Assembly: GCA_028712095.1 (NCBI GenBank) | Contig: JAQTQU010000001.1 | Location: forward strand, 1 to 60,563 | DNA: 60,563 nucleotides | Direction of reading: 5' to 3' | From: Candidatus Peribacteraceae bacterium | GTDB taxonomy: Bacteria; Patescibacteriota; Gracilibacteria; Peribacterales; Peribacteraceae | Shown: one piece after another, positions 1 through 60,563 of the stretch | How the letters are laid out: the number at the start of each line of letters is the position of its first letter | Numbering within the stretch: the stretch's first letter is position 1 | Made by a program: the position numbers and the translations under genes | The notes under the pieces: generated by a model | Database searches by the model: none | The model's input: the letters and a program-made list of their open reading frames with translations, nothing else | Told to the model about the DNA's origin: nothing

Positions 1-81
1 ATCTTCGGGAAAGTAGGCAGACGCAAGCTGCGGCAGGAGCAGGGAACCAGCCAGGAACAGGGAGAGGGAACGGGAACGCAT
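1..81 (-). CDS. 5' end of a secreted protein running off the left edge (partial)
   Basis: The reverse complement of 79..81 is ATG. It reads MRSRSLSLFLAGSLLLPQLASAYFPED, a signal-peptide-like N-terminus followed by the FP(D/E) start seen in the SLH proteins of this window. Confidence 0.4.
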   Translation of the reverse strand, partial: MRSRSLSLFLAGSLLLPQLASAYFPED

Positions 82-157
82 GGAGGCAGGGGGAAAAAGG
101 GAGCGATTGTGAACGCATCTTTACGTTTCTGCAACAGGGCGTGAACACGTGGAGTGC

Positions 158-1315
158 TCAATTCTCAGGGATCTGCAGCTTGCCCAGCATGCGCATGAAC
201 GCCGTTTCGGGGTTATGCAGCTGGCTACCGCAGTGCATGGTGAATCGCTGAAAATGCTTCGGCGTGATGATGAAGGCGCCGCGCGTCGTGCAGGTGGAAG
301 TGGTTTCGTCATAGAGGATCGTCCACGTGCGGTCGACGATTTCATCCGAGAGAATCTGTACGTTGGCAGCCGCGCGCAGGGCGTCGATGGCGTCGGCGGC
401 CCTGTCGTGGTCGAAACCCGTGAGCGAATAATCCGTCTCGATGCAGGCATTCCAGCCCCAGCACGTTCGTTGCGGCCCGACGAAGAGTTGCCAGCGCGCA
501 GGCAGCTTCGGCAGGATCGTCCCGTCGAACGTGCCGCGGGTCATGAGGTGCGGGGTTGGCCAGGAGCTGGGGTAGGAGAGCGCGTAGCCGAGATCCTCAT
601 TGCGCGCCTCAACCCAGGTGACGGGGTTGGCCACCTCCACTTCGTCGAGGGCGATACGCTGCGCGGGGGGTTGCTGCGACGGAAGTTTCAGGAGTCGTGC
701 AAGCATCTCGGCCACCTCGCCGCGGGTGAGGATGTGCGCATGGTCCTGCGCGGTCGGCGGAATGGCTCCCGCCGTATCCATATACGCGATGTAGGGCTTG
801 TACCATTCTTTGCCCAATAGCTCCAGATCGGGGATGTTGACCGGTGCCAATTTGAAGGCGACCGAGAGGATCTTGGATCCTTCATCGAGGGTGATCGGAC
901 GGTCGGGACGGAAACTGCCGTCCCCGTAGCCCGACACGAAGCCGTACGACCACGCCACACACACGGACGGCGCATACCACGCGTCCGGCGTCACATCCGA
1001 AAACGGCATGCCGAGGCCGAATTTCTGCAATGCGGATGCATCGGTGAGACATCCGTCAATCAGTGTCTGCGGCGCCAGCGCCTGTACGATCATTTTGGTG
1101 AACTCTGAGCGGGTGACAGCGGATTGGGGCCAGAAGACGCGGCGCTCGCCGGGCACGATGAAGCCCTGCACGATGTCGCGCTGCCTGAGGAGCTCAATGG
1201 ATTCGGCATAGGGATGGGTGTCCGGTACATCGGCGAAGAACATCGCCGCGGCGGCACCGGGCACGCATCCGAGGATGACGATGGCGAGCGAGACGATCCA
1301 GCGAAGCTGTCGCAT
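158..1315 (-). CDS. secreted SLH-domain protein
   Basis: 385-aa ORF. N-terminal signal peptide (IVSLAIVILGCVPGAAAA). SLH-type repeats: FADVPDTHPYAESIELL, FSDVTPDAWYAPSVCVAWSYGFVSGYGDGSFRPDRPIT. The C-terminal half is unassigned. Confidence 0.8.
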   Translation of the reverse strand: MRQLRWIVSLAIVILGCVPGAAAAMFFADVPDTHPYAESIELLRQRDIVQGFIVPGERRVFWPQSAVTRSEFTKMIVQALAPQTLIDGCLTDASALQKFGLGMPFSDVTPDAWYAPSVCVAWSYGFVSGYGDGSFRPDRPITLDEGSKILSVAFKLAPVNIPDLELLGKEWYKPYIAYMDTAGAIPPTAQDHAHILTRGEVAEMLARLLKLPSQQPPAQRIALDEVEVANPVTWVEARNEDLGYALSYPSSWPTPHLMTRGTFDGTILPKLPARWQLFVGPQRTCWGWNACIETDYSLTGFDHDRAADAIDALRAAANVQILSDEIVDRTWTILYDETTSTCTTRGAFIITPKHFQRFTMHCGSQLHNPETAFMRMLGKLQIPEN

Positions 1316-1417
1316 GATGCGAGATGGGAGTGACGGTGAGATAGCATAGCAGATGGCGTGCGGAAGATTCAGGAATCCTGCGATACGCTATGATGTGCGC
1401 ACTTTCCCCTCTTACGT

Positions 1418-1612
1418 ATGGACCAGCAAGAGCTCCAGCAACGCGTCGAAGCATTTCTTGCCGACCTCAACATCCCAAGCTTCATCGTCTTCGGTTTTCA
1501 GAAGAACGAGAAGGAGTTCGGCTTCATCGCTTCGTACCGTCAGATGCCCACCAATGTGGCGATCAAAGGGATCACGTGGGCGCTGCACGACTTCGTGAAT
1601 AAGCTGCCCTAA
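1418..1612 (+). CDS. small hypothetical protein (64 aa)
   Basis: Clean ORF with protein-like composition (MDQQELQQRVEAFLADLNIPSFIVFGF...). It is followed by a hairpin. No family recognised. Confidence 0.45.
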   Translation: MDQQELQQRVEAFLADLNIPSFIVFGFQKNEKEFGFIASYRQMPTNVAIKGITWALHDFVNKLP

Positions 1613-1672
1613 GAAGAAGAGGAGGCCGACCCTTCTTCGCCAAGGCTTCGAAGGGCAAGATGCCGTTATTTA

Positions 1673-1793
1673 AATAATCGTCGCGAAGCGGTGGGCCCGT
1701 AAAGGCCGCGTGGCGGCCCGCGTGCCGCTTTACGCGATGGCTCTGACGGGACCCACCGCTGGAGCGACACCATGTAAGGGAAAAGAGAGCTCA
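1673..1793 (+). repeat. copy A of a dispersed structured element (copy B at 48183..48282)
   Basis: Shared blocks in the same order and orientation: AATAATC, TCGCGAAGCGGTGGG, variable hairpins, CCCACCGCTGG, TAAGGGAAAAGAGAG. The long stem GTCGC/AGCGGTGGG/CCCGT pairs with ACGGG/CCCACCGCT/GCGAC. Confidence 0.7.
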
Positions 1794-1796
1794 TAA

Positions 1797-1819
1797 GAGA
1801 AAAACCGCAGGTTTGTCTC
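1797..1819 (-). terminator. hairpin terminator candidate for the DUF360/holin-like gene
   Basis: On the minus strand: GAGACAAACC-TGC-GGTTTTTCTC followed by TTAT, 8 nt after the stop at 1827. Confidence 0.45.
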
Positions 1820-1826
1820 TCATGAA

Positions 1827-2222
1827 TTATCGGATAATTTCTTTCATGATCCAGTTCGCGAAGCCGATTGCCGCGGCCACGACGACCCAGCCCCACACGC
1901 CGCCGTAAATCTCCAGCCCCACGATGGCGGGATCCATCTTGAGGACGAGGATATGGACGAGCCACACGAACACGCCGTTGACCACGATCACGGCGAGAAT
2001 TCCGGCAAAGAGTTTCAGGGGCAGCGTCAGGACGGCGAGCATCGGCCGGACGAGCAGATTCAAGAGGGTGAAGAGCGCGCCGACGATGATGATCGCCCGC
2101 CATCCTCCCGTGAGCGCGAAGTACTGGTCGAGATACGTGGCCATCGACCAGACGAGTGCGACGTTGAGGATCGCTTTGATGGTGATTTTGAGCGGGAGGG
2201 AACCTCCGGAATCGTTGGACAT
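1827..2222 (-). CDS. phage-holin-4-2 / DUF360-type small membrane protein
   Basis: 131 aa with 4 hydrophobic segments. The pattern LLNLLVRPMLAVLTLPLKLFAGILAVIVVNGVFVWLV is typical of YvlD/DUF360-family proteins, recalled from memory. Confidence 0.7.
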   Translation of the reverse strand: MSNDSGGSLPLKITIKAILNVALVWSMATYLDQYFALTGGWRAIIIVGALFTLLNLLVRPMLAVLTLPLKLFAGILAVIVVNGVFVWLVHILVLKMDPAIVGLEIYGGVWGWVVVAAAIGFANWIMKEIIR

Positions 2223-2304
2223 GGGGGGAGTGTAGCAGATCGGAAGTTGGGGAGGTGCAAAAGGCGAGGGAGGACTGAGAGGTTGGTGGGGAGGTTTGAG
2301 AAGT

Positions 2305-2336
2305 TGAAAGGTTGAAACGTATCAGGCCTCCCTAAC
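2305..2336. repeat. 32-bp motif, exact reverse complement of 19326..19357
   Basis: TGAAAGGTTGAAACGTATCAGGCCTCCCTAAC lies immediately 3' of the ileS stop. The inverse copy lies immediately 3' of ribE. Confidence 0.9.
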
Positions 2337-2338
2337 TT

Positions 2339-5300
2339 CTACAACTTCTTCAACCTCGCCAAACGCACCGTCACGTCCGATCCGTCAATATCCACGGTGA
2401 CCGGGCTGCCGTCATTCTCCTGCAGCACAGCATGCGTTTCCTGCGCGATCACGTTGCCATGTTCCTGCAGAACGTCTTGCAGGCCGTCGATCTTGAGTGC
2501 GATGGAATCGGCGAAGTGCAACCCCGCATCCTTGCGGATTTTCTGCACTGCACGGATGAGATCGCGTGCGAGTCCTTCGCGCTTGAGCGCGGCGGTGACG
2601 GTTGTTTCCATGCTCACGACAATGCCCTTATCTGCAGCGATATCCGCTCCTTCGCGGCCGCGGTAGGTGATGGGCGCCTCGTCGGGGGCGAGCACTTCAT
2701 CCAGAATGAGCACGGCACCGTCCTCCCGCACGGTGAAGTCACCCGCCTTGCCGGCGCGGATGATCTCCTGCACGCGTGCGCCAAGTCGTGGGCCCGCCTT
2801 GCGCGCATCCACCTGCGCGAACGGCTGCGCCAGCGCTCCGGGATCGGCGGCAAATTCCAGATCTTTCACGTTCAATTCATTCTTGAGCAGGTCGCGGTCT
2901 TCTTCGGTAAGCGTGATTGTTGCGAGGGTCGGCGGCAGGGCGACCACGGCGCGAGCGAGCGGTTGGCGAACTTTGATCTTTTTTGCCCCGCGGATGCCGT
3001 GACCGAGCGAGACGATCAACCGAAGCAGACGATGGCGGTCGATGAGGGAACGTTCTTCATCGGTGAGTTGTTTGCAGTCCGGCCAGTCGGTCAGGTGCAC
3101 CGAGCCGTGATCCTCGGGCACCAGATTCACGTAAATCGCATCGGTGATGAAGGGGCAGAACGGGGCCAGCGTCTGGCAGACCGTGAGGAGCACGTCGTGG
3201 AGCGTTGCGAGCGCATCCGTCTGTTCGCCTTCGTGCGTCGAGAGCTCGGCCGATGGGCTCGTATCCTCCTCATCCACCGCGCCTTTGCCGGCAAAGCGGC
3301 GGCGGGAGAGGCGTACATACCAGTTCGTGAGCGCATCAATTGTTTCATGGATTTCACTGCAGGCGGCGGAAAGATCGTAGCGGTCGAGCTCCCGCGTGAT
3401 GCGGTTGACGAGATCCTGCACCTCGGCGCGGATGTATCGGTCCAGCGGATGACTGGAGTGGCGGCGGGTTTCCACCGGTTCGAACTTGGCGGCGTTCGCG
3501 TACGTTACGAAGAAGCTGTAGACATTCCACAACGGCAGCAGCACGGAACGCACGGTTTCCGAAACGAGTGTTTCGGAGAAGCGCAAATCCTCGCCCCGCA
3601 CGGCCGGCGAGCTCATCAGCGTGAAGCGCACGGCGTCCGCCCCGTGACGATGCACCACTTCGGTCGGCTCGGGATAATTCTTGAGGCGCTTGCTCATCTT
3701 CTTGCCGTCTTCGGCCAGCACGATGCCGTTGACGATACAGTTCAGGAATGCGGGTTTCTGGTAGAGGGCCGTCGACAGGATCATGAGGGTGTAGAACCAT
3801 CCGCGTGTCTGATCCATGCCCTCGGCGATGAAGTCGGCAGGGAAGCCGGGGGGGAAGGACTTGGGACTTGGGGCTTGGGACTTGAGACCTCGGGAGCGGT
3901 AAGCGAAGGGGAAGTGGCTCTGCGCGTACGGCATGGAGCCGGATTCGAACCAGCAATCCAGCACCTCGGGGATGCGTCGCATGAGGGCGGGCAGGCGCAG
4001 GTCCAGTGCTTCGGCGTTCCTGGCTTCAATGGCGGCCATTTCCGCCAGCGAGAGATTCTCGACCAGTGCCTGCAGGCATTTCATCGGTCCGCCGTGGCAG
4101 GCCACGAGCACGCGCTTGCCCGGATATTCCGCGCGGATACGTTGCAGGACTTTTTCCATGCGCTGCACGAATGCCTCAAAGCTTTCGCCACCTGGAGGAG
4201 TCTGCGGAGAAAATCCTGGGCTGGCGACTTCGCCACGGGGGAGCAGCGTCACATAGTCCTTGCCGGGCTTGCCGGTCCACTCGCCCGTGTCGCGTTCGTT
4301 CAGTTCTTTCCACTTGGCCGCATGCGGCACCTTCAGTTCCGCGCTGAGGATTTCGGCCGTTTCGACGGCGCGCTTCAGATCCGACGAAATGATGAGATCG
4401 AATTTCCGCTTCTTCAGTTTTTTGGATAGTGTCCGTACCTGTGCCCTCCCCGTCTCGTTGAGGAGCGAATCGATGTTACCGCCGTTCACGAGATTCTGCT
4501 TATTGAGGTCCGTTTCCCCGTGACGGACCAGTGTCAGTTGAATGTCGCTCTTCTGCTGCGATGCGCTCCACGTGATGTCATCCACGATGTGCTTGTGCAG
4601 GTCGAGTTGCGATTGCGTGCGATGATCCCAGAAGAAGGTCACGGGCTCGGCGTACCGCGGGTACGGCCGGTGATTCAGTTTCATGGGATCTTCCTGTGTG
4701 AAGAAGTGTTGGATGTTCTGCAGAGGATCGGCGTGCGTGACGATCACGATGTGGCCGCCGCGGTGCAGTGGGAGGATTTCTGCAAGGAACGCACTGATGC
4801 GCTCGTGCACGGCGCCAAATGTCTCCATGCCCGGAAAGTGGTAGATGCTCTCGGGCGTTTTCGTTTCGAGCTTGTGCGCCCTTCTCGCCTTGACGAAGGT
4901 TAAGTCCGAGAAATCGACGGTCTTACCCTCGTACTCCCCGAAGATCACTTCGTGCAGGCGCTCGTCCACGATCAGAGGCGCCCCTGTCTTCTTGGCGATG
5001 ATCGCCGCCGTTTCTTTCGTCCGGTCTAAGGGCGAGCAGTAGATGGCGGAGATTGCTCCGGCATTCAGGTAGTCCGCAGCGGACGCTGCTTGTTTCTTGC
5101 CCGTTGCCGTCAGGTGCGTGCCCGGACACGTGCCCTGATAGATCGGAATCAAATTGCCCTCGCTCTCGCCGTGCCGCAGCACCGATACCTTGGTGAAGCG
5201 AATTCTGTTCTGCGCCATCAGTTCATCGCGGCTTTCGATCACCGTCAGGTCCTTCGTTTCGTTGCAGCGCCAGATGGGGAGGGGAGTGCCCCAGTAACGG

Positions 5301-6760
5301 TTGCGGCTGATCGCCCAGTCACGCGCACCCTCCAGCCATTTGCCGAAGCGCCCGTCGCGCACGTGCGCGGGAACCCACGTGGTTTTGGCATTCGATGCGA
5401 GAATGTCATCCTTGATCTTGGTGACGTTCACGAACCACGAGCTCGTGGCGTAGTTGAGCAGGGGCGTTTCACACCGCCAGCAGTGCGGGTAGCTGTGGCG
5501 GATTGTTTCCCTGCGCCAGATGAGCCCTTTCTTGTGGAAATCCTCAATGAGCCGCTTCTCCCCGTCTTCCACGTACATACCGGCGTAGGGCCCGGCCTCC
5601 GCTCCGAAGTGGCCGTTCATCTGCACATCCATGACGATGGGAAGCTTGTTTTTCTTTGCCGCTTCCATGTCGATCTCGCCGTAGGAGCCGTTGATCGTCA
5701 CGATGCCGGTTCCCTCCGACGGATCCACGTAGTCTGCGGCGAAGATGTGGTAGACATGGGGATTTTTTTTCACTTCCGGAATCTCCGCGTACCAGTCCGC
5801 AATGTGTTCGTAGGATTTGCCGACCAGTTTTTTGCCGGGGAATTCATCAATGATTTCGTACTGTTCCGTCCCTTTCATCACTTCAGCAACGCGGCTTTTC
5901 ACCATGATGAGGTTTTCATTTCCTGTCCGGACACTCACGTACGTGGCATCCGGCTTGATGGAGAGCCCCATCGTGGAGAGCGTGCTCCACGGCGTGGTGG
6001 TCCAGGCGAGCACGAAGGTGTGCTTCTCGTCTTTGAGTTTGAACTTCCACGTGACGGCGGTGTCATTGATATCTTTGTATCCCTGCGTCACTTCGAAGTT
6101 GGCAAGGGGGGTTTCGCAGCGGGGACAGATCTGCATGGCTTTGCGGCCTTCATAGATCAGATCTTTCTCATGGAGCTCACTGAACACCCACCAGATCGAT
6201 TCCATGTACTCCGGGTCCATGGTGCGGTAGTCATGGTCCATGTCCACCCACCGGCCCATGCGTTCCACCACGGTCCGCCAATCCTTCGTGTAGCGCTGCA
6301 CCGATCCGCAACACAGGGCGTTGAACGCATCCACGCCCATCGCGTCGATCTGCTGATGGTTGGTGATGTTGTGCTCTTTTTCAATCAGATTCTCGACGGG
6401 CAGCCCGTGGCAGTCCCAGCCGAATCTCCTCTCCACGTATTTTCCCCGCATCGTCTGGTACCGGGGGATGACATCCTTGATCGTGCCGGCGAGCAGGTGC
6501 CCGTAGTGGGGCAGGCCCGTGGCGAAGGGCGGACCGTCGTAGAACGAAAATGTTTCCCCTTTGCCTCCCACGGGGCCATCCAGCAGATCGCCCGTCCCTT
6601 CCGAACGCAGTCTCAGGCTCCTCTTGAAGATATCCTCCTCCTGCCAGTAGCGGAGAATGCCCTCCTCGAGTTCGGGCAGCCGTTGCCTGGGGTCTACGGG
6701 GTCGAACACGTCAAAAGCGTACCACACTCTCCGGACTCCGTGCTGCCGGAAGGGCGGCAA
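2339..6760 (-). CDS. ileS: isoleucine--tRNA ligase with two inserted histidine-phosphatase domains
   Basis: 1473-aa ORF. Class I motifs present: PHYGHLL (HIGH), KMSKR (KMSKS), WAISRNRYWGTPLPIW, VLDCWFESGSMPY, GMDQTRGWFY. The ORF-track start at 6760 is TTG. An in-frame GTG at 6709 (MFDPVDPRQRLPELEEGILRYW) looks like the real start. Confidence 0.95.
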   Translation of the reverse strand: MPPFRQHGVRRVWYAFDVFDPVDPRQRLPELEEGILRYWQEEDIFKRSLRLRSEGTGDLLDGPVGGKGETFSFYDGPPFATGLPHYGHLLAGTIKDVIPRYQTMRGKYVERRFGWDCHGLPVENLIEKEHNITNHQQIDAMGVDAFNALCCGSVQRYTKDWRTVVERMGRWVDMDHDYRTMDPEYMESIWWVFSELHEKDLIYEGRKAMQICPRCETPLANFEVTQGYKDINDTAVTWKFKLKDEKHTFVLAWTTTPWSTLSTMGLSIKPDATYVSVRTGNENLIMVKSRVAEVMKGTEQYEIIDEFPGKKLVGKSYEHIADWYAEIPEVKKNPHVYHIFAADYVDPSEGTGIVTINGSYGEIDMEAAKKNKLPIVMDVQMNGHFGAEAGPYAGMYVEDGEKRLIEDFHKKGLIWRRETIRHSYPHCWRCETPLLNYATSSWFVNVTKIKDDILASNAKTTWVPAHVRDGRFGKWLEGARDWAISRNRYWGTPLPIWRCNETKDLTVIESRDELMAQNRIRFTKVSVLRHGESEGNLIPIYQGTCPGTHLTATGKKQAASAADYLNAGAISAIYCSPLDRTKETAAIIAKKTGAPLIVDERLHEVIFGEYEGKTVDFSDLTFVKARRAHKLETKTPESIYHFPGMETFGAVHERISAFLAEILPLHRGGHIVIVTHADPLQNIQHFFTQEDPMKLNHRPYPRYAEPVTFFWDHRTQSQLDLHKHIVDDITWSASQQKSDIQLTLVRHGETDLNKQNLVNGGNIDSLLNETGRAQVRTLSKKLKKRKFDLIISSDLKRAVETAEILSAELKVPHAAKWKELNERDTGEWTGKPGKDYVTLLPRGEVASPGFSPQTPPGGESFEAFVQRMEKVLQRIRAEYPGKRVLVACHGGPMKCLQALVENLSLAEMAAIEARNAEALDLRLPALMRRIPEVLDCWFESGSMPYAQSHFPFAYRSRGLKSQAPSPKSFPPGFPADFIAEGMDQTRGWFYTLMILSTALYQKPAFLNCIVNGIVLAEDGKKMSKRLKNYPEPTEVVHRHGADAVRFTLMSSPAVRGEDLRFSETLVSETVRSVLLPLWNVYSFFVTYANAAKFEPVETRRHSSHPLDRYIRAEVQDLVNRITRELDRYDLSAACSEIHETIDALTNWYVRLSRRRFAGKGAVDEEDTSPSAELSTHEGEQTDALATLHDVLLTVCQTLAPFCPFITDAIYVNLVPEDHGSVHLTDWPDCKQLTDEERSLIDRHRLLRLIVSLGHGIRGAKKIKVRQPLARAVVALPPTLATITLTEEDRDLLKNELNVKDLEFAADPGALAQPFAQVDARKAGPRLGARVQEIIRAGKAGDFTVREDGAVLILDEVLAPDEAPITYRGREGADIAADKGIVVSMETTVTAALKREGLARDLIRAVQKIRKDAGLHFADSIALKIDGLQDVLQEHGNVIAQETHAVLQENDGSPVTVDIDGSDVTVRLARLKKL

Positions 6761-6771
6761 TTGTCGAAGGA

Positions 6772-8097
6772 TTACTCACGTGTCAACGGACCGTCGTGCG
6801 TGGCCAGTGCCACCAGTGTCGGAACGACGCGCTGGTCGATGCTGCTCACGCGTACCCGCTCTTTGCCCGTGTGTTCCCCGTCTCCGTCTGCGGCAAAGAT
6901 GACTGCTGGTATTTTCTTTCTGTGGACAACAATTGGCTCATCTGCCGTACCACGAAAGACCTGGAGTGCGACTGCCTTTCCCACCACCTGACCCATGATG
7001 CGTTGGACCGTTCTGACGAAGGTGTGGTCCGGACTCTCGAGGAACGGCTTTGTGAAAGGAAGACTTCGATCTGCTTCTCGCTTGAGATAGAAGGAGTCCG
7101 GCGGGAGTCCGTTTCGTGAAAAAGCTTCTTCGAGAGATCTGCGGACATGATCGATGATGGCAGGCTCATCCAGTTCCGGATTGCCGTAGAGTACGTCCAG
7201 ATCAATGGTCGATTCTGCAGGAATGCTCAGCGAATGCGGATCAACGGAGCTCCACTTGCGCGCAGCGCAGTATGAGGGAGGCATGAGATGCCTGAATTGT
7301 GGCTCCGGACGTTCAGGGAACGTGATTTGCGGGATGGCGATCTTCGCATAGCCGTCGAGAGTGGAGGCAATGAGACGTCCGTCTTCCTGCGGTTTGTATC
7401 TTCCGGAGTGCATGCCGGCTCCACGGAGGACAATTTGGATACCGACACGTCCCTGTCGTCCGACCCCGAGGACGGCGGGGTCGCCGAGGTGTGCCCCGAC
7501 TGGAATATCGTTCGACACACAGCACGTGGCATTGCGCGTTAAATCCTGATCGGGATGGAGTGCAGCGTGGATGCCCTGAGATTCGTCTTCCTCACCGCTG
7601 ACAAGCAGGAAACTCACATGATGGCGGACGTCGTTCCTTTGCTGTAGCTGATGAGCGGCAACGAGATTTGCCGTCACGCCCTGAAGATCGTCATAGGCGC
7701 CTACTGCGTAGCACACATCCGGATCGCTGCGGCTGGGAAAGAGCTGGTGTGGGGTGCGTTCGATGTCTGACGGAAACGAGACAGGCGGAACGGTATCAAA
7801 ATGATTCACGACAAGCAGATGTTCCCGGCTCAATGTGGATTGCGTGGGCTCGATTTCAATGAGGACGTTGCACGGCTTTGGTGACTCGTTCGCGTGTTTG
7901 GCCCCATCGGGATACTCCACGAGCCGTGCGTTTCCGAGTCCCCAGCGATTTGCGAAGTCTACGAGGTGCTCCGCTTTCGCCCGTTGCCCTTCACGGGTGA
8001 AGGACTCTTGGTCGACGAGCTCAGCGAGGATAGCTCTGGTAGAGGGGAATTCCTGCACCGGGAAAGGAGGGGAAAAGGAAGTTGTACATCGTAGCAT
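6772..8097 (-). CDS. M20-family metallopeptidase / deacylase (ArgE/DapE-like)
   Basis: 441 aa. M20-type motifs: NHFDTV, GAYDDLQG, SGEEDESQG, a dimerisation-domain-like GRQGRVGIQIVLRGAGMHSG, and C-terminal DGDGEHTGKERV. Confidence 0.75.
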   Translation of the reverse strand: MLRCTTSFSPPFPVQEFPSTRAILAELVDQESFTREGQRAKAEHLVDFANRWGLGNARLVEYPDGAKHANESPKPCNVLIEIEPTQSTLSREHLLVVNHFDTVPPVSFPSDIERTPHQLFPSRSDPDVCYAVGAYDDLQGVTANLVAAHQLQQRNDVRHHVSFLLVSGEEDESQGIHAALHPDQDLTRNATCCVSNDIPVGAHLGDPAVLGVGRQGRVGIQIVLRGAGMHSGRYKPQEDGRLIASTLDGYAKIAIPQITFPERPEPQFRHLMPPSYCAARKWSSVDPHSLSIPAESTIDLDVLYGNPELDEPAIIDHVRRSLEEAFSRNGLPPDSFYLKREADRSLPFTKPFLESPDHTFVRTVQRIMGQVVGKAVALQVFRGTADEPIVVHRKKIPAVIFAADGDGEHTGKERVRVSSIDQRVVPTLVALATHDGPLTRE

Positions 8098-8858
8098 TCC
8101 CTTTTCTTGTCACCAGGGTTCTCCGGCATATTTTCCGTCCTGTGTCCGTAAACCATTCTTTGCGTATGGGCAATTTCTTGCGCATTTATGTTGACGAACG
8201 GTCCGGAAAGACGAGAATGAAAGCGATGCGAGAAGGCGATTACCACAACGGCGCGGGCGATCCCGTCGTGCAGGTTCGGTCCCAACCGGGCGAACGTGTC
8301 AGTCTCACTGCGGAACCCGCCGATGATCATGTACTGGGGGATTCACATGTCGGCGCCAGCGATGGCGATTCCTCATCCTGTCACAGTGATCAAACGGTGA
8401 TACTGCGTGGCAGTGCGGTTGATCCGGAACAGGAGAGGACTGTCAAAGCCGGTATCTTTGGCCAGATTCTTGTTTTTCTGCGAACAAATGCCAAAAATAT
8501 TCTGAGGGAACGCGAAATTCCCGATCTCGCAGCGTCCATCGGGCAGAGCTACTGCGCCCGCCACCCAGAGGTCCTACAGTCCTGCCAGATGAATATTGCT
8601 GATCTCTGCAGTTTCGTCATGAAGAGCGTGCAGGAGATCACAAGTACGTCCGATGGTACGCCGTCATCTGCATCAGGCAGTGAATCTGACGCAGGAGTAC
8701 AACCCCATCGGGCGAACAGGCTTTCCCAAGTGCCGAGAAAACCCCGATAGTCAGGCAAATTTTGAGCCCCGCCTCGTGCTTGAAAGCCTCTCTGGTTTAT
8801 TGCGCAGGAATACTAATTCCCATATCATATCGTACCCAATCCCCGTATTTGGGGGTTC

Positions 8859-9968
8859 ATGGTTGTTCCGATGTCCGATCATCCCACAGATCAAGGCCCC
8901 GATGCCTCAGATCGTCCTGTCGATCCGGATTTTGCGTCACTGGCGAGAGAGTTTTCGTCGAAAGATGACAGGCCGGCAAGAAGGCGTGGAGAGTGGTCAG
9001 GAACAGCGCTTTGGGACGACACGAAGATTGTGCGCTTGCTCCCCGGAGATGTGCAGGGCGAATCGGGGGTGGAGGGGGTCTATCAGCGTTCTCTCTTGCC
9101 GATTGAGATGATCACTGCGATTCAACAAGGACGCCTTCGGGAATATCAGCAGGCCCTCAGGGAACGGGAGGAACAGCGCGGTGGCATGTTGCACGATTTC
9201 AACACGCAGCCACTGCGTCGAAAAAATCCAAAAACGAAGGTGCCTTCCATCTGTGAGCAGATCAGAGGAGATCTCGAAGCGGCACTCGAGATGCAATCGG
9301 GAGCATCCGTTGAAGAGGATGGAAAAATCAGATCCATTTACGAGGGCAGAGCCGTTGTCCCGCGGGAAGAACCACGCAAAATTCTGGCATGGGGAACATA
9401 TTCGCGATCGCAGATTCTGTACATCGCTAAGCGCACACCCGATCGCGATCAGCATGTCGCGCAGTTGCATGCTGTGTTGGAAGATCTCGTTCTCGATAAG
9501 GGCGTGAGTCAACCGAAGCTGGAAGAGTCTGCAGGCAGTACGATTTTGTTCGACACATTGAACGCGGACCCCGATGCACCGGGAGCGGCATCATTGCTCT
9601 TCTGTCATCTCTGTTCGCTGTGGCTCAGAGACGGGTACACGCGGATTCTCCTCTGGCGGCACAAAGGGTTACAGATGGTCGATCTGGTTGAAGAAGGAGG
9701 CAGAAAGACCTGTAAGGTGGATGATGCAGCAGTGCCTCAGGGGAATAATGATGCCAGTTATGATTTTTTCCGCAGACGCGGCTTCAGTGATATCGGCACC
9801 CGTTACAGCTGCCATCTTGCTCCACGTGATTACATGCAAAACGAAAAAGTTTATCCAGGATACGTACTCTCGACTGAAGGATGGATGGCTGGGAATCTCG
9901 GTCAGGTCAAATCATTGAGCTCCGAGATTGACAAAGAAACGCATGCGCGGTACGAAGGGATCGTCTAG
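8859..9968 (+). CDS. hypothetical protein (369 aa)
   Basis: Long ORF with normal composition in a stretch of visibly lower GC. No family recognised. The C-terminal YDFFRRRGFSDIG is only vaguely GNAT-like. Confidence 0.55.
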   Translation: MVVPMSDHPTDQGPDASDRPVDPDFASLAREFSSKDDRPARRRGEWSGTALWDDTKIVRLLPGDVQGESGVEGVYQRSLLPIEMITAIQQGRLREYQQALREREEQRGGMLHDFNTQPLRRKNPKTKVPSICEQIRGDLEAALEMQSGASVEEDGKIRSIYEGRAVVPREEPRKILAWGTYSRSQILYIAKRTPDRDQHVAQLHAVLEDLVLDKGVSQPKLEESAGSTILFDTLNADPDAPGAASLLFCHLCSLWLRDGYTRILLWRHKGLQMVDLVEEGGRKTCKVDDAAVPQGNNDASYDFFRRRGFSDIGTRYSCHLAPRDYMQNEKVYPGYVLSTEGWMAGNLGQVKSLSSEIDKETHARYEGIV

Positions 9969-9988
9969 CTTCAGGGCACGTGGAATTT

Positions 9989-12883
9989 TTAGGGACTGCG
10001 CTTTTTTGCCGTGTTCACGATGAGTGGCAGCGCTGCGCCCAATGCCACAATGGTGCCAGCCAGGAAGGTGAGGGATGCAACCTGATGCATGAAGATTGCC
10101 TGTCCGATGATGGTTGTGAAAATCAGCAGAAAAGAGAATCGCAAAACGAAATCAATTTCCCGATGGGAGAGGAGGTAGTAGTAGATGTAGTACGGAAGTC
10201 CCGCAAAGAAAATACTGAAGAGGATCATGCGTGCCATGACGGGTGCAGCGTACCGCAGCAGATGTGCCGAGGGCAGAAGAGGAAGGGCCAGGAGCGTGCA
10301 GAAGAACGAGAGGATGAAGAAGTACTGCGCAACGCGCACATCAACGTGTTCCAGTCGCTTGTACCGTTCACTGGCAATGGAGAACACCGTGAATGCCACA
10401 ATGGCGACGAAGGTGAAGAATATGTCAACGAGTGTCCAGGAAGGAGTCGAGAAAATCAGCAACAGGATACCGACGATGAAACATGCCCAGGCAGCAAGCA
10501 TGGTCTTCCAGCGCTTACGATTGACGATGGTCGTAAGCAGAAAACCCGAAGCCGTCATGGGGATGGTGTAGTGTGAGGGGAGTGTCCGTTCCAGTGAGGC
10601 ATAGGTGAAAATCGCAACGAAGAACAGAGAAATGACCGACAGCCAGAGTGTGCGGCTGCGCAGCGGGAGGGAGGCATAGCGCAGCGGCGAGTGCAGCCGT
10701 GCCCAGACCAGCAGCAGACTGCTCATTCCCAGGAGGGAAAAGAAGCGGATGATCGTGAGGTCGAGCGCGGCAATGTGATGCGTCTTCAGGAGCAGATGGG
10801 CGAAAATGGGGTCGAATCCCCAGAGGGCGAAAATCAAAATAACCGTGACCACCTGTCTTGCCACGGAGTAGGCGGGGACCACGCGTACATGCCCGGCACC
10901 CACGGCTCGCAATTCAGTGGCGATGAACTGCTGTTCCTCCGTGGAGAGGGCGAGACGCGCGATCATTTTCGCATGCTGGTTGATGGTGGGCAGGATCCGC
11001 ACATCCCCCAGCGTGACGCCGTACTTTTCCGCCAGAAAGACGAAGCGATTGAGCAGGTCGTGGATGGACATTGACGGAAGAGAGAAGTGCACCGAGCACA
11101 GAGTCTTCTCCGGTGAGAGATTGCCGCGCGAACGCGAGGACCGGAAAATGGCAGCAATGGCGACCGACGGTTGCAGATGGCCGTCGGCAACGGCGATGAA
11201 GGCTCCATCCAGCGAGGTATAGCCGAGGGTGCGGATACCCTTGAGCAGGCTCTCCTCTTTGAATTCCTTCAGGTACCCCCGCGCCTGTTTGGTCATGGCC
11301 TCCTGCAGAATCCTCTTGCCGTTTTCGATTTTCTGCTGGCGTGATGCGGATCCCAGCAGGGAACGGATTGCGGCGATTGCCACACCGGTATGCACCCACT
11401 CCAGCCACTCGCGCGTTACCGTGGGCTGGCTTGCAAGCTCCAGCGAGAGTGAGGCGGAGTCGGAGAGCGGAGAGAAGAATGGTGCATCTTTTCCGTTGAT
11501 TTTGATTGTTTTCGTTCTGAGAGCTTTTTCCTTATAGAGGTAGAACGCGCCGTCCAGTGCGGTTGCTCCGGTGGGGAGCTGGATGGTCGTATCATCCGGA
11601 CCATAAATGAAGATGGATTTACCGAGGATGTCGCTTTGCAGGCTGTCCCAGAATTCCTGGCTCTTGTCCGCCGTATCTTTGGAGAGCGGGGCGATACGTT
11701 CGGTCCATGGCAGGTACTCCATGATGCCGATTGCCTTTTTGTCGAAGCAGAACGTGACGATGCCCCGCTGGGCGTAGGCCTGCATTTCCTGCGTGCGGAT
11801 CTTGCAACGCACACGTGTGCCGTTTTCCAGGATGATGGTTGTGTGCAGGCCGCGGTAGCCGTTGATGGCGGGAGCGTTGATGAAATCCTTGAACGAGAGG
11901 ATTTCGTGCTGCCATTTCTGGTGCAGTACGCCCACGGTGGCATAGCACTGGGGGATGGAAGTGCAGACGAATGCGAAGGTCACATCCGAACGGTCGCTCT
12001 TGGTCTCCGTTTCTGTGTCCAGGCGTGCACGGAGATGATCCCATGATTTGCGTTCCACCCGCACGAGTACATCGGACGGCAGCGGCTCCGGTTCGTTGTA
12101 CAGTGCTTCGCGCATGGCATCCAACACCGTGGCGGCCTGCCGTTCGTTCCGGTCGCGCAGTTGTGTTAAGAGGGCGAAGGTCTCGGGCTCCAGCACGGCC
12201 ATACAGAGCGCTTCCAATTCGTCGCTCAGGTCATGCATGCTCATCCGCTCCGCGATTTTCACGTAGATGTCCATCGTCTCCTGTGCAAACGAGATCTGCC
12301 GGTCCTTTGCGAGAAATTCGACCGTGCGCATGTTGTGCAGACGATCGGCCAGCTTGATCACCATAATGCGCACGTCTTCCTGCATCAGCAGCACCATCTT
12401 GCGCAGGGATTCAATTTCCTCGTCGAGTGTGGGGTGTTGTCGCACCGCCTCGTCATCGAGCTTGGTCATGCCTCCGATCAGCGCCGCAGCCGTGTGGCCG
12501 AAACGCTGTTCGATCAGATCGAGGGTGAGATCGGTATCCTCCAATGCGTCGTGGAGGAGGGCGGCGACGAGTGAATCCACGCCTGCCCCCATTTCCGCGA
12601 TCAGGAGAGCAACAGCGATGGGGTGCGTGACGTAGGGCTCTCCGGACTTGCGCACCTGCCCTTCATGGGCGCTCAGGCACAGATCAAACGCACGGTGCAC
12701 GCGTTCACGGTCTGCAGGCGAGAGGTGCCGGAGGAAGGATTGGAATTCCTGCCACTGCATAGATGAAGGTACAGTGTACCCGCTTTTCTGGGCGAAGTGG
12801 AGCGCATTTTCCGCTCCGGAAAGGCGTTGCAGAGCGTTCTCTTCCTGTTCACGTTTTCCACTTGATACTGCACCCGATGGCAT
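9989..12883 (-). CDS. RelA/SpoT-homolog (HD hydrolase, synthetase-like, TGS, ACT-like) fused to a C-terminal 10-TM DMT/EamA-like domain
   Basis: Motifs: HEGQVRKSGEPYVTHP..LLHDALEDT, KLADRLHNMRT, GYRGLHTTI, KIRTQEM, and TGS-like IYGPDDTTIQLPTGATALDGAF. The last 288 aa (9992..10855) are 10 hydrophobic helices. The ATG at 12760 (MQWQEFQSFL) would avoid a 35-nt overlap with the upstream gene. Confidence 0.9.
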   Translation of the reverse strand: MPSGAVSSGKREQEENALQRLSGAENALHFAQKSGYTVPSSMQWQEFQSFLRHLSPADRERVHRAFDLCLSAHEGQVRKSGEPYVTHPIAVALLIAEMGAGVDSLVAALLHDALEDTDLTLDLIEQRFGHTAAALIGGMTKLDDEAVRQHPTLDEEIESLRKMVLLMQEDVRIMVIKLADRLHNMRTVEFLAKDRQISFAQETMDIYVKIAERMSMHDLSDELEALCMAVLEPETFALLTQLRDRNERQAATVLDAMREALYNEPEPLPSDVLVRVERKSWDHLRARLDTETETKSDRSDVTFAFVCTSIPQCYATVGVLHQKWQHEILSFKDFINAPAINGYRGLHTTIILENGTRVRCKIRTQEMQAYAQRGIVTFCFDKKAIGIMEYLPWTERIAPLSKDTADKSQEFWDSLQSDILGKSIFIYGPDDTTIQLPTGATALDGAFYLYKEKALRTKTIKINGKDAPFFSPLSDSASLSLELASQPTVTREWLEWVHTGVAIAAIRSLLGSASRQQKIENGKRILQEAMTKQARGYLKEFKEESLLKGIRTLGYTSLDGAFIAVADGHLQPSVAIAAIFRSSRSRGNLSPEKTLCSVHFSLPSMSIHDLLNRFVFLAEKYGVTLGDVRILPTINQHAKMIARLALSTEEQQFIATELRAVGAGHVRVVPAYSVARQVVTVILIFALWGFDPIFAHLLLKTHHIAALDLTIIRFFSLLGMSSLLLVWARLHSPLRYASLPLRSRTLWLSVISLFFVAIFTYASLERTLPSHYTIPMTASGFLLTTIVNRKRWKTMLAAWACFIVGILLLIFSTPSWTLVDIFFTFVAIVAFTVFSIASERYKRLEHVDVRVAQYFFILSFFCTLLALPLLPSAHLLRYAAPVMARMILFSIFFAGLPYYIYYYLLSHREIDFVLRFSFLLIFTTIIGQAIFMHQVASLTFLAGTIVALGAALPLIVNTAKKRSP

Positions 12884-13403
12884 TGGCCTCGTTCACCGGC
12901 GGGTCGCGGTTCTCGACGAGCGCATTGAGCGCATTCCAGAGGTTGCGTTGTTTCACCTGATCGGGATGTTCCCAGTTGTCGTCCACGCGGCCTTTGTACT
13001 TCAGTGCGCGGTCGCGGCCGAAGACGAAGCAGTGCGGGGTGCAGAGTGCCCCGAAGGCCCGGGCAACTTCCTGCGTTTCATCCCGGCAGTACGGGCACGG
13101 GTAACCCCGCTCCTCGTAGCGCTCCTTCATCGCCGCAAACGAATCCTGCGGGTACTCCGTAGCGTCATTGCTGTTGATCAGAATCACCTGCACCCCTTCC
13201 TGATCGAAGTGCTCGGCGATCGCGATGATGCGGTCTTCGTACGCCTGGGCATACGGACAGTGATTGCAGGTGAAGATCACCGCGAGGAAGGGGTCTTTGA
13301 TTTCGCGCGTGTCGATGATCATGCCGTCAACGGCAGGTAACCGGAAGTGCGGCAGAGGATCGCCGATCTTGAGGACGGAGGAGTTGGAGTTGATGAGAGT
13401 CAT
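12849..13403 (-). CDS. thioredoxin-fold (redoxin/AhpC-TSA-like) protein
   Basis: 184 aa. CxxC motif (FTCNHCPYA) in a thioredoxin-like context: LPHFRLPAVDG, VILINSND, CFVFGRD. Confidence 0.8.
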   Translation of the reverse strand: MTLINSNSSVLKIGDPLPHFRLPAVDGMIIDTREIKDPFLAVIFTCNHCPYAQAYEDRIIAIAEHFDQEGVQVILINSNDATEYPQDSFAAMKERYEERGYPCPYCRDETQEVARAFGALCTPHCFVFGRDRALKYKGRVDDNWEHPDQVKQRNLWNALNALVENRDPPVNEANAIGCSIKWKT

Positions 13404-13451
13404 AGAAATGGATGGAGAGGACGGAGAGGACGGAGAAGAACGAGAGGAGAT

Positions 13452-13808
13452 TTAGCGAAGAGAACCCCGCAATTTAAAGAGCAAGTAACCTGTTCTCTGA
13501 ATTTTGTCGTGAAGTTGAGATAGTTTCTCCAGAGAAAGATAATGAAGATCGTGTGCCAGTAGGCACTGGTAATGCAGCTCCTCGACGGAGGCGTGCGCGA
13601 TTTCAAGAAAATGAGCACGATCGTTCTTCGAGCGTCGGCCATTTCCTTCTGCAATATTCATGGGAATGGAATATGCCGCACGTCGCATCTGACTCGTGAG
13701 TCCGTATTTTTCTTCAGGAGGAAAGGATTTTGTGGTCGCATACACCTCTAGGCACAAAGCATGCGCCTCTTTCCATGCCACCAGTTTTTGATAGGGGCGT
13801 TCTTCCAC
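13452..13808 (-). CDS. four-helix-bundle protein (23S rRNA intervening-sequence protein / Avd-like family)
   Basis: 118 aa. Family-typical YQKLVAWKEAHALCLEVYATTKSFPPEEKYGLTSQMRRAAYSIPMNIAEG. GTG start, preceded by TATACT and 9 nt. Confidence 0.9.
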   Translation of the reverse strand: MEERPYQKLVAWKEAHALCLEVYATTKSFPPEEKYGLTSQMRRAAYSIPMNIAEGNGRRSKNDRAHFLEIAHASVEELHYQCLLAHDLHYLSLEKLSQLHDKIQRTGYLLFKLRGSLR

Positions 13809-13863
13809 AGAGTTGGCAGTATACCCCTCTCCATCCTTTCCATCTTCTTTCCCTTCTTCATCC

Positions 13864-16773
13864 TCACGCTTTCCTGGGCTTCGCCAGCATGCCGCTCAGG
13901 TACTCTCCGGTGAAGCTGCCCTTGACCTTCGTCACCTCCTCGGGTGTGCCCTGCGCCACGATTTTGCCGCCGGCATCACCGCCTTCGGGACCCAGGTCCA
14001 GCACGTGGTCCACCGATTTGATGACATCCAGATTATGCTCAATCACGAGCACGGTGTTGCCCTTGTCCACGAGTCGCTGGAGCACGTCTAAGAGCCGTGC
14101 GATGTCGTCGAAGTGCAGGCCCGTCGTGGGCTCATCCAGAATGTAGAAAGTCCTGCCGGTCGCGCGCTTCGTGAGCTCGGTGGCCAGCTTCACACGCTGG
14201 GCTTCTCCACCCGACAGTGTGGTGGCGCTCTGCCCCAGATGCAGGTAGCCCAGCCCGACGTCTTCCAGCGTCTGCAGTTTCTTTTTGATGCCGGGGATTG
14301 CCGAAAAGAATTCCAGTGCCTCGCGCACGGTCATGTCGAGCGCATCGGCGATGGTTTTTCCCTTGTACGTGATCTCCAGCGTCTCGCGGTTGTAGCGCTG
14401 GCCCTTGCAGGTTTCGCAGGTGACGAACACGTCCGCCAGAAAGTGCATCTCGATCCGCTTCATGCCGTCGCCCTCACAATCCTCGCAGCGTCCGCCCTTC
14501 ACATTGAAGCTGAAGCGGCCGGTCTTGTACCCGCGCAGTTTGGATTCAGGCAGCGTGGCGTAGACGTCGCGGATTTCGGTGAAGAGGCCGGTGTACGTGG
14601 CGGGATTACTGCGCGGTGTGCGGCCGATGGGGGACTGATCGATGACGATGGCCTTGTCCAGCTCCTGCAGGCCCTCGATCGCCTTCACGTTCTGCGGGCG
14701 GGATTTTGCGCCGTTGAGGACGCGTTGCAGTTCCGGCGCAAGGATGCCGTGGATGAGGCTCGATTTGCCCGAGCCGGAAATGCCCGTGATACCGATGAAG
14801 GTGCCGAGCGGGAGCGAGACATCAATGTGCTGCAGATTGTGGTGGTGGGCGTCGACGATCCTAAGCATTTTGCCCGTTCCCTTGCGGCGCTTCGCCGGAG
14901 TCGGAATAACCTTTTTCCCGCTCAGGTACTGGCCGGTCACGGACGCGGCATGCTTCACGATCTCTTCGGGCGATCCCGCTGCGATGATCTCGCCGCCGTA
15001 CTTGCCGGCGCCGGGTCCGATCTCGAGCAGGTAGTCCGCTGCGCGCATCGTTTCTTCATCATGTTCCACCACGATGACGGTGTTGCCCAGGTCCCTGAGC
15101 TTTACGAGGGTTGCGATCAGCCGGGCATTGTCGCGCTGGTGCAGTCCGATACTCGGCTCGTCGAGGACGTACAGCACGCCCTGCAATGCAGAGCCGATCT
15201 GCGTCGCCAGACGGATGCGCTGCGCCTCGCCGCCCGAGAGCGTGGCCGCAGAGCGCGAGAGCGTTAAGTACGTGAGCCCGACGTTCTCGAGGAACGAGAG
15301 GCGCGCGATGATTTCTTTGAGCACTTTGCTGACGACGGCGTATTCATACGCAGAAAGGGCCGTAGAGGCGTCCCGTCGGGACGTCTCTACGGTTTTGTTC
15401 GTCGGAATCAGCGCTTCGAAGAACGCCTTTGCCCCGCTCACACTCAGGTCTGTGGCATCGACGATGTTTGTATCCCCCACGGTCACGCCGAGGATTTCCT
15501 TCTTGAGTCGTTTGCCTTCGCAGCTGGGACAGGGGAGTTCCAGCATGTATTCTTCGATCTGCTGGCGCACGTAACTCGAGTCCGTCTCGCGGTGCCGGCG
15601 CTCGAGGTTGGGGATCACGCCCTCGAAGGTCGTTTCGTAATTGCCGTCGAACTTCTCACTCTCGAACGAAACGGAGAGTCGTTCCTTCGATCCATGAAGA
15701 ATCGCCTCGCGATGCTCCGTGGAAAGTTTCTCCCACGGCGTATCCATGTCGAATCCCAGCCGCTCGGCCAGCGCTTCGAGCAGGCGCGTGGTGAATCCCA
15801 TGCGCGAAACGGAGGTGGCCCACGGGTGGATGGCTCCTTCAGAGAGCGAGAGACGCGTATTCGGGATGATCGCGGCCTCGTCCACCTGCAGAATGGCGCC
15901 GAGTCCGTGGCAGACCTCGCAAGCGCCGTGCGGGGAGTTGAACGAGAAATTGCGCGGTTCCAGCTGGGCCACGGGTTCGTTCGGGTGGTCCGGACAGGCG
16001 AAGCGTTCTGAGAAACGCGTTCCCTTATCGGTGTCGGTATCGAGGACAATGAGCGAACCTTCTCCCTTTTTGAGCGCGAGCTCCACCGAGTCGGCGAGGC
16101 GCGAGCGGTTGGGATTCACTTCTCCCTTCTTGGTCTTGAGGTCGCGCACGATCAGGCGGTCCACGACGATTTCGATCGTGTGGGCCTTCTTCGGATCCAG
16201 CGTCGTTTCCTCATCCGTCGTGACGATCGTTCCGTCGATGCGCATGCGCACGAATCCCTCGCGGCGGATGCTGTCGAGAATTTTCACATGCGATCCCTTG
16301 CGGCCTTCGATCACGGGGGCGAGCAGAAAAACCTTCGTGCCTTCCGGCAGACCGGCGATCGTCTCGATGATCTGCGTGGAGGATTGCTGACTCAGTTCCC
16401 GGTGGCAGACGGTGCAGTGCACGTGCCCCGCCTTGCTCCAGAGCAGCCTCATGTAGTCGTAGATTTCCGTCACGGTACCCACGGTGGAGCGGGGATTTCT
16501 CGGCGAGGTTTTCTGATCGATGGAGATGGCCGGCGACAGTCCGTCGATGCTCTCCACCTCGGGCTTCTCCATCTGCGCGATGAACTGGCGGGCGTAGGCC
16601 GAGAGACTTTCGACGTACCGGCGCTGCCCCTCGGCGAAGATCGTATCGAAGGCGAGGGACGATTTTCCCGATCCCGACAAGCCCGTGATCACCGTAAGCT
16701 TGTTGCGCGGAATCGTCACATCCACGTTCTTCAGGTTGTGCATTCGAGCGCCTTTCACAACAATCGCATCCAT
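13864..16773 (-). CDS. uvrA: excinuclease ABC subunit A
   Basis: 969 aa. Two ABC ATPase modules ([32 protein letters not shown] twice) and zinc-finger cysteines. Collinear with UvrA along its length. Confidence 0.97.
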
Positions 16774-16896
16774 ATTAGATCAAGGGTGAGGAGATGAGAT
16801 GCGCGCTCGCCCTGAGCGGGGTCGAAGGGTGCGCGCCTTTGACGACGATTGCATCCATAAGGTGAAAAGGGGAATACCCCTCGACTTCTCTCGGGG

Positions 16897-16920
16897 TTGT
16901 TTTGTGATATCACAAAACAA
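16897..16920. promoter_or_regulatory. perfect 24-bp palindrome in the uvrA upstream / divergent intergenic region
   Basis: TTGTTTTGTGATATCACAAAACAA, about 125 nt upstream of the uvrA start. Candidate operator. Confidence 0.4.
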
Positions 16921-17030
16921 AAAACGCGCCCACGCGCGGCGCTGAGAGCCCAGCGTAGCAAAAATATCGAGTCCTGTCTAGGGTCTGGGGTGCAGGATGG
17001 TGAAGAACGTATCCGAGGCAGACTCTTAAT

Positions 17031-17390
17031 GTGTTCTTAATATGGGTGTTTTACTCTCTACCGAAGTATCTTCAATCTTTTACTTCTTATCCATTATTTA
17101 TGATGCGCAAGATCAGTTCATTCTGGTTAGGGTTCATCGTTATCGTGTTACTGGCAGTGGTTGCTGCGGCACTCTTCCATCGTTCCGGAGGCCGCAATGG
17201 TCCGCCGGACATGAATGCTCCCGCGGGAACGGAACAGCGTCAGCCGCCCTCTGGTAGGCCGACACCACCGGCGCAGGATCAGCCGCGACCCGCGGATGGA
17301 CAAGAACCCGCTGGCAATTTTCCCACTGCGCCGCAGAGGGGCAGCGAGCTTCCGTCGGATGACGGGGCACAGCCGCCGGTCGTTTGGTAA
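17031..17390 (+). CDS. small membrane-anchored proline-rich protein
   Basis: The likely start is the ATGATG at 17100 (MMRKISSFWLGFIVIVLLAVVAAALF). One TM helix, then a Pro/Gln-rich tail. A hairpin follows at about 17414..17442. Confidence 0.4.
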   Translation: MFLIWVFYSLPKYLQSFTSYPLFMMRKISSFWLGFIVIVLLAVVAAALFHRSGGRNGPPDMNAPAGTEQRQPPSGRPTPPAQDQPRPADGQEPAGNFPTAPQRGSELPSDDGAQPPVVW

Positions 17391-17497
17391 ACGAAACGTA
17401 ATTCAGTACACATGCATGGGTCATCCGCCGCGTCGGGTGACCCATTTCGTGAAGAATACCACGTTCTTAATCCTGTCTTAATCCCTTTCCTTCTATT

Positions 17498-18679
17498 GTG
17501 CTCGTTGTTCTTTCCTCATTATTCGATATGAATTCTTCTCATCACATCAGACAGAAATGGATCTTGAGTTTTGTCGGCGGACTCTGTCTTTGTCTGCTTC
17601 TCTTTTTTACGTTCGATGTCTTCCGCGCGCAGGCAGCGTCCCTCTCGGATATTACCAATAGTAAGAACCAGGAAGCGATTCAGAATCTCTATGATCAGGG
17701 CATTATTTCCGGTTATTCAGACGGATCTTTTAAGCCGACGAATACGGTCAATCGTGCAGAGTTGGCCAAGATTCTTGTTGGTGCCAGCGGTGCTCTGCCC
17801 ACGGTCGACGAGTATCACGATTGTTTTTCCGATGTGACGACCGAATGGTTCGCGCCCTACGTGTGTTACGCCAAGGCGCAGGGATGGGTGAGCGGCTATC
17901 CGGATGGTTCTTTTCGTCCCGATCAAACCGTGAGCAAAGTGGAGGCCATTAAGATGGTGGTCACCTCCCAGGGGTATACGGTCACGACAGGTACGGAGGC
18001 AGGGGAATTCCGGGATGTCGATACGTCCGCCTGGTACGCCCCGTACGTCCAGGCGGCCCTCGAGAAAGGATTGCTGGAGGAAGAAGGTCAGGACGCGCTG
18101 GAGCCCACTGCCGGTATGAAGCGTGAAAATATCAGTGAGAATATCTATCGTGCTCTGGTCGTCAGAACATCCGGTGCCTCCCGGTATCCAAAACAGAGCA
18201 GTGGCAGCGCGCGGTCGGCGGTTGGAAACGCGTCGACAGAAGATTTGCAGCAGTATCTGGAGGAGGCGAATGTCGCTTCGGACCGTACGGAACTGACGAA
18301 GGCGGAATTTGAGACGGTGTTGCAAAGTCTGATGCAGCAAGGGGGAGGCGGAGGGAATCACATTGGTCCATCGCCCGATGAACACTCGAGCCAGAGGAGC
18401 AGCAGGCCGCAGCCTCCCTCCGGTCAGATGCCGCCGAACTTCGGGCAGATGTCGAGTGGAATGAGTCGTCCTGAGGGCGAGCGCACAGAGCCGTCACTGA
18501 GTAGAGGAGGTTTCCAGAATAACCTCTCCAGCGCCACGACGTTTATCAAGTACACGGATTCCAGCGGTCAGACGGTGTTCCTGGCGCTTGATGCCAGTGG
18601 CAAGGTTATCATGAAATGGCCGCCATCCGGCGGAGGTCACGGTGGTTATGAACCGCCTGCCTCGTCTGCTGCACAGTAG
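17498..18679 (+). CDS. secreted SLH-domain protein with Gly/Pro/Ser-rich C-terminus
   Basis: 393 aa. Signal peptide, with a probable start at 17528 (MNSSHH..). SLH repeats: ISGYSDGSFKPTNTVNRAEL, FSDVTTEWFAPYVCYAKAQGWVSGYPDGSFRPDQTV, FRDVDTSAWYAPYV. Confidence 0.8.
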   Translation: MLVVLSSLFDMNSSHHIRQKWILSFVGGLCLCLLLFFTFDVFRAQAASLSDITNSKNQEAIQNLYDQGIISGYSDGSFKPTNTVNRAELAKILVGASGALPTVDEYHDCFSDVTTEWFAPYVCYAKAQGWVSGYPDGSFRPDQTVSKVEAIKMVVTSQGYTVTTGTEAGEFRDVDTSAWYAPYVQAALEKGLLEEEGQDALEPTAGMKRENISENIYRALVVRTSGASRYPKQSSGSARSAVGNASTEDLQQYLEEANVASDRTELTKAEFETVLQSLMQQGGGGGNHIGPSPDEHSSQRSSRPQPPSGQMPPNFGQMSSGMSRPEGERTEPSLSRGGFQNNLSSATTFIKYTDSSGQTVFLALDASGKVIMKWPPSGGGHGGYEPPASSAAQ

Positions 18680-18727
18680 TCAGATTTTCACTCTTCATGC
18701 GTGATCGGGGCAGAGTGAAGCAGTATC

Positions 18728-19306
18728 ATGGCGGCGATGTTCACCGGAATCATCGAGGCAACGGCCAAAGTCACCGTACAGGGGGGCGGGAAGCTCATGC
18801 TGGAGCGTCCGGTTTCGTTCGATGACGTCCGGCTGGGCTCGAGCATCTCTGTCTCGGGCGTCTGTCTGACAGTGGCGGCAATGGACGCGCGTGCACTCAC
18901 GTTTGACGTGATGCCGGAGACAGTGGCGAAGACCACCATTGGCGATATGGCGATGGGCGATGTGGTGAACCTCGAGCGCGCACTTTCGGCACACGGACGT
19001 TTCGAAGGGCATGTCGTTCAGGGACATATCGAAGGAACGGGGGAGGTGATCGGCTTGCAGAACCTTGGAGGGGATGTCCGCCTGACCATCCGCGTTCCTG
19101 CAGAACTCCAACGTGCCATCGTTCCCAAAGGTTCGATCTGTCTCGACGGCGTGTCGCTCACCATTGCCGACGTCGGTCCGAACTCCTGCACCGTCGCGCT
19201 CATCCCCATAACGTTGCAATCAACGACGCTTGGCGTGAAGCGGATGGGGGATCGGGTGAATATCGAAACGGATATTCTCGTCCGCACGCTGTTGGTTGTT
19301 CGTTAA
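18728..19306 (+). CDS. ribE: riboflavin synthase
   Basis: MFTGIIEATAKV..., ISVSGVCLTV, GHVVQGHIEGTG, ICLDGVSLTI. This is the classic two-barrel riboflavin synthase pattern. Confidence 0.9.
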   Translation: MAAMFTGIIEATAKVTVQGGGKLMLERPVSFDDVRLGSSISVSGVCLTVAAMDARALTFDVMPETVAKTTIGDMAMGDVVNLERALSAHGRFEGHVVQGHIEGTGEVIGLQNLGGDVRLTIRVPAELQRAIVPKGSICLDGVSLTIADVGPNSCTVALIPITLQSTTLGVKRMGDRVNIETDILVRTLLVVR

Positions 19307-19325
19307 GGTTGTAAATGTTATAGAG

Positions 19326-19357
19326 GTTAGGGAGGCCTGATACGTTTCAACCTTTCA
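19326..19357. repeat. 32-bp motif, exact reverse complement of 2305..2336
   Basis: GTTAGGGAGGCCTGATACGTTTCAACCTTTCA, starting 20 nt after the ribE stop. Confidence 0.9.
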
Positions 19358-19550
19358 GGCTTCGCTAACTTCTCTCACCTCATAAACTTCCCTTTCAGGC
19401 TTCCCTCACTTCTCTCACCTCATAAACTTCCCTTTCAGGCTTCCCTCACTTCTCTCACCTCATAAACTTCCCTTTCAGGCTTCCCTCACTTCTCTCACCT
19501 CATAAACTTCCCTTTCAGGCTTCACTAACTTCACAAACCTCTCTAACCTT
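19351..19550 (+). repeat. 40-bp tandem repeat, 4 full units plus one degenerate unit
   Basis: The unit is CCTTTCAGGCTTCCCTCACTTCTCTCACCTCATAAACTTC, starting at 19351, 19391, 19431, 19471 and 19511. Units 2 to 4 are identical. It fills the ribE-ribH spacer. Confidence 0.95.
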
Positions 19551-19555
19551 TCTTT

Positions 19556-20017
19556 GTGCTTCAATCGTCCTCCCTTCCCTTGTCGGCCCATGTCTCCTCC
19601 GGATTCCGAATCGGCATCATCCACTCCCGGTACTATCCCGATATTGTTGCGAAGATGATCGAAGGAGCACAGAAGGTTTTGCAGGATGCGGGGATCGCAC
19701 GGGGGAACGTGCGCACGTATGCCGTACCCGGCTCCTTCGAAATCCCCCTTATCGGTTCCGCCCTCATTGCGGCACATGAAGTGGATGCGCTCATTGCGCT
19801 CGGGGTGATCGTCGAAGGCGAAACGCACCATGCTTCTCTCATCGCGGGCGAGGCGGCGCGTGCGATTATGGATCTGCAGGTCCGGCACCTGATACCGTTC
19901 GCATTCGAGATTCTGTACGTCCACAATCTGGAACAGGCGCGCGCCCGCATCAACAGGGGGGCGGAAGCCGCACGGAGCGTTCTGCATGCGCTTGCGCAGA
20001 TCGAGCCGCTGCACTGA
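19556..20017 (+). CDS. ribH: 6,7-dimethyl-8-ribityllumazine synthase
   Basis: 153 aa with a GTG start. Motifs: FRIGIIHSRYYPDIVAKMIEGA, VPGSFEIPL, ALGVIVEGETHH. Confidence 0.9.
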   Translation: MLQSSSLPLSAHVSSGFRIGIIHSRYYPDIVAKMIEGAQKVLQDAGIARGNVRTYAVPGSFEIPLIGSALIAAHEVDALIALGVIVEGETHHASLIAGEAARAIMDLQVRHLIPFAFEILYVHNLEQARARINRGAEAARSVLHALAQIEPLH

Positions 20018-20140
20018 ATGAAATCCGGCGTTGCCGCTCCGGAGATTGAAATGAGTAGCGTGGCGGGCGCGAAATGGTGTGGCATCTTGTAAAGAGCGGC
20101 AAAATCCCTGTAGGATTGCAAATACTCTCCTCATTTCCCT

Positions 20141-21502
20141 ATGCGCGCATCATTGCGGACGTCTCTCTTGCTCTCCGGAGCGTTCATCACGCTGCTGGCA
20201 ACCGGTGTCACGGCGGCGGAGATTTTTCCGGATGTCCCCGTCGGGCATATTTTCGAAGAACCGATCAACGCGCTGGTGAATGCGGGTGTTCTCACGGGGA
20301 ATCCTGACGGCAGGTTCTACCCCGACCGTCAGGTGAATCGTGCCGAACTGCTCAAGATGCTCTACAAGGCTACGGGCAAGATTCCCGACGCTTCCAGCCG
20401 CGCTTGCTTCTCGGATGTGGAGCGCCTGAGCTGGTACGAGTCCTACGTGTGCGACGCCGCGGCACACCACTACGTGGAAGGGTATTCCGACGGAACGTTC
20501 CGTCCCGCCAATCCCGTGAATCGCGTCGAGGCTCTGAAGATGATCACGCAGGTCATCGGCATTCCGGTGGAGAACATTGGTGAAGATGCCCGTCAGGTGG
20601 TGAAGTTCGTGGATGTGTCGATTTCCGCGTGGTACACCAAGTATCTGTATGCGGCCTACGTGAAGGGGATTCTGCCCATTGCCGGACAGGATACCTCGCG
20701 CTTCTTCCCCGACTGGCCGCTCTTGCGTGGAGAAGCTGCAGCCATGATATTCAACGCGCTCAATACCGATCTCGTTGAGCGTCGCCAGGGCAGCAGCGTG
20801 TCTTCGGCCGCGTCGGCACAGAGCCGCTCTTCGACGGTTGCCGGTTCCTCTTCCTCGTCCAGTGACGCCGCCAGTTTTGACGTGCCGTTCCCCTTCGAGT
20901 CCGCCGGCAAGTTCACAGCGCGCAAATCGGTCACGTACCGGTTCACGCTCGATCATGCCGCCGTCGTTTCCACGGTGGCCGGACTGCAGGCGGGGCAGCC
21001 GGGCAGTATTTCATGCCGACTCTACCTGATGGCGGAATCCGGGTTTTCGTTCGAGTACTTCATGGGCTTTCAGGAGGGGTCGAGCTGCACGCTCAAGACC
21101 GCGCTCAAGCCCGGCAGCTACCAGCTCCAGCTTGCTCCCACGATTGCGGATACCACCTTCAGTGTAAAAGCGGAAACGACGACCACCGGCGACGGGAGCG
21201 ACGGCTTCGGTGAGGCGCAGACCCTTCCTTTCAATCTGGCTCGTACGGGAACGCTTGCCCCCGGTGACTATCAGGACTGGTTCAAGTTCACGGTCTCCGC
21301 CACGCAGACCCTGCAGATCTCGGTCACGGATAGTACGCAGCTCACGTGCCTGATTTACCCCATGGAGGATGTGGATCTGTACGGCTTCTCGGGACCGTCC
21401 TGCGGTCAGCGCTACGAATACCAGCCGGGCTCGTACGTCATTGCCGTCGGACGGATGTCTCCTGCGGATGCGCGGCAGACGTATACGGTCCTCGCTCAGT
21501 AA
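20141..21502 (+). CDS. secreted SLH-domain protein with pre-peptidase-C-terminal (PPC)-like domain
   Basis: 453 aa. Signal peptide. SLH repeats: FPDVPVGHIFEEPINALVNAGVLTGNPDGRFYPD, FSDVERLSWYESYV, FVDVSISAWYTKY. C-terminal GDYQDWFKFTV is PPC-like. Confidence 0.8.
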   Translation: MRASLRTSLLLSGAFITLLATGVTAAEIFPDVPVGHIFEEPINALVNAGVLTGNPDGRFYPDRQVNRAELLKMLYKATGKIPDASSRACFSDVERLSWYESYVCDAAAHHYVEGYSDGTFRPANPVNRVEALKMITQVIGIPVENIGEDARQVVKFVDVSISAWYTKYLYAAYVKGILPIAGQDTSRFFPDWPLLRGEAAAMIFNALNTDLVERRQGSSVSSAASAQSRSSTVAGSSSSSSDAASFDVPFPFESAGKFTARKSVTYRFTLDHAAVVSTVAGLQAGQPGSISCRLYLMAESGFSFEYFMGFQEGSSCTLKTALKPGSYQLQLAPTIADTTFSVKAETTTTGDGSDGFGEAQTLPFNLARTGTLAPGDYQDWFKFTVSATQTLQISVTDSTQLTCLIYPMEDVDLYGFSGPSCGQRYEYQPGSYVIAVGRMSPADARQTYTVLAQ

Positions 21503-21567
21503 TCGCCGGATGTATTTGGGTACTGTTCCTGCTTTTGAGAAGGGATGAGAGCGTAGGGAGTTTTTCT

Positions 21568-22056
21568 TTACCGTGATGGCACGCGGAGGATGCGTGGCGG
21601 GTGGCGTGTCGCCTCGAGGAACCGGACAATTCCCGCATGCGGGATGACGAGAGTCGCCGTGTTCACGAGGGGGTGGCACTGCAGGGCAGGGGCATGCCAG
21701 ATGGCTTCATCGAGGATGACCTCTGCGTTTCCCTGCGGATCGTTCACGATACCGAGCAGTGTTACGGCGCCCGGCTCGACTCCAAGAAGTGATTGTAATC
21801 TCTCGGGAGAAGCGAAGCTGAGCTTATCCACTGCAAGCAGATCTTTGAGTCCCTTCAAGTCCGTGGCAGTGTCGTAGCCGACCACGACGAGAAAATTCCT
21901 CGTTCCCTTGCGGTCCCGCAGCAGCAGATTCTTGGTGGCGGTGCCGGGCATTTCCGGGCACAGACGCTGCGCTTCTTCGCAGGTGAAGACCGCTGCATGG
22001 TCGAATGTCTCGAAGGGAATGCCGTGTTCCGTGAGAAAGGCGAAGATATCGGGCAT
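21568..22056 (-). CDS. YbaK/ProX-type aminoacyl-tRNA deacylase-like protein
   Basis: The ORF-track start at 22128 overlaps ribBA. The ATG at 22056 gives MPDIFAFLTEHGIPFETFDHAAVFTCEEA...TKNLLLRDRKG, typical of proteins with the ProRS-associated domain. Confidence 0.75.
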   Translation of the reverse strand: MPDIFAFLTEHGIPFETFDHAAVFTCEEAQRLCPEMPGTATKNLLLRDRKGTRNFLVVVGYDTATDLKGLKDLLAVDKLSFASPERLQSLLGVEPGAVTLLGIVNDPQGNAEVILDEAIWHAPALQCHPLVNTATLVIPHAGIVRFLEATRHPPRILRVPSR

Positions 22057-22088
22057 ATCGGTGATTTTTACTTGTATACTCTCAGTCC

Positions 22089-23300
22089 ATGTCACGCTTC
22101 GCAACTGTTCCGCAGGCCCTTGAGGCATTGAAGGCCGGACGCATGATCATCGTGACGGATGATGAGGCGCGCGAGAACGAAGGGGATCTGGTGTGTTCCG
22201 CCATGCACATCACCGAAGAGGCGATGGCCTTCATCATCCGGCATACCGGCGGGGTCGTCTGTCTTGCACTGAGCAACGCCATTGCTGATCAGTTGTTGCT
22301 GCCGCCGATGGTGCGCGAAAATTCATCCAAGCGGCAGACGCCGTTCACGGTCTCTATCGAGGCGACAGAGGGGGTGGATACCGGCATCTCGGCGCACGAT
22401 CGCGCCCGTACCGTTCGTGCGGCAGCCGATCCCGATGCGCGTCCCGAGGATCTCGCGCGGCCCGGACATGTTTTCCCTCTGCGTGCGCAGGACGGCGGCG
22501 TTCTGGTGCGCTCCGGACACACCGAAGCCGCCACCGATCTGTGTCGTCTCGCAGGTCTCAGGGAGGCCGCGGTGATCAGTGAGCTCATGCATGACGACGG
22601 CACGATGATGCGTCTGCCCGCCCTGCAGGAATTTTCCGGCGCGCATCATATTCCCATTCTGCGCATCGCCGATCTCATCGCCCACCGGCGTCGTACCGAA
22701 ACGCTGGTGCGCAAAGAGGCCGAGTCGCCGCTGCAGACGGAGACAGGACTGTGGACGATTGCGGTCTACCGCGATCTGCTCCATCACGAGGATCACGTGG
22801 CGCTGACGAAGGGTGATGTGCAGGGCGGAGCGCCTTTGCTGGTGCGTGTGCACTCCGAGTGTTTCACGGGGGATACGTTGCACTCCCTGCGCTGTGATTG
22901 CGGAAATCAGCTGCAGACCGCCATGCGGATGATGGAGAGGGAAGGACGCGGTGTGTTGCTATACCTCAAGCAGGAGGGTCGCGGCATCGGACTTGCGAAC
23001 AAGATCCGCGCGTACGCGCTGCAGCAGTCCCATGGTCTCGACACGGTCGAGGCGAATGAGCGTCTCGGATTTGCCGCGGACCTGCGGGAGTACGGAATCG
23101 GTGCGCAGATTTTAAAAAATCTCGGTGTGCAGAATATCCGTCTGCTCACGAACAATCCGCGCAAGATCATCGGGCTCGAAGGCTACGGTCTTTCCGTGAC
23201 GGAGTGTGTACCGTTGGAGCTTGCTGAAGCCACATCCGAGCAGCGTACGTACCTCGCGGTGAAGAAGAAAAAACTCGGACACACGATCAGCACGGTGTAA
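22089..23300 (+). CDS. ribBA: bifunctional 3,4-dihydroxy-2-butanone-4-phosphate synthase / GTP cyclohydrolase II
   Basis: 403 aa. Motifs: [51 protein letters not shown]. Confidence 0.95.
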
Positions 23301-23419
23301 TTTTTTATTTTTCTCACGTTTGACGATGGCACATTTTTTCAAATGCGCCGCAGAAAGAATTTCCCATGAACGGAAATTTGCATACAGTATCAAGATACAT
23401 ATTCTTTCCCCCATATTTT

Positions 23420-23482
23420 ATGGTTAAGAAGAAAGCAAGGAAGACGAAGAAGCGAAAGGCAACGAAGAAGAAGCGCCGCTAG
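23420..23482 (+). CDS. 20-codon polybasic micro-ORF (MVKKKARKTKKRKATKKKRR)
   Basis: Read directly from the DNA: ATG at 23420, TAG at 23480. It is followed by the hairpin GCATAC-TTGC-GTATGC. It is below the ORF-track cutoff and coding status is unproven. Confidence 0.25.
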   Translation: MVKKKARKTKKRKATKKKRR

Positions 23483-23567
23483 TCGTCCTTTTGTCCTGTC
23501 GAGCGTCCCGCATACTTGCGTATGCAAGGAGCGGGGCGCTTGTTTGTCGGCCCGGCATGACGCGCAC

Positions 23568-23978
23568 TTACGCGGTTCGCTTGTACTCTGTTGCAGAAGG
23601 CAGGCCGAATTTCTTTTCCAATCCGGGAACAAGTTGCCCGCGCAGATTGCTGAGTGAGGTGTGCGTGCTGGCTCCCTGTTTTGCGCGTTCGGCTTTCCAG
23701 CTGTCGAGCATGGGGAGCGGGAGAGGGAGGAGCTTGATGGCGCTCCACGTGAGACGCAGCGTTCCCTTGCTCATGCCTTTGATCAAACTCCAGAATACTC
23801 TTCCCGGGGCCGCCAGTACATTCCATGTCGCGTCCGCGATGTCATGTCTGGTCGAAGCGAAGAACGGTTTGCCTTCCAATGTCCGCACGGCATTCTCGGC
23901 GATTTTCACCGGCAGGGTTGCCGGACCTTCGACCGCTTTGCCGACCGCGCCTCCGATCTCGTTGAGCATGTCGCCCAT
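23568..23978 (-). CDS. hypothetical protein (about 136 aa), probably leaderless
   Basis: The ORF-track start at 23993 is a TTG that lies inside a TTGATA-16-TATAAT promoter. The ATG at 23978 sits 6 nt after TATAAT (MGDMLNEIGGAVGK...). Confidence 0.5.
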   Translation of the reverse strand: MGDMLNEIGGAVGKAVEGPATLPVKIAENAVRTLEGKPFFASTRHDIADATWNVLAAPGRVFWSLIKGMSKGTLRLTWSAIKLLPLPLPMLDSWKAERAKQGASTHTSLSNLRGQLVPGLEKKFGLPSATEYKRTA

Positions 23979-24033
23979 AGAGATATTATACAATATTATA
24001 AATATATATCAAGGAAAGAATTGTCTCTGCACA

Positions 24034-24145
24034 GATGTGGTGCCCCCGGCCCATGCTTCGCTCTGCGAGCTACGCAGGGCCTCGTTGGAAGCTGAAATGG
24101 TTGTTGAGGTTTGCGTATGGTGTAAGAGATGGTGCCCCCGGCAGG
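24034..24145 (-). pseudogene. decayed tRNA-Arg fragments (two extra copies of the tRNA 3' end, one with a D-arm remnant)
   Basis: GATG(T)GGTGCCCCCGGC recurs at 24034 and 24128, as at the true tRNA 3' end (24241). The reverse complement of 24034..24081 reads GGCCCTGCGTAGCTCGCAGAGCG...GGGCCGGGGGCACCA. Confidence 0.55.
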
Positions 24146-24242
24146 CCGTCTTCGTTCCTCGCTGTGCTCGGAACTTCGCCGTGCCGCTTCGTGCTGCGAA
24201 CTCTCAAGAAACATCACGGCGTAGTCCGCAGACGAAGCCGGA

Positions 24243-24319
24243 TGGTGCCCCCGGCAGGATTCAAACCCACGGCCTCCTGGTCCGAAGCCAGGCGCTCTAT
24301 TCAGCTGAGCTACGGGGGC
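24243..24319 (-). tRNA. tRNA-Arg (anticodon UCG), CCA encoded
   Basis: Cloverleaf read by hand: acceptor GCCCCCG/CGGGGGC, D stem GCTC/GAGC, anticodon arm CCTGG-CTTCGGA-CCAGG. The T arm GTGGG-TTTGAAT-CCTGC has two G-U pairs and U56, with A19 in the D loop. Confidence 0.75.
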
Positions 24320-24520
24320 ACGGGAGACAGTATAGCTCCCCGGGACCATCGCGCAGCGTTTTTTGTCGGACGCCCCGCAAGCGTGGCTGGGTCAGCTGAG
24401 CTTTGTGGGCACGGGAGACAGTATAGCTCCCCGGGACCATCGCGCAGCGATTTTTTTGTCAGACGCCCCGCAGGCGTGGCTGGGTCAGATAAGTTTTGTG
24501 GGCACGGGAGGTAGTATACT
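24316..24520. repeat. tandem repeat of about 92 bp (2.2 units) containing the tRNA-Arg 5' end plus its promoter
   Basis: GGGCACGGGAG(A/G)(C/T)AGTATA(G/C)(C/T) recurs at 24316, 24407 and 24500. Each unit also carries a copy of the D-arm segment CAGCTGAGCT (degenerate in the last unit). Confidence 0.85.
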
Positions 24521-24526
24521 GCAACC

Positions 24527-24937
24527 ATGGGTACCCACGACGATGAAGATGTGTGGGCGAGTTACTCGCAACAGGAGCGCCTGACCCGCGCGGATCCGCG
24601 AAAAGACGCTCTCAAGCGTGAGGTCGAACGCAAGCAGGGCAGGAACATTCTCGACAAAGATGCGCAGAAGCTGAAGGAGCTGAAGACGAAGGTGAATCTG
24701 GGTGAGCTGCAGTCGCAGGTGTCCGGTCAGCAGGATGAGGAATCGCAGCGTTCGCGGCGCGCAGAGGAAGACAGGAAGCATCAGACCTTCCACACCGAGA
24801 CGATCAAAGAAAAGGAGGAAGAGGCGGTCGATACGGCCAAGACCAAGCCGACCGCCGAGCGTCTCATTAAAAAAGAGGAGGATGAGCGCGAGGAGCAATC
24901 GCAGGCGGGTCAGGAGTATCAGCAACAAGTTGGATGA
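24527..24937 (+). CDS. highly charged (E/K/R/Q-rich) hypothetical protein
   Basis: 136 aa. The ATG is 6 nt after TATACT (24515..24520), so the transcript is probably leaderless. Low-complexity composition limits confidence. Confidence 0.45.
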   Translation: MGTHDDEDVWASYSQQERLTRADPRKDALKREVERKQGRNILDKDAQKLKELKTKVNLGELQSQVSGQQDEESQRSRRAEEDRKHQTFHTETIKEKEEEAVDTAKTKPTAERLIKKEEDEREEQSQAGQEYQQQVG

Positions 24938-24958
24938 AAGGCGTAGGGGCACAGCGCT

Positions 24959-27409
24959 GTGCCCCTACTGTCCTCGTCATACCATGTCCCTATGGCGATG
25001 TTCCGCCTCGCACCGGATTGTCTGCTACAATTCCGTTCCGTGAGACGGATAATCGTGTTTTTCCTCCTTGGGCTTGTGATCAGTGCTACCCCCGCCTTCG
25101 CCGAGGTTCCGGCGGCCGGGGCTGCGCAACCGGATACATTTCTCGATGTTGTCGGGCATCCGCAGGCGCCGCAGATCGAGATGCTCCGCATCCACGGTAT
25201 CGTGCAGGGGTACGAGTACGGGCTCTACCGTCCCGACATTCTGATCAACCGCGCGGAATTCCTGAAGATCCTCATGCTCGCGGTGTACGGACAGGAAGCC
25301 GCCGGTTCCGCGACTGCATGCTTTGCGGACTTCACGGGCGAGCCGCAGTGGTTCTGGGGGGCCGCCTGTACCGCAAAAGAGAACGGTATTCTCACGGGAT
25401 ACCCGGATGGCACATTCCGCGGCGCGCAGACGGTGAATCTGGTCGAGGCGCTCGCCATGGCGGAACGCGCGTGGCAGATGCCGGCCCCGCACTACTTTCA
25501 TGAACCGTCCTACTGGTACGACCCGTACTTCGACGCGGTACTGGGCAGCGGCATTGCCGAGTACTTTCTGCGCGATCCCGCCCACCTGCTCACACGCGGA
25601 GATGCCGCATGGATCCTGATCGCACTCGGGCAGAACATTGCCACCGTCGAAGCGCCCGTATCCTCCTCCTCTGCCTCGTCGGTTTCTTCGGTTTCCTCTG
25701 CCTCTTCTGCTTCCTCCGTCTACGTCCACAATGTCTGCGGCAACGGGGTCAAAGAGGGCACGGAGCAGTGTGATGACGGCAATGCCGAGGACGGGGACGG
25801 ATGCAGCTCGCTCTGCATTATCGTGCCCGAGCCGGTGCAGCACTCCGCGATCCGGCTGGATCAGCGTGCCATCGGTACGGATACGGTCGCCGGCGGATCC
25901 AGCCAGACGGTCCTCTTCTCGTTCGATGCCAATGCGCGTTGGCAGGATGCCATTCTCACGGGGCTCAAGTTTGATGCGGAATACGGGGCCTTCACCGTCG
26001 CGGTGAACTACCGTCTCTATGACGATGGCGATGGCGACGGCAAACCGGAGACGCTGGTGGGTACGGGGCTGGTGCGCGACGACGTGCTTTCCTTCTCGGG
26101 CCTGGGTGCGCGGATTTTCACCAGCCGCGGCAAACGTTTCGAAATCCGGGCGGATCTGGTGCAGACCACGGGCAGCGTGGCTCTGGGGTTCCGTACGTCC
26201 GACAGCGCGTACGTCGAAGCCGTCGGCGCCATCGACGGACGCGAGCTCACCGGCATCCGTACCGATCAGGGGAGTTGCCCCCGTACCGACAACTGCTGGA
26301 TTGCGGTGTACACGCTCGACGCCACTTCCATTTCGCTGACAGAGCGCGGCAATCTGTTCGTTACGGCGGCATCGCAACCGGTTCGTAATCACGAGCTCCT
26401 TGCGGGGGCCGGCACCGCAGATCTGTTGCGTGTAAGTTTCCGCGCGACGGACGAAGACATCCGCGTCCGCAGGATGACGATTGCGGGAGCGACCGATGCA
26501 GTCACTGAACTTCAGTTCTTCGATCCGGCGGCCGCTGTGCCGTTCGCCACGGCGCACACATCCGGCTGCCACGAACCGTCTGCCGGCAAGTTCTGCACGG
26601 CCGTGGACTTCACGGTGCGCAAAGATGTACTGCGGGACGTGATCGTGCGGGCGTTGCTCAAGTCCGCGGATGACGGGGCACGGAGCGGCGATACCATTGC
26701 GCTTACACTCTCCGCCTCTGTTGCGGGTCCCGACAATGCCGTGGAGGCCACAGGCGTCGCCTCGCAGGAGGATCTCGTGCAGAATGACGGAGATTTCAGC
26801 GCGGAGGGAGAAGTGTTCATCGGTCGCGCCGCGGCAGGAGCAAACAACGCGATCACGGGTCCCGTGCACGATGTGGTTCATGCCGCGCTCGCAAGTATTG
26901 CCAATGCCTCCGACGATCCGGATGGAACGGCGGTCCCCACTGGCTTGCGGACCATCGGCGTTTTCCGCTTTGTCGCGCAGCCGAAACCTGCAGTCGCCCG
27001 GGCCACCCGCTCCGTCGCGCTCATCACGCTCTCCTTCGACGTGACGGCCATCAACGTGCAGTTCTTCTCCACCGGCAGTTTTGTGATGGTGAACATGATT
27101 GCGCCATCCGTTTCGACGCCCTGCACCGCCGCGTCCCGCACGGGGGTCATCCGCGTGACGTGTTCCGGTTTTGCTGCTTACGGTGTGGATACGCTCATTC
27201 CCTTCGGCGGTTCCATCACTGTGGGATTGCGGGGGTTCATCGAGAGTCCTCAAGTGGTGACGGGCACAAGTATGCTGCAGGTGAGCCTCACGTCCCTCAA
27301 TAACCGCGATGCGGCGGGAGGGGTGACGTGGAATGACGGGACCAATGTTTTCCGGTGGGTGGATATTCCCGAAACGGACGTGCAGTCCACGCTCTACAGG
27401 TTGCCGTAA
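24959..27409 (+). CDS. large secreted SLH-domain protein with a Cys-rich (Myxococcus-type) repeat and a beta-rich C-terminal region
   Basis: 816 aa. Signal peptide (IIVFFLLGLVISATPAFA). SLH repeats: FLDVVGHPQAPQIEMLRIHGIVQGY, FADFTGEPQWFWGAACTAKENGILTGYPDGTFRG. Ser-rich linker. Cys-rich repeat: CGNGVKEGTEQCDDGNAEDGDGCSSLC. Confidence 0.8.
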   Translation: MPLLSSSYHVPMAMFRLAPDCLLQFRSVRRIIVFFLLGLVISATPAFAEVPAAGAAQPDTFLDVVGHPQAPQIEMLRIHGIVQGYEYGLYRPDILINRAEFLKILMLAVYGQEAAGSATACFADFTGEPQWFWGAACTAKENGILTGYPDGTFRGAQTVNLVEALAMAERAWQMPAPHYFHEPSYWYDPYFDAVLGSGIAEYFLRDPAHLLTRGDAAWILIALGQNIATVEAPVSSSSASSVSSVSSASSASSVYVHNVCGNGVKEGTEQCDDGNAEDGDGCSSLCIIVPEPVQHSAIRLDQRAIGTDTVAGGSSQTVLFSFDANARWQDAILTGLKFDAEYGAFTVAVNYRLYDDGDGDGKPETLVGTGLVRDDVLSFSGLGARIFTSRGKRFEIRADLVQTTGSVALGFRTSDSAYVEAVGAIDGRELTGIRTDQGSCPRTDNCWIAVYTLDATSISLTERGNLFVTAASQPVRNHELLAGAGTADLLRVSFRATDEDIRVRRMTIAGATDAVTELQFFDPAAAVPFATAHTSGCHEPSAGKFCTAVDFTVRKDVLRDVIVRALLKSADDGARSGDTIALTLSASVAGPDNAVEATGVASQEDLVQNDGDFSAEGEVFIGRAAAGANNAITGPVHDVVHAALASIANASDDPDGTAVPTGLRTIGVFRFVAQPKPAVARATRSVALITLSFDVTAINVQFFSTGSFVMVNMIAPSVSTPCTAASRTGVIRVTCSGFAAYGVDTLIPFGGSITVGLRGFIESPQVVTGTSMLQVSLTSLNNRDAAGGVTWNDGTNVFRWVDIPETDVQSTLYRLP

Positions 27410-27468
27410 TTTTCTCCACCGTTCTTCCTTACCAGCAGTCTCTCTTGAAGAAAGAGGATTCAGGTGGT

Positions 27469-29265
27469 TTATCGCCGTGCCCGGCGACGGTCATTGTCGG
27501 TCAGCAGTTTCTTGCGCAGCCTGATGCTGACGGGTGTCACCTCGACCAGCTCATCTTCCGCGATGTACTCCAGTGCCTGCTCCAACGTCATGGGCTGCAC
27601 GGGCACGAGGTTGATGGCCTCGTCGGTGCCCGAGGCGCGCATATTCGAAAGTTTCTTCTCTTTGGTCGGGTTCACGGTCATCTCGTCCGCTTTGTTGCTC
27701 TCGCCCACGATCATACCCACGTAGACTTTGGTCTGCGGCACGATGAAGAGGCGCCCGCGCTCCTGCAGGCCCCACAGCGCGAAGGCCACCGCCACGCCGT
27801 TCTCCATGGAGATCATGGAGCCGTGCGATTTGTGCTGGAGATCGCCTTTGAACGGTTCGTACGCGATGAACGAGTGCGTGAGAATGCCCTCGCCGCGCGT
27901 TTCGATGATGAAATCCCCGCGGAATCCGAGGAGCCCGCGCGTGGGCACTTTGTACTCCAGCCGCGTGTGATGCTCGTGCGTCTTCATATCCGAAATCTCG
28001 CCCTTGCGGCGGGCGAGCATATCGATCACGGTGCCGGTGAATTCCTCGGGCACGTCGATGATGGCCTGTTCGATGGGCTCCATCTGCACCCCGTTCTCCT
28101 CCTTCATAATCACCTCCGGCTGCGATACCTGCAGCTCGAAGCCCTCGCGGCGCATGCCCTCGATCAGCACCGACAGATGCAGCTCGCCGCGGCCCGAGAC
28201 TTTGTACGTGTCGGAATTGGGGATCTCTTCCACTTTCAGTCCCACGTTCGTTTCTTTCTCCTTCTCCAGCCGCGCCTTGATGTGTCGGGTGGTCACCAGC
28301 TTTCCCTCCTTGCCTGCGAACGGGGAATTATTCACGAGGAAGTTCATCGAGATCGTGGGAGGATCGATCTGGATCGCGGGGAGCAGATCGGCATCTGCAT
28401 CCGTCGTGATCGTCTCGCCCACGTTGATGTCGGCAATGCCCGCAATCGTCACGATGTCTCCCGCGTGCGCTTCGCTCACTTCACTGCGCTTGAGTCCGTC
28501 GGCTACCATCACTTTCGCAACTTTGGCTTTGCGTACTTCCCCGTCCTGCGTCTTGATGAAGACCGAGTCGCCCGGTCGTGCGATGCCCTCGTACACCCGT
28601 CCCACGGCGAGACGCCCGAGGTAGTTGTCGTAGGCGAGGCTGCTGGGCTGCATGCGGAACGGGGCCGTGAGGTTCTGCTCCGCCTCCGGCACGTGTTCCA
28701 TGATGAGATCGAAGAGGGGAGTCAGATCCTCGGAGCGATCTTCGATTGTGCGTTTGGCAATGCCCTCGCGCGCCACGGCGAAGAGGTAGGGGAAATCAAG
28801 CTGCTGCTCGTTGGCGTTGAGGGCCACGATGAGATCGAAGACCTCATCCACCACCTCCATGGGGCGGGCGGCGGGCTTGTCGATTTTGTTGATGATGACG
28901 ATGGGTTTCAGGCCCAGTTCGAGAGATTTCTTGAGGACGAACTTGGTCTGGGGCATGGGGCCCTCCTGCGCGTCCACCACGAGGAGCACGCTGTCGACCG
29001 TGCGCAGAATGCGCTCCACCTCCGAGCCGAAGTCGGCGTGCCCGGGGGTATCGACGATGTTGATCTTACAATCCCTGTAGTGGATGGAGGTGTTCTTGGC
29101 GTAGATGGTGATGCCGCGCTCTTTCTCCTGCACGTTTGAGTCCATCATCAACTCGCCAACCTCTTCGTAGTCCTTGAACGCGCCGCCCTGTTTTAAGAGC
29201 GCATCCACGAGTGTGGTTTTTCCGTGGTCGACGTGCGCGATGATTGCTATGTTCCGAATGGACAT
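27469..29265 (-). CDS. typA: translational GTPase TypA/BipA
   Basis: 598 aa. Motifs: [36 protein letters not shown]. Collinear with BipA. Confidence 0.95.
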
Positions 29266-29493
29266 TGATGGAGGGGGGCAATCACCCTGAGTGAAGTCGA
29301 ATGGGTGATGGCAATGTTACGGATACTCATGCTGTCAGAGTGCTCACTTGCCCGGCGAAGCCCAAAGGGCGAAGACGGGTGAATCCCATGTACTTTACCA
29401 GAATTCGGCACTTGCGGGAATGGTCTGGAGGGTATTTCACGCATAAAAAGACGCCCAATGCTTGGCTAGTGGCCTTGGGAGAATACGTATACC

Positions 29494-31626
29494 ATGAAAG
29501 ACTTTATGGCTTCTGTGTCACCGTCCACCGGTCGCGTGCAGCCGAAAACGAAGAGGCGCCGGATCCTCAGACACAGTCTGCTCGCCAATTTTCTCATTCT
29601 CTGTGCGATACTGGTGATCCAGCTCTGCGGGCTCTGGTCCTGGCTCCGTCTGGTGGGCGCCGGAAGTTTCATGCGGCCCCAGAGCGTCATTCTCACGGAC
29701 GCAAACGGTGCGGAGCTGCGGCGGGTGTACTGGGAGCAGGATCGTCTGGAGCTGGCGGACGATGCATTTTCGCCGTTGCTGAAGCAGGCGGTGATCGCCA
29801 TCGAGGACGAGCGGTTCTTTGACCGCGGCTGTATCGATGTGCGCGCCATTGTCAGAGCGGCGATTGCCAATCTCACGCAGTCCGAATCGCAGGGGGCATC
29901 GACCATCACGCAGCAGCTCACGGGGAACCTGCTGCTCGACCGCAGGGACAAGAGCGTTGCGCGCAAGACGGTGGAATCGCTGCTTGCCTGCCGGCTGGAG
30001 CAGGTCGCCACGCGCGAACAGATTCTGGGTCTCTACCTCAATCACATGGCGTTCGGCGGCACCCTGTACGGGGCGGAGGAGGCGAGTCGCACGTACTTCG
30101 GCGTGAGCGCGCGCGATCTCACGCTCGGACAGTCTGTCGTGCTGGCCGCCATGCTGCAGCGGCCCACGTACTTCAGTCCGTACGGTATCCATCTGCACAC
30201 GGCAATCTCCCGCGAAGCCGCAAACGCCATCCGTGCAGGTTCCATCCAATCTGCGGAACAGATCCCGTCCGCAGACATCACAATCGGACTCCTCGGCACG
30301 CATTTTCTCACTGCCACGGGGTCGGTGTACGTGCGGGGACGCACCGATCTGGTGCTGGATGCCATGCAGCGCAGCGGCTTCATCGGCGAGGCGCGGCTGG
30401 CACTGGCGCGCGAAGAGCTGAAGAGCATGCGGTTTGAGCAGCGCACCGCGGCAGTCGCCATGCCGTATTTCGCGCTCGAAGTGCAGCGGCAGCTCAAGGA
30501 CGGCGCGGTGCCGACGGGCTATCCGTGCGATACGCGCGCCGGCGGCTGCATCGTTGAGACCACGCTCGACCCCGCGTTTCAGTCGCTCGCCGAGCGCATC
30601 GTTCAGGAGCACGCCGATGAGATCCGCGCGCGGTACGGTGCCGCGAATATCGCGCTCGTAGCGGCGGACCGCGCGACGGGGAACATCCTCGCCTATGTCG
30701 GCAACGTGCGGTACAGCGACAGCGAACCGGGATCGATGATCGACATGGCGCGCGTGCCGCGCCAGCCGGGCTCGAGCTTCAAACCCTTCGTGTACGCCGC
30801 GGCGTTCGACGCGGGCCTCACCCCCACCACGTTCCTGCTGGATGCGCCCATTTCGCTCGGCGGGGATGAGCCGAAGAATTACGAAGGCGGCTACCGCAGC
30901 TGGACGAAGATCAGCCATGCGCTGGCGGCCTCGCGCAATATTCCCGCGATTCTGGCTCTGTTCTACGCCGGAGGGGAGGATGCCGTCCTGCAGACGGCTG
31001 CACGGACCGGCATCGTGACGCCGTCCTCGGTGCGCGAACGGGAACGGAAGACGTATTCCCAGTTTGCGTTCGGGTATCCGCTCGCCATCGGTTCCGCCGA
31101 GGTGCCGCTGCTCGAAATGGTGCAGGGGTACCTGACCCTCGCCAATGCCGGCATCCGGCGGCCGCTCACGGCGGTTCGAAGCGTAAAGGCGGTGGATGGT
31201 ACGCTCCTAAGCCCGTTGCCTGCTCCTCCTGCGCAGGCGATCATTCCGCTCTACGCGCGGTGGCTCACATGGATTCTCAGTGATACCTCCATCCGCCCCA
31301 CGCCCGCGTGGAATGCGGCGCTCACCGTTCCCGGCATTCAGGCGGCCGTGAAGACGGGCACGTCGGATCGCTGCGTTCACTACGACTTTGCGAGCGGCCG
31401 GTGCACGCAGCTGCCCGGCGATGTGTGGACGCTGGGCTATAGCCCCGAGTTCGTGCTGGGCATCTGGGCGGGCAATGCCGATTACTCGCCTCTGGCACGG
31501 GACGCGAACGGCATGGACGTGACGGCGCCGCTGTGGAGGGAATTCATCGTGGGCGCGCACGCGCTCCGTCCTGACGGTGCCACACGGTTTCCGCCGGAGT
31601 TGATCGCGAAGAAGAGGAGCGACTGA
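29494..31626 (+). CDS. class A penicillin-binding protein (glycosyltransferase GT51 + transpeptidase)
   Basis: 710 aa. N-terminal TM helix. GT51 motifs: AVIAIEDERFFDRGCIDV, GASTITQQL. Transpeptidase motifs: SSFKP (SxxK), and KTGTS. Confidence 0.93.
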   Translation: MKDFMASVSPSTGRVQPKTKRRRILRHSLLANFLILCAILVIQLCGLWSWLRLVGAGSFMRPQSVILTDANGAELRRVYWEQDRLELADDAFSPLLKQAVIAIEDERFFDRGCIDVRAIVRAAIANLTQSESQGASTITQQLTGNLLLDRRDKSVARKTVESLLACRLEQVATREQILGLYLNHMAFGGTLYGAEEASRTYFGVSARDLTLGQSVVLAAMLQRPTYFSPYGIHLHTAISREAANAIRAGSIQSAEQIPSADITIGLLGTHFLTATGSVYVRGRTDLVLDAMQRSGFIGEARLALAREELKSMRFEQRTAAVAMPYFALEVQRQLKDGAVPTGYPCDTRAGGCIVETTLDPAFQSLAERIVQEHADEIRARYGAANIALVAADRATGNILAYVGNVRYSDSEPGSMIDMARVPRQPGSSFKPFVYAAAFDAGLTPTTFLLDAPISLGGDEPKNYEGGYRSWTKISHALAASRNIPAILALFYAGGEDAVLQTAARTGIVTPSSVRERERKTYSQFAFGYPLAIGSAEVPLLEMVQGYLTLANAGIRRPLTAVRSVKAVDGTLLSPLPAPPAQAIIPLYARWLTWILSDTSIRPTPAWNAALTVPGIQAAVKTGTSDRCVHYDFASGRCTQLPGDVWTLGYSPEFVLGIWAGNADYSPLARDANGMDVTAPLWREFIVGAHALRPDGATRFPPELIAKKRSD

Positions 31627-31806
31627 GGATGGGGGAAACCTCCATCCCCCTGCCCCTTCCTCCCGTGGAGGAAGGGGAGTACTTCAACATGTGAAACAGC
31701 CACAAACACATACATTCCCCCTCCCCGACCGTCCGTAGCTTCGAAGGAGCGAAGGCGGTTCCTCGGGAGAGGGGGTGAGGGGGAGAGGTTGAGTGAAAGA
31801 GAATGC

Positions 31807-31842
31807 AAAAACCCCGCGTCCGTCTTTCGAGGGAACACGGGG
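31807..31842 (-). terminator. intrinsic terminator of the cold-shock gene
   Basis: On the minus strand: CCCCGTGTTC...GGACGCGGGG followed by TTTTT, 16 nt after the stop. Confidence 0.6.
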
Positions 31843-31857
31843 CATGCGAGAGACGAA

Positions 31858-32052
31858 TCAGGCTTTGACCACGTTCTCCGCCTTCGGACCCTTATCACCC
31901 TGCACGATGTCGAACTGCACGGTGTCGCCGACATTCATACTGTCGTACTGACCGGCGCAGGCGCTGTTGTGAAAAAACACATCAGCCGAACCTTCGACGG
32001 TGATAAAACCGAAGCCCTTCTCGGTCTTCGTCTTGATAGTGCCTGTAGCCAT
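31858..32052 (-). CDS. cspA: cold-shock protein (CspA family)
   Basis: 64 aa. RNP1/RNP2-like motifs: KGFGFITVEG, DVFFH. Confidence 0.93.
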   Translation of the reverse strand: MATGTIKTKTEKGFGFITVEGSADVFFHNSACAGQYDSMNVGDTVQFDIVQGDKGPKAENVVKA

Positions 32053-32196
32053 GACTGTAAATGGGGAAAAAAAATGTGTCGAATGACGGGGGGATTCTAG
32101 ACGCTCTTTTCATCCAAAGCCACCATAATCTCCTCATTATGCGCATGCGGCGGATGGGGCGTCCCGTGGCGCGTACCGCGGGTCCGTTCCGAACGG

Positions 32197-33609
32197 ATGA
32201 AGCCGCAACCGGCATGCTGCGCTATGCTCTTCATCATGTGCAGATGCCCCGATCGCAACGTTTGGGTGTCGGTTGTGCTCCTCTGGGGATTGCTGGCGCC
32301 TTGCGTACATGCGCTGACCGCCCCGCCCTTCCCCGACATGGAGACATCGTGGTACGGGTATCAGCAGAGTGTCGCGTACCTCAAAGACAAGGGCTCCATT
32401 GGCGGGTACCCAGACGGGCTCTTTCGTCCGCAGGCCACGATCAACCGCGCGGAGTTCCTCAAGCTCGTCTTCCGTTCCAAGGGAACAGTGCAGCCCGCCA
32501 CGCGTGACTGTTTCGCCGATGTGCCGTCTGATGCGTGGTTCGCGCCGTTCGTGTGTGCGGCCAAACAGCGTGGCATTATTCAGGGCTACAGCGTGGGCTC
32601 GCGCTCTGTCTTCAGGCCCGATCAGCCCATCATCTTTGCCGAGGCGATCAAGATGGCGGTGCTGTCGTACGGCAGCGAGATCGCCGAGGGCAGCGGAGAA
32701 CAGTGGTACCGGCCGTACGTGGAGGAGCTCGACCGGCAGAACATCCTCGCGCGCTCTTCGTACATTCCGTGGGCGCCCATCACGCGCGAGCGCGCGGCCG
32801 ATCTGATCGCCCGCTACGTGCGGCATGATGAAGACCGCGTCATTCCCAATCTCTCACCCGGCTGCGGCAAATCCGCCCTTAACCCTTCGCTCACGCTCAC
32901 CGTGGGCGGGCAGGAGAGAACGTACCTGCTCACGCGCCCCGCCTCTGCCGATGCCAATACGCCCTCGCCGCTGATCGTGGCGTTTCATGGTCGCACCAAC
33001 AGTAATGATCAGGTGCGTGCCTACTTCGGTCTGGACGATGCCGCGTCCGGATATTTCATCGCCTACCCGTCCGGTATTCCCACCGGCAACGGCAGTTACT
33101 CGTGGTCGGATCCCGGTGACAAGGCGCAGGAGCTGCGCGATTACGCGTTCTTCGACGCCCTGGTGCGCGAAATCGGCGAGAGCGTGTGCATCGACTTAGA
33201 CCGCATTTTCGTCGTCGGGCACTCACTGGGCGCGTGGTTTGCCAATTCGGTGGCATGTGCGCGCGGGGGCGTAGTGCGCGCGTCGGCAACCGTGGGCGGG
33301 TCCACGACCATGCAGGAATGCACAGGGCCGACCGCGGCCATGATCATCAATAATCCCAAAGACACGCTTTCGTCTGCGGTGACGGCCGAGTCGATGCGCG
33401 ATATCCGTATCAGCGCCAATACGTGTTCGACGAAGAGCTCAACAACGGAGCCTGCGGCGCTCTCGTGCGTGCAGTACGCCGATTGCCCGTTAAACCCCGT
33501 CGTCTTCTGCCCGCATACCATCAATCAGGATTACAAGGGTAATTACTATCCGCACGTGTGGCCCGATGGTACCGCGCAGGCGATGGTGAAGTTTTTCGGG
33601 GGGTTGTAG
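32197..33609 (+). CDS. secreted SLH-domain esterase (PHB-depolymerase / LpqC-like alpha/beta hydrolase)
   Basis: 470 aa. SLH repeats: FPDMETSWYGYQQSVAYLKDKGSIGGYPDGLFRP, FADVPSDAWFAPFVCAAKQRGIIQGY. Hydrolase part: PLIVAFHGRTNSN and the nucleophile elbow VVGHSLGAW. Confidence 0.8.
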   Translation: MKPQPACCAMLFIMCRCPDRNVWVSVVLLWGLLAPCVHALTAPPFPDMETSWYGYQQSVAYLKDKGSIGGYPDGLFRPQATINRAEFLKLVFRSKGTVQPATRDCFADVPSDAWFAPFVCAAKQRGIIQGYSVGSRSVFRPDQPIIFAEAIKMAVLSYGSEIAEGSGEQWYRPYVEELDRQNILARSSYIPWAPITRERAADLIARYVRHDEDRVIPNLSPGCGKSALNPSLTLTVGGQERTYLLTRPASADANTPSPLIVAFHGRTNSNDQVRAYFGLDDAASGYFIAYPSGIPTGNGSYSWSDPGDKAQELRDYAFFDALVREIGESVCIDLDRIFVVGHSLGAWFANSVACARGGVVRASATVGGSTTMQECTGPTAAMIINNPKDTLSSAVTAESMRDIRISANTCSTKSSTTEPAALSCVQYADCPLNPVVFCPHTINQDYKGNYYPHVWPDGTAQAMVKFFGGL

Positions 33610-33610
33610 G
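33557..33610 (+). repeat. direct repeat R1 (3' end of the esterase gene)
   Basis: TGTGGCCCGATGGTACCGCGCAGGCGATGGTGAAGTTTTTCGGGGGGTTGTAGG. It is repeated at 34504..34556 with 1 substitution plus a small indel. Confidence 0.9.
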
Positions 33611-33645
33611 GGAATTGACATCATTGTTCTACCCGTGTTTCCCTA

Positions 33646-33876
33646 TCAGATTTCTTTCAGGATTTTAAGGTATGTCTCGACAGAGATACCCAATGTCCGA
33701 AGATTCGAAGCGACGAGGCTCTTCTCAACCAGACCTCGCGCAGGGACGACAACCGGTCGTGTCAGTCCATTTTTCCAAAAAATCCGATGAGAACCTTTTT
33801 GCCGTGTAAAGTTACAGCCTATGTGATTTAAGAATCTTTCAAACGTTTGCCTCTTGATTGGTTTTAGGCCGGACAT
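33646..33876 (-). CDS. hicA: type II toxin HicA
   Basis: 76 aa. HicA/YcfA pattern: FERFLNHIGCNFTRQKGSHRIFWK...VVVP. Overlaps the upstream partner by 13 nt. Confidence 0.85.
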   Translation of the reverse strand: MSGLKPIKRQTFERFLNHIGCNFTRQKGSHRIFWKNGLTRPVVVPARGLVEKSLVASNLRTLGISVETYLKILKEI

Positions 33877-34286
33877 GACCTTCTGTTGTTCAGGGGGATA
33901 ACTGCCAGGGCTGTCAGCTCAATATCTTTTCCGATTCTCTCTGATTCAGGAAACTTGGAAAATGTTGGAGGTTGCATTTTTCCAGCCTGCTTATTCCACC
34001 CACACCGCAAAAGGTCTTTTTCCAAAGTTCCTTTTGTCATCGTTTCCTCGAGATAAATATCGAAAATATCCTCAAAGTTTTTTTGAACATCTTTTACGCT
34101 TTTTCCTTGTGCTGCCAAATCCAAAGCAGGTGCATAGGCAATATACGAACGACCTTCCTTAAAAATAGCGACATTCAAACTTCCGTTCACTTGAAAGTGC
34201 ACTTTTTGCCCATGCTTCTTTTCGATCTTCCGCATGTCTGTACTATAAGTACCCTGTTGCTTTTGGTAAAGCAGAGCCGTGCCCAT
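33864..34286 (-). CDS. hicB: HicB-like antitoxin
   Basis: UPF0150/HicB N-domain pattern: VAIFKEGRSYIAYAPALDLAAQGKSVKDVQKNFEDIFDIYLEE. Candidate starts are the ATGs at 34286 and 34235. The ORF-track start at 34382 runs into GC-rich non-cassette-like sequence. Confidence 0.65.
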   Translation of the reverse strand: MGTALLYQKQQGTYSTDMRKIEKKHGQKVHFQVNGSLNVAIFKEGRSYIAYAPALDLAAQGKSVKDVQKNFEDIFDIYLEETMTKGTLEKDLLRCGWNKQAGKMQPPTFSKFPESERIGKDIELTALAVIPLNNRRSCPA

Positions 34287-34503
34287 ATTGAATGATAGAA
34301 ACGGCTGCGGGCTTTCCTTTAGATCTATCCGCGGCCATTTCATTCTTCCCGCGGCCAGGAATGGTTCGGCTGCGCTCACCACAGGCGGCCGCGTCTATGT
34401 GTGATCAATATTGCCCCCCGCACCCCAGCAGCAGCCCTTTTTATGGTGAGCGAAGTCGAACCACGCGGCTGCGGCTTCCCGGGAAAACAGCGGTTTCCTC
34501 GTT

Positions 34504-34556
34504 TGTGGCCCGATGGTACCGCGCAGGCGATGGTGAGGTTTTTGAGGGGTTGTAGG
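34504..34556 (+). repeat. direct repeat R2 (displaced copy of the esterase 3' end)
   Basis: See the R1 entry. It would read WPDGTAQAMVRFLRGCRFDG* compared with WPDGTAQAMVKFFGGL* in the intact gene. Confidence 0.9.
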
Positions 34557-34577
34557 TTTGATGGGTAGGCGGAACAG

Positions 34578-35033
34578 TCATGCCAACTTTTTGGATAACC
34601 TACGAAGGATAGCAATCATTTTAGGCATATCAGCAGCTGGAACAAAAGGACACGATTGTCCCCACCACCATCTATTTTTTGGAGTCACAATGTAGTAACC
34701 AATGCGATATTCCACATCACCTATTTTTGCACCGCCACTGTGATGACTCTTACCACTTCTTTTGATCATACGTAGTTTTTCAATAACAAATGCTTTATTG
34801 CCGTTTAAGTTCTTCTGTTCAAAAATTTCCCAATCCTCACGCAAGTAATAGTGATATCCATCTCTGCCGATATCTTTGAATTCTAAAAGGTCTTTCTGTT
34901 TTTCCCCATTCATTAAATAGCGGCGTAAATCATCTTCAAACTGCATATTTTTCTTGGCTTTAAATTCTTTAAAAGTGAGGACATTTTGCATCTTTTGGAT
35001 TTCATATCCGTGACTTGTCTTTTGTTGAGGCAT
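34578..35033 (-). CDS. hypothetical protein (151 aa), third gene of the AT-rich operon
   Basis: Clean ORF with Lys/Glu-rich AT-type codon usage and a Trp-rich C-terminal motif (PKNRWWWGQSCPFVPAAD). No family recognised. Confidence 0.6.
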   Translation of the reverse strand: MPQQKTSHGYEIQKMQNVLTFKEFKAKKNMQFEDDLRRYLMNGEKQKDLLEFKDIGRDGYHYYLREDWEIFEQKNLNGNKAFVIEKLRMIKRSGKSHHSGGAKIGDVEYRIGYYIVTPKNRWWWGQSCPFVPAADMPKMIAILRRLSKKLA

Positions 35034-35050
35034 AAGAGGGATTTGGTTAA

Positions 35051-35776
35051 CTATTTAATGATGCCCGATAATGTCAGAAGTTCTTGTATTAATTTTCTTG
35101 CATCTTGTTTAGTGTCATCCAAATCTTGCTGCTGGGTGATATATACCCTGTCATGAGCTGCAGTATCACCTAGTTGTTTGATTGTTGATATTACTCTGGA
35201 AGATCCTCTGCCTAAGTGCATATCAGAACAGGAGGAAATTGCAGAGATCAATTTCTCTAATTCAATAAATTTCCCATTTGTTTTGATTTTATCAGCCATG
35301 TTTTTTTTAATGAAAGATTCAATTATCAAAGATTCCATCAATCTACGAAGTAAAACTGCGCAGCTATCAAAAAAACCATAATCGTATGATCCATTGATCT
35401 GGGCTACCATTTTTTCTATATAATGTCTTGTTCCTCTTGTGAGCTCGACGGGCAGAATCGAAGAAGTCACAGGAACTTTCTTCAGCTCAAGCAGAGGACC
35501 ATATGTTTTACTTAATTCATCAAGATGCTTAACATTTATCTGGAAAGTGCCCGACCGTTTCCCTTTTACTGTTTTTGGATCTTTTGTTAAGGCACGTTTC
35601 AACTCAGTTACATTGGGTTTTCCTAGGCCATCAGTCCTCAGATCATCAGCTAATTCAGAAGCCGATCGTTCTTCAAACGTTTGAGTTTCTCTGTAAAACC
35701 ATAGTAGAGCGATAGCTTGTCCTGCCCTGGTTAAATTCTGCATTGCCACTTTCTTAATAAAATTTTCACGATTCAT
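35051..35776 (-). CDS. winged-helix-like N-domain + DUF4145-like helical C-domain protein
   Basis: 241 aa. N-terminal: SASELADDLRTDGLGKPNVTELKRALTKDPKTVKGKRSGTFQI. C-terminal: CAVLLRRLMESLIIE...IKQLGDTAAHD, which resembles DUF4145 as I recall it. Confidence 0.6.
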   Translation of the reverse strand: MNRENFIKKVAMQNLTRAGQAIALLWFYRETQTFEERSASELADDLRTDGLGKPNVTELKRALTKDPKTVKGKRSGTFQINVKHLDELSKTYGPLLELKKVPVTSSILPVELTRGTRHYIEKMVAQINGSYDYGFFDSCAVLLRRLMESLIIESFIKKNMADKIKTNGKFIELEKLISAISSCSDMHLGRGSSRVISTIKQLGDTAAHDRVYITQQQDLDDTKQDARKLIQELLTLSGIIK

Positions 35777-35788
35777 ATAACAGCGGGA

Positions 35789-36313
35789 TTATTTGCCGCC
35801 ATTAATCACAGCGGTGAGGTAGGTCAATCCCTTTCTGGTTATGCGATATTTTACCGCTTGGCCTCTCTTTCTTACCTTATCACCCGCAACGTACGATTTT
35901 GCAGAACCTGCGATGCAATGAGCAACATTAGAAACGCTGACAGGTGTACCAAGTTCAGTAAGAATTTTAGAAATTTCGCCTGTTTGCAGAGCTATTTCGT
36001 TTCTAAAATGTTGATGACTAATATATAGAGGAAGCAAAATTCTATTTACTAGACTTAATCTATCGAGAATGGTTTGCTCGATTTTTTCTGATTCGTCACA
36101 TTCCTTTATGGTGTTGATCAGCTCTAGAACATGATCACCGTTCATCTCGCCCTTATCTGTTGATGGTTTGTGCGGCTTTGTAGATCCTCCAGCGCTTCTA
36201 GGAGATGCTTCTGACTTTACCGAATAGAGTTCAAGAATTTTTGCAATTTCATCTGGATTGCCCTCAATAATAATGTCGGTTCCATCGGGAAGTTTAATGT
36301 GGGATTTAGCCAT
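35789..36313 (-). CDS. hypothetical protein with C-terminal winged-helix-like module, first gene of the AT-rich operon
   Basis: 174 aa. C-terminal: LQTGEISKILTELGTPVSVSNVAHCIAGSAKSYVAGDKVRKRGQAVKYRITRKGLTYL. It resembles the N-domain of the next protein. Confidence 0.6.
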   Translation of the reverse strand: MAKSHIKLPDGTDIIIEGNPDEIAKILELYSVKSEASPRSAGGSTKPHKPSTDKGEMNGDHVLELINTIKECDESEKIEQTILDRLSLVNRILLPLYISHQHFRNEIALQTGEISKILTELGTPVSVSNVAHCIAGSAKSYVAGDKVRKRGQAVKYRITRKGLTYLTAVINGGK

Positions 36314-36396
36314 ACACTATTTATTGCCTATTTTACGTTTAAAGTAAAGATAAGTTGGCAGAACGGTCACATACACTTAATGGCTGGGGAGGATAG

Positions 36397-37842
36397 CTAC
36401 TTCCTCATAAGCACATCCGTGAGGGTCTTCTCGTAGAAATGCTTTTGATCGGCAATGGATTCTTTCTTTGTAACCCACTCTGTCCACCCGGAATCCGGAT
36501 GCGCGAGGCTCTGTTCTTTGCCCAGGTTCAAGACATCTGCCGAAAGCATGACCAGTTCATTCATGTCGAGACGCGAATCGGGGCGCAGGGCCAGCGCGCG
36601 ATTGGCGCGGAAGATCATCTGCTCCACCGGGAGCACGGTAGATACCGCGTACATCCAGACGAAGGCGACGACGAGATAGCGCACGATATCCGTTTTCTCT
36701 TTCTGGAATAACGCGGCAATCAGGCGGATGAAGAGAAAGACCGCAAAAATGACCGTGTACGCCGCGAAAAACTTCTCGTAACTGAAGCCGTAGTAGAACA
36801 CGTACATGCCCATGCGTTTCGCCGCGGAAAGGAGCAGCAACAGCGACGCAACCATGAACACGGTCAACATGTTCTGCACAGGTTTCGACGTGCGGCGGTA
36901 GTACAGCACATACAGGAGCACATTGATGCCGCTCAAAAAGAACAGCTGCCAAAAGCCGCTCTTGACGAGGTGTTCCGTCGCAGGAAATTCCGCAGGCAGC
37001 GTATACACCCAGAGCGTTTTGAGCTGCGTGAAGAGGAAAAGCACGTAGAGCACCAGAATGCCGCCGAGCACGATGCCCGATACCACGGCATCCATGTGTT
37101 TCGTTTCTGTCTGCGCGGCGGATTCCTCTTCTTTCGTCCACTGCAGTAAGCCCGCAAGCATCACGACGGTGAGCACGAGAAAGACCGCGATCTTGAGCAG
37201 CGTTTCCAATGCGACCAGATTGAGCACGAATTCCTGCGCGCTCTGCACCATTGCCGCGAATGCGGCATCGGCACCCGAGAGCAGGGGAATGAAGAGTACC
37301 AGTGACACGAAGACCAGAATCGCCAGACCGGTCACAATGCGCTTGATGAGGTCGGATTTCTGTTTCCCTCCCGGGATGAGCGCGTGTGCCATTGCCGCAA
37401 TAGCCGGTTCGATCTGCTGCACAACGCCGAGCGCGCGTTCCACCATCCTCCGGATCCACGCACTATTCCACACGACATTTTCGTGGTGCTTGGTAGAAGT
37501 AATAATGAAGTACGCAACGAAGAGCAGCGGAAGCACGAGCATGTTCACCGCCTTGATGAAGGGGTTCTCGTAGAGCGCGAAACTGAGCGCAATGAGCAGC
37601 AAGGGGACCAGCCACACGTATTCCCGTGCGCCTGGGCGCTGTGATCGTCCGGCGTGGGTGTAGAGACAGACGAGGGCAACAACGAACACCGTCAGGTTCC
37701 AGCCGAGTGCCGAGACCTCCTTCGTCCAGATGCCCCACAGGGTGAGCACCCAGTACAGAGAGAGGAGCATCGTTGCAAAAACGGCTGTGCGCTTCGTTAT
37801 GGTGAACATAGACCCGTATTCTAGCGCGGGGCGGTCAGGCAT
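36397..37842 (-). CDS. polytopic membrane protein (DUF4153/DUF4173-like)
   Basis: 481 aa with at least 10 hydrophobic segments. High GC like the host. The family assignment is from memory only. Confidence 0.65.
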   Translation of the reverse strand: MPDRPALEYGSMFTITKRTAVFATMLLSLYWVLTLWGIWTKEVSALGWNLTVFVVALVCLYTHAGRSQRPGAREYVWLVPLLLIALSFALYENPFIKAVNMLVLPLLFVAYFIITSTKHHENVVWNSAWIRRMVERALGVVQQIEPAIAAMAHALIPGGKQKSDLIKRIVTGLAILVFVSLVLFIPLLSGADAAFAAMVQSAQEFVLNLVALETLLKIAVFLVLTVVMLAGLLQWTKEEESAAQTETKHMDAVVSGIVLGGILVLYVLFLFTQLKTLWVYTLPAEFPATEHLVKSGFWQLFFLSGINVLLYVLYYRRTSKPVQNMLTVFMVASLLLLLSAAKRMGMYVFYYGFSYEKFFAAYTVIFAVFLFIRLIAALFQKEKTDIVRYLVVAFVWMYAVSTVLPVEQMIFRANRALALRPDSRLDMNELVMLSADVLNLGKEQSLAHPDSGWTEWVTKKESIADQKHFYEKTLTDVLMRK

Positions 37843-37879
37843 CCAAGAGGGCGAAATGTGTTCCTGCGAGGCCGCTGCT

Positions 37880-38260
37880 TCACACGTTTCGCAGTGGTCT
37901 TCGGCGACGACGCCTATTTGTGTGAAGCCTTTTCATTTGTAAGGCGGAGAGTGTTTTTCCTATAGCCGATTTCTTCTTCATTTGGTCTTTTGCGATCAAC
38001 CCCAAGAGCAATACTTCTCTGAGGTTGTCGCCCTTTCTGTTCCAACGGAGCCGATTGCAGTACACGCACGCAGGCAGGCAGTTATCCGCTTCTTTCTTGC
38101 CACCCTTCGCTCTCTGAATCACATGGTCGGCCTCCCAGGCTCCGTCCAGATCGTTGATATTCTTACATCCATACTTTTTCAGGATCAGAGAATCACCGCA
38201 GAAATGACAGTGGCCTTCTGTTTTCTGGAAGATGAGGGCAAGCGCATTACCCGTGAACAT
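37880..38260 (-). CDS. small HNH endonuclease
   Basis: 126 aa. HNH core: HCHFCGDSL...WEADHVIQRAKGG...NCLPACVYCNRLRWN. Confidence 0.8.
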   Translation of the reverse strand: MFTGNALALIFQKTEGHCHFCGDSLILKKYGCKNINDLDGAWEADHVIQRAKGGKKEADNCLPACVYCNRLRWNRKGDNLREVLLLGLIAKDQMKKKSAIGKTLSALQMKRLHTNRRRRRRPLRNV

Positions 38261-38526
38261 GTGATGGATTGTAGCCGGATGAAACCTATGGGTCTATTTC
38301 AAGAGAGATCAGGATTGGGATTACGGTCTCGTACTCCTGTTTGTCGCATTCTATTGAATGACGAAGAAGGTGATTTGTCTGTACGATTGAGGATCCTGTG
38401 CTATCTTTTCCACGCATTGGGGAGCCCACCTTCGCCCGCTCTCGCGGGACTTCCCCCTTCGCCCTTACGGGCTACGGGGGACAAGTCGGCGGGCGAGAGC
38501 CCATTCCTGCTATCATCGTTTCACGT

Positions 38527-38601
38527 TGGGGAGTCGCCAAGTGGTAAGGCACCTGCCTCTGGAGCAGGCATTCGGGGGTTCGAATCCCTCCTCCCCAGCC
38601 A
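38527..38601 (+). tRNA. tRNA-Gln (anticodon CUG), CCA encoded
   Basis: TGGGGAGTCGCCAAGTGGTAAGGCACCTGCCTCTGGAGCAGGCATTCGGGGGTTCGAATCCCTCCTCCCCAGCCA. It has the U1-A72 pair and overall pattern of bacterial tRNA-Gln. Anticodon loop CTCTGGA. Confidence 0.92.
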
Positions 38602-38629
38602 CGTCAGCTTAAGCTGACGTGGCCAGCCA
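38593..38629 (+). repeat. 37-bp direct repeat DR1 (last 9 nt of tRNA-Gln plus hairpin)
   Basis: CCCCAGCCACGTCAGCTTAAGCTGACGTGGCCAGCCA, identical to 43619..43655. It contains the 22-nt palindrome CACGTCAGCTTAAGCTGACGTG. Confidence 0.95.
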
Positions 38630-38783
38630 ACACCTGCACGCGACCGTTCTGCCTATACGCTACAAATTCTTCATCGTATCCAGGTTCGAATCCCGTCTCA
38701 CTTGGGTACATTTCCCTTCTGCCTGGTCGACCAAATGCCATAAAACTCTCCGTCGAAACCTCTCGCGACTTTCCTCAAGAAGA

Positions 38784-41700
38784 TCAACGTCCCATCACTT
38801 CCTTCACGAGTGCGATAATCTTGGCCACCTCCGCGCGGGTGATGGGAGCATCGGGGCGGAACGTGTTCAGGGGATTTCCTTGGTCGTCCGTATCTCCGCC
38901 AATGAGCCCGTAGAAGGCGGCTGTCGCAATAGCCTTGGCGTAGGGATGGTCCGGGGGGAAATCGGAGAACGCGGAAGATTGATTGGCGATGGGAATGCCC
39001 ATCGTCTCCAGGATCGTCTGGATCACCGCTCCGCGCGTGGCTGGTTGCCGTACATCGAGCGAAGGGGTGAACACCGAGAGGTTCATAGCTTCGGCCTGCG
39101 CCACGTAGCTCGATGCCCACGTACCCTGCGCCGATGCATTGCGCGGAGGCGGCAGGTTTCCCGCGCTCTTTCCGGCGACATTCAGCGCCATCTTCAGCAC
39201 TTCGGCGTACGTCACGGGATTGCCCACGCCGAATTCCCCCTTGGGTTTGCCTGTTGCATCCGCGTAGCCTGTGGCGATCTTCTCTTCCACCATGAATGAA
39301 ACGTACGGCGCGAACCACGCCGAGAGGGGGACATCCGCGAAGAGCACGGGGACTTCATCCACGGCAGCGTAGAGCCTGCCGCGCCGCTCCGCGACGAGCT
39401 TCAGTGAGGTGGCAGCGCCCTTCAGGTTGCCACGGGAATCCAGCCGATCACGCAGAGCGAGACGTTCCCCGCGGCGCTCGGCATTCGTCTCCTGCTCCGC
39501 CTTCAGCGTTTCCTGCTCGGCCGATAAGGCGGCTTGGGCCTCGGCGAGATGCTTCTCCTCGAGGGCGATGGCCAGTGCCATCCGCTCTTCGCGGTGCAGG
39601 GCGAATTTCTTCTCGAATTCCGCCTTCGTCTGCTCGATCCGCGCAATTTCTGCTTCGTGTTCCGCAATCCGCGCGGCGATGCGCGCTTCGCGCTCAGCAG
39701 CCCCTTTCTCATCCCACTGCGATCGCTCGATCTCCTTCACTGTTGCCGCGATCACGGCGTTCTCCTGCCGCTTCCCCTCGAACCGCGCCATCAGAGCCTG
39801 TCGCGCCGCTTCGATCCTGCCAGTCATGTCCTCCTGACTCCCCCGTCTCCCTCCGGCGCTCTGGGTCGTACTCGCGGAGGCGCTGTCATCCCCGGTATTT
39901 TCCTCCTCCCCGAAGAGCCCGAAGGTGGAGAAGGCGGTCGTCGTGCACGATACCGTGTTGGCGCTCGTATCCACCGTGCAATCGCTCAGCTCGTTCCAGC
40001 TGCTCCCGTCCCAGCGGTAGATCTGGAGTGTCGCTTCGGCGTACCCGCTCACTTGCGCATCGGTGTACTCCATCTCCACTGCAATGGGTTGCAGGAAGCT
40101 CGTCACGAGTGTTGCCCCGCTGATCGCACGCAGGTCGTACATATGGTCTCCGATGACGGAGACGCCCGAAGGAGTGGACGTGACGGCGATGACCGTGTCC
40201 TTATCGAGTTTCTTGATCTGCAGCGCGATCGTATTCGTCGCCGCGTCGGCGGGGACGGTCAGCGCGGTGCCGGAACCCCCGCTCGTCATCGCGAGACTGC
40301 CCCCGGCGGTGGTGATGCTGCTCCCCGTCTGCGAACTCACGGTCGCGTCATTCGTGCAGCCGGTGGTGGTGAAGGTCGCGAGCGAACCCGTGGCGGTGTT
40401 GGCCGAAGGATCGCGGGAGACAGGGCGGAAGTGGTAGGTGGTGCAGGCGGGGAGGTCAGAGAGCGCCACCTCATGCGCCGTGACGCCGGCCCCGGTATCC
40501 GCCTCCTTCGTCGCCGTCCCCAATGCGGAGGTGAGACCGTAGTGGAGCCGGGTGCTGGCATTCTCGTCGGTTTCCCAGGTGATCGTGGCGGTGGATGACG
40601 TGACGGAGGCGGAAGCGGCGGCGGTGAAGGCGGGAGCCTCCCCCACCGTCGTGAAGCTCCAGTAGGTCGTGGAGGACTGGACTGCTGTATGGTTCCTGTT
40701 CACGGACGCGTCCTTGAAGGCGTTCGCCTCCCACACGACGTAGTATCCGGTGCTCTCGTCGAGGGTCGTTGCGGGATTGAACGTGAGCGAAGCGGAACCG
40801 TTCCCCGAGAGCAGCGCGCCCGACACCGTGATCGCCTCCACCGTGGCGTCATTGCTCGTCTTCTTGATGGTGAGGACGCCCGTTCCCGCCCGGGCGGTTT
40901 CATCGAACGTGAGAACGAGGTTGGCCGTCCAAGAGACATCCGTCGCGTTATCGGCGGGGGAGAGCGCGGAGACGCCCGGTGCGGTGAAATCCCCGGTCGT
41001 GAAGCTCCAATAGGTCGTGGACGCCTGTATGGCGGTGTGGCGGCCCCCGGCACTCTTGAAGGCATTCGCCTCCCACACGACGTAGTATTCCGTACTCTCA
41101 TTGAGCGTCGTTGCCGGATTAAACGTGAGTTCCGTCGTGCCGTTGCCCGAGAGGAGCGCCCCCGAAACGGTGATCGTTTCCACGGTGGCATTGTTGCTCG
41201 TCTTCTTGATCGTGAGCGTTCCCGTGCCGGCGCGCGCCACCTTGTCGAACGTGATCACGAGGTTGGACAGCGTGGAGACGTTCGTCGCGTCATCCGCCGG
41301 AGAGAGGGTGGAGACGGAGGGGGATGAAGTGGCAAGGGTGTACGCGAGAGCCTCGTTGGTGGCCGCCGTATCCTTGTTTCCGGCCGTGTCCATGCAGGCG
41401 ACGTACACGGTCTTCGCGCCGTCTTCGCCGAGGTCGGCGAGCGTGCAGGAGATCGATTGGGTACCGCTCCCCGAGCAGGCCGTGTCGTCGGACATCTCGT
41501 CGTAGGTCTCATCCCCGTCCGTCGAGGCCCGGCAGTTCCCATTCTCATTGAGCGAGAAGGTGACGGTGGGAGTGGCGTCATCGATCGTTTCCCCCGAAGC
41601 CGGCGAGAAGCCGGAGGGAGCGGGAACGGCGGTATCAACGGTGAAGGAATCGCTGCCGTACGCTCCTTCCGGAGTGTAGACGGTGCTGTTGTCGCGCCCT

Positions 41701-43439
41701 CGCGTCTCCATGGTGTGCGCGCCGTCGCTTTGAGCCGTGGGAGTGCAGGTGTAGTCCTCCGATGCCTCATTGAACGATCCGTCGTTGGAGGTGCAGCTCG
41801 TCCACGAGCCGCCGTCAATGCGGTACTGCACGAGCCCTACGGTCCCGCCGGTTTCCGTCACTGTTCCGGTGAGCGAGGGGGTGGAGTCCGTCGTGGGATC
41901 CGGCGCGTACGCCGTGAGCGTGATCACCGGCCCCGTCACGTCGACGGTCGTGAAGTTCCACGTGGTCGTAGTAGAAATCCCCGCGTAGTACAGCCAAGTG
42001 CTTTCGTGGAACGCATTGGGCTCGATGGTGACGTAATATCCTGTTTTATCATGAAGGATCGTGTCGGGGTTGATGGTGATGGTCGTGGTGCCCGAACCCG
42101 TGACGAGCTCGCCCGTGGCGGCGATCGTCTCCACCGTGGAGTTGTCGCTCGATTTCTTGAGGACGATGGAACCGGTGCCCCCCTGCACGGCGGTGTCGAA
42201 CGTGAGGACGAGGTTCGCCGTCTGCGAGACGCCCGTCGCATTGTCCGTCGGGGAGTACGCGGTCACATCCGGGTTCGTCGTCCCGAAGTGATCCCACCAG
42301 GCGATGTCATTGTCGTCGTAGGCTGCGGCGACGATGTCCATGTCGCCGTCCTGATCGACGTCGTACGGGTGGGCGTTGTAGACGTAATTGAACGAGGCGA
42401 TCGTCCGCTTCGTGAACGATTCGGAGCCGTCGTTGTCATACCACACGACCACGTCGCCGCTCTTGGAACCAACGACGAAATCATTGTCGTCGTCGCCGTC
42501 CACATCGGCGACTTCCACGCTTGATCCGCTGGTGAAATCCGCGTCAACGACATACTTGATGAAACTGCCGGTCCCGGTGCCGTCGCCTTGGTTCTCAAAC
42601 CAGTAGATGTCACCGTCCCCCGCCGCAGTGACGACGAAGTCCTGATCGCCGTCCTCGTCTATGTCCGCGGCGTCGAATGTGGAATTGCTGTTTGATGCCG
42701 TGTGGACAGTGATCTTCGTGAAGCTTCCCGTGCCGCTATTGAGAAATAGAAAGATATCATTGTCCCCTGAGCTGCCGGCAATGATATCTTTGTCTCCATC
42801 ACCGTCAAAGTCCGCTGTGTCGAAACCGTTGCTCCACAGGAGCGTATCATCAATGACGTACTCTGTGAAGCTCTCGTTCCCGTCGTTGATGTACCACGTC
42901 AGCGCCGACTCGCCCGGACCCGTCACGATGACGTCATACTCGCCATCTCCGCTCAAATCCTCCGCTGCGACGTGCAGGGGTCCGTCGAAGGCGGCGTCAA
43001 TGGTCTGCCTTGCGGCGAAATTCTCCGATCCGTCGTTCTCGTACCATATGACAATATTGCTGCCGTAGTCTGTGGCGAGGACGTCCAGATCCCCGTCTTT
43101 GTCGAGGTCGATCACGCTGAGGTCGTATGGGGCGGACAGCGTCGCGTCGATCGTGACCTCTGTGAAGCTCTGGCTGCCGTTGTTTCGGTACCACGCGATA
43201 GCGCCCTCCTGGTATCCTGTTGCGACGATGTCGACATCGCCGTCTCCATCGAGATCGACGGGTACGGCGTCTATAGCTCCGCCGAAGTTGTAATCAACGG
43301 TGTATTTTGTGAACGTGACGGCGTCCGCCCAGACTGCGAGCGGGAACAGGCACGCGGCGACGGCGCCTGCGGCGCAGACGATGCGCCCGAACCGGACCCG
43401 TACGCGCAGAGGGACGTTCACGGGAGGGAAGTGTACCAT
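38784..43439 (-). CDS. giant surface protein: FG-GAP/VCBS beta-propeller, multiple Ig-like/SbsA-type domains, Fn3-like domain, coiled coil, C-terminal SLH domains
   Basis: ORF-track 38784..43628. The ATG at 43439 gives MVHFPPVNVPLRVRVRFGRIVCAAGAVAACLFPLAVWA, a signal peptide. FG-GAP/VCBS-type repeats (e.g. DLDGDGDVDIVATG..WYRNNG). Repeated SPxDNATxVS...LTFD modules. E/A/R-rich coiled coil. C-terminal SLH: FADVPLSAWFAPYVSFMVEEKIATGY, FSDFPPDHPYAKAIATAAFYGLIGG. Confidence 0.9.
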   Translation of the reverse strand: MVHFPPVNVPLRVRVRFGRIVCAAGAVAACLFPLAVWADAVTFTKYTVDYNFGGAIDAVPVDLDGDGDVDIVATGYQEGAIAWYRNNGSQSFTEVTIDATLSAPYDLSVIDLDKDGDLDVLATDYGSNIVIWYENDGSENFAARQTIDAAFDGPLHVAAEDLSGDGEYDVIVTGPGESALTWYINDGNESFTEYVIDDTLLWSNGFDTADFDGDGDKDIIAGSSGDNDIFLFLNSGTGSFTKITVHTASNSNSTFDAADIDEDGDQDFVVTAAGDGDIYWFENQGDGTGTGSFIKYVVDADFTSGSSVEVADVDGDDDNDFVVGSKSGDVVVWYDNDGSESFTKRTIASFNYVYNAHPYDVDQDGDMDIVAAAYDDNDIAWWDHFGTTNPDVTAYSPTDNATGVSQTANLVLTFDTAVQGGTGSIVLKKSSDNSTVETIAATGELVTGSGTTTITINPDTILHDKTGYYVTIEPNAFHESTWLYYAGISTTTTWNFTTVDVTGPVITLTAYAPDPTTDSTPSLTGTVTETGGTVGLVQYRIDGGSWTSCTSNDGSFNEASEDYTCTPTAQSDGAHTMETRGRDNSTVYTPEGAYGSDSFTVDTAVPAPSGFSPASGETIDDATPTVTFSLNENGNCRASTDGDETYDEMSDDTACSGSGTQSISCTLADLGEDGAKTVYVACMDTAGNKDTAATNEALAYTLATSSPSVSTLSPADDATNVSTLSNLVITFDKVARAGTGTLTIKKTSNNATVETITVSGALLSGNGTTELTFNPATTLNESTEYYVVWEANAFKSAGGRHTAIQASTTYWSFTTGDFTAPGVSALSPADNATDVSWTANLVLTFDETARAGTGVLTIKKTSNDATVEAITVSGALLSGNGSASLTFNPATTLDESTGYYVVWEANAFKDASVNRNHTAVQSSTTYWSFTTVGEAPAFTAAASASVTSSTATITWETDENASTRLHYGLTSALGTATKEADTGAGVTAHEVALSDLPACTTYHFRPVSRDPSANTATGSLATFTTTGCTNDATVSSQTGSSITTAGGSLAMTSGGSGTALTVPADAATNTIALQIKKLDKDTVIAVTSTPSGVSVIGDHMYDLRAISGATLVTSFLQPIAVEMEYTDAQVSGYAEATLQIYRWDGSSWNELSDCTVDTSANTVSCTTTAFSTFGLFGEEENTGDDSASASTTQSAGGRRGSQEDMTGRIEAARQALMARFEGKRQENAVIAATVKEIERSQWDEKGAAEREARIAARIAEHEAEIARIEQTKAEFEKKFALHREERMALAIALEEKHLAEAQAALSAEQETLKAEQETNAERRGERLALRDRLDSRGNLKGAATSLKLVAERRGRLYAAVDEVPVLFADVPLSAWFAPYVSFMVEEKIATGYADATGKPKGEFGVGNPVTYAEVLKMALNVAGKSAGNLPPPRNASAQGTWASSYVAQAEAMNLSVFTPSLDVRQPATRGAVIQTILETMGIPIANQSSAFSDFPPDHPYAKAIATAAFYGLIGGDTDDQGNPLNTFRPDAPITRAEVAKIIALVKEVMGR

Positions 43440-43618
43440 TTCCTGTCCGCAAGTGTCATCTTGCGTCAGGGGCGATGAGATGGGGAACGGCTCGCAAGGC
43501 ATCTCCATGCAAGGAGATTTCAGATCGCCCCGACGATGAGCTGCCGCCACGGTCACCCGACCGTGCTGCCCTCTGTCAAAAACCTCACAAATCCTTGAAG
43601 GGAGTGGCAATATCCTTA

Positions 43619-43655
43619 CCCCAGCCACGTCAGCTTAAGCTGACGTGGCCAGCCA
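43619..43655 (+). repeat. 37-bp direct repeat DR2, identical to DR1
   Basis: Exact 37/37 match to 38593..38629. It lies in the upstream region of the giant gene. Confidence 0.95.
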
Positions 43656-43722
43656 CTTTACTCAACAACAATGAAAATCCCGACAGTTCGAAAATAGTGA
43701 CTCTTCGCAAATCATCCACCAG

Positions 43723-43759
43723 CCCCAGCCACGCCTCACATGTGAAGTGTGGCCAGCCA
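43723..43759 (+). repeat. DR3: same 37-nt frame with a different internal hairpin
   Basis: CCCCAGCCACGCCTCACATGTGAAGTGTGGCCAGCCA. It shares the first 11 nt and the last 12 nt with DR1. The middle is replaced by another palindromic sequence. It is followed by ACA as in DR1. Confidence 0.85.
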
Positions 43760-43775
43760 ACAACATTCCATTCCC

Positions 43776-44138
43776 TCACAGCCCGCACACATCCGTCATC
43801 GGCTCGCAACTGGCGGCCGTGGCGATGCAGTCGGCCTTCTCGCTCGTCCACTCTACGCACACGTCCATGCACGAATCACGGCCCTGCTGGAACAACGTCT
43901 CATCGGCGCCCGGCACCAGCGTCAGGCACTTATTGACGTAATTGGTGCAGGCCGCTTCACAGTCGTTGCCTGTCTGTGCGGGTTCGTCGGCCTTGAGCAC
44001 AGCGCCGGACAGCGCTTCATTCGCATCATCCTGCGCATCCGTGGCGGGTTGTCCGCCGCAACCGGACAGCAGAAGGGCAACAGCGAGGAGAGGGCCGAAG
44101 ACGACGATTGGTTTCATGGAAGAGAGCGGTCGGAGCAA
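43776..44138 (-). CDS. small Cys-rich lipoprotein
   Basis: Lipobox LLLSGC after MKPIVVFGPLLAVA (probable start at 44117). Nine further cysteines in about 90 mature residues. Confidence 0.6.
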   Translation of the reverse strand: MLRPLSSMKPIVVFGPLLAVALLLSGCGGQPATDAQDDANEALSGAVLKADEPAQTGNDCEAACTNYVNKCLTLVPGADETLFQQGRDSCMDVCVEWTSEKADCIATAASCEPMTDVCGL

Positions 44139-44213
44139 AGGGCCCGCAGCGTAGCAGGCGCACTCCGGTGAGCCAAGCGTTTTTGCTCATCGTACGCAGA
44201 GCGCGTCCGCCGG

Positions 44214-44253
44214 ATCCACCCACCCGTCCAATTCCTCCTTTGTCTGCACATAG
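44214..44253. repeat. displaced copy of the M23 peptidase gene 3' region
   Basis: 38/40 identical to 44916..44955. On the minus strand it continues in frame to YVQTKEELDGWVDPADALCVR*. The two mismatches are synonymous. Confidence 0.9.
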
Positions 44254-44351
44254 TGACCGCAAAAAAGGGGATACAACGCCTTGCGGTGGATCAGGGAAAA
44301 GATATACTGGACGCGTATCCATACGAATTGGGACCCGAACGGTGTCAGTGC

Positions 44352-44873
44352 CTAAGGTTCCCTTTTCTTTTGTGTGTACCCGATTTTGTGTTGCAGGGCT
44401 TCTTTATCCAAAGAGTCATAGTACTGCCAGCTGATGTGCTTATAGAGTGAGGAGGAAAATTTCCTATTGGGAAACAGGATCTTTTTGAAAACGTTTTTTT
44501 GGATCAGATAATCCACCACTTTTTTGTAATCGCCGTCACCCGACACAAGCAGTATTTTGCTGAAATCTTTTCTCTCGATGATTGTTTTCATAATTTCAAA
44601 CACGATATCGGTATCGACGTTTCCTTTTTTGGTGCCTTTCAGGGTAGAGATATGTTCTTTGAATAGGACGATGAACCCCGCTTTTTGCAGATTGCTGTAG
44701 AGACTCTGCTGTTCTTCCGAAACGTACCCGAGAAAATAATAGGCTTCATCCACGTGATATTTATCTCTCAGATATATTCTGAATTTCGCATGGTCGATCT
44801 TCCAGCCGTTCTGCGTTGTCCCAAGGTGCAAGTTTTGCCCGTCAATGAACGCCAGATTCGATTCTTTCTCCAT
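44352..44873 (-). CDS. NYN-domain (LabA/PIN-like) nuclease-family protein
   Basis: 173 aa, AT-rich. Motifs: AFIDGQNLHLG, GNVDTDIVFEIM, LLVSGDGDYKKVV. Confidence 0.85.
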   Translation of the reverse strand: MEKESNLAFIDGQNLHLGTTQNGWKIDHAKFRIYLRDKYHVDEAYYFLGYVSEEQQSLYSNLQKAGFIVLFKEHISTLKGTKKGNVDTDIVFEIMKTIIERKDFSKILLVSGDGDYKKVVDYLIQKNVFKKILFPNRKFSSSLYKHISWQYYDSLDKEALQHKIGYTQKKREP

Positions 44874-44885
44874 AGGAAGATTTTA

Positions 44886-45515
44886 TCACAATGGCAGCCC
44901 GAGCACCGTCCCCGCATCCACCCACCCGTCCAATTCCTCTTTCGTCTGCACATAGCCCTTCAGCTCCACTGCGGCTCCGCGGTGGATCGCAAAGTGCAGG
45001 TGCGCGCGCTCGTTATCTGTTTCATCACTGAAGCCTGTTCCCAGTACGCCAATGCGGTCACCCGTCTGCAGCTGCTTGATTCCGGCGGCAACAGAAGAGA
45101 GCGAAAGGTGGCCGTAGAGCGCCGTGACCGGTTGATCATTCACCGTGCAGTGCTGCACTACCACGCCCCCGTACCCGCTCACCTGATTTTTGAAAATCAC
45201 CGCTCCCGCACAGGCCGCCCGCACGATGACGTCATGCTCCGTCTCGCCGGGCAGAAGCTCAAAGTCCGTTCCGGTGTGGTAGCCCGTAAATTTTTCCGGC
45301 TGCACTGGGGAATTTTGCGGAGTGATGAAGATGCCGAAAGGTTTTTTGGTCACACGCTCGTTGGCATGATCAAGCGGTGCGATCCATGTGTTCTGCTTCA
45401 CGACTTCCGGCGCTTTCGATCCGGCGGAGGAATGTTGCGGGGCTGGTATTGCCGGAGCAGATCCGCAGGCCGCGAGGAGCAGGCACATGCCAAAGAGGGC
45501 GAAACGCAATCGCAT
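44886..45515 (-). CDS. M23-family metallopeptidase lipoprotein
   Basis: 209 aa. Lipobox LLLAACGS. Motifs: YHTGTDF, GYGGVVVQH, AHLHFAIH. Confidence 0.85.
   Translation of the reverse strand: MRLRFALFGMCLLLAACGSAPAIPAPQHSSAGSKAPEVVKQNTWIAPLDHANERVTKKPFGIFITPQNSPVQPEKFTGYHTGTDFELLPGETEHDVIVRAACAGAVIFKNQVSGYGGVVVQHCTVNDQPVTALYGHLSLSSVAAGIKQLQTGDRIGVLGTGFSDETDNERAHLHFAIHRGAAVELKGYVQTKEELDGWVDAGTVLGLPL
44916..44955. repeat. resident copy of the 40-bp repeat inside the M23 gene 3' end
   Basis: See the entry for 44214..44253. Confidence 0.9.
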
Positions 45516-45519
45516 AGGG

Positions 45520-46545
45520 TCATTGTACTTTCATCAGATTCTCGCGAAGGAATGCGGTGATCCGTTTCATGAAATCCTCCCACCTGGGGATGAATTCGTG
45601 CTTCTCGTCTTCATACGATACGTATGTGATGTCCTTGTGCAGTTCTTCCAACTGCGCATTCAGGTCATCGGACCACGCCGGCGGCACGTCGGCATCCGCC
45701 GTGCCCTGAAAGAGCAGGACCGGCGCCGTGATGTTCTTCAGGTACGTAAGGGACGAGAGCGCATCCCACGCTGCGGGATTTTCCTCGCGCGTTCCCAAGA
45801 CTGCGGGCGTGCGATCCTTATCATCGCGCTTCGATCGCCAGCGTGAAAAGTTCTCCCAGGCATCACTGTGCACGGGTGCGTAGAGCACGAAGGCATCGGC
45901 GAGATCGGGTCGCGCCACGGCGATATTCAGCGCAACCCCGCCTCCGAGAGAGTGGCCCAGTATGCCGACGTGCTGCGCATCCACCTGTGCGAGTTTTGCG
46001 TTGCGAACGGCATTCACGGCATTGACCGCGTCCATGCTGTACTCCAGACCGGCGTCGTACACCTCGCGCACGTCGGGACTCGGGTCCGATGCTGCAAACC
46101 CGCGGTAATCGGTGTGGAGGACGGCAAAGCCCTGCCGCGCCAAGAAATCCTGCTCGCGTTTCAATCCGCGGCCCTGCGTGTAGACCGACGGGTCAATGTA
46201 GCCGTGCGCGAAGATCACGAGCGGGAACGCCCCGTCACCTTTGGGGATATTCATGATGCCGCTGATCGTGAGGCCGTTGCTCCGGTACGTGATGGCGTGG
46301 CGGGTGTACGCGTCGTTATCGTCCAGTACGCCGGTGAAGGTCAGGTCCGTTCCTTCCAGCCGCATCGCGGCGAAGTGGGCGACCGAGAGTTCGGCGGGCA
46401 CCTGCTCCAGCGTTGGCGAAGCGGAGGAGGGGAGAGCGGCAGACGAGGGGATTGTTGCGCCGCTTCCGGTCAGATGCCCCGTGGTGGCGGACCCGCAGGC
46501 CGCGAGCAGCAGGCAACACCCGATAATGGAATCACGCGGAGACAC
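45520..46545 (-). CDS. alpha/beta-hydrolase lipoprotein (S9 / dienelactone-hydrolase-like)
   Basis: 341 aa. Lipobox LLLAACGS. Nucleophile elbow GHSLGGG. Late Asp and His (GTADADV, DEKHEF). Confidence 0.8.
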   Translation of the reverse strand: MSPRDSIIGCCLLLAACGSATTGHLTGSGATIPSSAALPSSASPTLEQVPAELSVAHFAAMRLEGTDLTFTGVLDDNDAYTRHAITYRSNGLTISGIMNIPKGDGAFPLVIFAHGYIDPSVYTQGRGLKREQDFLARQGFAVLHTDYRGFAASDPSPDVREVYDAGLEYSMDAVNAVNAVRNAKLAQVDAQHVGILGHSLGGGVALNIAVARPDLADAFVLYAPVHSDAWENFSRWRSKRDDKDRTPAVLGTREENPAAWDALSSLTYLKNITAPVLLFQGTADADVPPAWSDDLNAQLEELHKDITYVSYEDEKHEFIPRWEDFMKRITAFLRENLMKVQ

Positions 46546-46609
46546 GGCTGCATTCTATCGTGAAATCTCCGCGCTGTGTGCGGAGCTTAAGAAATCTTAA
46601 TAAAAAGGA

Positions 46610-47917
46610 GTGGGAGTTGACAGCTCACGCAAGCCAAAGTGCCGGACAGACGGGAATTTCGTGTTAGTATTCCTGCTCCCGTTTTTCCCCCTTCCCTGTA
46701 TGGACATGGATATGGAACAACAGCGTTTCCCTCTGCCGCAGGTCCTCATTGCTTTCCTGCTCGGCGGCGTTCTCGTCGCGCTCGTCTTCGTCGGGATGGA
46801 CGGCCGCATTCCGTCACGGTCCGGTTCGACCGGCAGCGGGGCACTTGCGCCCCTGCCGGTGATTTCTTCGCAGGAGGAGCTGATCACGCAGACCGTGCGG
46901 CGGGCGGACCCTGCCGTCGTGAGCGTGATCATCACCAAAGATCTGCCCAAGCTCACGCAGGTCTACGAAGATGTGCTGCCCGACAATCCCTTCTTCCGCG
47001 GATTCAGTGTTCAGATTCCGCGTCTGCAGCAGCAGGGAACCGAGAAGCGTGAAGTGGGCGGCGGGACGGCGTTCTTCGTGTCTGCGGACGGATTGCTCAT
47101 GACCAACAAGCACGTCGTGTCGGACGAAAAGGCCGAGTACACGATCCTGCTGAATGACGGGACCAGGCTGTCGGCCAGGGTGGCGGCGCTCGATCCGGTG
47201 AATGACATCGCGCTCCTCAAGGTTTCGGGCAAAGACTTCACGGCGCTTCCGATCGCGCAGAATGACGACATTCAGCTCGGTCAGACGGCCATCACCATCG
47301 GCAATGCACTGGGGGAATTCCGCAATACGGTGAGTGTGGGTGTGGTGTCGGGTCTGCAGCGTTCCATTACGGCGGGGGATGCGGGCGGCGGCGGTAGCGA
47401 GCGGCTGGACCAGATCATCCAGACCGATGCCGCCATCAACAGCGGCAACTCGGGAGGCCCATTGCTTTCCTCCAATGGCGAGGTGATCGGCATGAACACG
47501 GCGGTTTCGTCCGTGGGGCAAAACATCGGTTTCGCTCTGCCCGCGCGGGAACTCAGGCGTGTGCTCTCAAGCTACCAGAAGAACGGCCGCATCGTGCGTC
47601 CGTTCATCGGCGTGCGCTACGCACCCGTTACCCCAGAACTCAAAGAGAAGAACAAGCTTACGGTGGATTACGGCGTGCTGATCCTGCGCGGCGAGCAGCC
47701 CGCCGATCTGGCCGTGATGCCGGGGTCTCCGGCCGACAAGGCGGGGATTCTCGAGAATGACATCATTCTCGAAGCGGACGGGCAGAAGCTGACATCCGGT
47801 GTATCGCTCCAGCAGATCATCGTGAACAAGTCCGTCGGCGACACGATCACGCTCAGGGTTCTGAGTAAGGGAAAAGAGAAGACAGTGACGGTGAAGCTGG
47901 AGGAGTGGGAGGAGTAG
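46610..47917 (+). CDS. htrA: HtrA/DegP-family serine protease with PDZ domain
   Basis: Motifs: TNKHVV, DIALLKV, GNSGGPLL, and a PDZ-like C-terminus. The likely start is the ATG at 46700 (MDMDMEQQRFPLPQVLIAFLLGG, a TM anchor). Confidence 0.9.
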   Translation: MGVDSSRKPKCRTDGNFVLVFLLPFFPLPCMDMDMEQQRFPLPQVLIAFLLGGVLVALVFVGMDGRIPSRSGSTGSGALAPLPVISSQEELITQTVRRADPAVVSVIITKDLPKLTQVYEDVLPDNPFFRGFSVQIPRLQQQGTEKREVGGGTAFFVSADGLLMTNKHVVSDEKAEYTILLNDGTRLSARVAALDPVNDIALLKVSGKDFTALPIAQNDDIQLGQTAITIGNALGEFRNTVSVGVVSGLQRSITAGDAGGGGSERLDQIIQTDAAINSGNSGGPLLSSNGEVIGMNTAVSSVGQNIGFALPARELRRVLSSYQKNGRIVRPFIGVRYAPVTPELKEKNKLTVDYGVLILRGEQPADLAVMPGSPADKAGILENDIILEADGQKLTSGVSLQQIIVNKSVGDTITLRVLSKGKEKTVTVKLEEWEE

Positions 47918-47926
47918 GGATTGTTT

Positions 47927-47952
47927 GCCACCTTTGTCGCGACAAAGGTGGC
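47927..47952 (+). repeat. 26-nt perfect palindrome of the CCAC...GTGG-(C)CCAG hairpin family, possible htrA terminator
   Basis: GCCACCTTTGTCGCGACAAAGGTGGC followed by GCCCAGCC, 10 nt after the htrA stop. Confidence 0.7.
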
Positions 47953-48093
47953 GCCCAGCCTTCGCTGAAGTTTCGGTCGGCAGTCAAAGCACTGGCGCGC
48001 CAACTCCTCTCCGCCCGCCTTGGCCTCCTCCCAGGTTTCGGAGTCTCCTCGTCGGCTACTTTTCGCAGGGCCTCCCCCTTCACCCCCCGGCAC

Positions 48094-48111
48094 CGTCAGT
48101 CATGACTGACG
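48094..48111 (+). repeat. 18-nt perfect palindrome of the same hairpin family
   Basis: CGTCAGTCATGACTGACG flanked by CAC and TGCCCAGTGG. Compare CGTCAGCTTAAGCTGACG at DR1 and DR2. Confidence 0.7.
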
Positions 48112-48182
48112 TGCCCAGTGGCGCCCCCCGGTATTGAATATATCCGTTAAGACTTGGTTCTGTTGCGTCGCGAAGCGACGAA

Positions 48183-48282
48183 AATAATCCATCGCGAAGC
48201 GGTGGGTGCCTTCGGCGGGCCCCACCGCTGGCCGGAGGTCCCCGGAGGGAAGCGCATTCCGCTTAAGGGAAAAGAGAGTTCG
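48183..48282 (+). repeat. copy B of the dispersed structured element (copy A at 1673..1793)
   Basis: AATAATC..TCGCGAAGCGGTGGG-TGCCTTCGGCGGGC-CCCACCGCTGG...TTAAGGGAAAAGAGAG. Same orientation as copy A. Confidence 0.7.
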
Positions 48283-48367
48283 TGACCCATTCGACAGGCT
48301 CAGGGTCACCCACTGACTCGATAGATGGAATTTTCCAAGTTGTCACCCCGAGCGTAGTCGCTGGTCG

Positions 48368-48901
48368 TCAACGGCCTCTCTGAGACGATGGAGAGACCGC
48401 AGCCGCCAAATCGTCGCGTACCTCTCCGATCAGTCTTCGGTCTTCTTCCGACAGCGTAAGTTGCATCTCGCGAAGCGGCGCGCACTTCAACTCCTGAAGC
48501 CAGTCCGGCTTGCTCGAAAGAGCCTGTCGCAAGTCCCAATAGGTACCCGAATACCCCTCTTCCAGCCAAACGGGCAACTTCTTCTTCGCCGACCTCGACT
48601 GGACAGATTCAATCTGAGCTCGCAGGCACACCAAGGCCTTCTTGCCGAGCGCGAGCGCTCTCCCCACAGATCCGGGTTGCCGAAGCTCTCTCGGAAGCAG
48701 TGCTCGAGCTAGTTCGTAACGGAGTCTCAAGAGGACTTGCTGCGACAGCCCCAACTCTGGGCCCGCAAACGCATCGGCAAGAGCTCCGATCAACCGCACT
48801 GAATCCCTTGGGCTATCGCCGGGCCTGTGCGCCCTTGGAGCCATGGCTCTCTCTCCGTGATTACCGACAAGGCCGAACTTGGCGACATCTGGCCCACCCA
48901 T
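48368..48901 (-). CDS. hypothetical protein (177 aa or shorter)
   Basis: The ORF is preceded by a good promoter (next entry). Helical Leu/Arg-rich composition. No family recognised. Confidence 0.45.
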   Translation of the reverse strand: MGGPDVAKFGLVGNHGERAMAPRAHRPGDSPRDSVRLIGALADAFAGPELGLSQQVLLRLRYELARALLPRELRQPGSVGRALALGKKALVCLRAQIESVQSRSAKKKLPVWLEEGYSGTYWDLRQALSSKPDWLQELKCAPLREMQLTLSEEDRRLIGEVRDDLAAAVSPSSQRGR

Positions 48902-48927
48902 ACGAGTTGTGAGTACGTAGGATGAGT

Positions 48928-48956
48928 ATTATCTCAGCAGACAGTATCTTCTGCAA
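48928..48956 (-). promoter_or_regulatory. sigma70-like promoter TTGCAG-17-GATAAT
   Basis: On the minus strand: -35 at 48951..48956, -10 at 48928..48933. The ATG is about 27 nt downstream of the -10. Confidence 0.5.
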
Positions 48957-49551
48957 GATGGCCTTCTTTCGGACCACTTTCGCTCCGCTACCTACCGCTC
49001 GTGGTAGCCGAACAAGCGGTCTGGTTGGTCTGTCCAATTGTCGGCCTTTGATTTGACGGAAATCAAGGAAAACGTGACCGTTCTGTCAACCGCACCTGCC
49101 AGGGCGAGGGGCGGGGGGAGGGACGAGTGGAGGCGGGGAGGATGAGGGCACCGGCGATCCAGAGCGATTGCGCCATATTGGGTAATTTGGGCCGGTCGGA
49201 CTGATGTCTGGGAATAAGGACTTCCCGTGGCACGCTGTTCCACGTGGTCATTCCACGGGCCGGCCGGGGATCGAAGACGGCCCGGAATCGGAAGGGGATT
49301 GCGAAGGCCTCGATCCGTGATAGGATCGGGGACGGACCTCGACACCGGTTCTCGCGGTCGGGATTTTCGGGATGGTCAACGTGGAACGGGCTTTCCAGCT
49401 TGCCGTGCAGCATCAGCGGATCGCGCTGCGTCCACGAGGCAAGACCGACCCTTCCATGCCACCTCAAAGGGAAACCGCGTCCTCGGTTCAAGGACAGGAC
49501 TTTCTCGCCTTCCCCCGACGAGGGGTGAGAGAGAAACCGTAGGTTTCGCTT

Positions 49552-50187
49552 TCACGACTCCTGCGTCATCCACTGATACAGGTACACCGCGGCCACCGCC
49601 CCGATGAAGGGGCCGATGAGATATTCTATGCCGGAGATGAACGGATAGTAGGGCGAGAAGGAGAGGGAGCGGATGCCGACGGCCACGGCGGGGTTGAGCA
49701 CGCCGTTACTCATGAGCGACGCCAGCAAAATACCGAGCAGCAGCGAGCATCCCACCACGAGACCGCCCGCGGCACGGTGCACTTTGCCCGTGACGACGGC
49801 CATGATGCCGAGCAGCAGCAGGAACGCACCCAGCGCCTCGGCAAAGGCGATACCCCAGCCGGCGGTCAGCGGTACCTGCGGAAGCCCGCCCACGAGGTAC
49901 AGAAAGAGGAACTGCGCGGTCACAGCACCCACGAGCTGGGCGGCGATGTACGCGAGCGCCTCGGGGGTCTGGATTTTCTTGATGCTCCACAGCCCCACTG
50001 TCACGGCGGGATTCACGTGGGCGCCGCTGACAGGCCCGAGGATGTACACTGCCAGCATCAGTACGAGTGCCGCGACGAACGGTGTTGCCGTCTGCTGCTG
50101 GATGGAACCGAGGACGGCGAACGTGAGCAGAGCGGTGCCGAGAAATTCCGCGCTGTACCTCCGCCAATGGAGAGGAGAGAGAGCCAT
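49552..50187 (-). CDS. aqpZ: aquaporin (MIP family)
   Basis: 211 aa with six TM segments. Two NPA boxes (HVNPAVT, LNPAVAVG). Confidence 0.9.
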   Translation of the reverse strand: MALSPLHWRRYSAEFLGTALLTFAVLGSIQQQTATPFVAALVLMLAVYILGPVSGAHVNPAVTVGLWSIKKIQTPEALAYIAAQLVGAVTAQFLFLYLVGGLPQVPLTAGWGIAFAEALGAFLLLLGIMAVVTGKVHRAAGGLVVGCSLLLGILLASLMSNGVLNPAVAVGIRSLSFSPYYPFISGIEYLIGPFIGAVAAVYLYQWMTQES

Positions 50188-50514
50188 ACGGGAGAAGTGG
50201 GGAACAGTCGCCGCTCACCGTACCGAATTTCCCGTTTGCTGCCAATTGCGGACGATTTGCGTATGTGTCGGGGCAGTCTTGCAAGCGCCTCCGCAAGTTG
50301 TGCATCGCGCATCTGCAGTACGGCAGGCCAGTTCTTGCCTCTGTCCACGGGGATCGGGGTCGAAAATGTATCGGGGAATGCGGCAGATATTTTTGCCATA
50401 ACGGAATAGGAGGAGTGGGTTCCGATTATTTCCTTTGCTGTGCGGGTGTCAATGATTGTGTTCCTTTTCCATCCCCAAATTCAGAAATGAGTCTGTGGAG
50501 GTTTTCCTTCCTCA

Positions 50515-51912
50515 ATGTACAGGGAGCGGAGTAGCATGCTCGCACCCGGCTTCCCTTTTATGCGCGAAGAGCTCCTCCACAAGGTCGACGGCTTGCTGCA
50601 GCAGAAGAACGACAATGAGTTGCGCAAGATTCTCGTGCGCGAGGAGAACCGCGAGATTGCGGATGTCATTGATGCGCTCGGTCACGGCAAGCGCAAAACG
50701 TTTGCGCTGCTGCCGCCAGAGGTGCAGGCGGATACCATCCTGCTGCTCTCGGAGGCCAGTGTGCACTCGGTGCTACCGCGGCTTCCTGATGCGGTTATCG
50801 CACGGTTTCTGCATTTTCTGGATGAAGACGAGGCGACGGATATTCTGCAGCGCCTGCCGGCGAAACGTCATCCGCATATCCTCGAAAATATGCGCGAAGA
50901 CCGACGCAGGGCCGTCGAGAAGCTGCTGCTCTACGGGTCGGAAACCGCAGGCGGTCTGATGGATCTCAACTTTCTGGAGGTCGATCCGCAGGCCAAGGGG
51001 CCGGCGATTCTCAATGCCATGCGTGAATACGTTCGCACGCATCATAAGAAAATCCCGATTGCGCTCTTTGCCGGCAAGAACGGTATTCAATGGATTCCTT
51101 CGCGGGCGTTGATGTCGGGCAACGGCGAGACGGCACCGGCGCAGATCGCGCGATCCATTCCCGTTTTCCACCATGCGACGGATCAGGAGCAGGTGCTGGA
51201 GACCATGCAGCGTCAGGGTGCGGATGTGGCCTGCGTAGTCGACGACCATGAGAAAATCGTCGGGGTCATTCACCTGAGCGATCTGTTGCGCGTGGCGGAG
51301 GCCGAGGCGAGCGAAGACGTGTACCGCTTGGGAGGTATGGATCCGCTCTCGGCGAGCTATCTCGAGAGCAAGTTCTCCACGATCTGGCGCAAGCGCGTCG
51401 TTTGGTTGTCGGTACTCTTCATCGCAGAGCTCTTCACTTTTACGGCGTTGTCGCGATTCGAATCTTCCATCGCGGCCGTCACGGCTCTGGCGCTCTTCGT
51501 TCCTCTCACGATTTCCACGGGGGGCAACTCCGGATCGCAGGCGGCGACGCTCATCACCCGCGCCATGGCGCTGGGTGACGTGGCGCCCCGTGACTGGTTC
51601 AAAGTGGTGCGGCGCGAACTGCTCATGGGTCTGGCGCTCGGGCTCACGCTCGGTGCCGTGGCGTTCGTGCGCGCATCCCTGACACCGCAGAGCATTCTGG
51701 GTGGTGCCAACCGGTGGATGCTCGGGCTCGTCATTGCGCAGTCGGTGGCGGCGATTTGTCTGTGGGGCACGCTGGTCGGCTCCATGCTGCCGCTGGTCTT
51801 CAAACGCTTCGGCGTCGATCCGGGCTATGCCAGTAGCCCCTTCGTGGCGACGTTCGTGGATGTGACGGGGATTGTCATCTATTTTTCAATCGCGAACGCA
51901 TTCATCCTTTAG
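50515..51912 (+). CDS. mgtE: magnesium transporter MgtE
   Basis: 465 aa. MgtE N-domain, CBS pair, TM domain with PLTISTGGNSGSQAATL and ASSPFVATFVDVTGIVIYF. Confidence 0.93.
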   Translation: MYRERSSMLAPGFPFMREELLHKVDGLLQQKNDNELRKILVREENREIADVIDALGHGKRKTFALLPPEVQADTILLLSEASVHSVLPRLPDAVIARFLHFLDEDEATDILQRLPAKRHPHILENMREDRRRAVEKLLLYGSETAGGLMDLNFLEVDPQAKGPAILNAMREYVRTHHKKIPIALFAGKNGIQWIPSRALMSGNGETAPAQIARSIPVFHHATDQEQVLETMQRQGADVACVVDDHEKIVGVIHLSDLLRVAEAEASEDVYRLGGMDPLSASYLESKFSTIWRKRVVWLSVLFIAELFTFTALSRFESSIAAVTALALFVPLTISTGGNSGSQAATLITRAMALGDVAPRDWFKVVRRELLMGLALGLTLGAVAFVRASLTPQSILGGANRWMLGLVIAQSVAAICLWGTLVGSMLPLVFKRFGVDPGYASSPFVATFVDVTGIVIYFSIANAFIL

Positions 51913-51916
51913 GCAT

Positions 51917-52219
51917 TCATCGTCTTCGTAGCTCTTCGTGATTCACGATGTCGAGGAGTTCGATTGTCCGTGTGTCCTCATCGATGCCGTAGAGGAGCAG
52001 GTCATCCAGGCTCAGATGGAGTTCGCGGATTCCATATTTGTCGCCTTTAAGTGCGTGATCGTTCCAGCGCGTGCCCAGGACGAAGAGTGAGCGCTCATCG
52101 TGCGTAGAGAGGAGATGCACCGCTTCCTCGGTGGCTTCCAAGATGTGTCTCCTGCCGCTCTTCTCAAGTTTCTTTATGGTTTTGAGAAAGCGTTTTGATG
52201 CGACGATGGAGTGCGTCAC
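51917..52219 (-). CDS. RelE/YafQ-family type II toxin
   Basis: 100 aa. RWNDHALKGDKYGIRELHLSLDDLLLYGIDED matches the YafQ/RelE pattern. It overlaps its partner by 4 nt. Confidence 0.8.
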   Translation of the reverse strand: MTHSIVASKRFLKTIKKLEKSGRRHILEATEEAVHLLSTHDERSLFVLGTRWNDHALKGDKYGIRELHLSLDDLLLYGIDEDTRTIELLDIVNHEELRRR

Positions 52220-52515
52220 CTCTTCAGGATATCATCGAACAGCCCTTTGGAAGAGGTATAACGCTTGGTTTTGCCTTTCCTGTGGAGATGGCGCAAGGAG
52301 TCGGCCTCTCTCCCCAGAGTGTCCAAGTATCCTTTGGGATACTGCGTTACGCCGACCTGCACCGTTCCCTGGACGAAGGCGCACAGGAGGAGGTGGACAA
52401 CTCCGCTGAAGTTCAGTCCCGCCTTGCGTGCCTCACGCAGCACTTTCTTGCGGAGATGATCGTCGAGCCGTATGGTGGTGGGGATCTTGGACACGGCGGG
52501 TCTATTGTATATCAA
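52216..52515 (-). CDS. RHH antitoxin (DinJ/RelB-like)
   Basis: 99 aa. The N-terminal beta-strand/helix pattern TIRLDDHLRKKVLREARKAGLNFSGVVHLLL is typical of ribbon-helix-helix antitoxins. Confidence 0.7.
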   Translation of the reverse strand: MIYNRPAVSKIPTTIRLDDHLRKKVLREARKAGLNFSGVVHLLLCAFVQGTVQVGVTQYPKGYLDTLGREADSLRHLHRKGKTKRYTSSKGLFDDILKR

Positions 52516-52596
52516 ACGTAGTACGATTGCAATACAGTTATTTCATTGCCGGGAGGCCTCCGGCCCCGAAGACGGTGGATCATCCGGAGTCGCGTT

Positions 52597-52821
52597 TCAT
52601 GCTGTGTTCTCCGGCCTGAAGAAGGAGTGCAGTTTCTCCGTCATGGCACGCAGCTGTTCCTCCATTTCCCCGAATGTTCCTTCGGGAATTCCCGCGGGGA
52701 GCCCGCCGCGGTGGGCGATCACCGAAACGCTGTCGGCGAGCTGAGAAAGAGTATGGGCTTCATAGGCCACTCTTCCGACAGCGATCTCGGGAGCCTCTTG
52801 ATCTCTGTCCTTTTCCATCAA
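52597..52821 (-). CDS. small acidic hypothetical protein (74 aa)
   Basis: ORF only. Plausible composition, no family. Confidence 0.3.
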   Translation of the reverse strand: MMEKDRDQEAPEIAVGRVAYEAHTLSQLADSVSVIAHRGGLPAGIPEGTFGEMEEQLRAMTEKLHSFFRPENTA

Positions 52822-52845
52822 TATAATAATTACACAGTATGTCTA

Positions 52846-54030
52846 TCAAGTCAATTTCGCCCTGCCATCCCTGCCATCCTTCAAAAACAGCAGCAAAAAT
52901 CCCGCAAACGCCGTAAGGATGAGCGAGAGCAGGTACGGCGCGCCGAGGCCGTAGCGGTCCCAGAGGAGCCCGGCGACGAGCGAGGCCGGCAGACTGACGA
53001 GGCCGATGATCATCTGGTACCCGCCGAGCGTAGAGGCGACAAGATGCCTGGGAGCGAGTTCCGCGGCGAGCGCTTTCTGCACGGGCTCCAGTGAGGCGAC
53101 ATGTACGCCGTAGAGGGCGAAGGCCGCGATCACGATGATGTGCGACCGGAAGAAGAGGAAGAGCAGCGCCACGCCGATCCAGCAGCCGAACGAGAAGAGC
53201 AGCACGATCTTGCGCCCGATGCGGTCCGCCAGCTTGCCGAAGGAGAGCGAGAGCGCGGCGGCAATGGCGGTGTAGAGCAGGTAAAGCACGGGCATGGTGC
53301 CGATCGAAAATCCCACGGATTTCGCCGAGAGCAGCAGAAAGGAGTACGTGAAGGAGCCCAGCGAGAAGAACGCGCTCAGCACGAAGTAGAGGCGCAGATC
53401 GGATGAAAGATCCCTGAGGCGGATTCCCTTAAACACCTTCGTGCCGTTCAGTGTGCGTTCGTGGTAGACGAAGAGCACGAGCAGCACGGCGAGCATGGAG
53501 GGGATGGCCGCGATCATAATCAGCGTGCGCAGGGGGATGAGCGGCACGAGCACGATCGCGGCGATGATGCCGACCATGGCTCCGGCGTTATCCATCATGC
53601 GCAGAATGCCGAAGTGCCGTCCGCGGTTTCGGTCCGTCGAGAGGTCCGAGACGATGGCATCCCGCGGAGCGCCGCGCATTTTGCCCGATCGGTCCAGGAT
53701 CCGGAACGGCAGCACCCAGTGCCACGTGGGGGCCAGTGCGTAGCCGACCTTGGCGACAGAGCCGAAGAAGTACCCCATCCATACGAATGCTTTGCGCTTG
53801 CGCGTGCGGTCCGAGATATACCCTGCCACGGCCTGGGCGATCGAGACGAAGGCATTTCCCAATCCGTCGATGAGTCCCACGACGGCCATGTTCGCTCCCA
53901 GCACGGTCGTGAGGAACATCGGCCAGATCGCGAAAATCATGTCTGCGCCCATGTCGTGCAGAAACGAAGCGGAGGCGAAGGTCCAGACGGTCCGCTTCAC
54001 CTCGCGGGGGGCGGGAGGAGTATTGTCCAT
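52846..54030 (-). CDS. MFS transporter
   Basis: 394 aa with about 12 TM segments. MFS loop motif GYISDRTRKRK between TM2 and TM3. Confidence 0.85.
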   Translation of the reverse strand: MDNTPPAPREVKRTVWTFASASFLHDMGADMIFAIWPMFLTTVLGANMAVVGLIDGLGNAFVSIAQAVAGYISDRTRKRKAFVWMGYFFGSVAKVGYALAPTWHWVLPFRILDRSGKMRGAPRDAIVSDLSTDRNRGRHFGILRMMDNAGAMVGIIAAIVLVPLIPLRTLIMIAAIPSMLAVLLVLFVYHERTLNGTKVFKGIRLRDLSSDLRLYFVLSAFFSLGSFTYSFLLLSAKSVGFSIGTMPVLYLLYTAIAAALSLSFGKLADRIGRKIVLLFSFGCWIGVALLFLFFRSHIIVIAAFALYGVHVASLEPVQKALAAELAPRHLVASTLGGYQMIIGLVSLPASLVAGLLWDRYGLGAPYLLSLILTAFAGFLLLFLKDGRDGRAKLT

Positions 54031-54179
54031 ATGGAGAGTTTAGCATCGTTGCGGGTGACACGTTGGCACGTTACAGGATGGCAGTTGCCGGGAGACAAAC
54101 GAATAACCTGTAACGTGCAACAAATCGCACACGCTCTGTCGCAAGGCGTATACTCACTGCACTTTCCCCCTTTGCCATC

Positions 54180-54463
54180 ATGTCCACGGCAAAAGTATTC
54201 ACGTCCGAGCAGGCTCAGCAAGCCGCCGGCAAGATCGGTCTCGATTTTTCCACGGTCGAGTTTGATCTGGAGCAGTTCCGTATGGGCATGGACACAGAGC
54301 TGGAGCACGGTAACGTGGATCCGCAAACCAATGTCACGAACGACGATCCTGTGCTGACCGGCAATATCGCTCTGGCGCACCTGCGGGAGTTCCCCGATTA
54401 CTACACGCGCCTGTATGAAATGGAGGAGGAGGCGGAGGCCTACTGGGATGCGCGGAAGAAGGC

Positions 54464-54467
<4 letters not shown>
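54180..54467 (+). CDS. DUF5661-like small protein
   Basis: 95 aa. GLDFSTVEFDLEQFRMGMDTELEHG...NDDPVLTGNIALAHLREFPDYYTRL matches my recollection of DUF5661. Confidence 0.55.
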
Positions 54468-56628
<2,161 letters not shown>

Positions 56629-56630
56629 GT

Positions 56631-57038
56631 ATGCAGTATTCAGTATGCAGTATGGAGGGAATCTCAACCCAACAGGCTCAGAAAATTCAGTCCTTCACGG
56701 ATCTGGTTGCATGGCGTGAGGCGCACAAGTTATCCATTGCGATCTACAATGAAACAAAAGGATTTCCGAAGGAGGAGCTGTATGGGCTTGTGAGTCAGTT
56801 GAGAAGAGCTGCGCTCTCTGTCCCATCCAACATTGCCGAAGGATTCAGTCGTCATTCTCCGAAAGAGAAAATTCAATTTTATTCCACGGCATTAAGTTCT
56901 CTGAGGGAGGTGCAGAGCCAACTACTCTATGCTCGTGATATTGGATTATTGCCGAAAGACAATTTTCCATCTCTGGCCGAACAGGCCATTTTGATCAGTA
57001 AACTTGTGAATGGTTTGATCAAAAAACTTTCGTCCTGA
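56631..57038 (+). CDS. four-helix-bundle protein (23S rRNA IVS protein / Avd-like family)
   Basis: FTDLVAWREAHKLSIAIYNETKGFPKEELYGLVSQLRRAALSVPSNIAEG. Probable start at the ATG at 56652. It lies exactly between atpD and atpC. Confidence 0.9.
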   Translation: MQYSVCSMEGISTQQAQKIQSFTDLVAWREAHKLSIAIYNETKGFPKEELYGLVSQLRRAALSVPSNIAEGFSRHSPKEKIQFYSTALSSLREVQSQLLYARDIGLLPKDNFPSLAEQAILISKLVNGLIKKLSS

Positions 57039-57065
57039 ATACTACATACTGTCCCCTGCATACTC

Positions 57066-57512
57066 ATGTCGCTCCGTCTTGAGATCACAACACCGGATCG
57101 TCCCATGTTCGAGGGGGAGGTAGACTCCGTGTCCCTGCCCACGCCCGGGGGCGAGATCACGATCCTGCCGCACCACATTCCGCTGATCTCCATCATTGCG
57201 CCGGGGGCCATCACGATCAGGCAGAAGGGGAGCGAGCAGCTGCTCGCGGTGTCACGCGGGGTCATCGAGGTGGACGGCAGGACGATCCGCGTGATGGTCG
57301 ATACGGCGGACCGCGCCGACGAATTGCAGGAGCAGGCGATTCTCAAGGCCAAGGCCGACGCCGAGAAGCTGCAGAAGGAGCGGCGGGACGATCGCGAAGG
57401 ATTCGCGGAGGCCACGGCCATTCTCGAGCGCGAACTCGCGAGGTTACATGTGGTGCGACGTCGGCGAGGCAGCGGCCGCAGTTCGGTTCCCCCGACCGGC
57501 AGTGGCGCATGA
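57066..57512 (+). CDS. atpC: F1 ATP synthase epsilon subunit
   Basis: MSLRLEITTPDRPMFEGEVDSVSLPTPGGEITILPHHIPLIS is a typical epsilon N-terminal beta-sandwich. Arg/Gly-rich C-terminal extension. Confidence 0.85.
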   Translation: MSLRLEITTPDRPMFEGEVDSVSLPTPGGEITILPHHIPLISIIAPGAITIRQKGSEQLLAVSRGVIEVDGRTIRVMVDTADRADELQEQAILKAKADAEKLQKERRDDREGFAEATAILERELARLHVVRRRRGSGRSSVPPTGSGA

Positions 57513-57537
57513 CGCGCCGCGTCCGGGCTCCAAGGGG

Positions 57538-57744
57538 ATGGGCCTCATGCTGAGTCTGCGGCTCGCGTGGAATCTGGGGTTTATCATTGCGGTTCCTGTC
57601 GGTCTCTTCGGTTTCGGTGGCGCCTACCTGGACAAGTATCTGGGAACCTCCCCGATCTTCGTCATCACGGGATTTGTACTTGCCATCGTGCTCTCCGGGG
57701 TGGGGGTGTACCGCAAGGTGAAAGAAATTCTTGGAGCTTCGTAG
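57538..57744 (+). CDS. AtpZ/AtpI-like small membrane protein
   Basis: Two TM helices (LAWNLGFIIAVPVGLFGFGGAYLDKYLGTSPIFVITGFVLAIVLSGVGVY) immediately upstream of atpB. The ORF-track start at 57448 overlaps atpC. Confidence 0.55.
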   Translation: MGLMLSLRLAWNLGFIIAVPVGLFGFGGAYLDKYLGTSPIFVITGFVLAIVLSGVGVYRKVKEILGAS

Positions 57745-57801
57745 CTTCTTAGTTTTTCTGATGATGATTCCCTTAAAACATTCCTAAGAAGCTAAGAAGC
57801 T
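57735..57801 (+). repeat. 18-bp-stem hairpin made of AGCTTCTTAG words (arm-only element)
   Basis: AGCTTCGTAGCTTCTTAG (57735..57752) pairs 17/18 with CTAAGAAGCTAAGAAGCT (57784..57801). Another CCTAAGAAGCT follows at 57806. Confidence 0.8.
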
Positions 57802-57874
57802 ACAACCTAAGAAGCTGTGTCTGATCGAGAATTCATTTGCTCTCCCATCCCTTCATTCTTTATCCTCCCCGTCG

Positions 57875-58714
57875 ATGGCCAGTATCGAACCGCCCACACT
57901 CGCCTCTGAAACGATCGCGCACATCGGGTCCTTCGAGATCCGCAATACGCTCATCATGGCATGGCTCGCCATGGCGGTGGTCTTCGTCGTGATCCTGCTT
58001 GCCCGCAGGACGAAATTCAAAGAGGTCCCCGGGCGCTTTCAGGCGTTTCTGGAGCTGATCGTCGAGGGGCTCTTCGGGTTCTTCGATTCCATTATCGGCG
58101 AGAAGAAGGCCACCCGGCGGTTCTTTCCGCTCCTCGCGACGATCTTTCTCTTTCTCATGCTGGCCAACTGGATGGGGATTCTTCCGGGTGTCGGCAGTAT
58201 CACGATTGCGGAGGAACTCCACGGCGAGATCCTCAATCTGCCGATCTTCCGCTCCATGAATGCGGACGTGAACATGACGCTCGCGATCGCATTGATCTCG
58301 GTCATTGCCACGCAGCTCTTCGGCATCGCGGCGCTGGGCGTGCTGCCCTACGCCAACAAATTCTTCGTGGCTCCGTGGCGCGATCCGATCGGGGCTTTCG
58401 TGGGGATTCTCGAATTGATCGCGGAGATGGCGAAGATCATCTCGTTCTCCTTCCGTCTCTTCGGCAATATCTTCGCGGGCGAAGTGCTGCTCGTCGTGAT
58501 CAGTTACCTCATGCCGTACCTCGCCCCCATTCCATTCTTGGGCCTCGAGCTCTTCGTCGGCTTCATTCAGGCGCTGGTCTTTTCGATGCTGACGGCCGTC
58601 TTCCTCAAGATGGCCGTGACGGCGCACGGCACGTCGCACGAGTGCGACAGTGCCACGGGAGGGCACGAGCATGGGCATGACGAGGAGCATGCGGTGGAAA
58701 TGGTGCACGCGTAG
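57875..58714 (+). CDS. atpB: F0 ATP synthase subunit a
   Basis: 279 aa. Essential-Arg region: SFSFRLFGNIFAGEVLL. His-rich C-terminal tail. Confidence 0.9.
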   Translation: MASIEPPTLASETIAHIGSFEIRNTLIMAWLAMAVVFVVILLARRTKFKEVPGRFQAFLELIVEGLFGFFDSIIGEKKATRRFFPLLATIFLFLMLANWMGILPGVGSITIAEELHGEILNLPIFRSMNADVNMTLAIALISVIATQLFGIAALGVLPYANKFFVAPWRDPIGAFVGILELIAEMAKIISFSFRLFGNIFAGEVLLVVISYLMPYLAPIPFLGLELFVGFIQALVFSMLTAVFLKMAVTAHGTSHECDSATGGHEHGHDEEHAVEMVHA

Positions 58715-58719
58715 TTTCT

Positions 58720-58871
58720 GCCTCACCCCCGGCCCCTCTCCCTACCCTCACCACACGCCAACGGGAGAGGGGAGAGCATTTTCAGCATGAATGATTCGCA
58801 ATAAAAGCAAGGTCCCCCTCTCCGTGCGGGAGTCATTGCAGGAACGGAGAGAGGGGGATAGGGGGTGAGGC
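58720..58871 (+). repeat. nested polypyrimidine/polypurine inverted repeats (arm-only element)
   Basis: Outer arms: GCCTCACCCCCGGCCCCTCTCCC against GGAGAGAGGGGGATAGGGGGTGAGGC. Inner arms: CGGGAGAGGGGA against TCCCCCTCTCCG. An AT-rich centre lies between them. Confidence 0.75.
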
Positions 58872-58952
58872 AAAAGTCACGGTTCACAAAACATCATCAC
58901 TATCTGTCAAATATTGGCAGAGTCGGCTCTTAGACCCTTGATTGTCTCTTGA

Positions 58953-59264
<312 letters not shown>

Positions 59265-59353
59265 TCCACGGTGTTCAGCGTTGAGCGATCAGTGAACAGC
59301 AACTGCAGCTGATCGCCTGCCGTTGACCATCGGTTTGTCTTCTCCCATCTTTC

Positions 59354-59860
59354 ATGGAATTGCTCACAAAACTCGGCATCAACTGGCAGCTGCTGCTTGC
59401 CCAGATCGTGAACTTTCTCATCGTGATGGGGGTGCTCGGGTACTTTCTGTACCGCCCGATCTTAAACCTCCTCGATGCGCGCACGGAGCGTATCCGCAAG
59501 GCGATGGAGGAGGCCAAGCGCATCGAGCATCAGGCGCAGGAGATGGCCAAAGTGCGCGAGGAGGAAATGAAGCGTCTCGACCGCGAGAGCGGCGAGCATT
59601 TCGATCGTATCCGCAAAGAGGCTTTAGAGCTGCAGTCACAGATGCATGCGACCGCCAAGAAAGAAGCCGATGCCATGATCCAGAGCGCCCTCAAGCGCAT
59701 CGACGAGGAACGCCGGATCATGATGGAGGACGTGATGAAGACCGTGAACACCGTCATCGTCCGCATGACCGAAAAGCTCCTTGAGCGCGAATTCACTCCT
59801 GCCGATCAGAAGCGCATTCAGGAGCAGCTGATCGCGGAACTTCCCACAATGGTGCGATGA
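59354..59860 (+). CDS. atpF: F0 ATP synthase subunit b
   Basis: 168 aa. N-terminal TM helix (INWQLLLAQIVNFLIVMGVLGYFLY), then a long charged helix. Confidence 0.85.
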   Translation: MELLTKLGINWQLLLAQIVNFLIVMGVLGYFLYRPILNLLDARTERIRKAMEEAKRIEHQAQEMAKVREEEMKRLDRESGEHFDRIRKEALELQSQMHATAKKEADAMIQSALKRIDEERRIMMEDVMKTVNTVIVRMTEKLLEREFTPADQKRIQEQLIAELPTMVR

Positions 59861-60270
59861 AGATGACCGCCTCCTCCCTTGCCTGCGCATTCGCCGAGAC
59901 CGCCAGGACGCTGCCGGAGGCCGAAATTCCCGCTCTGGCGGATGCCGCCGCGCACATCCTGATTGCGCAGGGTCTCTTCAAAGATGCGCACATCTTTCCG
60001 CGGATGGTGGAGCGCGAGTGGCTGAAGCGTGACGGGGGCGTGCAGGTGAAAATCACGACGGCATCCAAAGATGCGGCTCCTTTCAGAAAAGAAGTCATTC
60101 ATGCAGTGGAACAGGCGCTCAGGCGTACCTGTCATATTGAGGAGTCTGCCGATCCTTCGTTGCTTGGAGGTGTCTTGCTGCAGGTCGGTGACGAACGGTA
60201 CGACGCAACCCTGCGCGGAGCGCTGCGTGATCTTTCCGCCAAGCTCACGGCTCCCATTTCTCTCTCGTAA
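59857..60270 (+). CDS. atpH: F1 ATP synthase delta subunit (short OSCP-like)
   Basis: 137 aa. Its position between atpF and atpA and the C-terminal LLGGVLLQVGDERYDATLRGALRDL are typical of delta. 4-nt overlap with atpF. Confidence 0.75.
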   Translation: MKMTASSLACAFAETARTLPEAEIPALADAAAHILIAQGLFKDAHIFPRMVEREWLKRDGGVQVKITTASKDAAPFRKEVIHAVEQALRRTCHIEESADPSLLGGVLLQVGDERYDATLRGALRDLSAKLTAPISLS

Positions 60271-60296
60271 CCATTAACTTTTAACCTTACCCAAGC

Positions 60297-60353
60297 CTAC
60301 CCCCTACGCCCTACCCCCTACGCCCTACACTCTACCCCCTACCCACTACCCCC
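60297..60353 (+). repeat. C-rich tandem/low-complexity repeat (CTACCCCCTACGCC x2, then variants)
   Basis: Read directly from the DNA. It fills most of the atpH-atpA spacer. The complement is G-run rich. Confidence 0.85.
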
Positions 60354-60360
60354 TCGAAAC

Positions 60361-60563
60361 ATGTCCCTCAGTCAGACGCTCCTCAAGTCCCTCGAAGACC
60401 GCATTGCGTCCTATCACAAGGATGTGAAGCACGAGCATGTCGGTACGGTGCTCTCGGTCGGTGACGGCATCGCCACCGTGTCGGGTCTCTCGAAGGTCGG
60501 TGCCGCAGAAATGGTCGATTTTGGCGGGGGCATCATGGGAGTGGCCTTCAATCTGGAGGAGGG
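60361..60563 (+). CDS. atpA: F1 ATP synthase alpha subunit, 5' part (runs off the right edge)
   Basis: ATG at 60361. MSLSQTLLKSLEDRIASYHKDVKHEHVGTVLSVGDGIATVSGLSKVGAAEMVDF is a typical AtpA N-terminus. Confidence 0.9.
   Translation, partial: MSLSQTLLKSLEDRIASYHKDVKHEHVGTVLSVGDGIATVSGLSKVGAAEMVDFGGGIMGVAFNLEE

What the first reader, a model, noticed from the sequence alone, without database searches (positions are those of the whole stretch)
3986..5206. IleRS with two histidine-phosphatase (PGAM-like) domains inserted in its catalytic body
The ileS ORF is about 400 aa longer than a normal type-2 IleRS.

The extra length is two complete His-phosphatase domains:
- Domain 1 spans about aa 519-717. 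Motifs: VSVLRHGESEGN, CSPLDRTKETA, FGEYEG, VIVTHADP.
- Domain 2 spans about aa 738-926. Motifs: LTLVRHGETDLN, SSDLKRAVETA, ERDTGEWTG, GGES, LVACHGG.

They sit on either side of the conserved IleRS segment QLDLHKHIVDDITW. That places them between WAISRNRYWGTPLPIW and RRIPEVLDCWFESGSMPY.

Both insertions are in frame and keep the catalytic Arg-His-Gly and the second His. The IleRS HIGH and KMSKS motifs are intact. This looks like a functional chimera, not a decayed gene.

A third, stand-alone paralog of the same phosphatase family is at 54464..55144. I know of no described aminoacyl-tRNA synthetase with embedded PGAM-type phosphatases. Possible roles include hydrolysis of a phosphorylated nucleotide, alarmone or antibiotic near the active site, but that is pure speculation.
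Basis: partly seen in the sequence, partly recalled or inferred. Interest (0 to 1): 0.78.

Follow-up and report, generated by a model that had tools for sequence, protein, structure and literature searches.

The report
IleRS with two embedded histidine phosphatases
The isoleucyl-tRNA synthetase gene of this uncultured Peribacteraceae (CPR) bacterium really carries two intact phosphatase domains inside a surface loop region of the enzyme, and it belongs to a large family of such synthetases in CPR bacteria that I could not find described in any searchable paper and whose phosphatase function is unknown.

Summary
Window 2339..6760 (-) is one uninterrupted ileS ORF. It is 1473 aa from the TTG start, or 1456 aa from the GTG start used in the NCBI records. 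Two strong His_Phos_1 domains (Pfam E 1e-36 and 4e-45) flank the conserved DLHKH hairpin of the CP3 subdomain.

It is not an assembly chimera:
- The identical protein sits under two NCBI accessions.
- The double insert recurs as open 1465-1604 aa ORFs in at least 8 other Peribacteria MAGs, with conserved synteny.
- Both inserts evolve under purifying selection (dN/dS 0.11, like the core).

The gene is not unique. At least 124 clusters (50% identity) of CPR class-Ia synthetases carry 1-4 such domains. Most are IleRS and a few are ValRS. The domains sit in four different loops, and the Arg-His-Arg-His catalytic tetrad is kept in 214 of 214 site-A domains.

Neither domain reaches the cutoff of any function-specific model (CobC, dPGM, PspA, SixA). 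Nine literature searches found no description of the architecture. IMG auto-annotates a near-identical protein as "IleRS/phosphoglycerate mutase".

Best reading: a working type-2 IleRS with two tethered, active phosphomonoesterases. The tether appears to be selected, but the substrate is unknown. It is a new variant of a known kind (synthetase with accessory domains). Interest is about 0.7.

The parts
2339..6760 (-). ileS ORF. It is 1473 aa from the TTG start. The NCBI records start at the GTG at codon 18, giving CDS 2339..6709 and 1456 aa.
5270..6760 (-). N-terminal part of IleRS (aa 1-497): first half of the Rossmann fold with HIGH (HYGH, aa 85-88, window 6497-6508), the CP1 editing domain, CP2, and the CP2-CP3 linker ending in WAISRNRYWGTPLPIW.
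   Evidence: domain names from PMC7955072 and PMC7191050
4634..5194 (-). Insert D1 (aa 523-709). This His_Phos_1 domain sits at site A, the CP3 hairpin loop before the DLHKH motif. Catalytic residues are R529, H530, R580, E604 and H676.
   Evidence: Pfam E 1.3e-36; local HMM envelope; catalytic census; AF2 pLDDT mostly 85-98
4544..4633 (-). Native CP3 segment kept between the two inserts (aa 710-739), including QLDLHKHIVDDITW.
   Evidence: aligns to the DLH(R/K)xxVD segment of all type-2 IleRS
3986..4543 (-). Insert D2 (aa 740-925). This His_Phos_1 domain sits at site B, the second CP3 loop just before MRRIPEVLDCWF. Catalytic residues are R746, H747, R797, E822 and H889.
   Evidence: Pfam E 4.1e-45; AF2 core pLDDT 68-91, cap region below 50
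2339..3985 (-). C-terminal part of IleRS (aa 926-1473): second half of the Rossmann fold with CWFESG and KMSKR (aa 1021-1025, window 3686-3700), Anticodon_1, and the DUF5915 C-terminal domains.
3836..3913 (-). Small extension of about 20 aa (aa ~950-975, AYRSRGLKSQAPSPKSFPPG) in the loop between SMPYAQxHFPF and FPADFIAEG. This is 'site C', where other CPR IleRS carry His_Phos, GNAT or alpha/beta-hydrolase domains.
54464..55144 (-). Stand-alone His_Phos_1 gene (226 aa). It is a distant paralog, 24-27% identical to D1 and D2, and lies next to atpD. It is not part of the chimera.

Best explanation
This is the resident chromosomal isoleucyl-tRNA synthetase of a Candidatus Peribacteraceae bacterium (CPR/Patescibacteria). 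No second ileS is present in the 60-kb window, and I infer that it is the only one in the genome.

**Anatomy.** It is a type-2 (eukaryote-like) IleRS. Its peripheral CP3 subdomain carries two different short histidine phosphatase domains of the PhoE/CobC class, nested in two neighbouring loops. Site A lies before the DLHKH hairpin segment and site B lies after it.

**Shown.**
- The gene is real and inherited vertically.
- The synthetase motifs are intact.
- Both phosphatase domains keep every catalytic residue and are under purifying selection as strong as on the synthetase core.
- The same domain family has been fixed in four different surface loops of CPR IleRS, occasionally in ValRS, and in one to four copies.

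**Inferred.**
- The protein charges tRNA-Ile normally, and each insert is an active phosphomonoesterase using the usual phospho-histidine mechanism (His530 and His747 as nucleophiles).
- What is selected is the physical tether to the synthetase, not a precise docking at the active site.

**Mechanism I commit to (about 0.35 on its own).** The tethered phosphatases remove a phosphate from something the synthetase meets during aminoacylation. My first candidate is a phosphorylated or pyrophosphorylated tRNA 3' end. The second is an adenine nucleotide.

The simpler alternative is almost as likely: independent housekeeping phosphatases riding in permissive loops.
For: **Real, single ORF**
- The frame is open, all motifs are present and composition is normal.
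- The identical 1456-aa protein is held under two NCBI accessions on two contigs.
- The double insert is present as open 1465-1604 aa ORFs in L003, L004, L007, L009 and L011. It is also present, cut by contig ends, in L005, L006 and L008. Identity to the window is 48-81%.
- Neighbours are conserved: RelA/SpoT upstream and a holin-like gene downstream.

**Still an IleRS**
- TIGR00392 scores 785 bits against a cutoff of 621.
- The best solved relatives are type-2 IleRS.
- The AF2 model has pTM 0.81 and its core superposes on 6ldk and 1ile with TM 0.73.
- HIGH, GWDCHG and KMSKR are invariant across orthologs.

**Active phosphatases**
- Pfam E-values are 1e-36 and 4e-45.
- R, H, R and H are kept in 214 of 214 site-A domains, and the Glu in 204 of 214. 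All five residues are kept in 29 of 30 site-B domains.
- dN/dS is 0.108 for both D1 and D2, against 0.07-0.13 for the core.
- D1 is better conserved across Peribacteria (49-67%) than the CP1 editing domain (34-39%).

**Tether under selection**
- 124 representative clusters match at E<1e-30.
- Inserts occur at sites A, B, C and D and in the combinations A+B, A+D, B+C and C+D.
- A ValRS carries the domain in the equivalent CP3 zinc knuckle, and one ValRS fragment has four copies.
- Domains cluster by site, and architectures follow the IleRS-core tree.

**Why CP3 tolerates inserts**
- CP3 is a peripheral subdomain whose topology differs between species (PMC7191050).
- Its start, the CP2-CP3 linker, lines the tRNA A76 pocket (PMC7955072).
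Against: - No biochemical data exist for any member of the family.
- The tools give no model coordinates, so the distance and orientation of the phosphatase active sites relative to the synthetic site, the editing site or bound tRNA are unknown.
- The four insertion sites are not all close to the catalytic pocket in sequence. Site D lies at the junction of the stem-contact fold and the anticodon-binding domain. This argues against precise active-site coupling.
- Site C also hosts unrelated enzymes (GNAT, alpha/beta-hydrolase), which fits generally permissive loops.
- The embedded domains are not basic (median pI 6.5), so they carry no general signature of RNA binding.
- Their closest solved and stand-alone relatives are small-molecule phosphatases at only 30-39% identity.
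- No function-specific model reaches its cutoff.
- D2 is modelled with only moderate confidence.
Confidence: 0.55

Rival explanations
1. Hitch-hiking enzymes. The two domains are ordinary broad-specificity metabolic phosphatases with no mechanistic link to aminoacylation. They sit in permissive loops of an essential, constitutively expressed gene. This guarantees their expression and retention in a streamlined genome.
For: - The closest relatives are generic small-molecule phosphatases: PspA, PhoE, CobC, TIGAR and glucosyl-3-phosphoglycerate phosphatase.
- The same loops also host GNAT and alpha/beta-hydrolase domains.
- Four different loops are used, and not all lie near the active site.
- CP3 is peripheral and structurally variable.
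- The domains are not basic.
Against: - The same family has been captured or retained repeatedly in the same host protein and its closest paralog ValRS. Up to four copies occur, and every copy keeps its catalytic residues.
- This is hard to explain without an advantage of being attached to the synthetase.
- The genome also keeps a stand-alone His_Phos gene.
Confidence: 0.3
2. Non-catalytic module. The domains bind a phosphorylated ligand, or they dimerise as many PGAM-family proteins do. In this way they regulate or oligomerise IleRS without turning over substrate.
For: - Most Peribacteria orthologs have RHA instead of RHG in D1.
- One ortholog (L008) has lost the second His of D2.
- PGAM-family proteins commonly form dimers (my own knowledge).
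Against: - Arg, His, Arg and His are conserved in 214 of 214 site-A domains, and the proton-donor Glu in 95%. This pattern is typical of active enzymes and not of pseudo-enzymes.
- The RHA variants still have the nucleophilic His.
Confidence: 0.1
3. Artefact or decay. The ORF is an assembly misjoin, a pseudogene, or a selfish in-frame mobile insertion with no benefit to the host.
For: - Reads cannot be mapped with the tools available here.
- The presence of inserts at several sites, and in tandem copies, superficially resembles a mobile element.
Against: - The identical protein appears in two NCBI records.
- At least 8 independent MAGs have the same double insert, with an open frame and conserved synteny.
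- dN/dS is 0.11 in both inserts.
- D1 and D2 are only 23% identical, and domains cluster by site. The insertions are therefore old and vertically inherited.
- Composition shows no anomaly.
Confidence: 0.03

Closest known systems
Type-2 (eukaryote-like, mupirocin-insensitive type) isoleucyl-tRNA synthetase, e.g. Priestia megaterium IleRS2 (8c8v), yeast (8wnd, 7d5c), Candida (6ldk) and Thermus (1ile)
   Same: - HIGH and KMSKS motifs.
- CP1 editing domain with the WTTTPW motif.
- CP2, Anticodon_1 and the DUF5915 C-terminal domains.
- TIGR00392 scores above its cutoff.
- The model core superposes on these structures.
   Different: - CP3 is expanded from about 65 aa to about 450 aa by two complete phosphatase domains.
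- The CP3 zinc-knuckle cysteines seen in other CPR and Thermus enzymes are lost.
- The residue equivalent to E. coli editing His333 is Thr.
Histidine phosphatase superfamily branch 1, short 'phosphatase' type (PhoE 1h2e, CobC 6nru/6e4b, phosphoserine phosphatase PspA 4ij5, TIGAR 3e9c)
   Same: - The RHG motif with the nucleophilic His, the second Arg, the Glu proton donor and the second His.
- A length of about 185 aa.
- A predicted alpha/beta fold.
   Different: - These domains are nested inside another enzyme instead of standing alone or being fused end to end.
- Neither domain reaches the cutoff of any function-specific NCBIfam model.
- D1 has a Peribacteria-specific cap segment (DFSDLTFVKARRAHKLE...).
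IleRS with an inserted GNAT acetyltransferase (NCBIfam NF040702, ileS_w_GNAT)
   Same: It is a curated precedent for an IleRS that carries a small enzymatic domain inside its body. A CPR relative (P0226) carries a GNAT and a His_Phos domain side by side at site C.
   Different: - The inserted enzyme family is different, and in this window the insertion sites are different.
- The window protein scores 217 bits against a cutoff of 1999, so it is not a member.
Bifunctional RNase H / acid phosphatase (Rv2228c type, NCBIfam NF005567)
   Same: A CobC-like His_Phos domain is joined to a nucleic-acid enzyme. It is among the top NCBIfam matches for both inserts.
   Different: - That protein is an end-to-end fusion and not a nested insertion.
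- Scores are 95-96 bits against a cutoff of 326.
- The partner enzyme is unrelated.
Lineage-specific insertions in class-Ia synthetases (CP1 editing domain; the leucine-specific domain of LeuRS)
   Same: These are domains inserted in loops of the Rossmann-fold body that add a second function next to the synthetic site (general knowledge of the family).
   Different: Those inserts act on aminoacyl-tRNA or tRNA and have no phosphatase chemistry. No link between the His_Phos inserts and tRNA has been shown here.

Membership tests
Isoleucine--tRNA ligase (TIGR00392), type 2 | Whole-protein score above the curated cutoff | tested here: met
   785.1 bits against a cutoff of 621.4, matched in two stretches on either side of the insert
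Isoleucine--tRNA ligase (TIGR00392), type 2 | Class-I signature motifs HIGH and KMSKS, plus the WFESG and DQTRGWF active-site elements | tested here: met
   HYGH at aa 85-88, KMSKR at aa 1021-1025, CWFESG at aa 935 and DQTRGWF are all present. They are invariant in Peribacteria orthologs.
Isoleucine--tRNA ligase (TIGR00392), type 2 | Type-2 C-terminal architecture and closest similarity to type-2 rather than type-1 enzymes | tested here: met
   Anticodon_1 and DUF5915 are present. E-values are 1e-186 to 5e-211 for type-2 and eukaryotic structures, against about 1e-75 for type-1. Foldseek gives the same ranking.
Isoleucine--tRNA ligase (TIGR00392), type 2 | CP1 editing site (Thr-rich motif, conserved Asp) | tested here: met
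   WTTTPWS is present and the equivalent of E. coli D342 is kept. The equivalent of H333 is Thr in the window and in L003.
Isoleucine--tRNA ligase (TIGR00392), type 2 | Isoleucylation of tRNA-Ile | not testable with these tools
   This needs enzyme assays.
Histidine phosphatase superfamily, branch 1 (PF00300) | Profile score above the gathering threshold for each domain | tested here: met
   D1 scores 126.5 bits and D2 scores 154.3 bits, against a threshold of 21.7.
Histidine phosphatase superfamily, branch 1 (PF00300) | Catalytic core: Arg-His(-Gly), second Arg, Glu proton donor, second His | tested here: met
   D1 has R529, H530, G531, R580, E604 and H676. D2 has R746, H747, G748, R797, E822 and H889. 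Family-wide census: 204 of 214 site-A domains and 29 of 30 site-B domains keep all five residues.
Histidine phosphatase superfamily, branch 1 (PF00300) | Phosphatase or mutase activity | not testable with these tools
   This needs enzyme assays.
Cofactor-dependent phosphoglycerate mutase (dPGM), as the IMG name for the cluster mate suggests | Score above the cutoff of a dPGM model, and the dPGM length of about 230-250 aa | tested here: not met
   TIGR01258 gives 26.6 and 55.9 bits against a cutoff of 81.7. NF038349 gives 92 and 60 bits against 225. All other dPGM models are far below their cutoffs. The domains are about 185 aa.
Alpha-ribazole phosphatase CobC (TIGR03162) | Score above the curated cutoff for a single domain | tested here: not met
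   The whole protein scores 199.5 bits against 162.9 only because two domains add up. Scanned separately, D1 scores 90.5 and D2 scores 119.2.
Phosphoserine phosphatase PspA (NF045917) and phosphohistidine phosphatase SixA (TIGR00249) | Score above the curated cutoff | tested here: not met
   PspA gives 84.8 and 67 bits against a cutoff of 350. SixA gives 25.6 bits against 74.5.
IleRS with GNAT insert (NF040702); mupirocin-resistance IleRS MupA/MupB (NF000257/NF000258) | Score above the curated cutoff | tested here: not met
   NF040702 gives 217 bits against a cutoff of 1999. MupA and MupB give 622-623 bits against 1900.
Known anti-phage defence proteins (PADLOC) | Any profile match for D1, D2 or the stand-alone paralog | tested here: not met
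   No match at E <= 0.01.

The most novel reading that the evidence does not exclude
The embedded phosphatases are an on-board repair or immunity module for aminoacylation. They would reverse phosphorylation-type attacks that block charging. Two known attack types fit. Toxic small alarmone synthetases add a pyrophosphate or phosphate to the tRNA CCA 3' end. HipA/HipT-type toxin kinases phosphorylate the Ser of the KMSKS loop. The GNAT and alpha/beta-hydrolase inserts seen in sister CPR IleRS would belong to the same 'self-defending synthetase' theme. The toxin mechanisms come from my own knowledge. Nothing here tests the link.
Probability: 0.12. Interest if true: 0.9.

Novelty: new variant of a known kind. 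Interest (0 to 1): 0.7.

Why it matters
Aminoacyl-tRNA synthetases are among the best-studied enzymes. Their accessory domains are normally for editing, tRNA binding or signalling.

A large, ancient and strongly conserved family of class-Ia synthetases with catalytically intact phosphatases built into the catalytic body would be a new kind of bifunctional synthetase. It occurs in the least understood major bacterial radiation.

The pattern says the attachment itself is useful. The domains appear in four loops, in one to four copies, mostly in IleRS and sometimes in ValRS, and the catalytic tetrad is kept in every site-A domain examined.

Finding the substrate could reveal an unknown step in tRNA or nucleotide maintenance, or in defence of translation in CPR bacteria. 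The question is directly testable with recombinant protein.

Practically, these genes are under-annotated. NCBI calls this one 'class I tRNA ligase family protein'. IMG calls a near-identical one a phosphoglycerate mutase fusion, a label that the profile scores do not support.

Tried and rejected
**1. Split-gene idea, rejected.** The first homolog search returned only 'half' proteins of 700-860 aa. I considered a naturally split IleRS that reassembles through heterodimerising phosphatase domains.
- The tool lists only hits up to 1.75 times the query length (859 aa for a 491-aa query, 495 aa for a 283-aa query).
- The two long-contig examples are adjacent, overlapping gene calls typical of frameshifts.
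- The exhaustive search returns full-length proteins of 1150-1470 aa.

**2. Tandem duplication of one insert, rejected.** D1 and D2 share 23% identity, and each has its nearest neighbours among domains at the same site in other lineages.

**3. The stand-alone paralog as donor of the inserts, rejected.** Identity is 24-27%.

**4. Assigning a specific phosphatase function, not possible.** No NCBIfam equivalog cutoff is reached when the domains are scanned separately.

**5. RNA-binding signature, not found.** The domains are near neutral.

**6. Defence-system profiles, no match.** PADLOC gives nothing.

**7. Literature, nothing found.** Nine full-text searches combined IleRS, aaRS or tRNA synthetase with histidine phosphatase, phosphoglycerate mutase, CPR, Patescibacteria, Peribacteria or the Pfam names. 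None turned up a description of this architecture. The CP3 search served only to define the subdomain. The Peribacteria genome paper does not mention it.

**8. Docking geometry, could not be obtained.** The structure tool returns confidence and secondary structure but no coordinates. The Foldseek search only confirmed the IleRS core.
Full report
**1. The observation**

Window 2339..6760 on the minus strand is one open reading frame of 1473 codons, counted from a TTG. The exact product starting at the GTG at codon 18 (1456 aa, CDS 2339..6709) is held in NCBI under two accessions. Both are named 'class I tRNA ligase family protein [Candidatus Peribacteraceae bacterium]', and one of the two contigs is as long as this window. 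A cluster mate at 90% identity in IMG is named 'isoleucyl-tRNA synthetase/bisphosphoglycerate-dependent phosphoglycerate mutase'.

The finding's coordinates 3986..5206 correspond to aa 519-925.

- Pfam gives tRNA-synt_1 in two pieces, two His_Phos_1 stretches, Anticodon_1 and DUF5915.
- Scanned alone, the two inserts score 126.5 and 154.3 bits against a gathering score of 21.7.
- NCBIfam ileS (TIGR00392) scores 785 against a cutoff of 621.
- Base composition across the inserts is unremarkable.

**2. Where the inserts sit**

phmmer against solved structures aligns residues 22-520 and 926 onward to type-2 and eukaryotic IleRS (human 9w01, yeast 8wnd, Candida 6ldk, P. megaterium IleRS2 8c8v, Thermus 1ile). 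Nothing aligns in between.

Published structures define this stretch as the CP3 subdomain: yeast residues 459-526 and Candida residues 473-534. They describe it as a peripheral element whose topology differs between Candida, Thermus and Staphylococcus enzymes (PMC7955072 and PMC7191050). In human IARS1 it is an exposed protein-protein interface (PMC13439101). The CP2-CP3 linker just before it (ARDWxxSRNRYWG) lines the tRNA A76/reveromycin pocket.

In this protein:
- D1 (aa 523-709) sits in the hairpin loop before the conserved DLHKHxVD segment. I call this site A.
- D2 (aa 740-925) sits in the next loop, just before MRRIPEVLDCWF. I call this site B.
- The zinc-knuckle cysteines that flank these loops in other CPR IleRS are lost in Peribacteria.

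**3. Not an artefact**

A scan of one genome per species found the double insert (a match of about 1480 nt, 48-81% identity) in L003-L009 and L011. All are Peribacter, Peribacteria or Peregrinibacteria MAGs from different studies. The ORFs are uninterrupted and 1465-1604 aa long wherever the contig allows.

Flanking genes are conserved, with a RelA/SpoT homolog upstream and a holin-like membrane protein downstream. The window holds no second ileS.

Between the window and L003, dN/dS is 0.108 for D1 and 0.108 for D2. The synthetase core segments give 0.07-0.13. Across Peribacteria, D1 (49-67% identity) is better conserved than the CP1 editing domain (34-39%).

**4. A large family, not a singleton**

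The first homolog search found more than 100 clusters with tRNA-synt_1 plus His_Phos_1. Named sources include Peregrinibacteria, Parcubacteria lineages, Pacebacteria, Paceibacterota and Minisyncoccia.

The hits looked like half-proteins. That is a length filter of the tool (hits up to 1.75 times the query length), combined with frameshifted gene calls. The exhaustive HMMER search gave 124 representative clusters at E<1e-30, including full-length proteins of 1150-1470 aa.

A local His_Phos HMM plus IleRS landmark motifs sorted the architectures:

| Site | Position | Notes |
|---|---|---|
| A | WGP..DLH | Commonest |
| B | DLH..CWF | |
| C | Loop between SMPYAQxHYPFEN and FPADFIAEG | |
| D | Between the stem-contact fold and the anticodon-binding domain | |

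The combinations A+B (Peribacteria), A+D, B+C and C+D also occur.

Pfam and NCBIfam confirmed further variants:
- P0215 is a true ValRS (973 bits against a cutoff of 704) with the domain between the two CxxC halves of its CP3 zinc knuckle. About six such ValRS clusters exist.
- P0136 is a ValRS fragment with four copies.
- P0226 is an IleRS carrying GNAT plus His_Phos.
- P0231 is an IleRS carrying an alpha/beta-hydrolase plus His_Phos.

Other CPR IleRS (Nealsonbacteria L026, Uhrbacteria L070) and non-CPR type-2 IleRS lack any insert.

**5. Are the phosphatases likely to be active?**

| Residue(s) | Site A | Site B |
|---|---|---|
| First Arg, nucleophilic His, second Arg, second His | 214 of 214 | |
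| Glu proton donor | 204 of 214 | |
| All five residues | 204 of 214 | 29 of 30 |

These counts come from 280 near-complete embedded domains. Site-D domains keep all five residues in 13 of 13 cases. Most Peribacteria orthologs read RHA instead of RHG in D1, and one (L008) lost the second His of D2.

D1 and D2 of the window are 23% identical. Nearest neighbours are overwhelmingly domains at the same site in other proteins (211 of 214 for site A, 25 of 30 for site B). On an IleRS-core tree, the A+B clade is monophyletic, the B-only proteins group together, and the C and D types group nearby. The architectures are therefore old and vertically inherited.

The AlphaFold2 model of aa 22-1110 has pTM 0.81 and mean pLDDT 84.6. 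D1 is confident, D2's core is moderate, and D2's cap region has low confidence. The model's core matches type-2 IleRS structures, and no PDB chain combines IleRS with this fold.

**6. What the phosphatases might do**

Closest solved relatives are small-molecule phosphatases:
- D1 matches PspA (4ij5) and PhoE (1h2e).
- D2 matches CobC (6nru) and TIGAR (3e9c).

The closest stand-alone proteins are generic His_Phos proteins at 30-39% identity. Scanned separately, neither domain reaches any function-specific cutoff. CobC gives 90.5 and 119.2 against 162.9, and dPGM, PspA and SixA are far below. The IMG label 'phosphoglycerate mutase' is therefore not supported.

The domains are not basic (median pI 6.5), and they match no defence-system profile.

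The strongest functional clue is evolutionary. The same family has been fixed repeatedly in one synthetase and its closest paralog, at several loops and in several copies, and always in catalytically intact form. This points to an advantage of being tethered to the synthetase. The variety of sites, and the presence of unrelated enzymes at site C, argue against a precise active-site coupling.

I therefore favour tethered, active phosphomonoesterases acting on something encountered at the synthetase. A phosphorylated tRNA 3' end or an adenine nucleotide are my first candidates, from general knowledge and untested. Independent hitch-hiking enzymes come a close second.

**7. Comparison with what is known, and novelty**

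By every testable criterion the protein is a member of type-2 IleRS, and each insert is a member of histidine phosphatase branch 1. It is not a member of dPGM, CobC, PspA, SixA, ileS_w_GNAT or MupA/B.

NCBIfam's curated ileS_w_GNAT model shows that enzyme-bearing IleRS variants have been noticed. There is no equivalent model for the phosphatase-bearing form.

Nine full-text searches found no paper describing it. The Peribacteria genome paper does not mention it either. The literature library is incomplete, so an existing description cannot be excluded.

I rate it a new variant of a known kind (a synthetase with accessory domains). It is real and widespread, functionally unexplained, and directly testable.

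Noticed in passing
P0215 (1067 aa), P0254-P0257, P0259, P0260; P0136 (1161 aa): Valyl-tRNA synthetases of uncultured bacteria also carry a His_Phos_1 domain, placed between the two CxxC halves of the CP3 zinc knuckle. P0136 is a ValRS fragment with four His_Phos_1 domains: one before WCISRQ and three in tandem after it. The ValRS form is much rarer than the IleRS form (about 6 clusters).
   Followed up: partly
P0226 (1406 aa) and P0231 (1394 aa): Other CPR IleRS combine His_Phos_1 with a GNAT acetyltransferase (P0226, both at site C). P0231 has a Ser_hydrolase/alpha-beta-hydrolase domain at site C and His_Phos at site D. CPR IleRS therefore looks like a hotspot for nested small enzymes. NCBIfam already has a curated 'ileS_w_GNAT' model.
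   Followed up: partly
window 9989-12883 (-), and the upstream ends of L003, L004, L005, L007, L009, L010, L011: A long RelA/SpoT homolog (964 aa; HD_4, RelA_SpoT and RIS domains) lies about 3 kb upstream of ileS on the same strand. This linkage is conserved across Peribacteria loci. Whether the genes are co-transcribed or functionally linked is unknown.
   Followed up: partly
window 56631-57038 (+): A gene for a 23S_rRNA_IVP / bAvd-like four-helix-bundle protein (135 aa, E 1e-34) sits between the ATP synthase beta (55264-56628) and epsilon (57066-57512) genes. This is an unusual place for it. A larger protein with the same domains is also present in the Parcubacteria locus L001.
   Followed up: no
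window aa 226-430 of ileS (about 5471-6085, -), and orthologs L004-L011: The CP1 editing domain is much less conserved among Peribacteria (34-39% identity) than the rest of the enzyme (68-81%) or insert D1 (49-67%). In the window and L003, the residue equivalent to E. coli editing His333 is Thr, and the following APGFG is NGSYG. The WTTTPW motif and the Asp342 equivalent are kept.
   Followed up: partly
L001 6001-9487 and L002 4725-8214: In two long contigs of one JGI sample, the single-insert ileS is called as two overlapping genes, at different places in the two contigs. This looks like frameshift errors, or possibly real frameshifts. Such calls inflate the number of 'partial' IleRS-phosphatase proteins in databases.
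   Followed up: partly
window 485-500 and 730-740 of ileS (aa), compared with L012-L016: The CxxC...CxxC zinc knuckle of CP3 is present in single-insert CPR IleRS and in Thermus. It has been lost in the double-insert Peribacteria enzymes.
   Followed up: partly
window 158-1315, 20141-21502, 24959-27409, 32197-33609, 38784-43628: The window is rich in S-layer-homology (SLH) domain proteins. One is a 1614-aa protein with FG-GAP repeats, Big_5 domains and a C-terminal SLH domain. This suggests an elaborate cell-surface layer in this CPR bacterium.
   Followed up: no
tool behaviour: the search for homologous proteins returned only proteins up to 1.75 times the query length (859, 495 and under 333 aa). 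Queries made of a protein fragment therefore retrieve only fragments or short proteins. This can be mistaken for biology.
   Followed up: yes

What the first reader, a model, noticed from the sequence alone, without database searches (positions are those of the whole stretch)
9989..12883. RelA/SpoT homolog fused to a 10-TM DMT/EamA-like membrane domain, with a degenerate-looking synthetase motif set
The N-terminal roughly 670 aa are a long RSH protein:
- The HD hydrolase motifs are intact (HEGQ..GEPY..HP, LLHDALEDT, DRLHNMRT).
- TGS and ACT-like regions are present.

The last 288 aa (9992..10855) are ten hydrophobic helices in a 5+5 arrangement, reminiscent of EamA/DMT transporters. Long RSH enzymes are normally soluble and ribosome-associated.

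In the synthetase region the usual EVQIRT reads RCKIRT, and the downstream AAHWxYK-like motif is absent (VTFCFDKK). The protein may therefore be hydrolase-only. A membrane-embedded (p)ppGpp hydrolase or sensor coupled to a metabolite-transporter fold would be an unusual signalling architecture.
Basis: partly seen in the sequence, partly recalled or inferred. Interest (0 to 1): 0.62.

Follow-up and report, generated by a model that had tools for sequence, protein, structure and literature searches.

The report
Membrane-embedded ppGpp hydrolase fused to transporter
This gene of an uncultured Peribacteria-type bacterium joins an enzyme that should destroy the starvation alarmone (p)ppGpp, with a dead alarmone-making site, directly to a ten-helix transporter-type membrane domain, a design found across the lineage that I did not find described in print and that could link membrane transport or sensing to growth control.

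Summary

**What the gene encodes**
- The ORF at 9989..12883 (-) probably starts at M42, nt 12760, giving 923 aa.
- It is a long RelA/SpoT homologue whose HD hydrolase motifs are invariant in about 120 homologues.
- Its synthetase site is degenerate across the family: the catalytic Glu is Arg in 117 of 120.
- The TGS domain is weak, the Zn-finger domain is absent, and an ACT-like domain runs with two intervening residues into a 10-TM domain.

**The membrane domain**
- AlphaFold2 models it at pLDDT 94.5.
- Its top 35 PDB fold matches are all DMT transporters (TPT, SLC35B1, YddG, Vrg4, LicB).
- An exhaustive search of 1.84 billion proteins with this domain found 113 relatives. Almost all are the same roughly 920-aa fusions.

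**Genome and lineage context**
- The genome also holds two synthetase-only long RSH paralogues and one small alarmone hydrolase.
- Relatives include a soluble 645-aa form and an 1100-aa form with extra helices.

**Interpretation**
- Best reading: a membrane-integral, hydrolase-only RSH, analogous to SpoT[Hs], whose hydrolase is controlled by the DMT domain.
- The control step is inferred, not shown.
- I found no published description.
- Verdict: a new variant of a known kind.

The parts
9989..12760 (-). Probable CDS of the RSH-DMT fusion: 923 aa from M42, stop codon included. The longest ORF extends to 12883.
   Evidence: Homologues start at MQW.., the database gene call is 923 aa, and the upstream gene ends at 12849.
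12242..12691 (-). HD (p)ppGpp-hydrolase domain, residues 65-214, with all catalytic and metal-binding motifs intact.
   Evidence: Pfam HD_4 E 2e-37, and a genome scan places it at the same coordinates. H73, R78, H87, H111, D112, E115, D116, D180, H183 and N184 are each conserved in 118-120 of 120 homologues.
11759..12049 (-). Pseudo-synthetase (RelA_SpoT fold), residues 279-375, with a degenerate active site.
   Evidence: - Pfam RelA_SpoT scores 50.9 bits, against 127 and 109 bits for the two paralogues.
- Position 359 aligns to the catalytic Glu of EVQIRT in Rel structures. It is Arg in 117 of 120 homologues.
- The following Gln is Lys in 119 of 120.
- The first Arg of the RxK ATP motif is Glu in 108 of 120.
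- The Asp of the DxxxxR motif is variable.
- AAHWxYK is replaced by xxCFD.
11447..11614 (-). TGS-like beta-rich segment, residues 424-479.
   Evidence: Pfam TGS E 0.1, 13.1 bits, below the 22.2 cut-off. The AF2 full-length model shows beta strands here. The His of the DFAYxIH motif is Tyr, read from the sequence.
11132..11395 (-). Alpha-helical (AH) domain, residues 497-584. No Zn-finger/RIS domain follows it.
   Evidence: Pfam RelA_AH_RIS matches only profile positions 4-87 of 185. The AF2 model shows helices and then goes straight to the ACT-like fold.
10874..11104 (-). ACT/RRM-like beta-alpha-beta-beta-alpha-beta domain, residues about 594-670. It is the least conserved part.
   Evidence: AF2 secondary structure in M42 numbering: E553-562, H566-580, E587-591, E596-605, H607-619, E623-629. 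Mean top-residue frequency is 0.29. There is no Pfam hit in this protein, whereas ACT_4 is detected in the soluble relative.
9998..10867 (-). Ten-helix DMT-fold membrane domain, residues about 673-962. It starts two residues after the last ACT strand.
   Evidence: - AF2 pLDDT 94.5, pTM 0.91.
- Foldseek top 35 hits are all DMT transporters.
- The residues most conserved across all subtypes are P692, Y761 and R850 (100%), D691, Y772, P897 and Y898 (99%), R713 (93%) and T924 (92%).
- K+R counts are 17 inside and 3 outside.

Best explanation
The gene encodes a membrane-integral, hydrolase-only long RelA/SpoT homologue.

**Proposed mechanism**
- The cytoplasmic N-terminal part degrades (p)ppGpp, using an intact Mn-dependent HD site.
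- The alarmone is made by the two synthetase-only long RSH paralogues encoded elsewhere in the genome.
- Its own synthetase domain is a non-catalytic pseudo-SYNTH. It is kept under selection as a structural or allosteric module. The guanine-binding G-loop NGYxGLHTT is retained, while the ATP/Mg catalytic residues are lost.
- The ribosome-sensing C-terminal apparatus is reduced: TGS is weak and the Zn-finger domain is absent.
- The ACT/RRM-like domain is welded to helix 1 of a 10-TM DMT-fold domain.
- I infer that the conformational or ligand state of the DMT domain is passed through the ACT-like domain to the hydrolase. That state could be substrate binding or transport, or membrane status.
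- Alarmone breakdown would then follow what the cell senses or moves at its membrane.

**Shown by computation**
- The architecture, the DMT fold and the topology.
- The motif status of both catalytic sites.
- Conservation across the lineage.
- The division of labour among paralogues.

**Inferred, not shown**
- Hydrolase activity and lack of synthetase activity.
- That the DMT domain regulates the hydrolase.
For: **Hydrolase intact, synthetase degenerate**
- HD motifs are invariant in 120 homologues, while synthetase catalytic positions are replaced family-wide.
- Positions were mapped through alignments to Rel structures 8FR8, 6YXA, 5XNX and 1VJ7.
- The N-terminal half of the full-length model superposes on RelSeq/Rel NTD structures at TM-score 0.83-0.87.

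**Paralogues supply the synthetase**
- The two paralogues have intact EVQIRT/EIQIRA, RxK and DxxxxR motifs.
- Their HD motifs are degenerate: LLHHALDNG in one, AHRLNDVRH in the other.
- Across 41 genomes of the family, all have one or more strong synthetase-type hits (108-140 bits; one genome had only a 34-bit hit). Most also have one weak hit (34-71 bits) in a frame of about 920 aa.

**Membrane domain**
- The DMT fold is confirmed.
- The domain has near-invariant residues, including charged ones, in or at its helices: D691, R713, R850.
- It is as conserved overall as the AH domain.
- It is found almost only in this fusion among 1.84 billion representative proteins.
- Only two residues separate the last ACT strand from TM1, and full-length pTM is 0.76.

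**Precedent**
- In the hydrolase-only A. baumannii SpoT, the pseudo-SYNTH, ZFD and RRM domains tune HD activity allosterically (PMC9974481, read).
Against: - No activity was measured. The hydrolase, the lack of synthetase and any ligand of the DMT domain are all predictions.
- The ACT-like domain, the proposed relay, is the least conserved part (top-residue frequency 0.29).
- The full-length model does not reproduce the compact tau-state of A. baumannii SpoT (TM-score 0.41, rmsd 23 A to 7QPR). I had no access to coordinates or PAE to inspect interfaces.
- A soluble 645-aa hydrolase-only form exists in a related genome. The membrane domain is therefore dispensable for the basic function.
- A separate SAH-like hydrolase exists in this genome. 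This protein is therefore not necessarily the main alarmone hydrolase.
- D300, the equivalent of the Mg-binding Asp, is retained in this particular protein, though in only 38 of 120 relatives.
Confidence: 0.6

Rival explanations
1. Reverse wiring. The DMT domain is an active transporter and is the output. The RSH part is its regulatory and sensing module, so that (p)ppGpp binding or hydrolysis at the HD site, or guanine-nucleotide binding at the pseudo-SYNTH G-loop, gates metabolite import or export during starvation.
For: - The 10-TM DMT fold is complete and modelled with high confidence.
- Near-invariant polar and charged residues lie in or at its helices.
- The G-loop NGYxGLHTT is retained in the pseudo-SYNTH.
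- DMT identity is bimodal (40-53% versus 21-32%) while the N-terminal part stays 45-55% identical. This is what changing substrate specificities on a constant regulator would look like.
Against: - The HD catalytic residues are invariant. This argues for a working enzyme, not only a binding module.
- The genome already has two canonical stand-alone EamA transporters.
- This DMT clade scores E = 7 against Pfam EamA. It has no detectable free-standing relatives except one marginal hit, so transport activity is not assured.
Confidence: 0.17
2. Passive anchor. The DMT-derived domain has lost transport and ligand binding. It only tethers the hydrolase to the membrane, for example to localise alarmone turnover or to keep it away from ribosomes.
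For: - The domain is very divergent from EamA.
- The internal repeat is not detectable by sequence.
- A soluble form exists in a relative.
- The ACT linker domain is poorly conserved.
Against: - Ten helices with near-invariant D691, P692, R713, Y761, Y772, R850, P897/Y898 and T924 are maintained over more than 100 clusters at 50% identity. That is far more than an anchor needs.
- Another variant in the family adds about four more helices in front of a Pfam-detectable EamA domain. This suggests selection for a DMT module as such.
Confidence: 0.13
3. Transport-coupled processing. The DMT domain moves a phosphorylated nucleotide across the membrane, and the attached HD domain acts on it at the membrane. 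The nucleotide could be (p)ppGpp, its products, or guanine nucleotides.
For: The best structural matches include carriers of phosphorylated and nucleotide substrates: TPT 5Y78, the ATP/ADP carrier SLC35B1 9I20, the GDP-mannose transporter Vrg4, and the CMP-sialic acid transporter. In relatives, a NUDIX hydrolase gene lies directly upstream in the same orientation.
Against: - TM-scores are similar (0.53-0.70) for all DMT structures, including the amino-acid exporter YddG and the choline importer LicB. The ranking therefore says nothing firm about substrate.
- No basic cluster like the phosphate site of TPT was demonstrated here.
- The published Peribacteria genomes encode essentially complete nucleotide synthesis (PMC4736985).
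Confidence: 0.06
4. The protein is still bifunctional. The altered synthetase site (RCKIRT, CFD) is an unusual but active (p)ppGpp or (p)ppApp synthetase.
For: The SYNTH fold, the G-loop and, in this protein, D300 are retained. The domain is well conserved (top-residue frequency 0.66).
Against: - The catalytic Glu is Arg in 117 of 120.
- The ATP-phosphate Arg is Glu in 108 of 120.
- The Arg of DxxxxR is Val/Ala.
- D300 is variable across the family.
- AAHWxYK is lost.
- Comparable losses define the experimentally synthetase-dead A. baumannii SpoT (PMC9974481).
- Two paralogues with intact sites are present.
Confidence: 0.03
5. Assembly or sequencing artefact joining an RSH gene to an adjacent transporter gene.
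For: None was found. Reads could not be inspected.
Against: The same continuous frame occurs in more than 120 homologues from independent assemblies and in all related genomes carrying the domain. Short database entries are contig-end fragments that still carry the ACT end.
Confidence: 0.01

Closest known systems
SpoT[Hs], the monofunctional long-RSH hydrolase of Moraxellaceae (A. baumannii SpoT, PDB 7QPR; PMC9974481)
   Same: - Long RSH with an intact HD site and a retained but catalytically degenerate pseudo-SYNTH.
- Partnered with a separate synthetase-only long RSH.
- 7QPR is the best full-length Foldseek hit (E 2.5e-31).
   Different: - Different phylum and not an orthologue. The NCBIfam SpoT equivalog scores 285 bits against a cut-off of 947.
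- No Zn-finger domain, a weak TGS, and a 10-TM DMT domain added at the C-terminus.
- The predicted global arrangement does not match the tau-state (TM-score 0.41).
- The substituted residues differ. Here they give RCKIRT and CFD, with new invariant Cys at 360 and 379.
RelA/SpoT division of labour in Beta- and Gammaproteobacteria (Atkinson et al. 2011, PMC3153485)
   Same: Paralogous long RSHs have subfunctionalised into synthetase-only forms (degenerate HD) and a hydrolase-carrying form.
   Different: - This instance lies outside the Beta/Gammaproteobacteria, in a Peregrinibacteria/Peribacteraceae lineage. No phylogeny was built to establish that it arose independently.
- There are two synthetase-only paralogues plus a small alarmone hydrolase in a 1.25-Mb genome.
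- The hydrolase form is membrane-embedded.
DMT (drug/metabolite transporter, EamA-type) superfamily: YddG 5I20, TPT 5Y78, SLC35B1 9I20, Vrg4, LicB 7PAF
   Same: Ten-helix fold with N-in/C-in topology. Full-length structural alignment gives TM-scores of 0.6-0.7.
   Different: - Sequence identity is 7-16%.
- There is no significant Pfam EamA hit for this protein.
- This clade occurs almost only fused to an RSH.
- Transport is unproven.
Plant/algal Rsh4 (CRSH) with a C-terminal EF-hand (Atkinson et al. 2011)
   Same: A long RSH whose C-terminal regulatory region has acquired a foreign sensor domain.
   Different: The sensor there is a soluble Ca-binding EF-hand on a synthetase-competent enzyme. 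Here it is a polytopic membrane domain on a hydrolase-only enzyme.
Membrane-anchored second-messenger phosphodiesterases such as GdpP (c-di-AMP) or TM-sensor EAL/HD-GYP proteins (from my own knowledge, not tested here)
   Same: A nucleotide-messenger-degrading enzyme tethered to membrane-embedded sensor helices.
   Different: The enzyme families and the messenger differ. None uses a complete DMT transporter fold, and none belongs to the RSH superfamily.

Membership tests
Long RSH (RelA/SpoT homologue superfamily) | N-terminal HD_4 hydrolase-type domain | tested here: met
   Pfam HD_4 128.6 bits against a cut-off of 27.2.
Long RSH (RelA/SpoT homologue superfamily) | RelA_SpoT (SYNTH) fold following the HD domain | tested here: met
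   Pfam RelA_SpoT 50.9 bits against a cut-off of 27. The N-terminal half superposes on RelSeq/Rel NTD structures at TM-score 0.83-0.87.
Long RSH (RelA/SpoT homologue superfamily) | C-terminal regulatory TGS, helical, Zn-finger (RIS) and ACT/RRM domains | tested here: inconclusive
   - TGS scores 13.1 bits, below the 22.2 cut-off.
- Only the helical half of RelA_AH_RIS is matched, and there is no room for a ZFD.
- The ACT-like fold is seen only in the AF2 secondary structure.
NCBIfam TIGR00691 spoT_relA / NF008303 SpoT equivalog | Score above the curated whole-protein cut-off | tested here: not met
   TIGR00691 scores 355.8 against 499.2. NF008303 scores 285.2 against 947. NF008124 (RelA) scores 165.3 against 728.
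Hydrolase-only long RSH (SpoT[Hs]-type, functional class) | HD metal-binding and catalytic residues intact | tested here: met
   H87, H111, D112, E115, D116, D180 and N184 are present here and conserved in 118-120 of 120 homologues. They map to RelSeq H53, H77, D78, E81, D82, D144 and N148 by the 1VJ7 alignment offsets. The RelSeq residue roles are from my own knowledge.
Hydrolase-only long RSH (SpoT[Hs]-type, functional class) | Residues critical for synthesis lost | tested here: met
   The Glu of EVQIRT is Arg in 117 of 120, and the first Arg of the RxK motif is Glu in 108 of 120. The Arg of DxxxxR is Val/Ala, and AAHWxYK is lost.
Hydrolase-only long RSH (SpoT[Hs]-type, functional class) | Measured (p)ppGpp hydrolysis and absence of synthesis | not testable with these tools
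   Needs enzyme assays or complementation in E. coli laboratory strains.
Hydrolase-only long RSH (SpoT[Hs]-type, functional class) | Orthology with Moraxellaceae SpoT | tested here: not met
   It is found only in a Patescibacteria class, and the SpoT equivalog score is far below its cut-off.
DMT superfamily (EamA-like) | Ten transmembrane helices with both termini in the cytoplasm | tested here: met
   The AF2 model shows ten helices. K+R counts are 17 cytoplasmic and 3 outside.
DMT superfamily (EamA-like) | Fold match to solved DMT structures | tested here: met
   The top 35 Foldseek PDB hits are all DMT transporters. E-values reach 5e-6 and TM-scores reach 0.70 over about 300 columns. The next hits have probability below 0.2.
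DMT superfamily (EamA-like) | Significant match to the Pfam EamA profile (two copies) | tested here: not met
   E = 7, 7.3 bits, for this protein. Eleven of the 120 listed homologues carry a precomputed PF00892 hit.
DMT superfamily (EamA-like) | Internal 5+5 duplication detectable by sequence | tested here: not met
   hhalign of family profiles of the two halves gives probability 1.2%.
DMT superfamily (EamA-like) | Transport of a substrate | not testable with these tools
   Needs reconstitution and transport or binding assays.

The most novel reading that the evidence does not exclude
The DMT half is a working carrier for a phosphorylated nucleotide, and the fused HD domain hydrolyses or senses that cargo at the membrane. 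The cargo could be (p)ppGpp itself, or guanine nucleotides exchanged with the environment or a partner cell. This would be a transport-coupled alarmone hydrolase, allowing a reduced-genome bacterium to read or clear alarmone across its membrane.
Probability: 0.07. Interest if true: 0.9.

Novelty: new variant of a known kind. Interest (0 to 1): 0.64.

Why it matters
**Departure from the textbook picture**
- Long RSH enzymes are usually described as soluble and ribosome-associated. How their hydrolase activity is controlled is the less understood half of the stringent response.
- Here a whole lineage with 1.0-1.5-Mb genomes has hard-wired its long-RSH hydrolase to a complete transporter-fold membrane domain.
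- The same lineage keeps separate synthetase-only paralogues.

**What it would offer if the membrane domain controls the hydrolase**
- A natural, genetically compact example of nutrient or membrane status being converted directly into alarmone breakdown.
- A second case, outside the Proteobacteria, of the hydrolase-only/synthetase-only split known from Moraxellaceae.
- A DMT clade that appears to exist only as a signalling module.

**Practical consequence for annotation**
- Public annotation is currently 'HD domain-containing protein', 'hypothetical protein' or 'GTP pyrophosphokinase'.
- The last name is probably wrong for this family.

Tried and rejected
**Pfam and NCBIfam on the C-terminal part**
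- No significant family was found (EamA E = 7). The fold had to be tested by structure prediction instead.

**Internal repeat of the DMT domain**
- hhalign between profiles of the two halves detected no repeat.

**Read-level check of the junction**

**Rfam scan of the window**
- It was run to look for a riboswitch near the gene. Only two tRNAs were found.

**Literature searches and papers read**
- Searches:
  - No paper describes an RSH-DMT/EamA fusion.
  - 'RelA_SpoT' together with 'EamA' occurs in no held paper.
- Papers read:
  - The main texts of the two RSH classification papers contain no 'transmembrane'.
  - The Peribacteria genome paper does not mention ppGpp.
- The library is incomplete, so absence is not proof.

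**Full-length model against the SpoT tau-state**
- 7QPR is the best hit by E-value, but the global TM-score is only 0.41. I do not claim a tau-state.
- Model coordinates and PAE were not available to me, so inter-domain contacts and the three-dimensional position of the conserved residues could not be inspected.

**Ideas dropped**
- 'Sole alarmone hydrolase of the genome' was dropped after finding an SAH-like gene with intact motifs.
- 'Always fused' was dropped after finding a soluble 645-aa form and an 1100-aa form in the same family.

**Failed tool call**


Full report
**1. The observation**

The window holds one open frame, 9989..12883 on the minus strand, 964 aa. The real start is probably M42, at nt 12760. 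Three things point to this:
- The upstream AhpC/TSA gene ends at 12849, inside the longer ORF.
- All homologues begin MQW(Q/N)EF.
- The database gene call for this very protein is 923 aa.

Pfam finds the following:
- HD_4 at residues 65-214, E 2e-37.
- RelA_SpoT at residues 279-375, E 2e-13.
- The helical half of RelA_AH_RIS at residues 497-584.
- A sub-threshold TGS, E 0.1.

NCBIfam places the protein in the spoT_relA subfamily but below every curated cut-off.

Hydropathy analysis shows about ten hydrophobic segments from residue 674 to 960.

**2. The fusion is not an artefact**

- A homology search returned more than 120 proteins of 895-965 aa at 39-85% identity, covering about 95% of the query.
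- They come from NCBI, JGI, ENA and Logan assemblies. Where named, they are named Candidatus Peribacteraceae, Peregrinibacteria or Patescibacteria, apart from one record labelled Kiritimatiellales.
- One JGI name reads '(p)ppGpp synthase/HD superfamily hydrolase/drug/metabolite transporter (DMT)-like permease'.
- tblastn of the membrane domain alone against 151 genomes of the same class hit 16 genomes. Twelve of the 16 sampled genomes of the same family matched, as did four genomes in three other families. Every hit lay in an open frame of 700-1047 aa.
- In 301 genomes sampled across the phylum, only the five same-family genomes matched.

**3. Catalytic sites**

I aligned 120 homologues together with the two paralogues from the same genome. 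Positions were mapped through phmmer alignments to Rel structures 8FR8, 6YXA, 5XNX and 1VJ7.

Hydrolase side:
- H73, R78, H87, H111, D112, E115, D116, D180, H183, N184 and T187 are conserved in 118-120 of 120 sequences.

Synthetase side:

| Canonical feature | State in the family |
|---|---|
| Catalytic Glu of EVQIRT (B. subtilis Rel E324, RelSeq E323) | Arg in 117/120 |
| Following Gln | Lys in 119/120 |
| First Arg of the RxKxxxSxxxK ATP motif | Glu in 108/120 |
| Mg-binding Asp of DxxxxR | Variable (Asp in 38/120; present in this protein as D300) |
| Arg of DxxxxR | Val/Ala |
| AAHWxYK | Replaced by xxCFD |

- The G-loop FxDFINxPxINGYxGLHTT is kept.
- New invariant residues have appeared: C360, Y370, C379 and F380.
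- The domain is nearly as conserved as the HD domain (top-residue frequency 0.66 against 0.73).
- This is the signature of a selected pseudo-enzyme domain. It matches what was described experimentally for the hydrolase-only SpoT of A. baumannii (PMC9974481).

**4. The rest of the alarmone toolkit**

The genome is 1.25 Mb in 67 contigs and 97.7% complete. It carries the following:
- **Paralogue on contig C54, 634 aa.** It has LLHHALDNG and DRAAILRM in place of the HD motifs. It has intact EVQIRT and AAHWAYK, a strong TGS (E 3e-21) and a Cys-rich Zn-finger segment.
- **Paralogue on contig C36, 532 aa.** It also has degenerate HD motifs and an intact synthetase site (EIQIRA).
- **A 218-aa SAH-like protein** with intact HD motifs.
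- **Two ordinary stand-alone EamA transporters**.

Across 41 genomes of the family:
- Every genome has one or more strong synthetase-type hits (108-140 bits; one genome had only a 34-bit hit).
- Most also have one weak hit of 34-71 bits in a frame of about 920 aa.

The split into synthetase-only and hydrolase-only long RSHs is therefore a trait of the lineage.

**5. The membrane domain**

Structure:
- AlphaFold2, run with a 113-sequence alignment, gives pLDDT 94.5 and pTM 0.91, with ten helices. Helices 4 and 9 are kinked.
- The top 35 Foldseek PDB hits are all DMT-superfamily transporters. They include the triose-phosphate translocator 5Y78 (E 5e-6, TM 0.70), the ATP/ADP carrier SLC35B1, YddG, Vrg4, LicB and the CMP-sialic acid transporter. 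After these, the probability falls below 0.2.

Topology:
- K+R counts are 17 cytoplasmic and 3 outside.

Sequence divergence:
- Pfam EamA scores E = 7 for this protein.
- The two halves show no detectable sequence repeat.
- An exhaustive phmmer search of 1.84 billion representative proteins found only 113 hits.
  - Almost all are 860-965 aa, with the match at residues about 620-920.
  - The short hits I inspected are fragments that still carry the end of the ACT domain.
  - Only one marginal generic EamA protein appeared.
- This is therefore a DMT clade that exists essentially only as the tail of an RSH.

Conserved residues across all subtypes:
- D691 and P692, mid helix 1.
- R713, helix 2.
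- Y761 and Y772.
- R850, at the cytoplasmic start of helix 7.
- P897 and Y898.
- T924.

**6. Whole-protein model**

- The full-length model has pLDDT 90.3 and pTM 0.76.
- The last strand of the ACT-like beta-alpha-beta-beta-alpha-beta fold ends two residues before helix 1 of the DMT domain.
- No Zn-finger domain lies between the helical domain and the ACT-like domain.
- The best full-length PDB hit is A. baumannii SpoT 7QPR (E 2.5e-31), but the global TM-score is only 0.41.
- The N-terminal half superposes on RelSeq/Rel NTD structures at TM-score 0.83-0.87.
- I could not inspect contacts, because no coordinates were available.

**7. Variation within the family**

- Identity of the DMT domain to the query is bimodal: 40-53% or 21-32%. 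The N-terminal part stays 45-55% identical.
- Examples: P0010 is 69% identical in the N-terminal part and 23% in the DMT domain. P0079 is 61% and 21%.
- This suggests several DMT subtypes, or domain exchange.
- Related genomes also carry other forms:
  - A form of 1096-1101 aa with about four extra helices before a Pfam-detectable EamA domain.
  - A soluble 645-aa form with intact HD, VRLRIQT, TGS and ACT_4, and no membrane part.
- These are 29-31% identical to the query over the cytoplasmic part.
- The query's own synthetase paralogue is 25% identical.

**8. Gene neighbourhood**

- The gene order is conserved in relatives at about 45% protein identity:
  1. UvrA
  2. Metallophos (present in the relatives only)
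  3. AhpC/TSA
  4. NUDIX
  5. RSH-DMT
  6. a convergent hypothetical gene of about 360 aa
  7. Peptidase_M20
  8. IleRS
- In the window the NUDIX gene is absent from that position. A 23S_rRNA_IVP gene lies between UvrA and AhpC/TSA.
- No Rfam element lies near the gene.

**9. Interpretation**

Shown by computation:
- The architecture, the fold and the topology.
- Family-wide retention of the hydrolase site and loss of the synthetase site.
- Lineage-wide conservation.
- Complementary paralogues.

Inferred:
- The protein is a hydrolase-only RSH anchored in the membrane.
- The DMT domain, through the directly attached ACT-like domain, modulates hydrolysis.
- The analogy is the way the CTD and pseudo-SYNTH tune the HD domain in A. 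baumannii SpoT.
- The published Peribacteria genomes have few amino-acid biosynthesis genes. They are inferred to depend on external amino acids (PMC4736985). A membrane-level nutrient input into alarmone turnover is therefore plausible, but it is untested.

Rivals are scored in their own section:
- Reverse wiring.
- Passive anchor.
- Transport-coupled processing.
- Residual synthetase activity.
- Assembly artefact.

**10. Novelty**

- I found no paper describing an RSH fused to a DMT/EamA domain.
  - Literature searches.
  - Papers read.
- The library is incomplete.
- Earlier notes of this scan report the same architecture in other Peribacteria genomes, and one follow-up reached the same reading. 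I treat these as leads, and I re-derived each point here.
- Verdict: a new variant of a known kind. It is a hydrolase-only long RSH with a new membrane module.

Noticed in passing
window 2339..6760 (-): The isoleucyl-tRNA synthetase is 1473 aa. It carries a histidine-phosphatase domain (His_Phos_1, E 6e-81, two stretches, best at residues 742-917) inserted between the two halves of the class-I catalytic domain. The same insertion is in the IleRS of relatives (1442 and 1445 aa).
   Followed up: partly
L007 5575..5964 and L008 5324..5941 (relatives); absent at the equivalent spot in the window: In relatives a NUDIX hydrolase gene lies directly upstream of the RSH-DMT gene, in the same orientation, with a 36-59 nt gap. 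Some NUDIX enzymes degrade (p)ppGpp in E. coli (PMC7593582, title and abstract only). In the window a 23S_rRNA_IVP gene (13452..13808) lies between UvrA and AhpC/TSA, and no NUDIX gene is there.
   Followed up: no
G000 contig C34 (L009 371..1027, -): A 218-aa small-alarmone-hydrolase-like protein with intact HD motifs (HAGQKR..SHP, LLHDTVEDG, DRLHNLET). It is a second predicted alarmone hydrolase in the same 1.25-Mb genome.
   Followed up: partly
G000 contigs C54 (L001 766..2670) and C36 (L002 643..2241): Two long RSH paralogues with degenerate HD motifs and intact synthetase motifs. The C54 protein keeps a strong TGS and a Cys-rich Zn-finger segment but ends without an ACT domain.
   Followed up: partly
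L004 669..3959 (-) and L006 1113..4418 (+): Related genomes carry a 1096-1101-aa variant: HD, degenerate SYNTH (EFRLRT or QLRIRT), TGS, then about four extra hydrophobic helices and a Pfam-detectable EamA domain. This is a second kind of RSH-membrane fusion in the same family.
   Followed up: partly
L005 375..2312 (-): A related genome (99% complete, 4 contigs) has a soluble 645-aa hydrolase-only form (intact HD, VRLRIQT, TGS, ACT_4) and no match to the DMT domain.
   Followed up: partly
window residues C360 and C379 of the ORF (nt about 11804-11806 and 11747-11749): Two cysteines that are absent from canonical Rel enzymes are invariant in the pseudo-synthetase: RCKIRT 120/120 and xxCFD 118/120. 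A peroxiredoxin-type AhpC/TSA gene is a conserved neighbour. A redox or metal role is conceivable but was not tested.
   Followed up: no
G092:C1:229665-230555 (-): One same-family genome shows a single in-frame TGA inside its 924-aa RSH-DMT frame. It could be a sequencing error or a recoding event. It was not examined.
   Followed up: no

Follow-up and report, generated by a model that had tools for sequence, protein, structure and literature searches.

A horizontally mobile gene pair encoding a predicted winged-helix protein and a predicted DUF4145-type HEPN protein in an AT-rich insert of Candidatus Peribacteraceae

An AT-rich block bounded by copies of host sequence

The window, a 60,563-nt stretch of a contig of Candidatus Peribacteraceae, contains a block of AT-rich DNA with three genes, here named pA, pB and pC (Table 1). 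GC content is 0.34–0.42 over positions 34650–36300 and 0.55–0.68 on either side, which bears out the compositional break reported in the initial annotation; the pA–pB stretch has 38.6% GC, compared to 59.0% in the remainder of the window. The three ORFs lie exactly where that annotation had placed them, all on the minus strand, and the peptide motifs it had quoted are present. They are separated by spacers of only 12 nt (pA/pB) and 17 nt (pB/pC). These are real genes, not chance ORFs: homologs of pB number 524 at E ≤ 1e-3, pA homologs are known from more than 30 loci, and the pC family comprises 144 cluster representatives at E ≤ 1e-3. No terminator-like site separates the three genes, and pC is probably co-transcribed with pA and pB. 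Counts in a promoter and terminator scan of positions 33400–38700 equaled those in shuffled sequence and gave no signal.

Table 1 Features of the AT-rich block and of the adjoining HicA cassette, in window coordinates.
Feature	Coordinates	Strand	Description
HicA toxin gene	33646..33876	-	Pfam HicA_toxin 9.4e-9; PHROG toxin 2.6e-6; context, outside the module
Gene at HicB position, overlapping HicA	33864..34286	-	ORF; 140 aa in public record (L043)
Left edge of AT-rich block	34504..34557	+	Repeat of the final ~54 nt of the SLH/hydrolase gene
pC, 151 aa	34578..35033	-	Own uncharacterised family; outside the conserved module
pB, 241 aa, proposed effector	35051..35776	-	Predicted winged helix ~17–96; predicted DUF4145-type HEPN ~118–236
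pB HEPN signature K200-x2-G203-D204-x-A206-A207-H208	35153..35179	-	Family alignment
pA, 174 aa, partner of pB	35789..36313	-	Homolog upstream of pB in 31/32 loci
Right edge of AT-rich block	36357..36392	-	Inverted partial copy of tRNA-Gln 3' end and downstream flank

Both edges of the block carry duplicated host sequence. On the left, the duplicated host-gene 3' end that had been described earlier is confirmed: the original end of the SLH/hydrolase gene lies at 33557–33612 and is ~94% identical to the copy, with a 31-nt exact core. Two matches were never reached in a shuffle test of this repeat, where none is expected by chance. The two copies flank the HicA cassette. On the right, the edge contains one 12-mer from the tRNA-Gln 3' end, CCTCCCCAGCCA (original at 38590–38601), and another from the flank downstream of the tRNA, GACCGTTCTGCC (original at 38642–38653). 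Each of these 12-mers was found exactly twice in the window, against an expectation of 0.01–0.04. The other contigs that encode these proteins come from the same organism (99.98–100% identical), and two of them stop at the repeat; no island-free version of this genome was found among related contigs. The AT-rich block is a foreign insert of ~1.8 kb gained by horizontal transfer.

The view that this foreign DNA sits in toxin- or defence-type surroundings was likewise supported. A HicAB cassette had been proposed next door, and its HicA half is clear from Pfam, whereas the ORF in the HicB position has no Pfam match at E ≤ 1 and none in NCBIfam or PADLOC. DUF4153 and HNH genes are also among the neighbours of pA and pB in the window.

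pA and pB genes are paired, co-evolving and horizontally mobile

pB is predicted to consist of a winged helix joined to an all-helical HEPN core fold of the DUF4145 type. Its AlphaFold2 (AF2) model is confident (pLDDT 93.9). In Foldseek comparisons the N-terminal half resembles forkhead and MarR structures, and the HEPN half superimposes on 2hsb (TM 0.78, rmsd 2.1 Å over 120 columns) and 2q00 (TM 0.75) and also resembles the HepT toxins 5yep, 6m6w and 7bxo; the E-values for this half are weak (0.2 or worse) despite the good TM scores. The profile of pB gave no meaningful match among PDB sequences. A DUF4145-like C-terminal domain had been suspected from the outset, and a sub-threshold match to Pfam DUF4145 (PF13643, E=6.5e-4, 20.2 bits where 23.1 is the cut-off) now agrees with the structural comparison, as does the annotation of the homologs, many of which carry a precomputed PF13643 match or an NCBI DUF4145 name (two are named "DUF4145 domain-containing" by NCBI).

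The HEPN signature of pB is demonstrably conserved. Of 120 family members, 119 carry the pattern KxxGDx[AS][AS]H, and none has Arg at the position of the Lys. H208, D204, K200, R144, R145 and E148 are invariant and, judging from the alignment, look like candidate active-site residues. K200 sits x7 before H208, the same spacing as between the catalytic residues R146 and H154 of RAZR (PMC13017515). The canonical HEPN dyad of Arg and His (Rx4-6H) is not present in pB, where the His is invariant and Lys takes the place of Arg. Since this holds in 119 of 120 members, catalysis by pB is not assured.

The predicted structure of pA has three parts. According to AF2 (pLDDT 77 overall), residues 1–31 (nt 36221–36313) form a β-hairpin and a helix, residues ~32–58 a K/S-rich disordered linker (pLDDT <50 at residues 33–57), and residues ~59–170 a MarR/PadR-like winged helix, for which Foldseek returned MarR, MepR and PadR at probability 1.0 (E 2e-3 to 2e-2). 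This modelled layout, with a DNA-binding domain, a disordered region and a short structured peptide, is that of classic antitoxins. pA had no Pfam match and no PDB sequence match; its top profile match in the PDB, a designed repeat protein, was dismissed as low-complexity. The proposal that pA and pB carry similar winged-helix modules stands at the level of predicted fold (AF2 and Foldseek) but not of sequence, where similarity between the two winged helices was not significant (hhalign probability 0.4%).

Together, pA and pB are a strict, widely conserved and mobile two-gene unit. Of 32 non-redundant loci with a full-length pB homolog, 31 have a pA homolog directly upstream, with the two genes overlapping or at most 12 nt apart. 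These loci cover CPR phyla, Proteobacteria, Planctomycetota, Chloroflexota, Sumerlaeota, Ignavibacteriae, Terriglobia and Ca. Manganitrophus. Across loci, the pairwise identity of pA correlates with that of pB (r=0.70; 0 of 2000 permutations as high). Mean identity is 43% for pA and 50% for pB, so pA is the faster-evolving member; antitoxins usually evolve faster. In 28 of 30 loci the pair has a lower GC content than its flanks or host, with a mean difference of 9.6 GC points over the loci, and 8 of 30 have a tRNA no more than 2.3 kb away; these features, with the duplicated host sequence at the edges of the insert, indicate mobility.

The surroundings of the pair vary. The gene downstream of pB is different at every locus, and across 30 loci no third family recurs beside the pair. 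Ordinary housekeeping genes make up most neighbours, and DNA methyltransferases account for just 5 of 150 neighbouring ORFs. Individual loci nonetheless place the pair beside a BfiI-type restriction endonuclease and two methyltransferases (L002), 42 nt upstream of Mrr (L012), next to methyltransferases (L011, L032 and L036), beside a HEPN_Cthe2314-like gene (L001), or with MqsA and DUF4160/DUF2442 (L006). A conserved operator upstream of pA was not found across 31 loci, where enrichment was limited to AT-rich k-mers. Upstream of pA in the window there is a 5-bp inverted repeat, TTTAC-N7-GTAAA, too short to count as evidence. Searches of 72,556 plasmid records, 50,697 phage records and IMG/VR did not find the pair, and pB is also unmatched in BFVD.

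Proposed function of the pair and its alternatives

As the best explanation, to which we give an even chance, we propose that pA and pB form a HEPN module of a toxin–antitoxin-like or abortive-infection kind, with pB restrained by pA. From the predicted folds and the gene arrangement we infer RNase activity, contact between the two proteins, a neutralising segment in pA and a trigger. pB would be the effector, its HEPN domain dimerising and cutting RNA while its winged helix tethers or targets it to nucleic acid. pA, translated first from a gene translationally coupled to pB, would both restrain and regulate: its MarR-like winged helix may bind DNA, with the promoter of its own operon or another nucleic acid as the ligand, and its N-terminal β-hairpin and helix, on their long disordered tether, may dock on pB and close the HEPN site. 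The site would open on loss, degradation or displacement of pA, as might happen when a phage infects the cell or the island is lost.

Several observations bear on this proposal. As in type II toxin–antitoxin systems, the genes are small, adjacent, co-directional, close together and co-inherited (31/32 loci, r=0.70), and the HicA, restriction-modification, Mrr and MqsA-type neighbours support a defence or toxin–antitoxin reading. A toxin with its own DNA-binding domain is unusual in type II systems, however, so the winged helix of pB counts against that assignment. Addiction modules often occur on plasmids and phages, and the absence of the pair from those collections counts against an addiction module. 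The mostly housekeeping neighbours and the lack of a conserved operator also count against the toxin–antitoxin or abortive-infection model. The pair did not resemble a named defence system, as had been anticipated: the best matches in PADLOC-DB v2.0.0 were AbiJ for pB (E=0.009) and NDT_II-A for pA (E=0.014), with none for pC, and nothing was convincing. NCBIfam and PHROG scans of the three proteins returned nothing significant.

A more specific reading, which we consider tentative, is that the pair is an unnamed immune module: a Lys-variant DUF4145 HEPN RNase with a winged helix of its own would be kept inactive by the tethered β-hairpin of pA and released during phage infection through a change in a bound nucleic acid or in pA, and pairs of a DUF5343 protein and a HEPN-only protein would represent another architecture of this module. 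Such a module would amount to HEPN control in the style of a type IX retron, minus the retron.

Somewhat less probable still, in our judgement, is a nucleic-acid-sensing abortive-infection complex, as opposed to a classical addiction module, in which complex the winged helices of both proteins would hold a DNA or RNA ligand and its disturbance by a phage nuclease or protein would free the HEPN RNase. The two-part logic would be the same as in Retron-Kva2, where a winged-helix protein wraps a HEPN dimer; 2hsb is the best template of both the type IX retron HEPN and pB; restriction-modification genes lie next door at several loci; and the pair is absent from phages. Against such a complex, no third gene, a reverse transcriptase included, recurs with the pair at the 30 loci, structured RNA other than tRNA was not found in positions 33000–39500, and the gene order is opposite to that of type IX retrons.

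We think it improbable that pA and pB are instead a pair of transcription regulators whose HEPN domain is non-catalytic and serves in dimerisation or ligand binding. This would fit the predicted winged-helix DNA-binding domains in both proteins, the absence of the canonical Arg in 119 of 120 pB members, the predominance of housekeeping neighbours, and a HEPN survey in which DUF4145-like clades lack the Arg (PMC3710099). Against this reading, neither a conserved target gene nor a conserved operator is found nearby, the patchy, AT-rich and horizontal spread over unrelated phyla is atypical of a regulator without cargo, and the invariant H208, D204, K200, R144, R145 and E148 look more like an active site than like a simple interface.

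pC belongs to a separate small family. Members share the motifs KDIGR, EYRIGY and WxWGQxCP, and searches of Pfam, NCBIfam, PHROG and PADLOC and a profile search against PDB sequences, which gave nothing meaningful, agree with the earlier statement that pC has no recognisable family; the family is also unmatched in IMG/VR. Its neighbours include restriction-modification genes, PD-(D/E)XK, NUDIX and integrases, and the family tracks with restriction-modification islands in low-GC groundwater genomes. The three genes had been regarded as a candidate conserved triad; the pA–pB part of that triad recurs (31/32 loci), but pC does not, with no pC homolog in the 30 other pA–pB loci and neither pA nor pB in 80 pC-family loci, and we reject a conserved three-gene operon. 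Among pC homologs for which flanking DNA exists, the closest (L008, 68% identical) has 58 nt of upstream sequence available, and these contain no pB C-terminus. A single three-component defence or addiction system requiring pC is thus very improbable, even though the genes share strand, low GC, 12/17-nt spacing and one repeat-bounded insert with no terminator between them, and even though the fusion of one pC-family member to a HEPN_AbiV domain indicates that a pC domain can work beside HEPN. Rather, pC is an independent gene carried in by the same insert and dispensable for the pA–pB module.

CRISPR, toxin–antitoxin and abortive-infection systems all use HEPN RNases as central effectors, and a defence role of DUF4145-type HEPN domains has been shown only recently (RAZR, BxaP and Ishtar1). 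The pA–pB pair, which is widely conserved yet unstudied and unmatched to any PADLOC system, would add a version made of two components, one of them a new controlling partner, and pB would add a conserved Lys-for-Arg active-site variant that bears on how much change HEPN catalysis tolerates. So far the pair comes only from metagenome-assembled genomes of uncultured bacteria, among them CPR bacteria, for which knowledge of defence repertoires is poor. The analysis also sets apart pC as a second uncharacterised family, and both families are small and easily cloned.

Comparison with known systems

The role proposed for pB has precedents: experiments have validated the DUF4145-HEPN proteins RAZR/PD-T7-4 (PMC13017515), BxaP (PMC10799925) and Ishtar1 (bioRxiv 10.64898/2026.07.06.735840) as RNase or defence effectors. 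Like pB, RAZR has a C-terminal DUF4145-class HEPN domain with a basic residue x7 before the catalytic His, and carries a small N-terminal nucleic-acid or zinc-type module on the same chain; its abortive-infection logic is also one of those proposed for the pair. RAZR, however, is a single gene with an N-terminal Cys4 zinc ribbon and an R...H pair, neither the ribbon nor the single-gene organisation being found for pB, which has a predicted winged helix, a Lys and an obligate partner gene. BxaP and Ishtar1 use a DUF4145-type HEPN as effector domain against phage or plasmids, the role proposed for that of pB; they differ in being single proteins with other accessory domains, HEAT-like in BxaP and a β-rich C-terminal domain in Ishtar1, without a pA-like partner.

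In HepT-MntA (HEPN/MNT, a type VII toxin–antitoxin system), as in our model of the pair, a HEPN toxin is neutralised by the product of an adjacent gene. That partner is a nucleotidyltransferase, whereas pA is a predicted winged-helix protein, and AMPylation-type neutralisation is therefore not expected.

There are also uncharacterised pairs of DUF5343 and HEPN-only proteins (L040–L042), whose HEPN is homologous to that of pB, keeps KxxGDxSAH and has its partner encoded directly upstream. Here the HEPN protein lacks a winged helix, and the DUF5343 partner has a conserved strand-helix motif at its C-terminus; similarity of that motif to the N-terminal motif of pA was not significant (hhalign E=0.058, probability 0.9%).

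Type IX retrons (PMC7736814, bioRxiv 10.64898/2026.07.14.738597) likewise have two overlapping genes for a HEPN and a winged-helix protein, and their HEPN lacks the canonical Rx4-6H. In these retrons the active site of the HEPN nuclease is occluded by the winged-helix protein wrapped around it, and in Retron-Kva2 it has N-terminal HEPN-binding modules and a C-terminal HTH (bioRxiv 10.64898/2026.07.14.738597). Going by these published descriptions, pA is alike in its predicted C-terminal HTH and in the HEPN-binding role proposed for its N-terminal part. Several differences separate the two. An Rfam scan of positions 33000–39500 gave tRNA matches alone, and neither a reverse transcriptase nor msr/msd was seen next to the pair, going by the gene families conserved at 30 loci and by Pfam matches of the neighbours in the window; the gene order is reversed, and pB has a winged helix of its own. 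The proposed HEPN-binding part of pA is one 30-residue β-hairpin/helix, whereas the type IX retron protein has two αββαβ domains.

The AT-rich block and its boundaries

The window is a MAG contig from Candidatus Peribacteraceae (CPR/Peregrinibacteria). We confirmed the sharp compositional break described in the initial annotation: GC content is 0.34–0.42 in the block and 0.55–0.68 in the flanks on either side. Our ORF call also agreed exactly with the three minus-strand genes annotated there, here labeled pA, pB, and pC. The gaps between them are short (12 nt for pA/pB, 17 nt for pB/pC).

Coordinates of features in and around the AT-rich block
Feature	Position	Strand	Details
Direct repeat of SLH/hydrolase gene 3′ end, ~54 nt	33557–33612 and 34504–34557		~94% identity, 31-nt exact core
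ORF at HicB position	33864–34286	minus	overlaps HicA by 13 nt
HicA gene, next to block			Pfam match 9.4e-9
pC	34578–35033	minus	151 aa; PHX93_00140
pB	35051–35776	minus	241 aa; PHX93_00145
pA	35789–36313	minus	174 aa; PHX93_00150
12-mer of tRNA-Gln downstream flank, GACCGTTCTGCC	36357–36368; 38642–38653	minus; plus
Last 12 nt of tRNA-Gln, CCTCCCCAGCCA	36381–36392; 38590–38601	minus; plus
Stand-alone small HNH endonuclease	37880–38260	minus	126 aa; Pfam HNH 1.3e-7
TΨC-arm-like string, GGTTCGAATCCCGTCTC	38683–38699

The duplicated host-gene 3′ end that had been noted beside the block proved genuine, with zero such repeats expected by chance. Its two copies flank the ~0.9-kb HicA cassette, and the second stops exactly at the start of the AT-rich block. 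At the other end, the 83-nt spacer upstream of pA contains an inverted partial copy of a tRNA-Gln gene located 2.2 kb away; each of its two 12-mers has exactly two occurrences in the window (0.01–0.04 expected). Duplicated host sequence therefore delimits the 1.8-kb block at both ends. This arrangement, with a tRNA 3′ end as one of the pieces, is typical of an acquired island. The block contains no integrase.

The repeat around the HicA cassette resembles the att sites of a decayed integrative element, and no integrase lies near it; it is also the end point of two public contigs from the same organism. The cassette had been called HicAB. HicA is supported by Pfam, but the ORF at the HicB position had no Pfam, NCBIfam, or PADLOC match at E ≤ 1, so the name reflects only HicA and gene position.

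The inverted tRNA-Gln copies (36357–36392, minus; 38590–38653, plus) enclose a 2.2-kb segment with a DUF4153 membrane gene, the HNH gene, and tRNA-Gln, which suggests a past inversion or integration at the tRNA. The second TΨC-arm-like string, 106 nt past the matching tRNA-Gln string, may be a tRNA fragment, yet neither ARAGORN nor Rfam calls a tRNA there. The HNH gene adjoins tRNA-Gln in lower-GC DNA and matches the PADLOC REase_II and mREase_IV models at 1e-7 to 1e-6; it is probably another mobile or defence gene of the same neighbourhood.

A two-gene pair and its passenger

Our search returned 524 pB homologs at E ≤ 1e-3, nearly all of 238–259 aa, whose genomic context we retrieved by exact look-up and by scanning 185,579 species genomes. 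The scan yielded 34 pB loci, all in MAGs; no cultured isolate was among the hits from these species representatives, a lower bound on the distribution because only two peptide patterns were used. Of the 32 non-redundant loci that contain a full-length pB homolog together with its upstream DNA, 31 have a pA homolog directly upstream in the same orientation, the genes either overlapping by a few bases or being separated by at most 12 nt. At the sole exception (L037), the gene in this position encodes another protein (187 aa), which has a comparable basic linker and a C-terminus that looks winged-helix-like by eye. Hosts include Saccharibacteria, Paceibacterota, Parcubacteria, Alpha-, Beta-, Gamma-, and Deltaproteobacteria, Planctomycetota, Chloroflexota, Sumerlaeota, Ignavibacteriae, Terriglobia, Eisenbacteria, Binataceae, and Ca. 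Manganitrophus. Across loci, the pairwise identity of pA tracks that of pB (r = 0.70; 0 of 2,000 permutations), with pA diverging faster.

No further gene family was conserved around the pair in the fetched loci. The other pA–pB loci have no pC homolog, and the downstream gene is different every time. The three-gene defence or addiction module of the initial annotation is thus supported in part: the block is real, and the unit is redefined as two genes, with pC as a passenger.

In 28 of 30 loci the pair has a lower GC content than the remainder of the locus (mean difference, 9.6 GC points), and 8 of 30 have a tRNA no farther than 2.3 kb away. Defence-related genes adjoin it at several loci: a BfiI-type REase and two MTases (L002), Mrr 42 nt downstream (L012), MTases (L011, L032, L036), a HEPN_Cthe2314-like gene (L001), MqsA with DUF4160/DUF2442 (L006), and HicA in the window. 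Housekeeping genes form the majority of neighbours, and overall the neighbourhood backs a defence role moderately.

At one locus (L003:250–5848), the pair and a few other genes sit between tuf (EF-Tu) and rpsJ (S10), among the most conserved bacterial gene neighbourhoods. At the locus of the closest pB homolog, a tRNA 3′-end-like fragment, TTCGAATCCCTACTCGGCAGCCA, lies just upstream of pA (L001:5367–5466), and ARAGORN found no complete tRNA within 6 kb. Here, as in the window, the pair may adjoin an att-like tRNA remnant. Additional pA-like paralogs adjoin the pair at L020:8845–9249, L031:7059–7478, and L035:4164–4844.

The pC family comprises 144 cluster representatives (full HMMER search), most of 110–150 aa, with common motifs KDIGR, KVFVxERLR, EYRIGY, and WxWGQxCPxIP. 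As first annotated, pC belongs to no recognisable named family: its core domain matches nothing in Pfam, PHROG, or PDB. Neither pA nor pB occurs in 80 metagenome loci of the family (median GC 37%), where recurrent neighbours are Eco57I-type and N6 methyltransferases, N6_N4 methyltransferases, type I HsdR, PD-(D/E)XK nuclease, NUDIX, integrases, and RhuM; an R-M gene lies within 4 kb in 16 of the 45 loci at least 4 kb long. Given these neighbours and its absence from other pair loci, we regard pC as a passenger drawn from an uncharacterised family associated with R-M islands; in this genome it is probably transcribed together with the pair.

Single pC-family members are fused to HEPN_AbiV (P0159; 8.9e-27) or a GGACT/AIG2 γ-glutamyl cyclotransferase domain (P0160), or follow an integrase fragment (P0173), a hint that this unnamed domain has a conflict-system role. 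A tightly spaced order of PD-(D/E)XK nuclease, pC homolog, and NUDIX hydrolase is complete in L088, L111–L113, and L122, representing few independent lineages since L111, L112, L113, and L122 are near-identical; L090 has the NUDIX side only and L125 the PD-(D/E)XK side only.

Predicted structures and a candidate mechanism

The high-confidence predicted model of pB (pLDDT 93.9) has two parts: an N-terminal winged helix, with Foldseek matches to forkhead, MarR, and SarA, and a C-terminal helical HEPN domain. The latter best matches 2hsb (TM 0.78, rmsd 2.1 Å, 120 columns), followed by 2q00 and HepT toxins, all with weak Foldseek E-values. The resemblance to DUF4145 proposed initially shows in Pfam as a DUF4145 score just below threshold; DUF4145 is a divergent HEPN clade (PMC3710099). 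RAZR, a validated DUF4145 RNase, has catalytic residues R146 and H154 (PMC13017515). K200 and H208 of pB have the same spacing, with Lys in place of Arg. Of 120 family members, 119 carry the motif K-x2-G-D-x-[AS]-[AS]-H and none has R in the K place; R144, R145, and E148 of the RRLME motif are invariant.

No family was detectable for pA by sequence. Its predicted model (pLDDT 77) has three parts: a β-hairpin and helix (residues 2–31), a disordered K/S-rich linker (residues 33–57), and a C-terminal winged helix of MarR/PadR type (Foldseek probability 1.0, E about 2e-3). The N-terminal motif MAKAxxKLPNGTxVxIEGTxEEV is kept in all homologs. Each protein has a winged helix in its predicted model, as the initial annotation had read, but the two modules show no significant sequence similarity.

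The pair thus consists of a faster-evolving, translationally coupled upstream gene encoding a DNA-binding domain and a flexible peptide, and a downstream gene encoding a nuclease-type domain. We infer from this the architecture of a type II-like toxin-antitoxin or abortive-infection pair. In such a scheme, the tethered N-terminal module of pA would restrain the HEPN site of pB, and the winged helix of pA would bind DNA; should pA be lost or displaced, an RNase would be released. We give this function an even chance. Doubt comes mainly from the Lys-for-Arg substitution in pB and from searches of 72,556 plasmid records, 50,697 phage records, and IMG/VR, none of which contained the pair.

Comparison with known systems

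Proteins of the block matched no PADLOC v2 system, and the DUF4145 defence proteins RAZR, BxaP, and Ishtar1 are single-gene (PMC13017515; PMC10799925; bioRxiv 10.64898/2026.07.06.735840). We class the pair as a candidate HEPN-based TA/defence module rather than a categorically new system. In the literature searched, no winged-helix-HEPN protein with a partner is described, and DUF5343 is not mentioned. At L040:7118–8420, L041:7306–8471, and L042:4146–5425, a DUF5343 protein (Pfam up to 1.9e-41; conserved C-terminal motif LHIDIQIHIS...QIDxIFxSMAKHLY) lies directly upstream of a HEPN-only pB homolog keeping KxxGDxSAH, an architecture related to that of pA–pB. The pair differs from type IX retrons in having no conserved RT, ncRNA, or other third component. 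These retrons are still its closest mechanistic precedent: in them, a non-canonical HEPN nuclease is wrapped by a WH protein (HEPN-binding domains at the N-terminus, HTH at the C-terminus) that occludes the nuclease active site (bioRxiv 10.64898/2026.07.14.738597).
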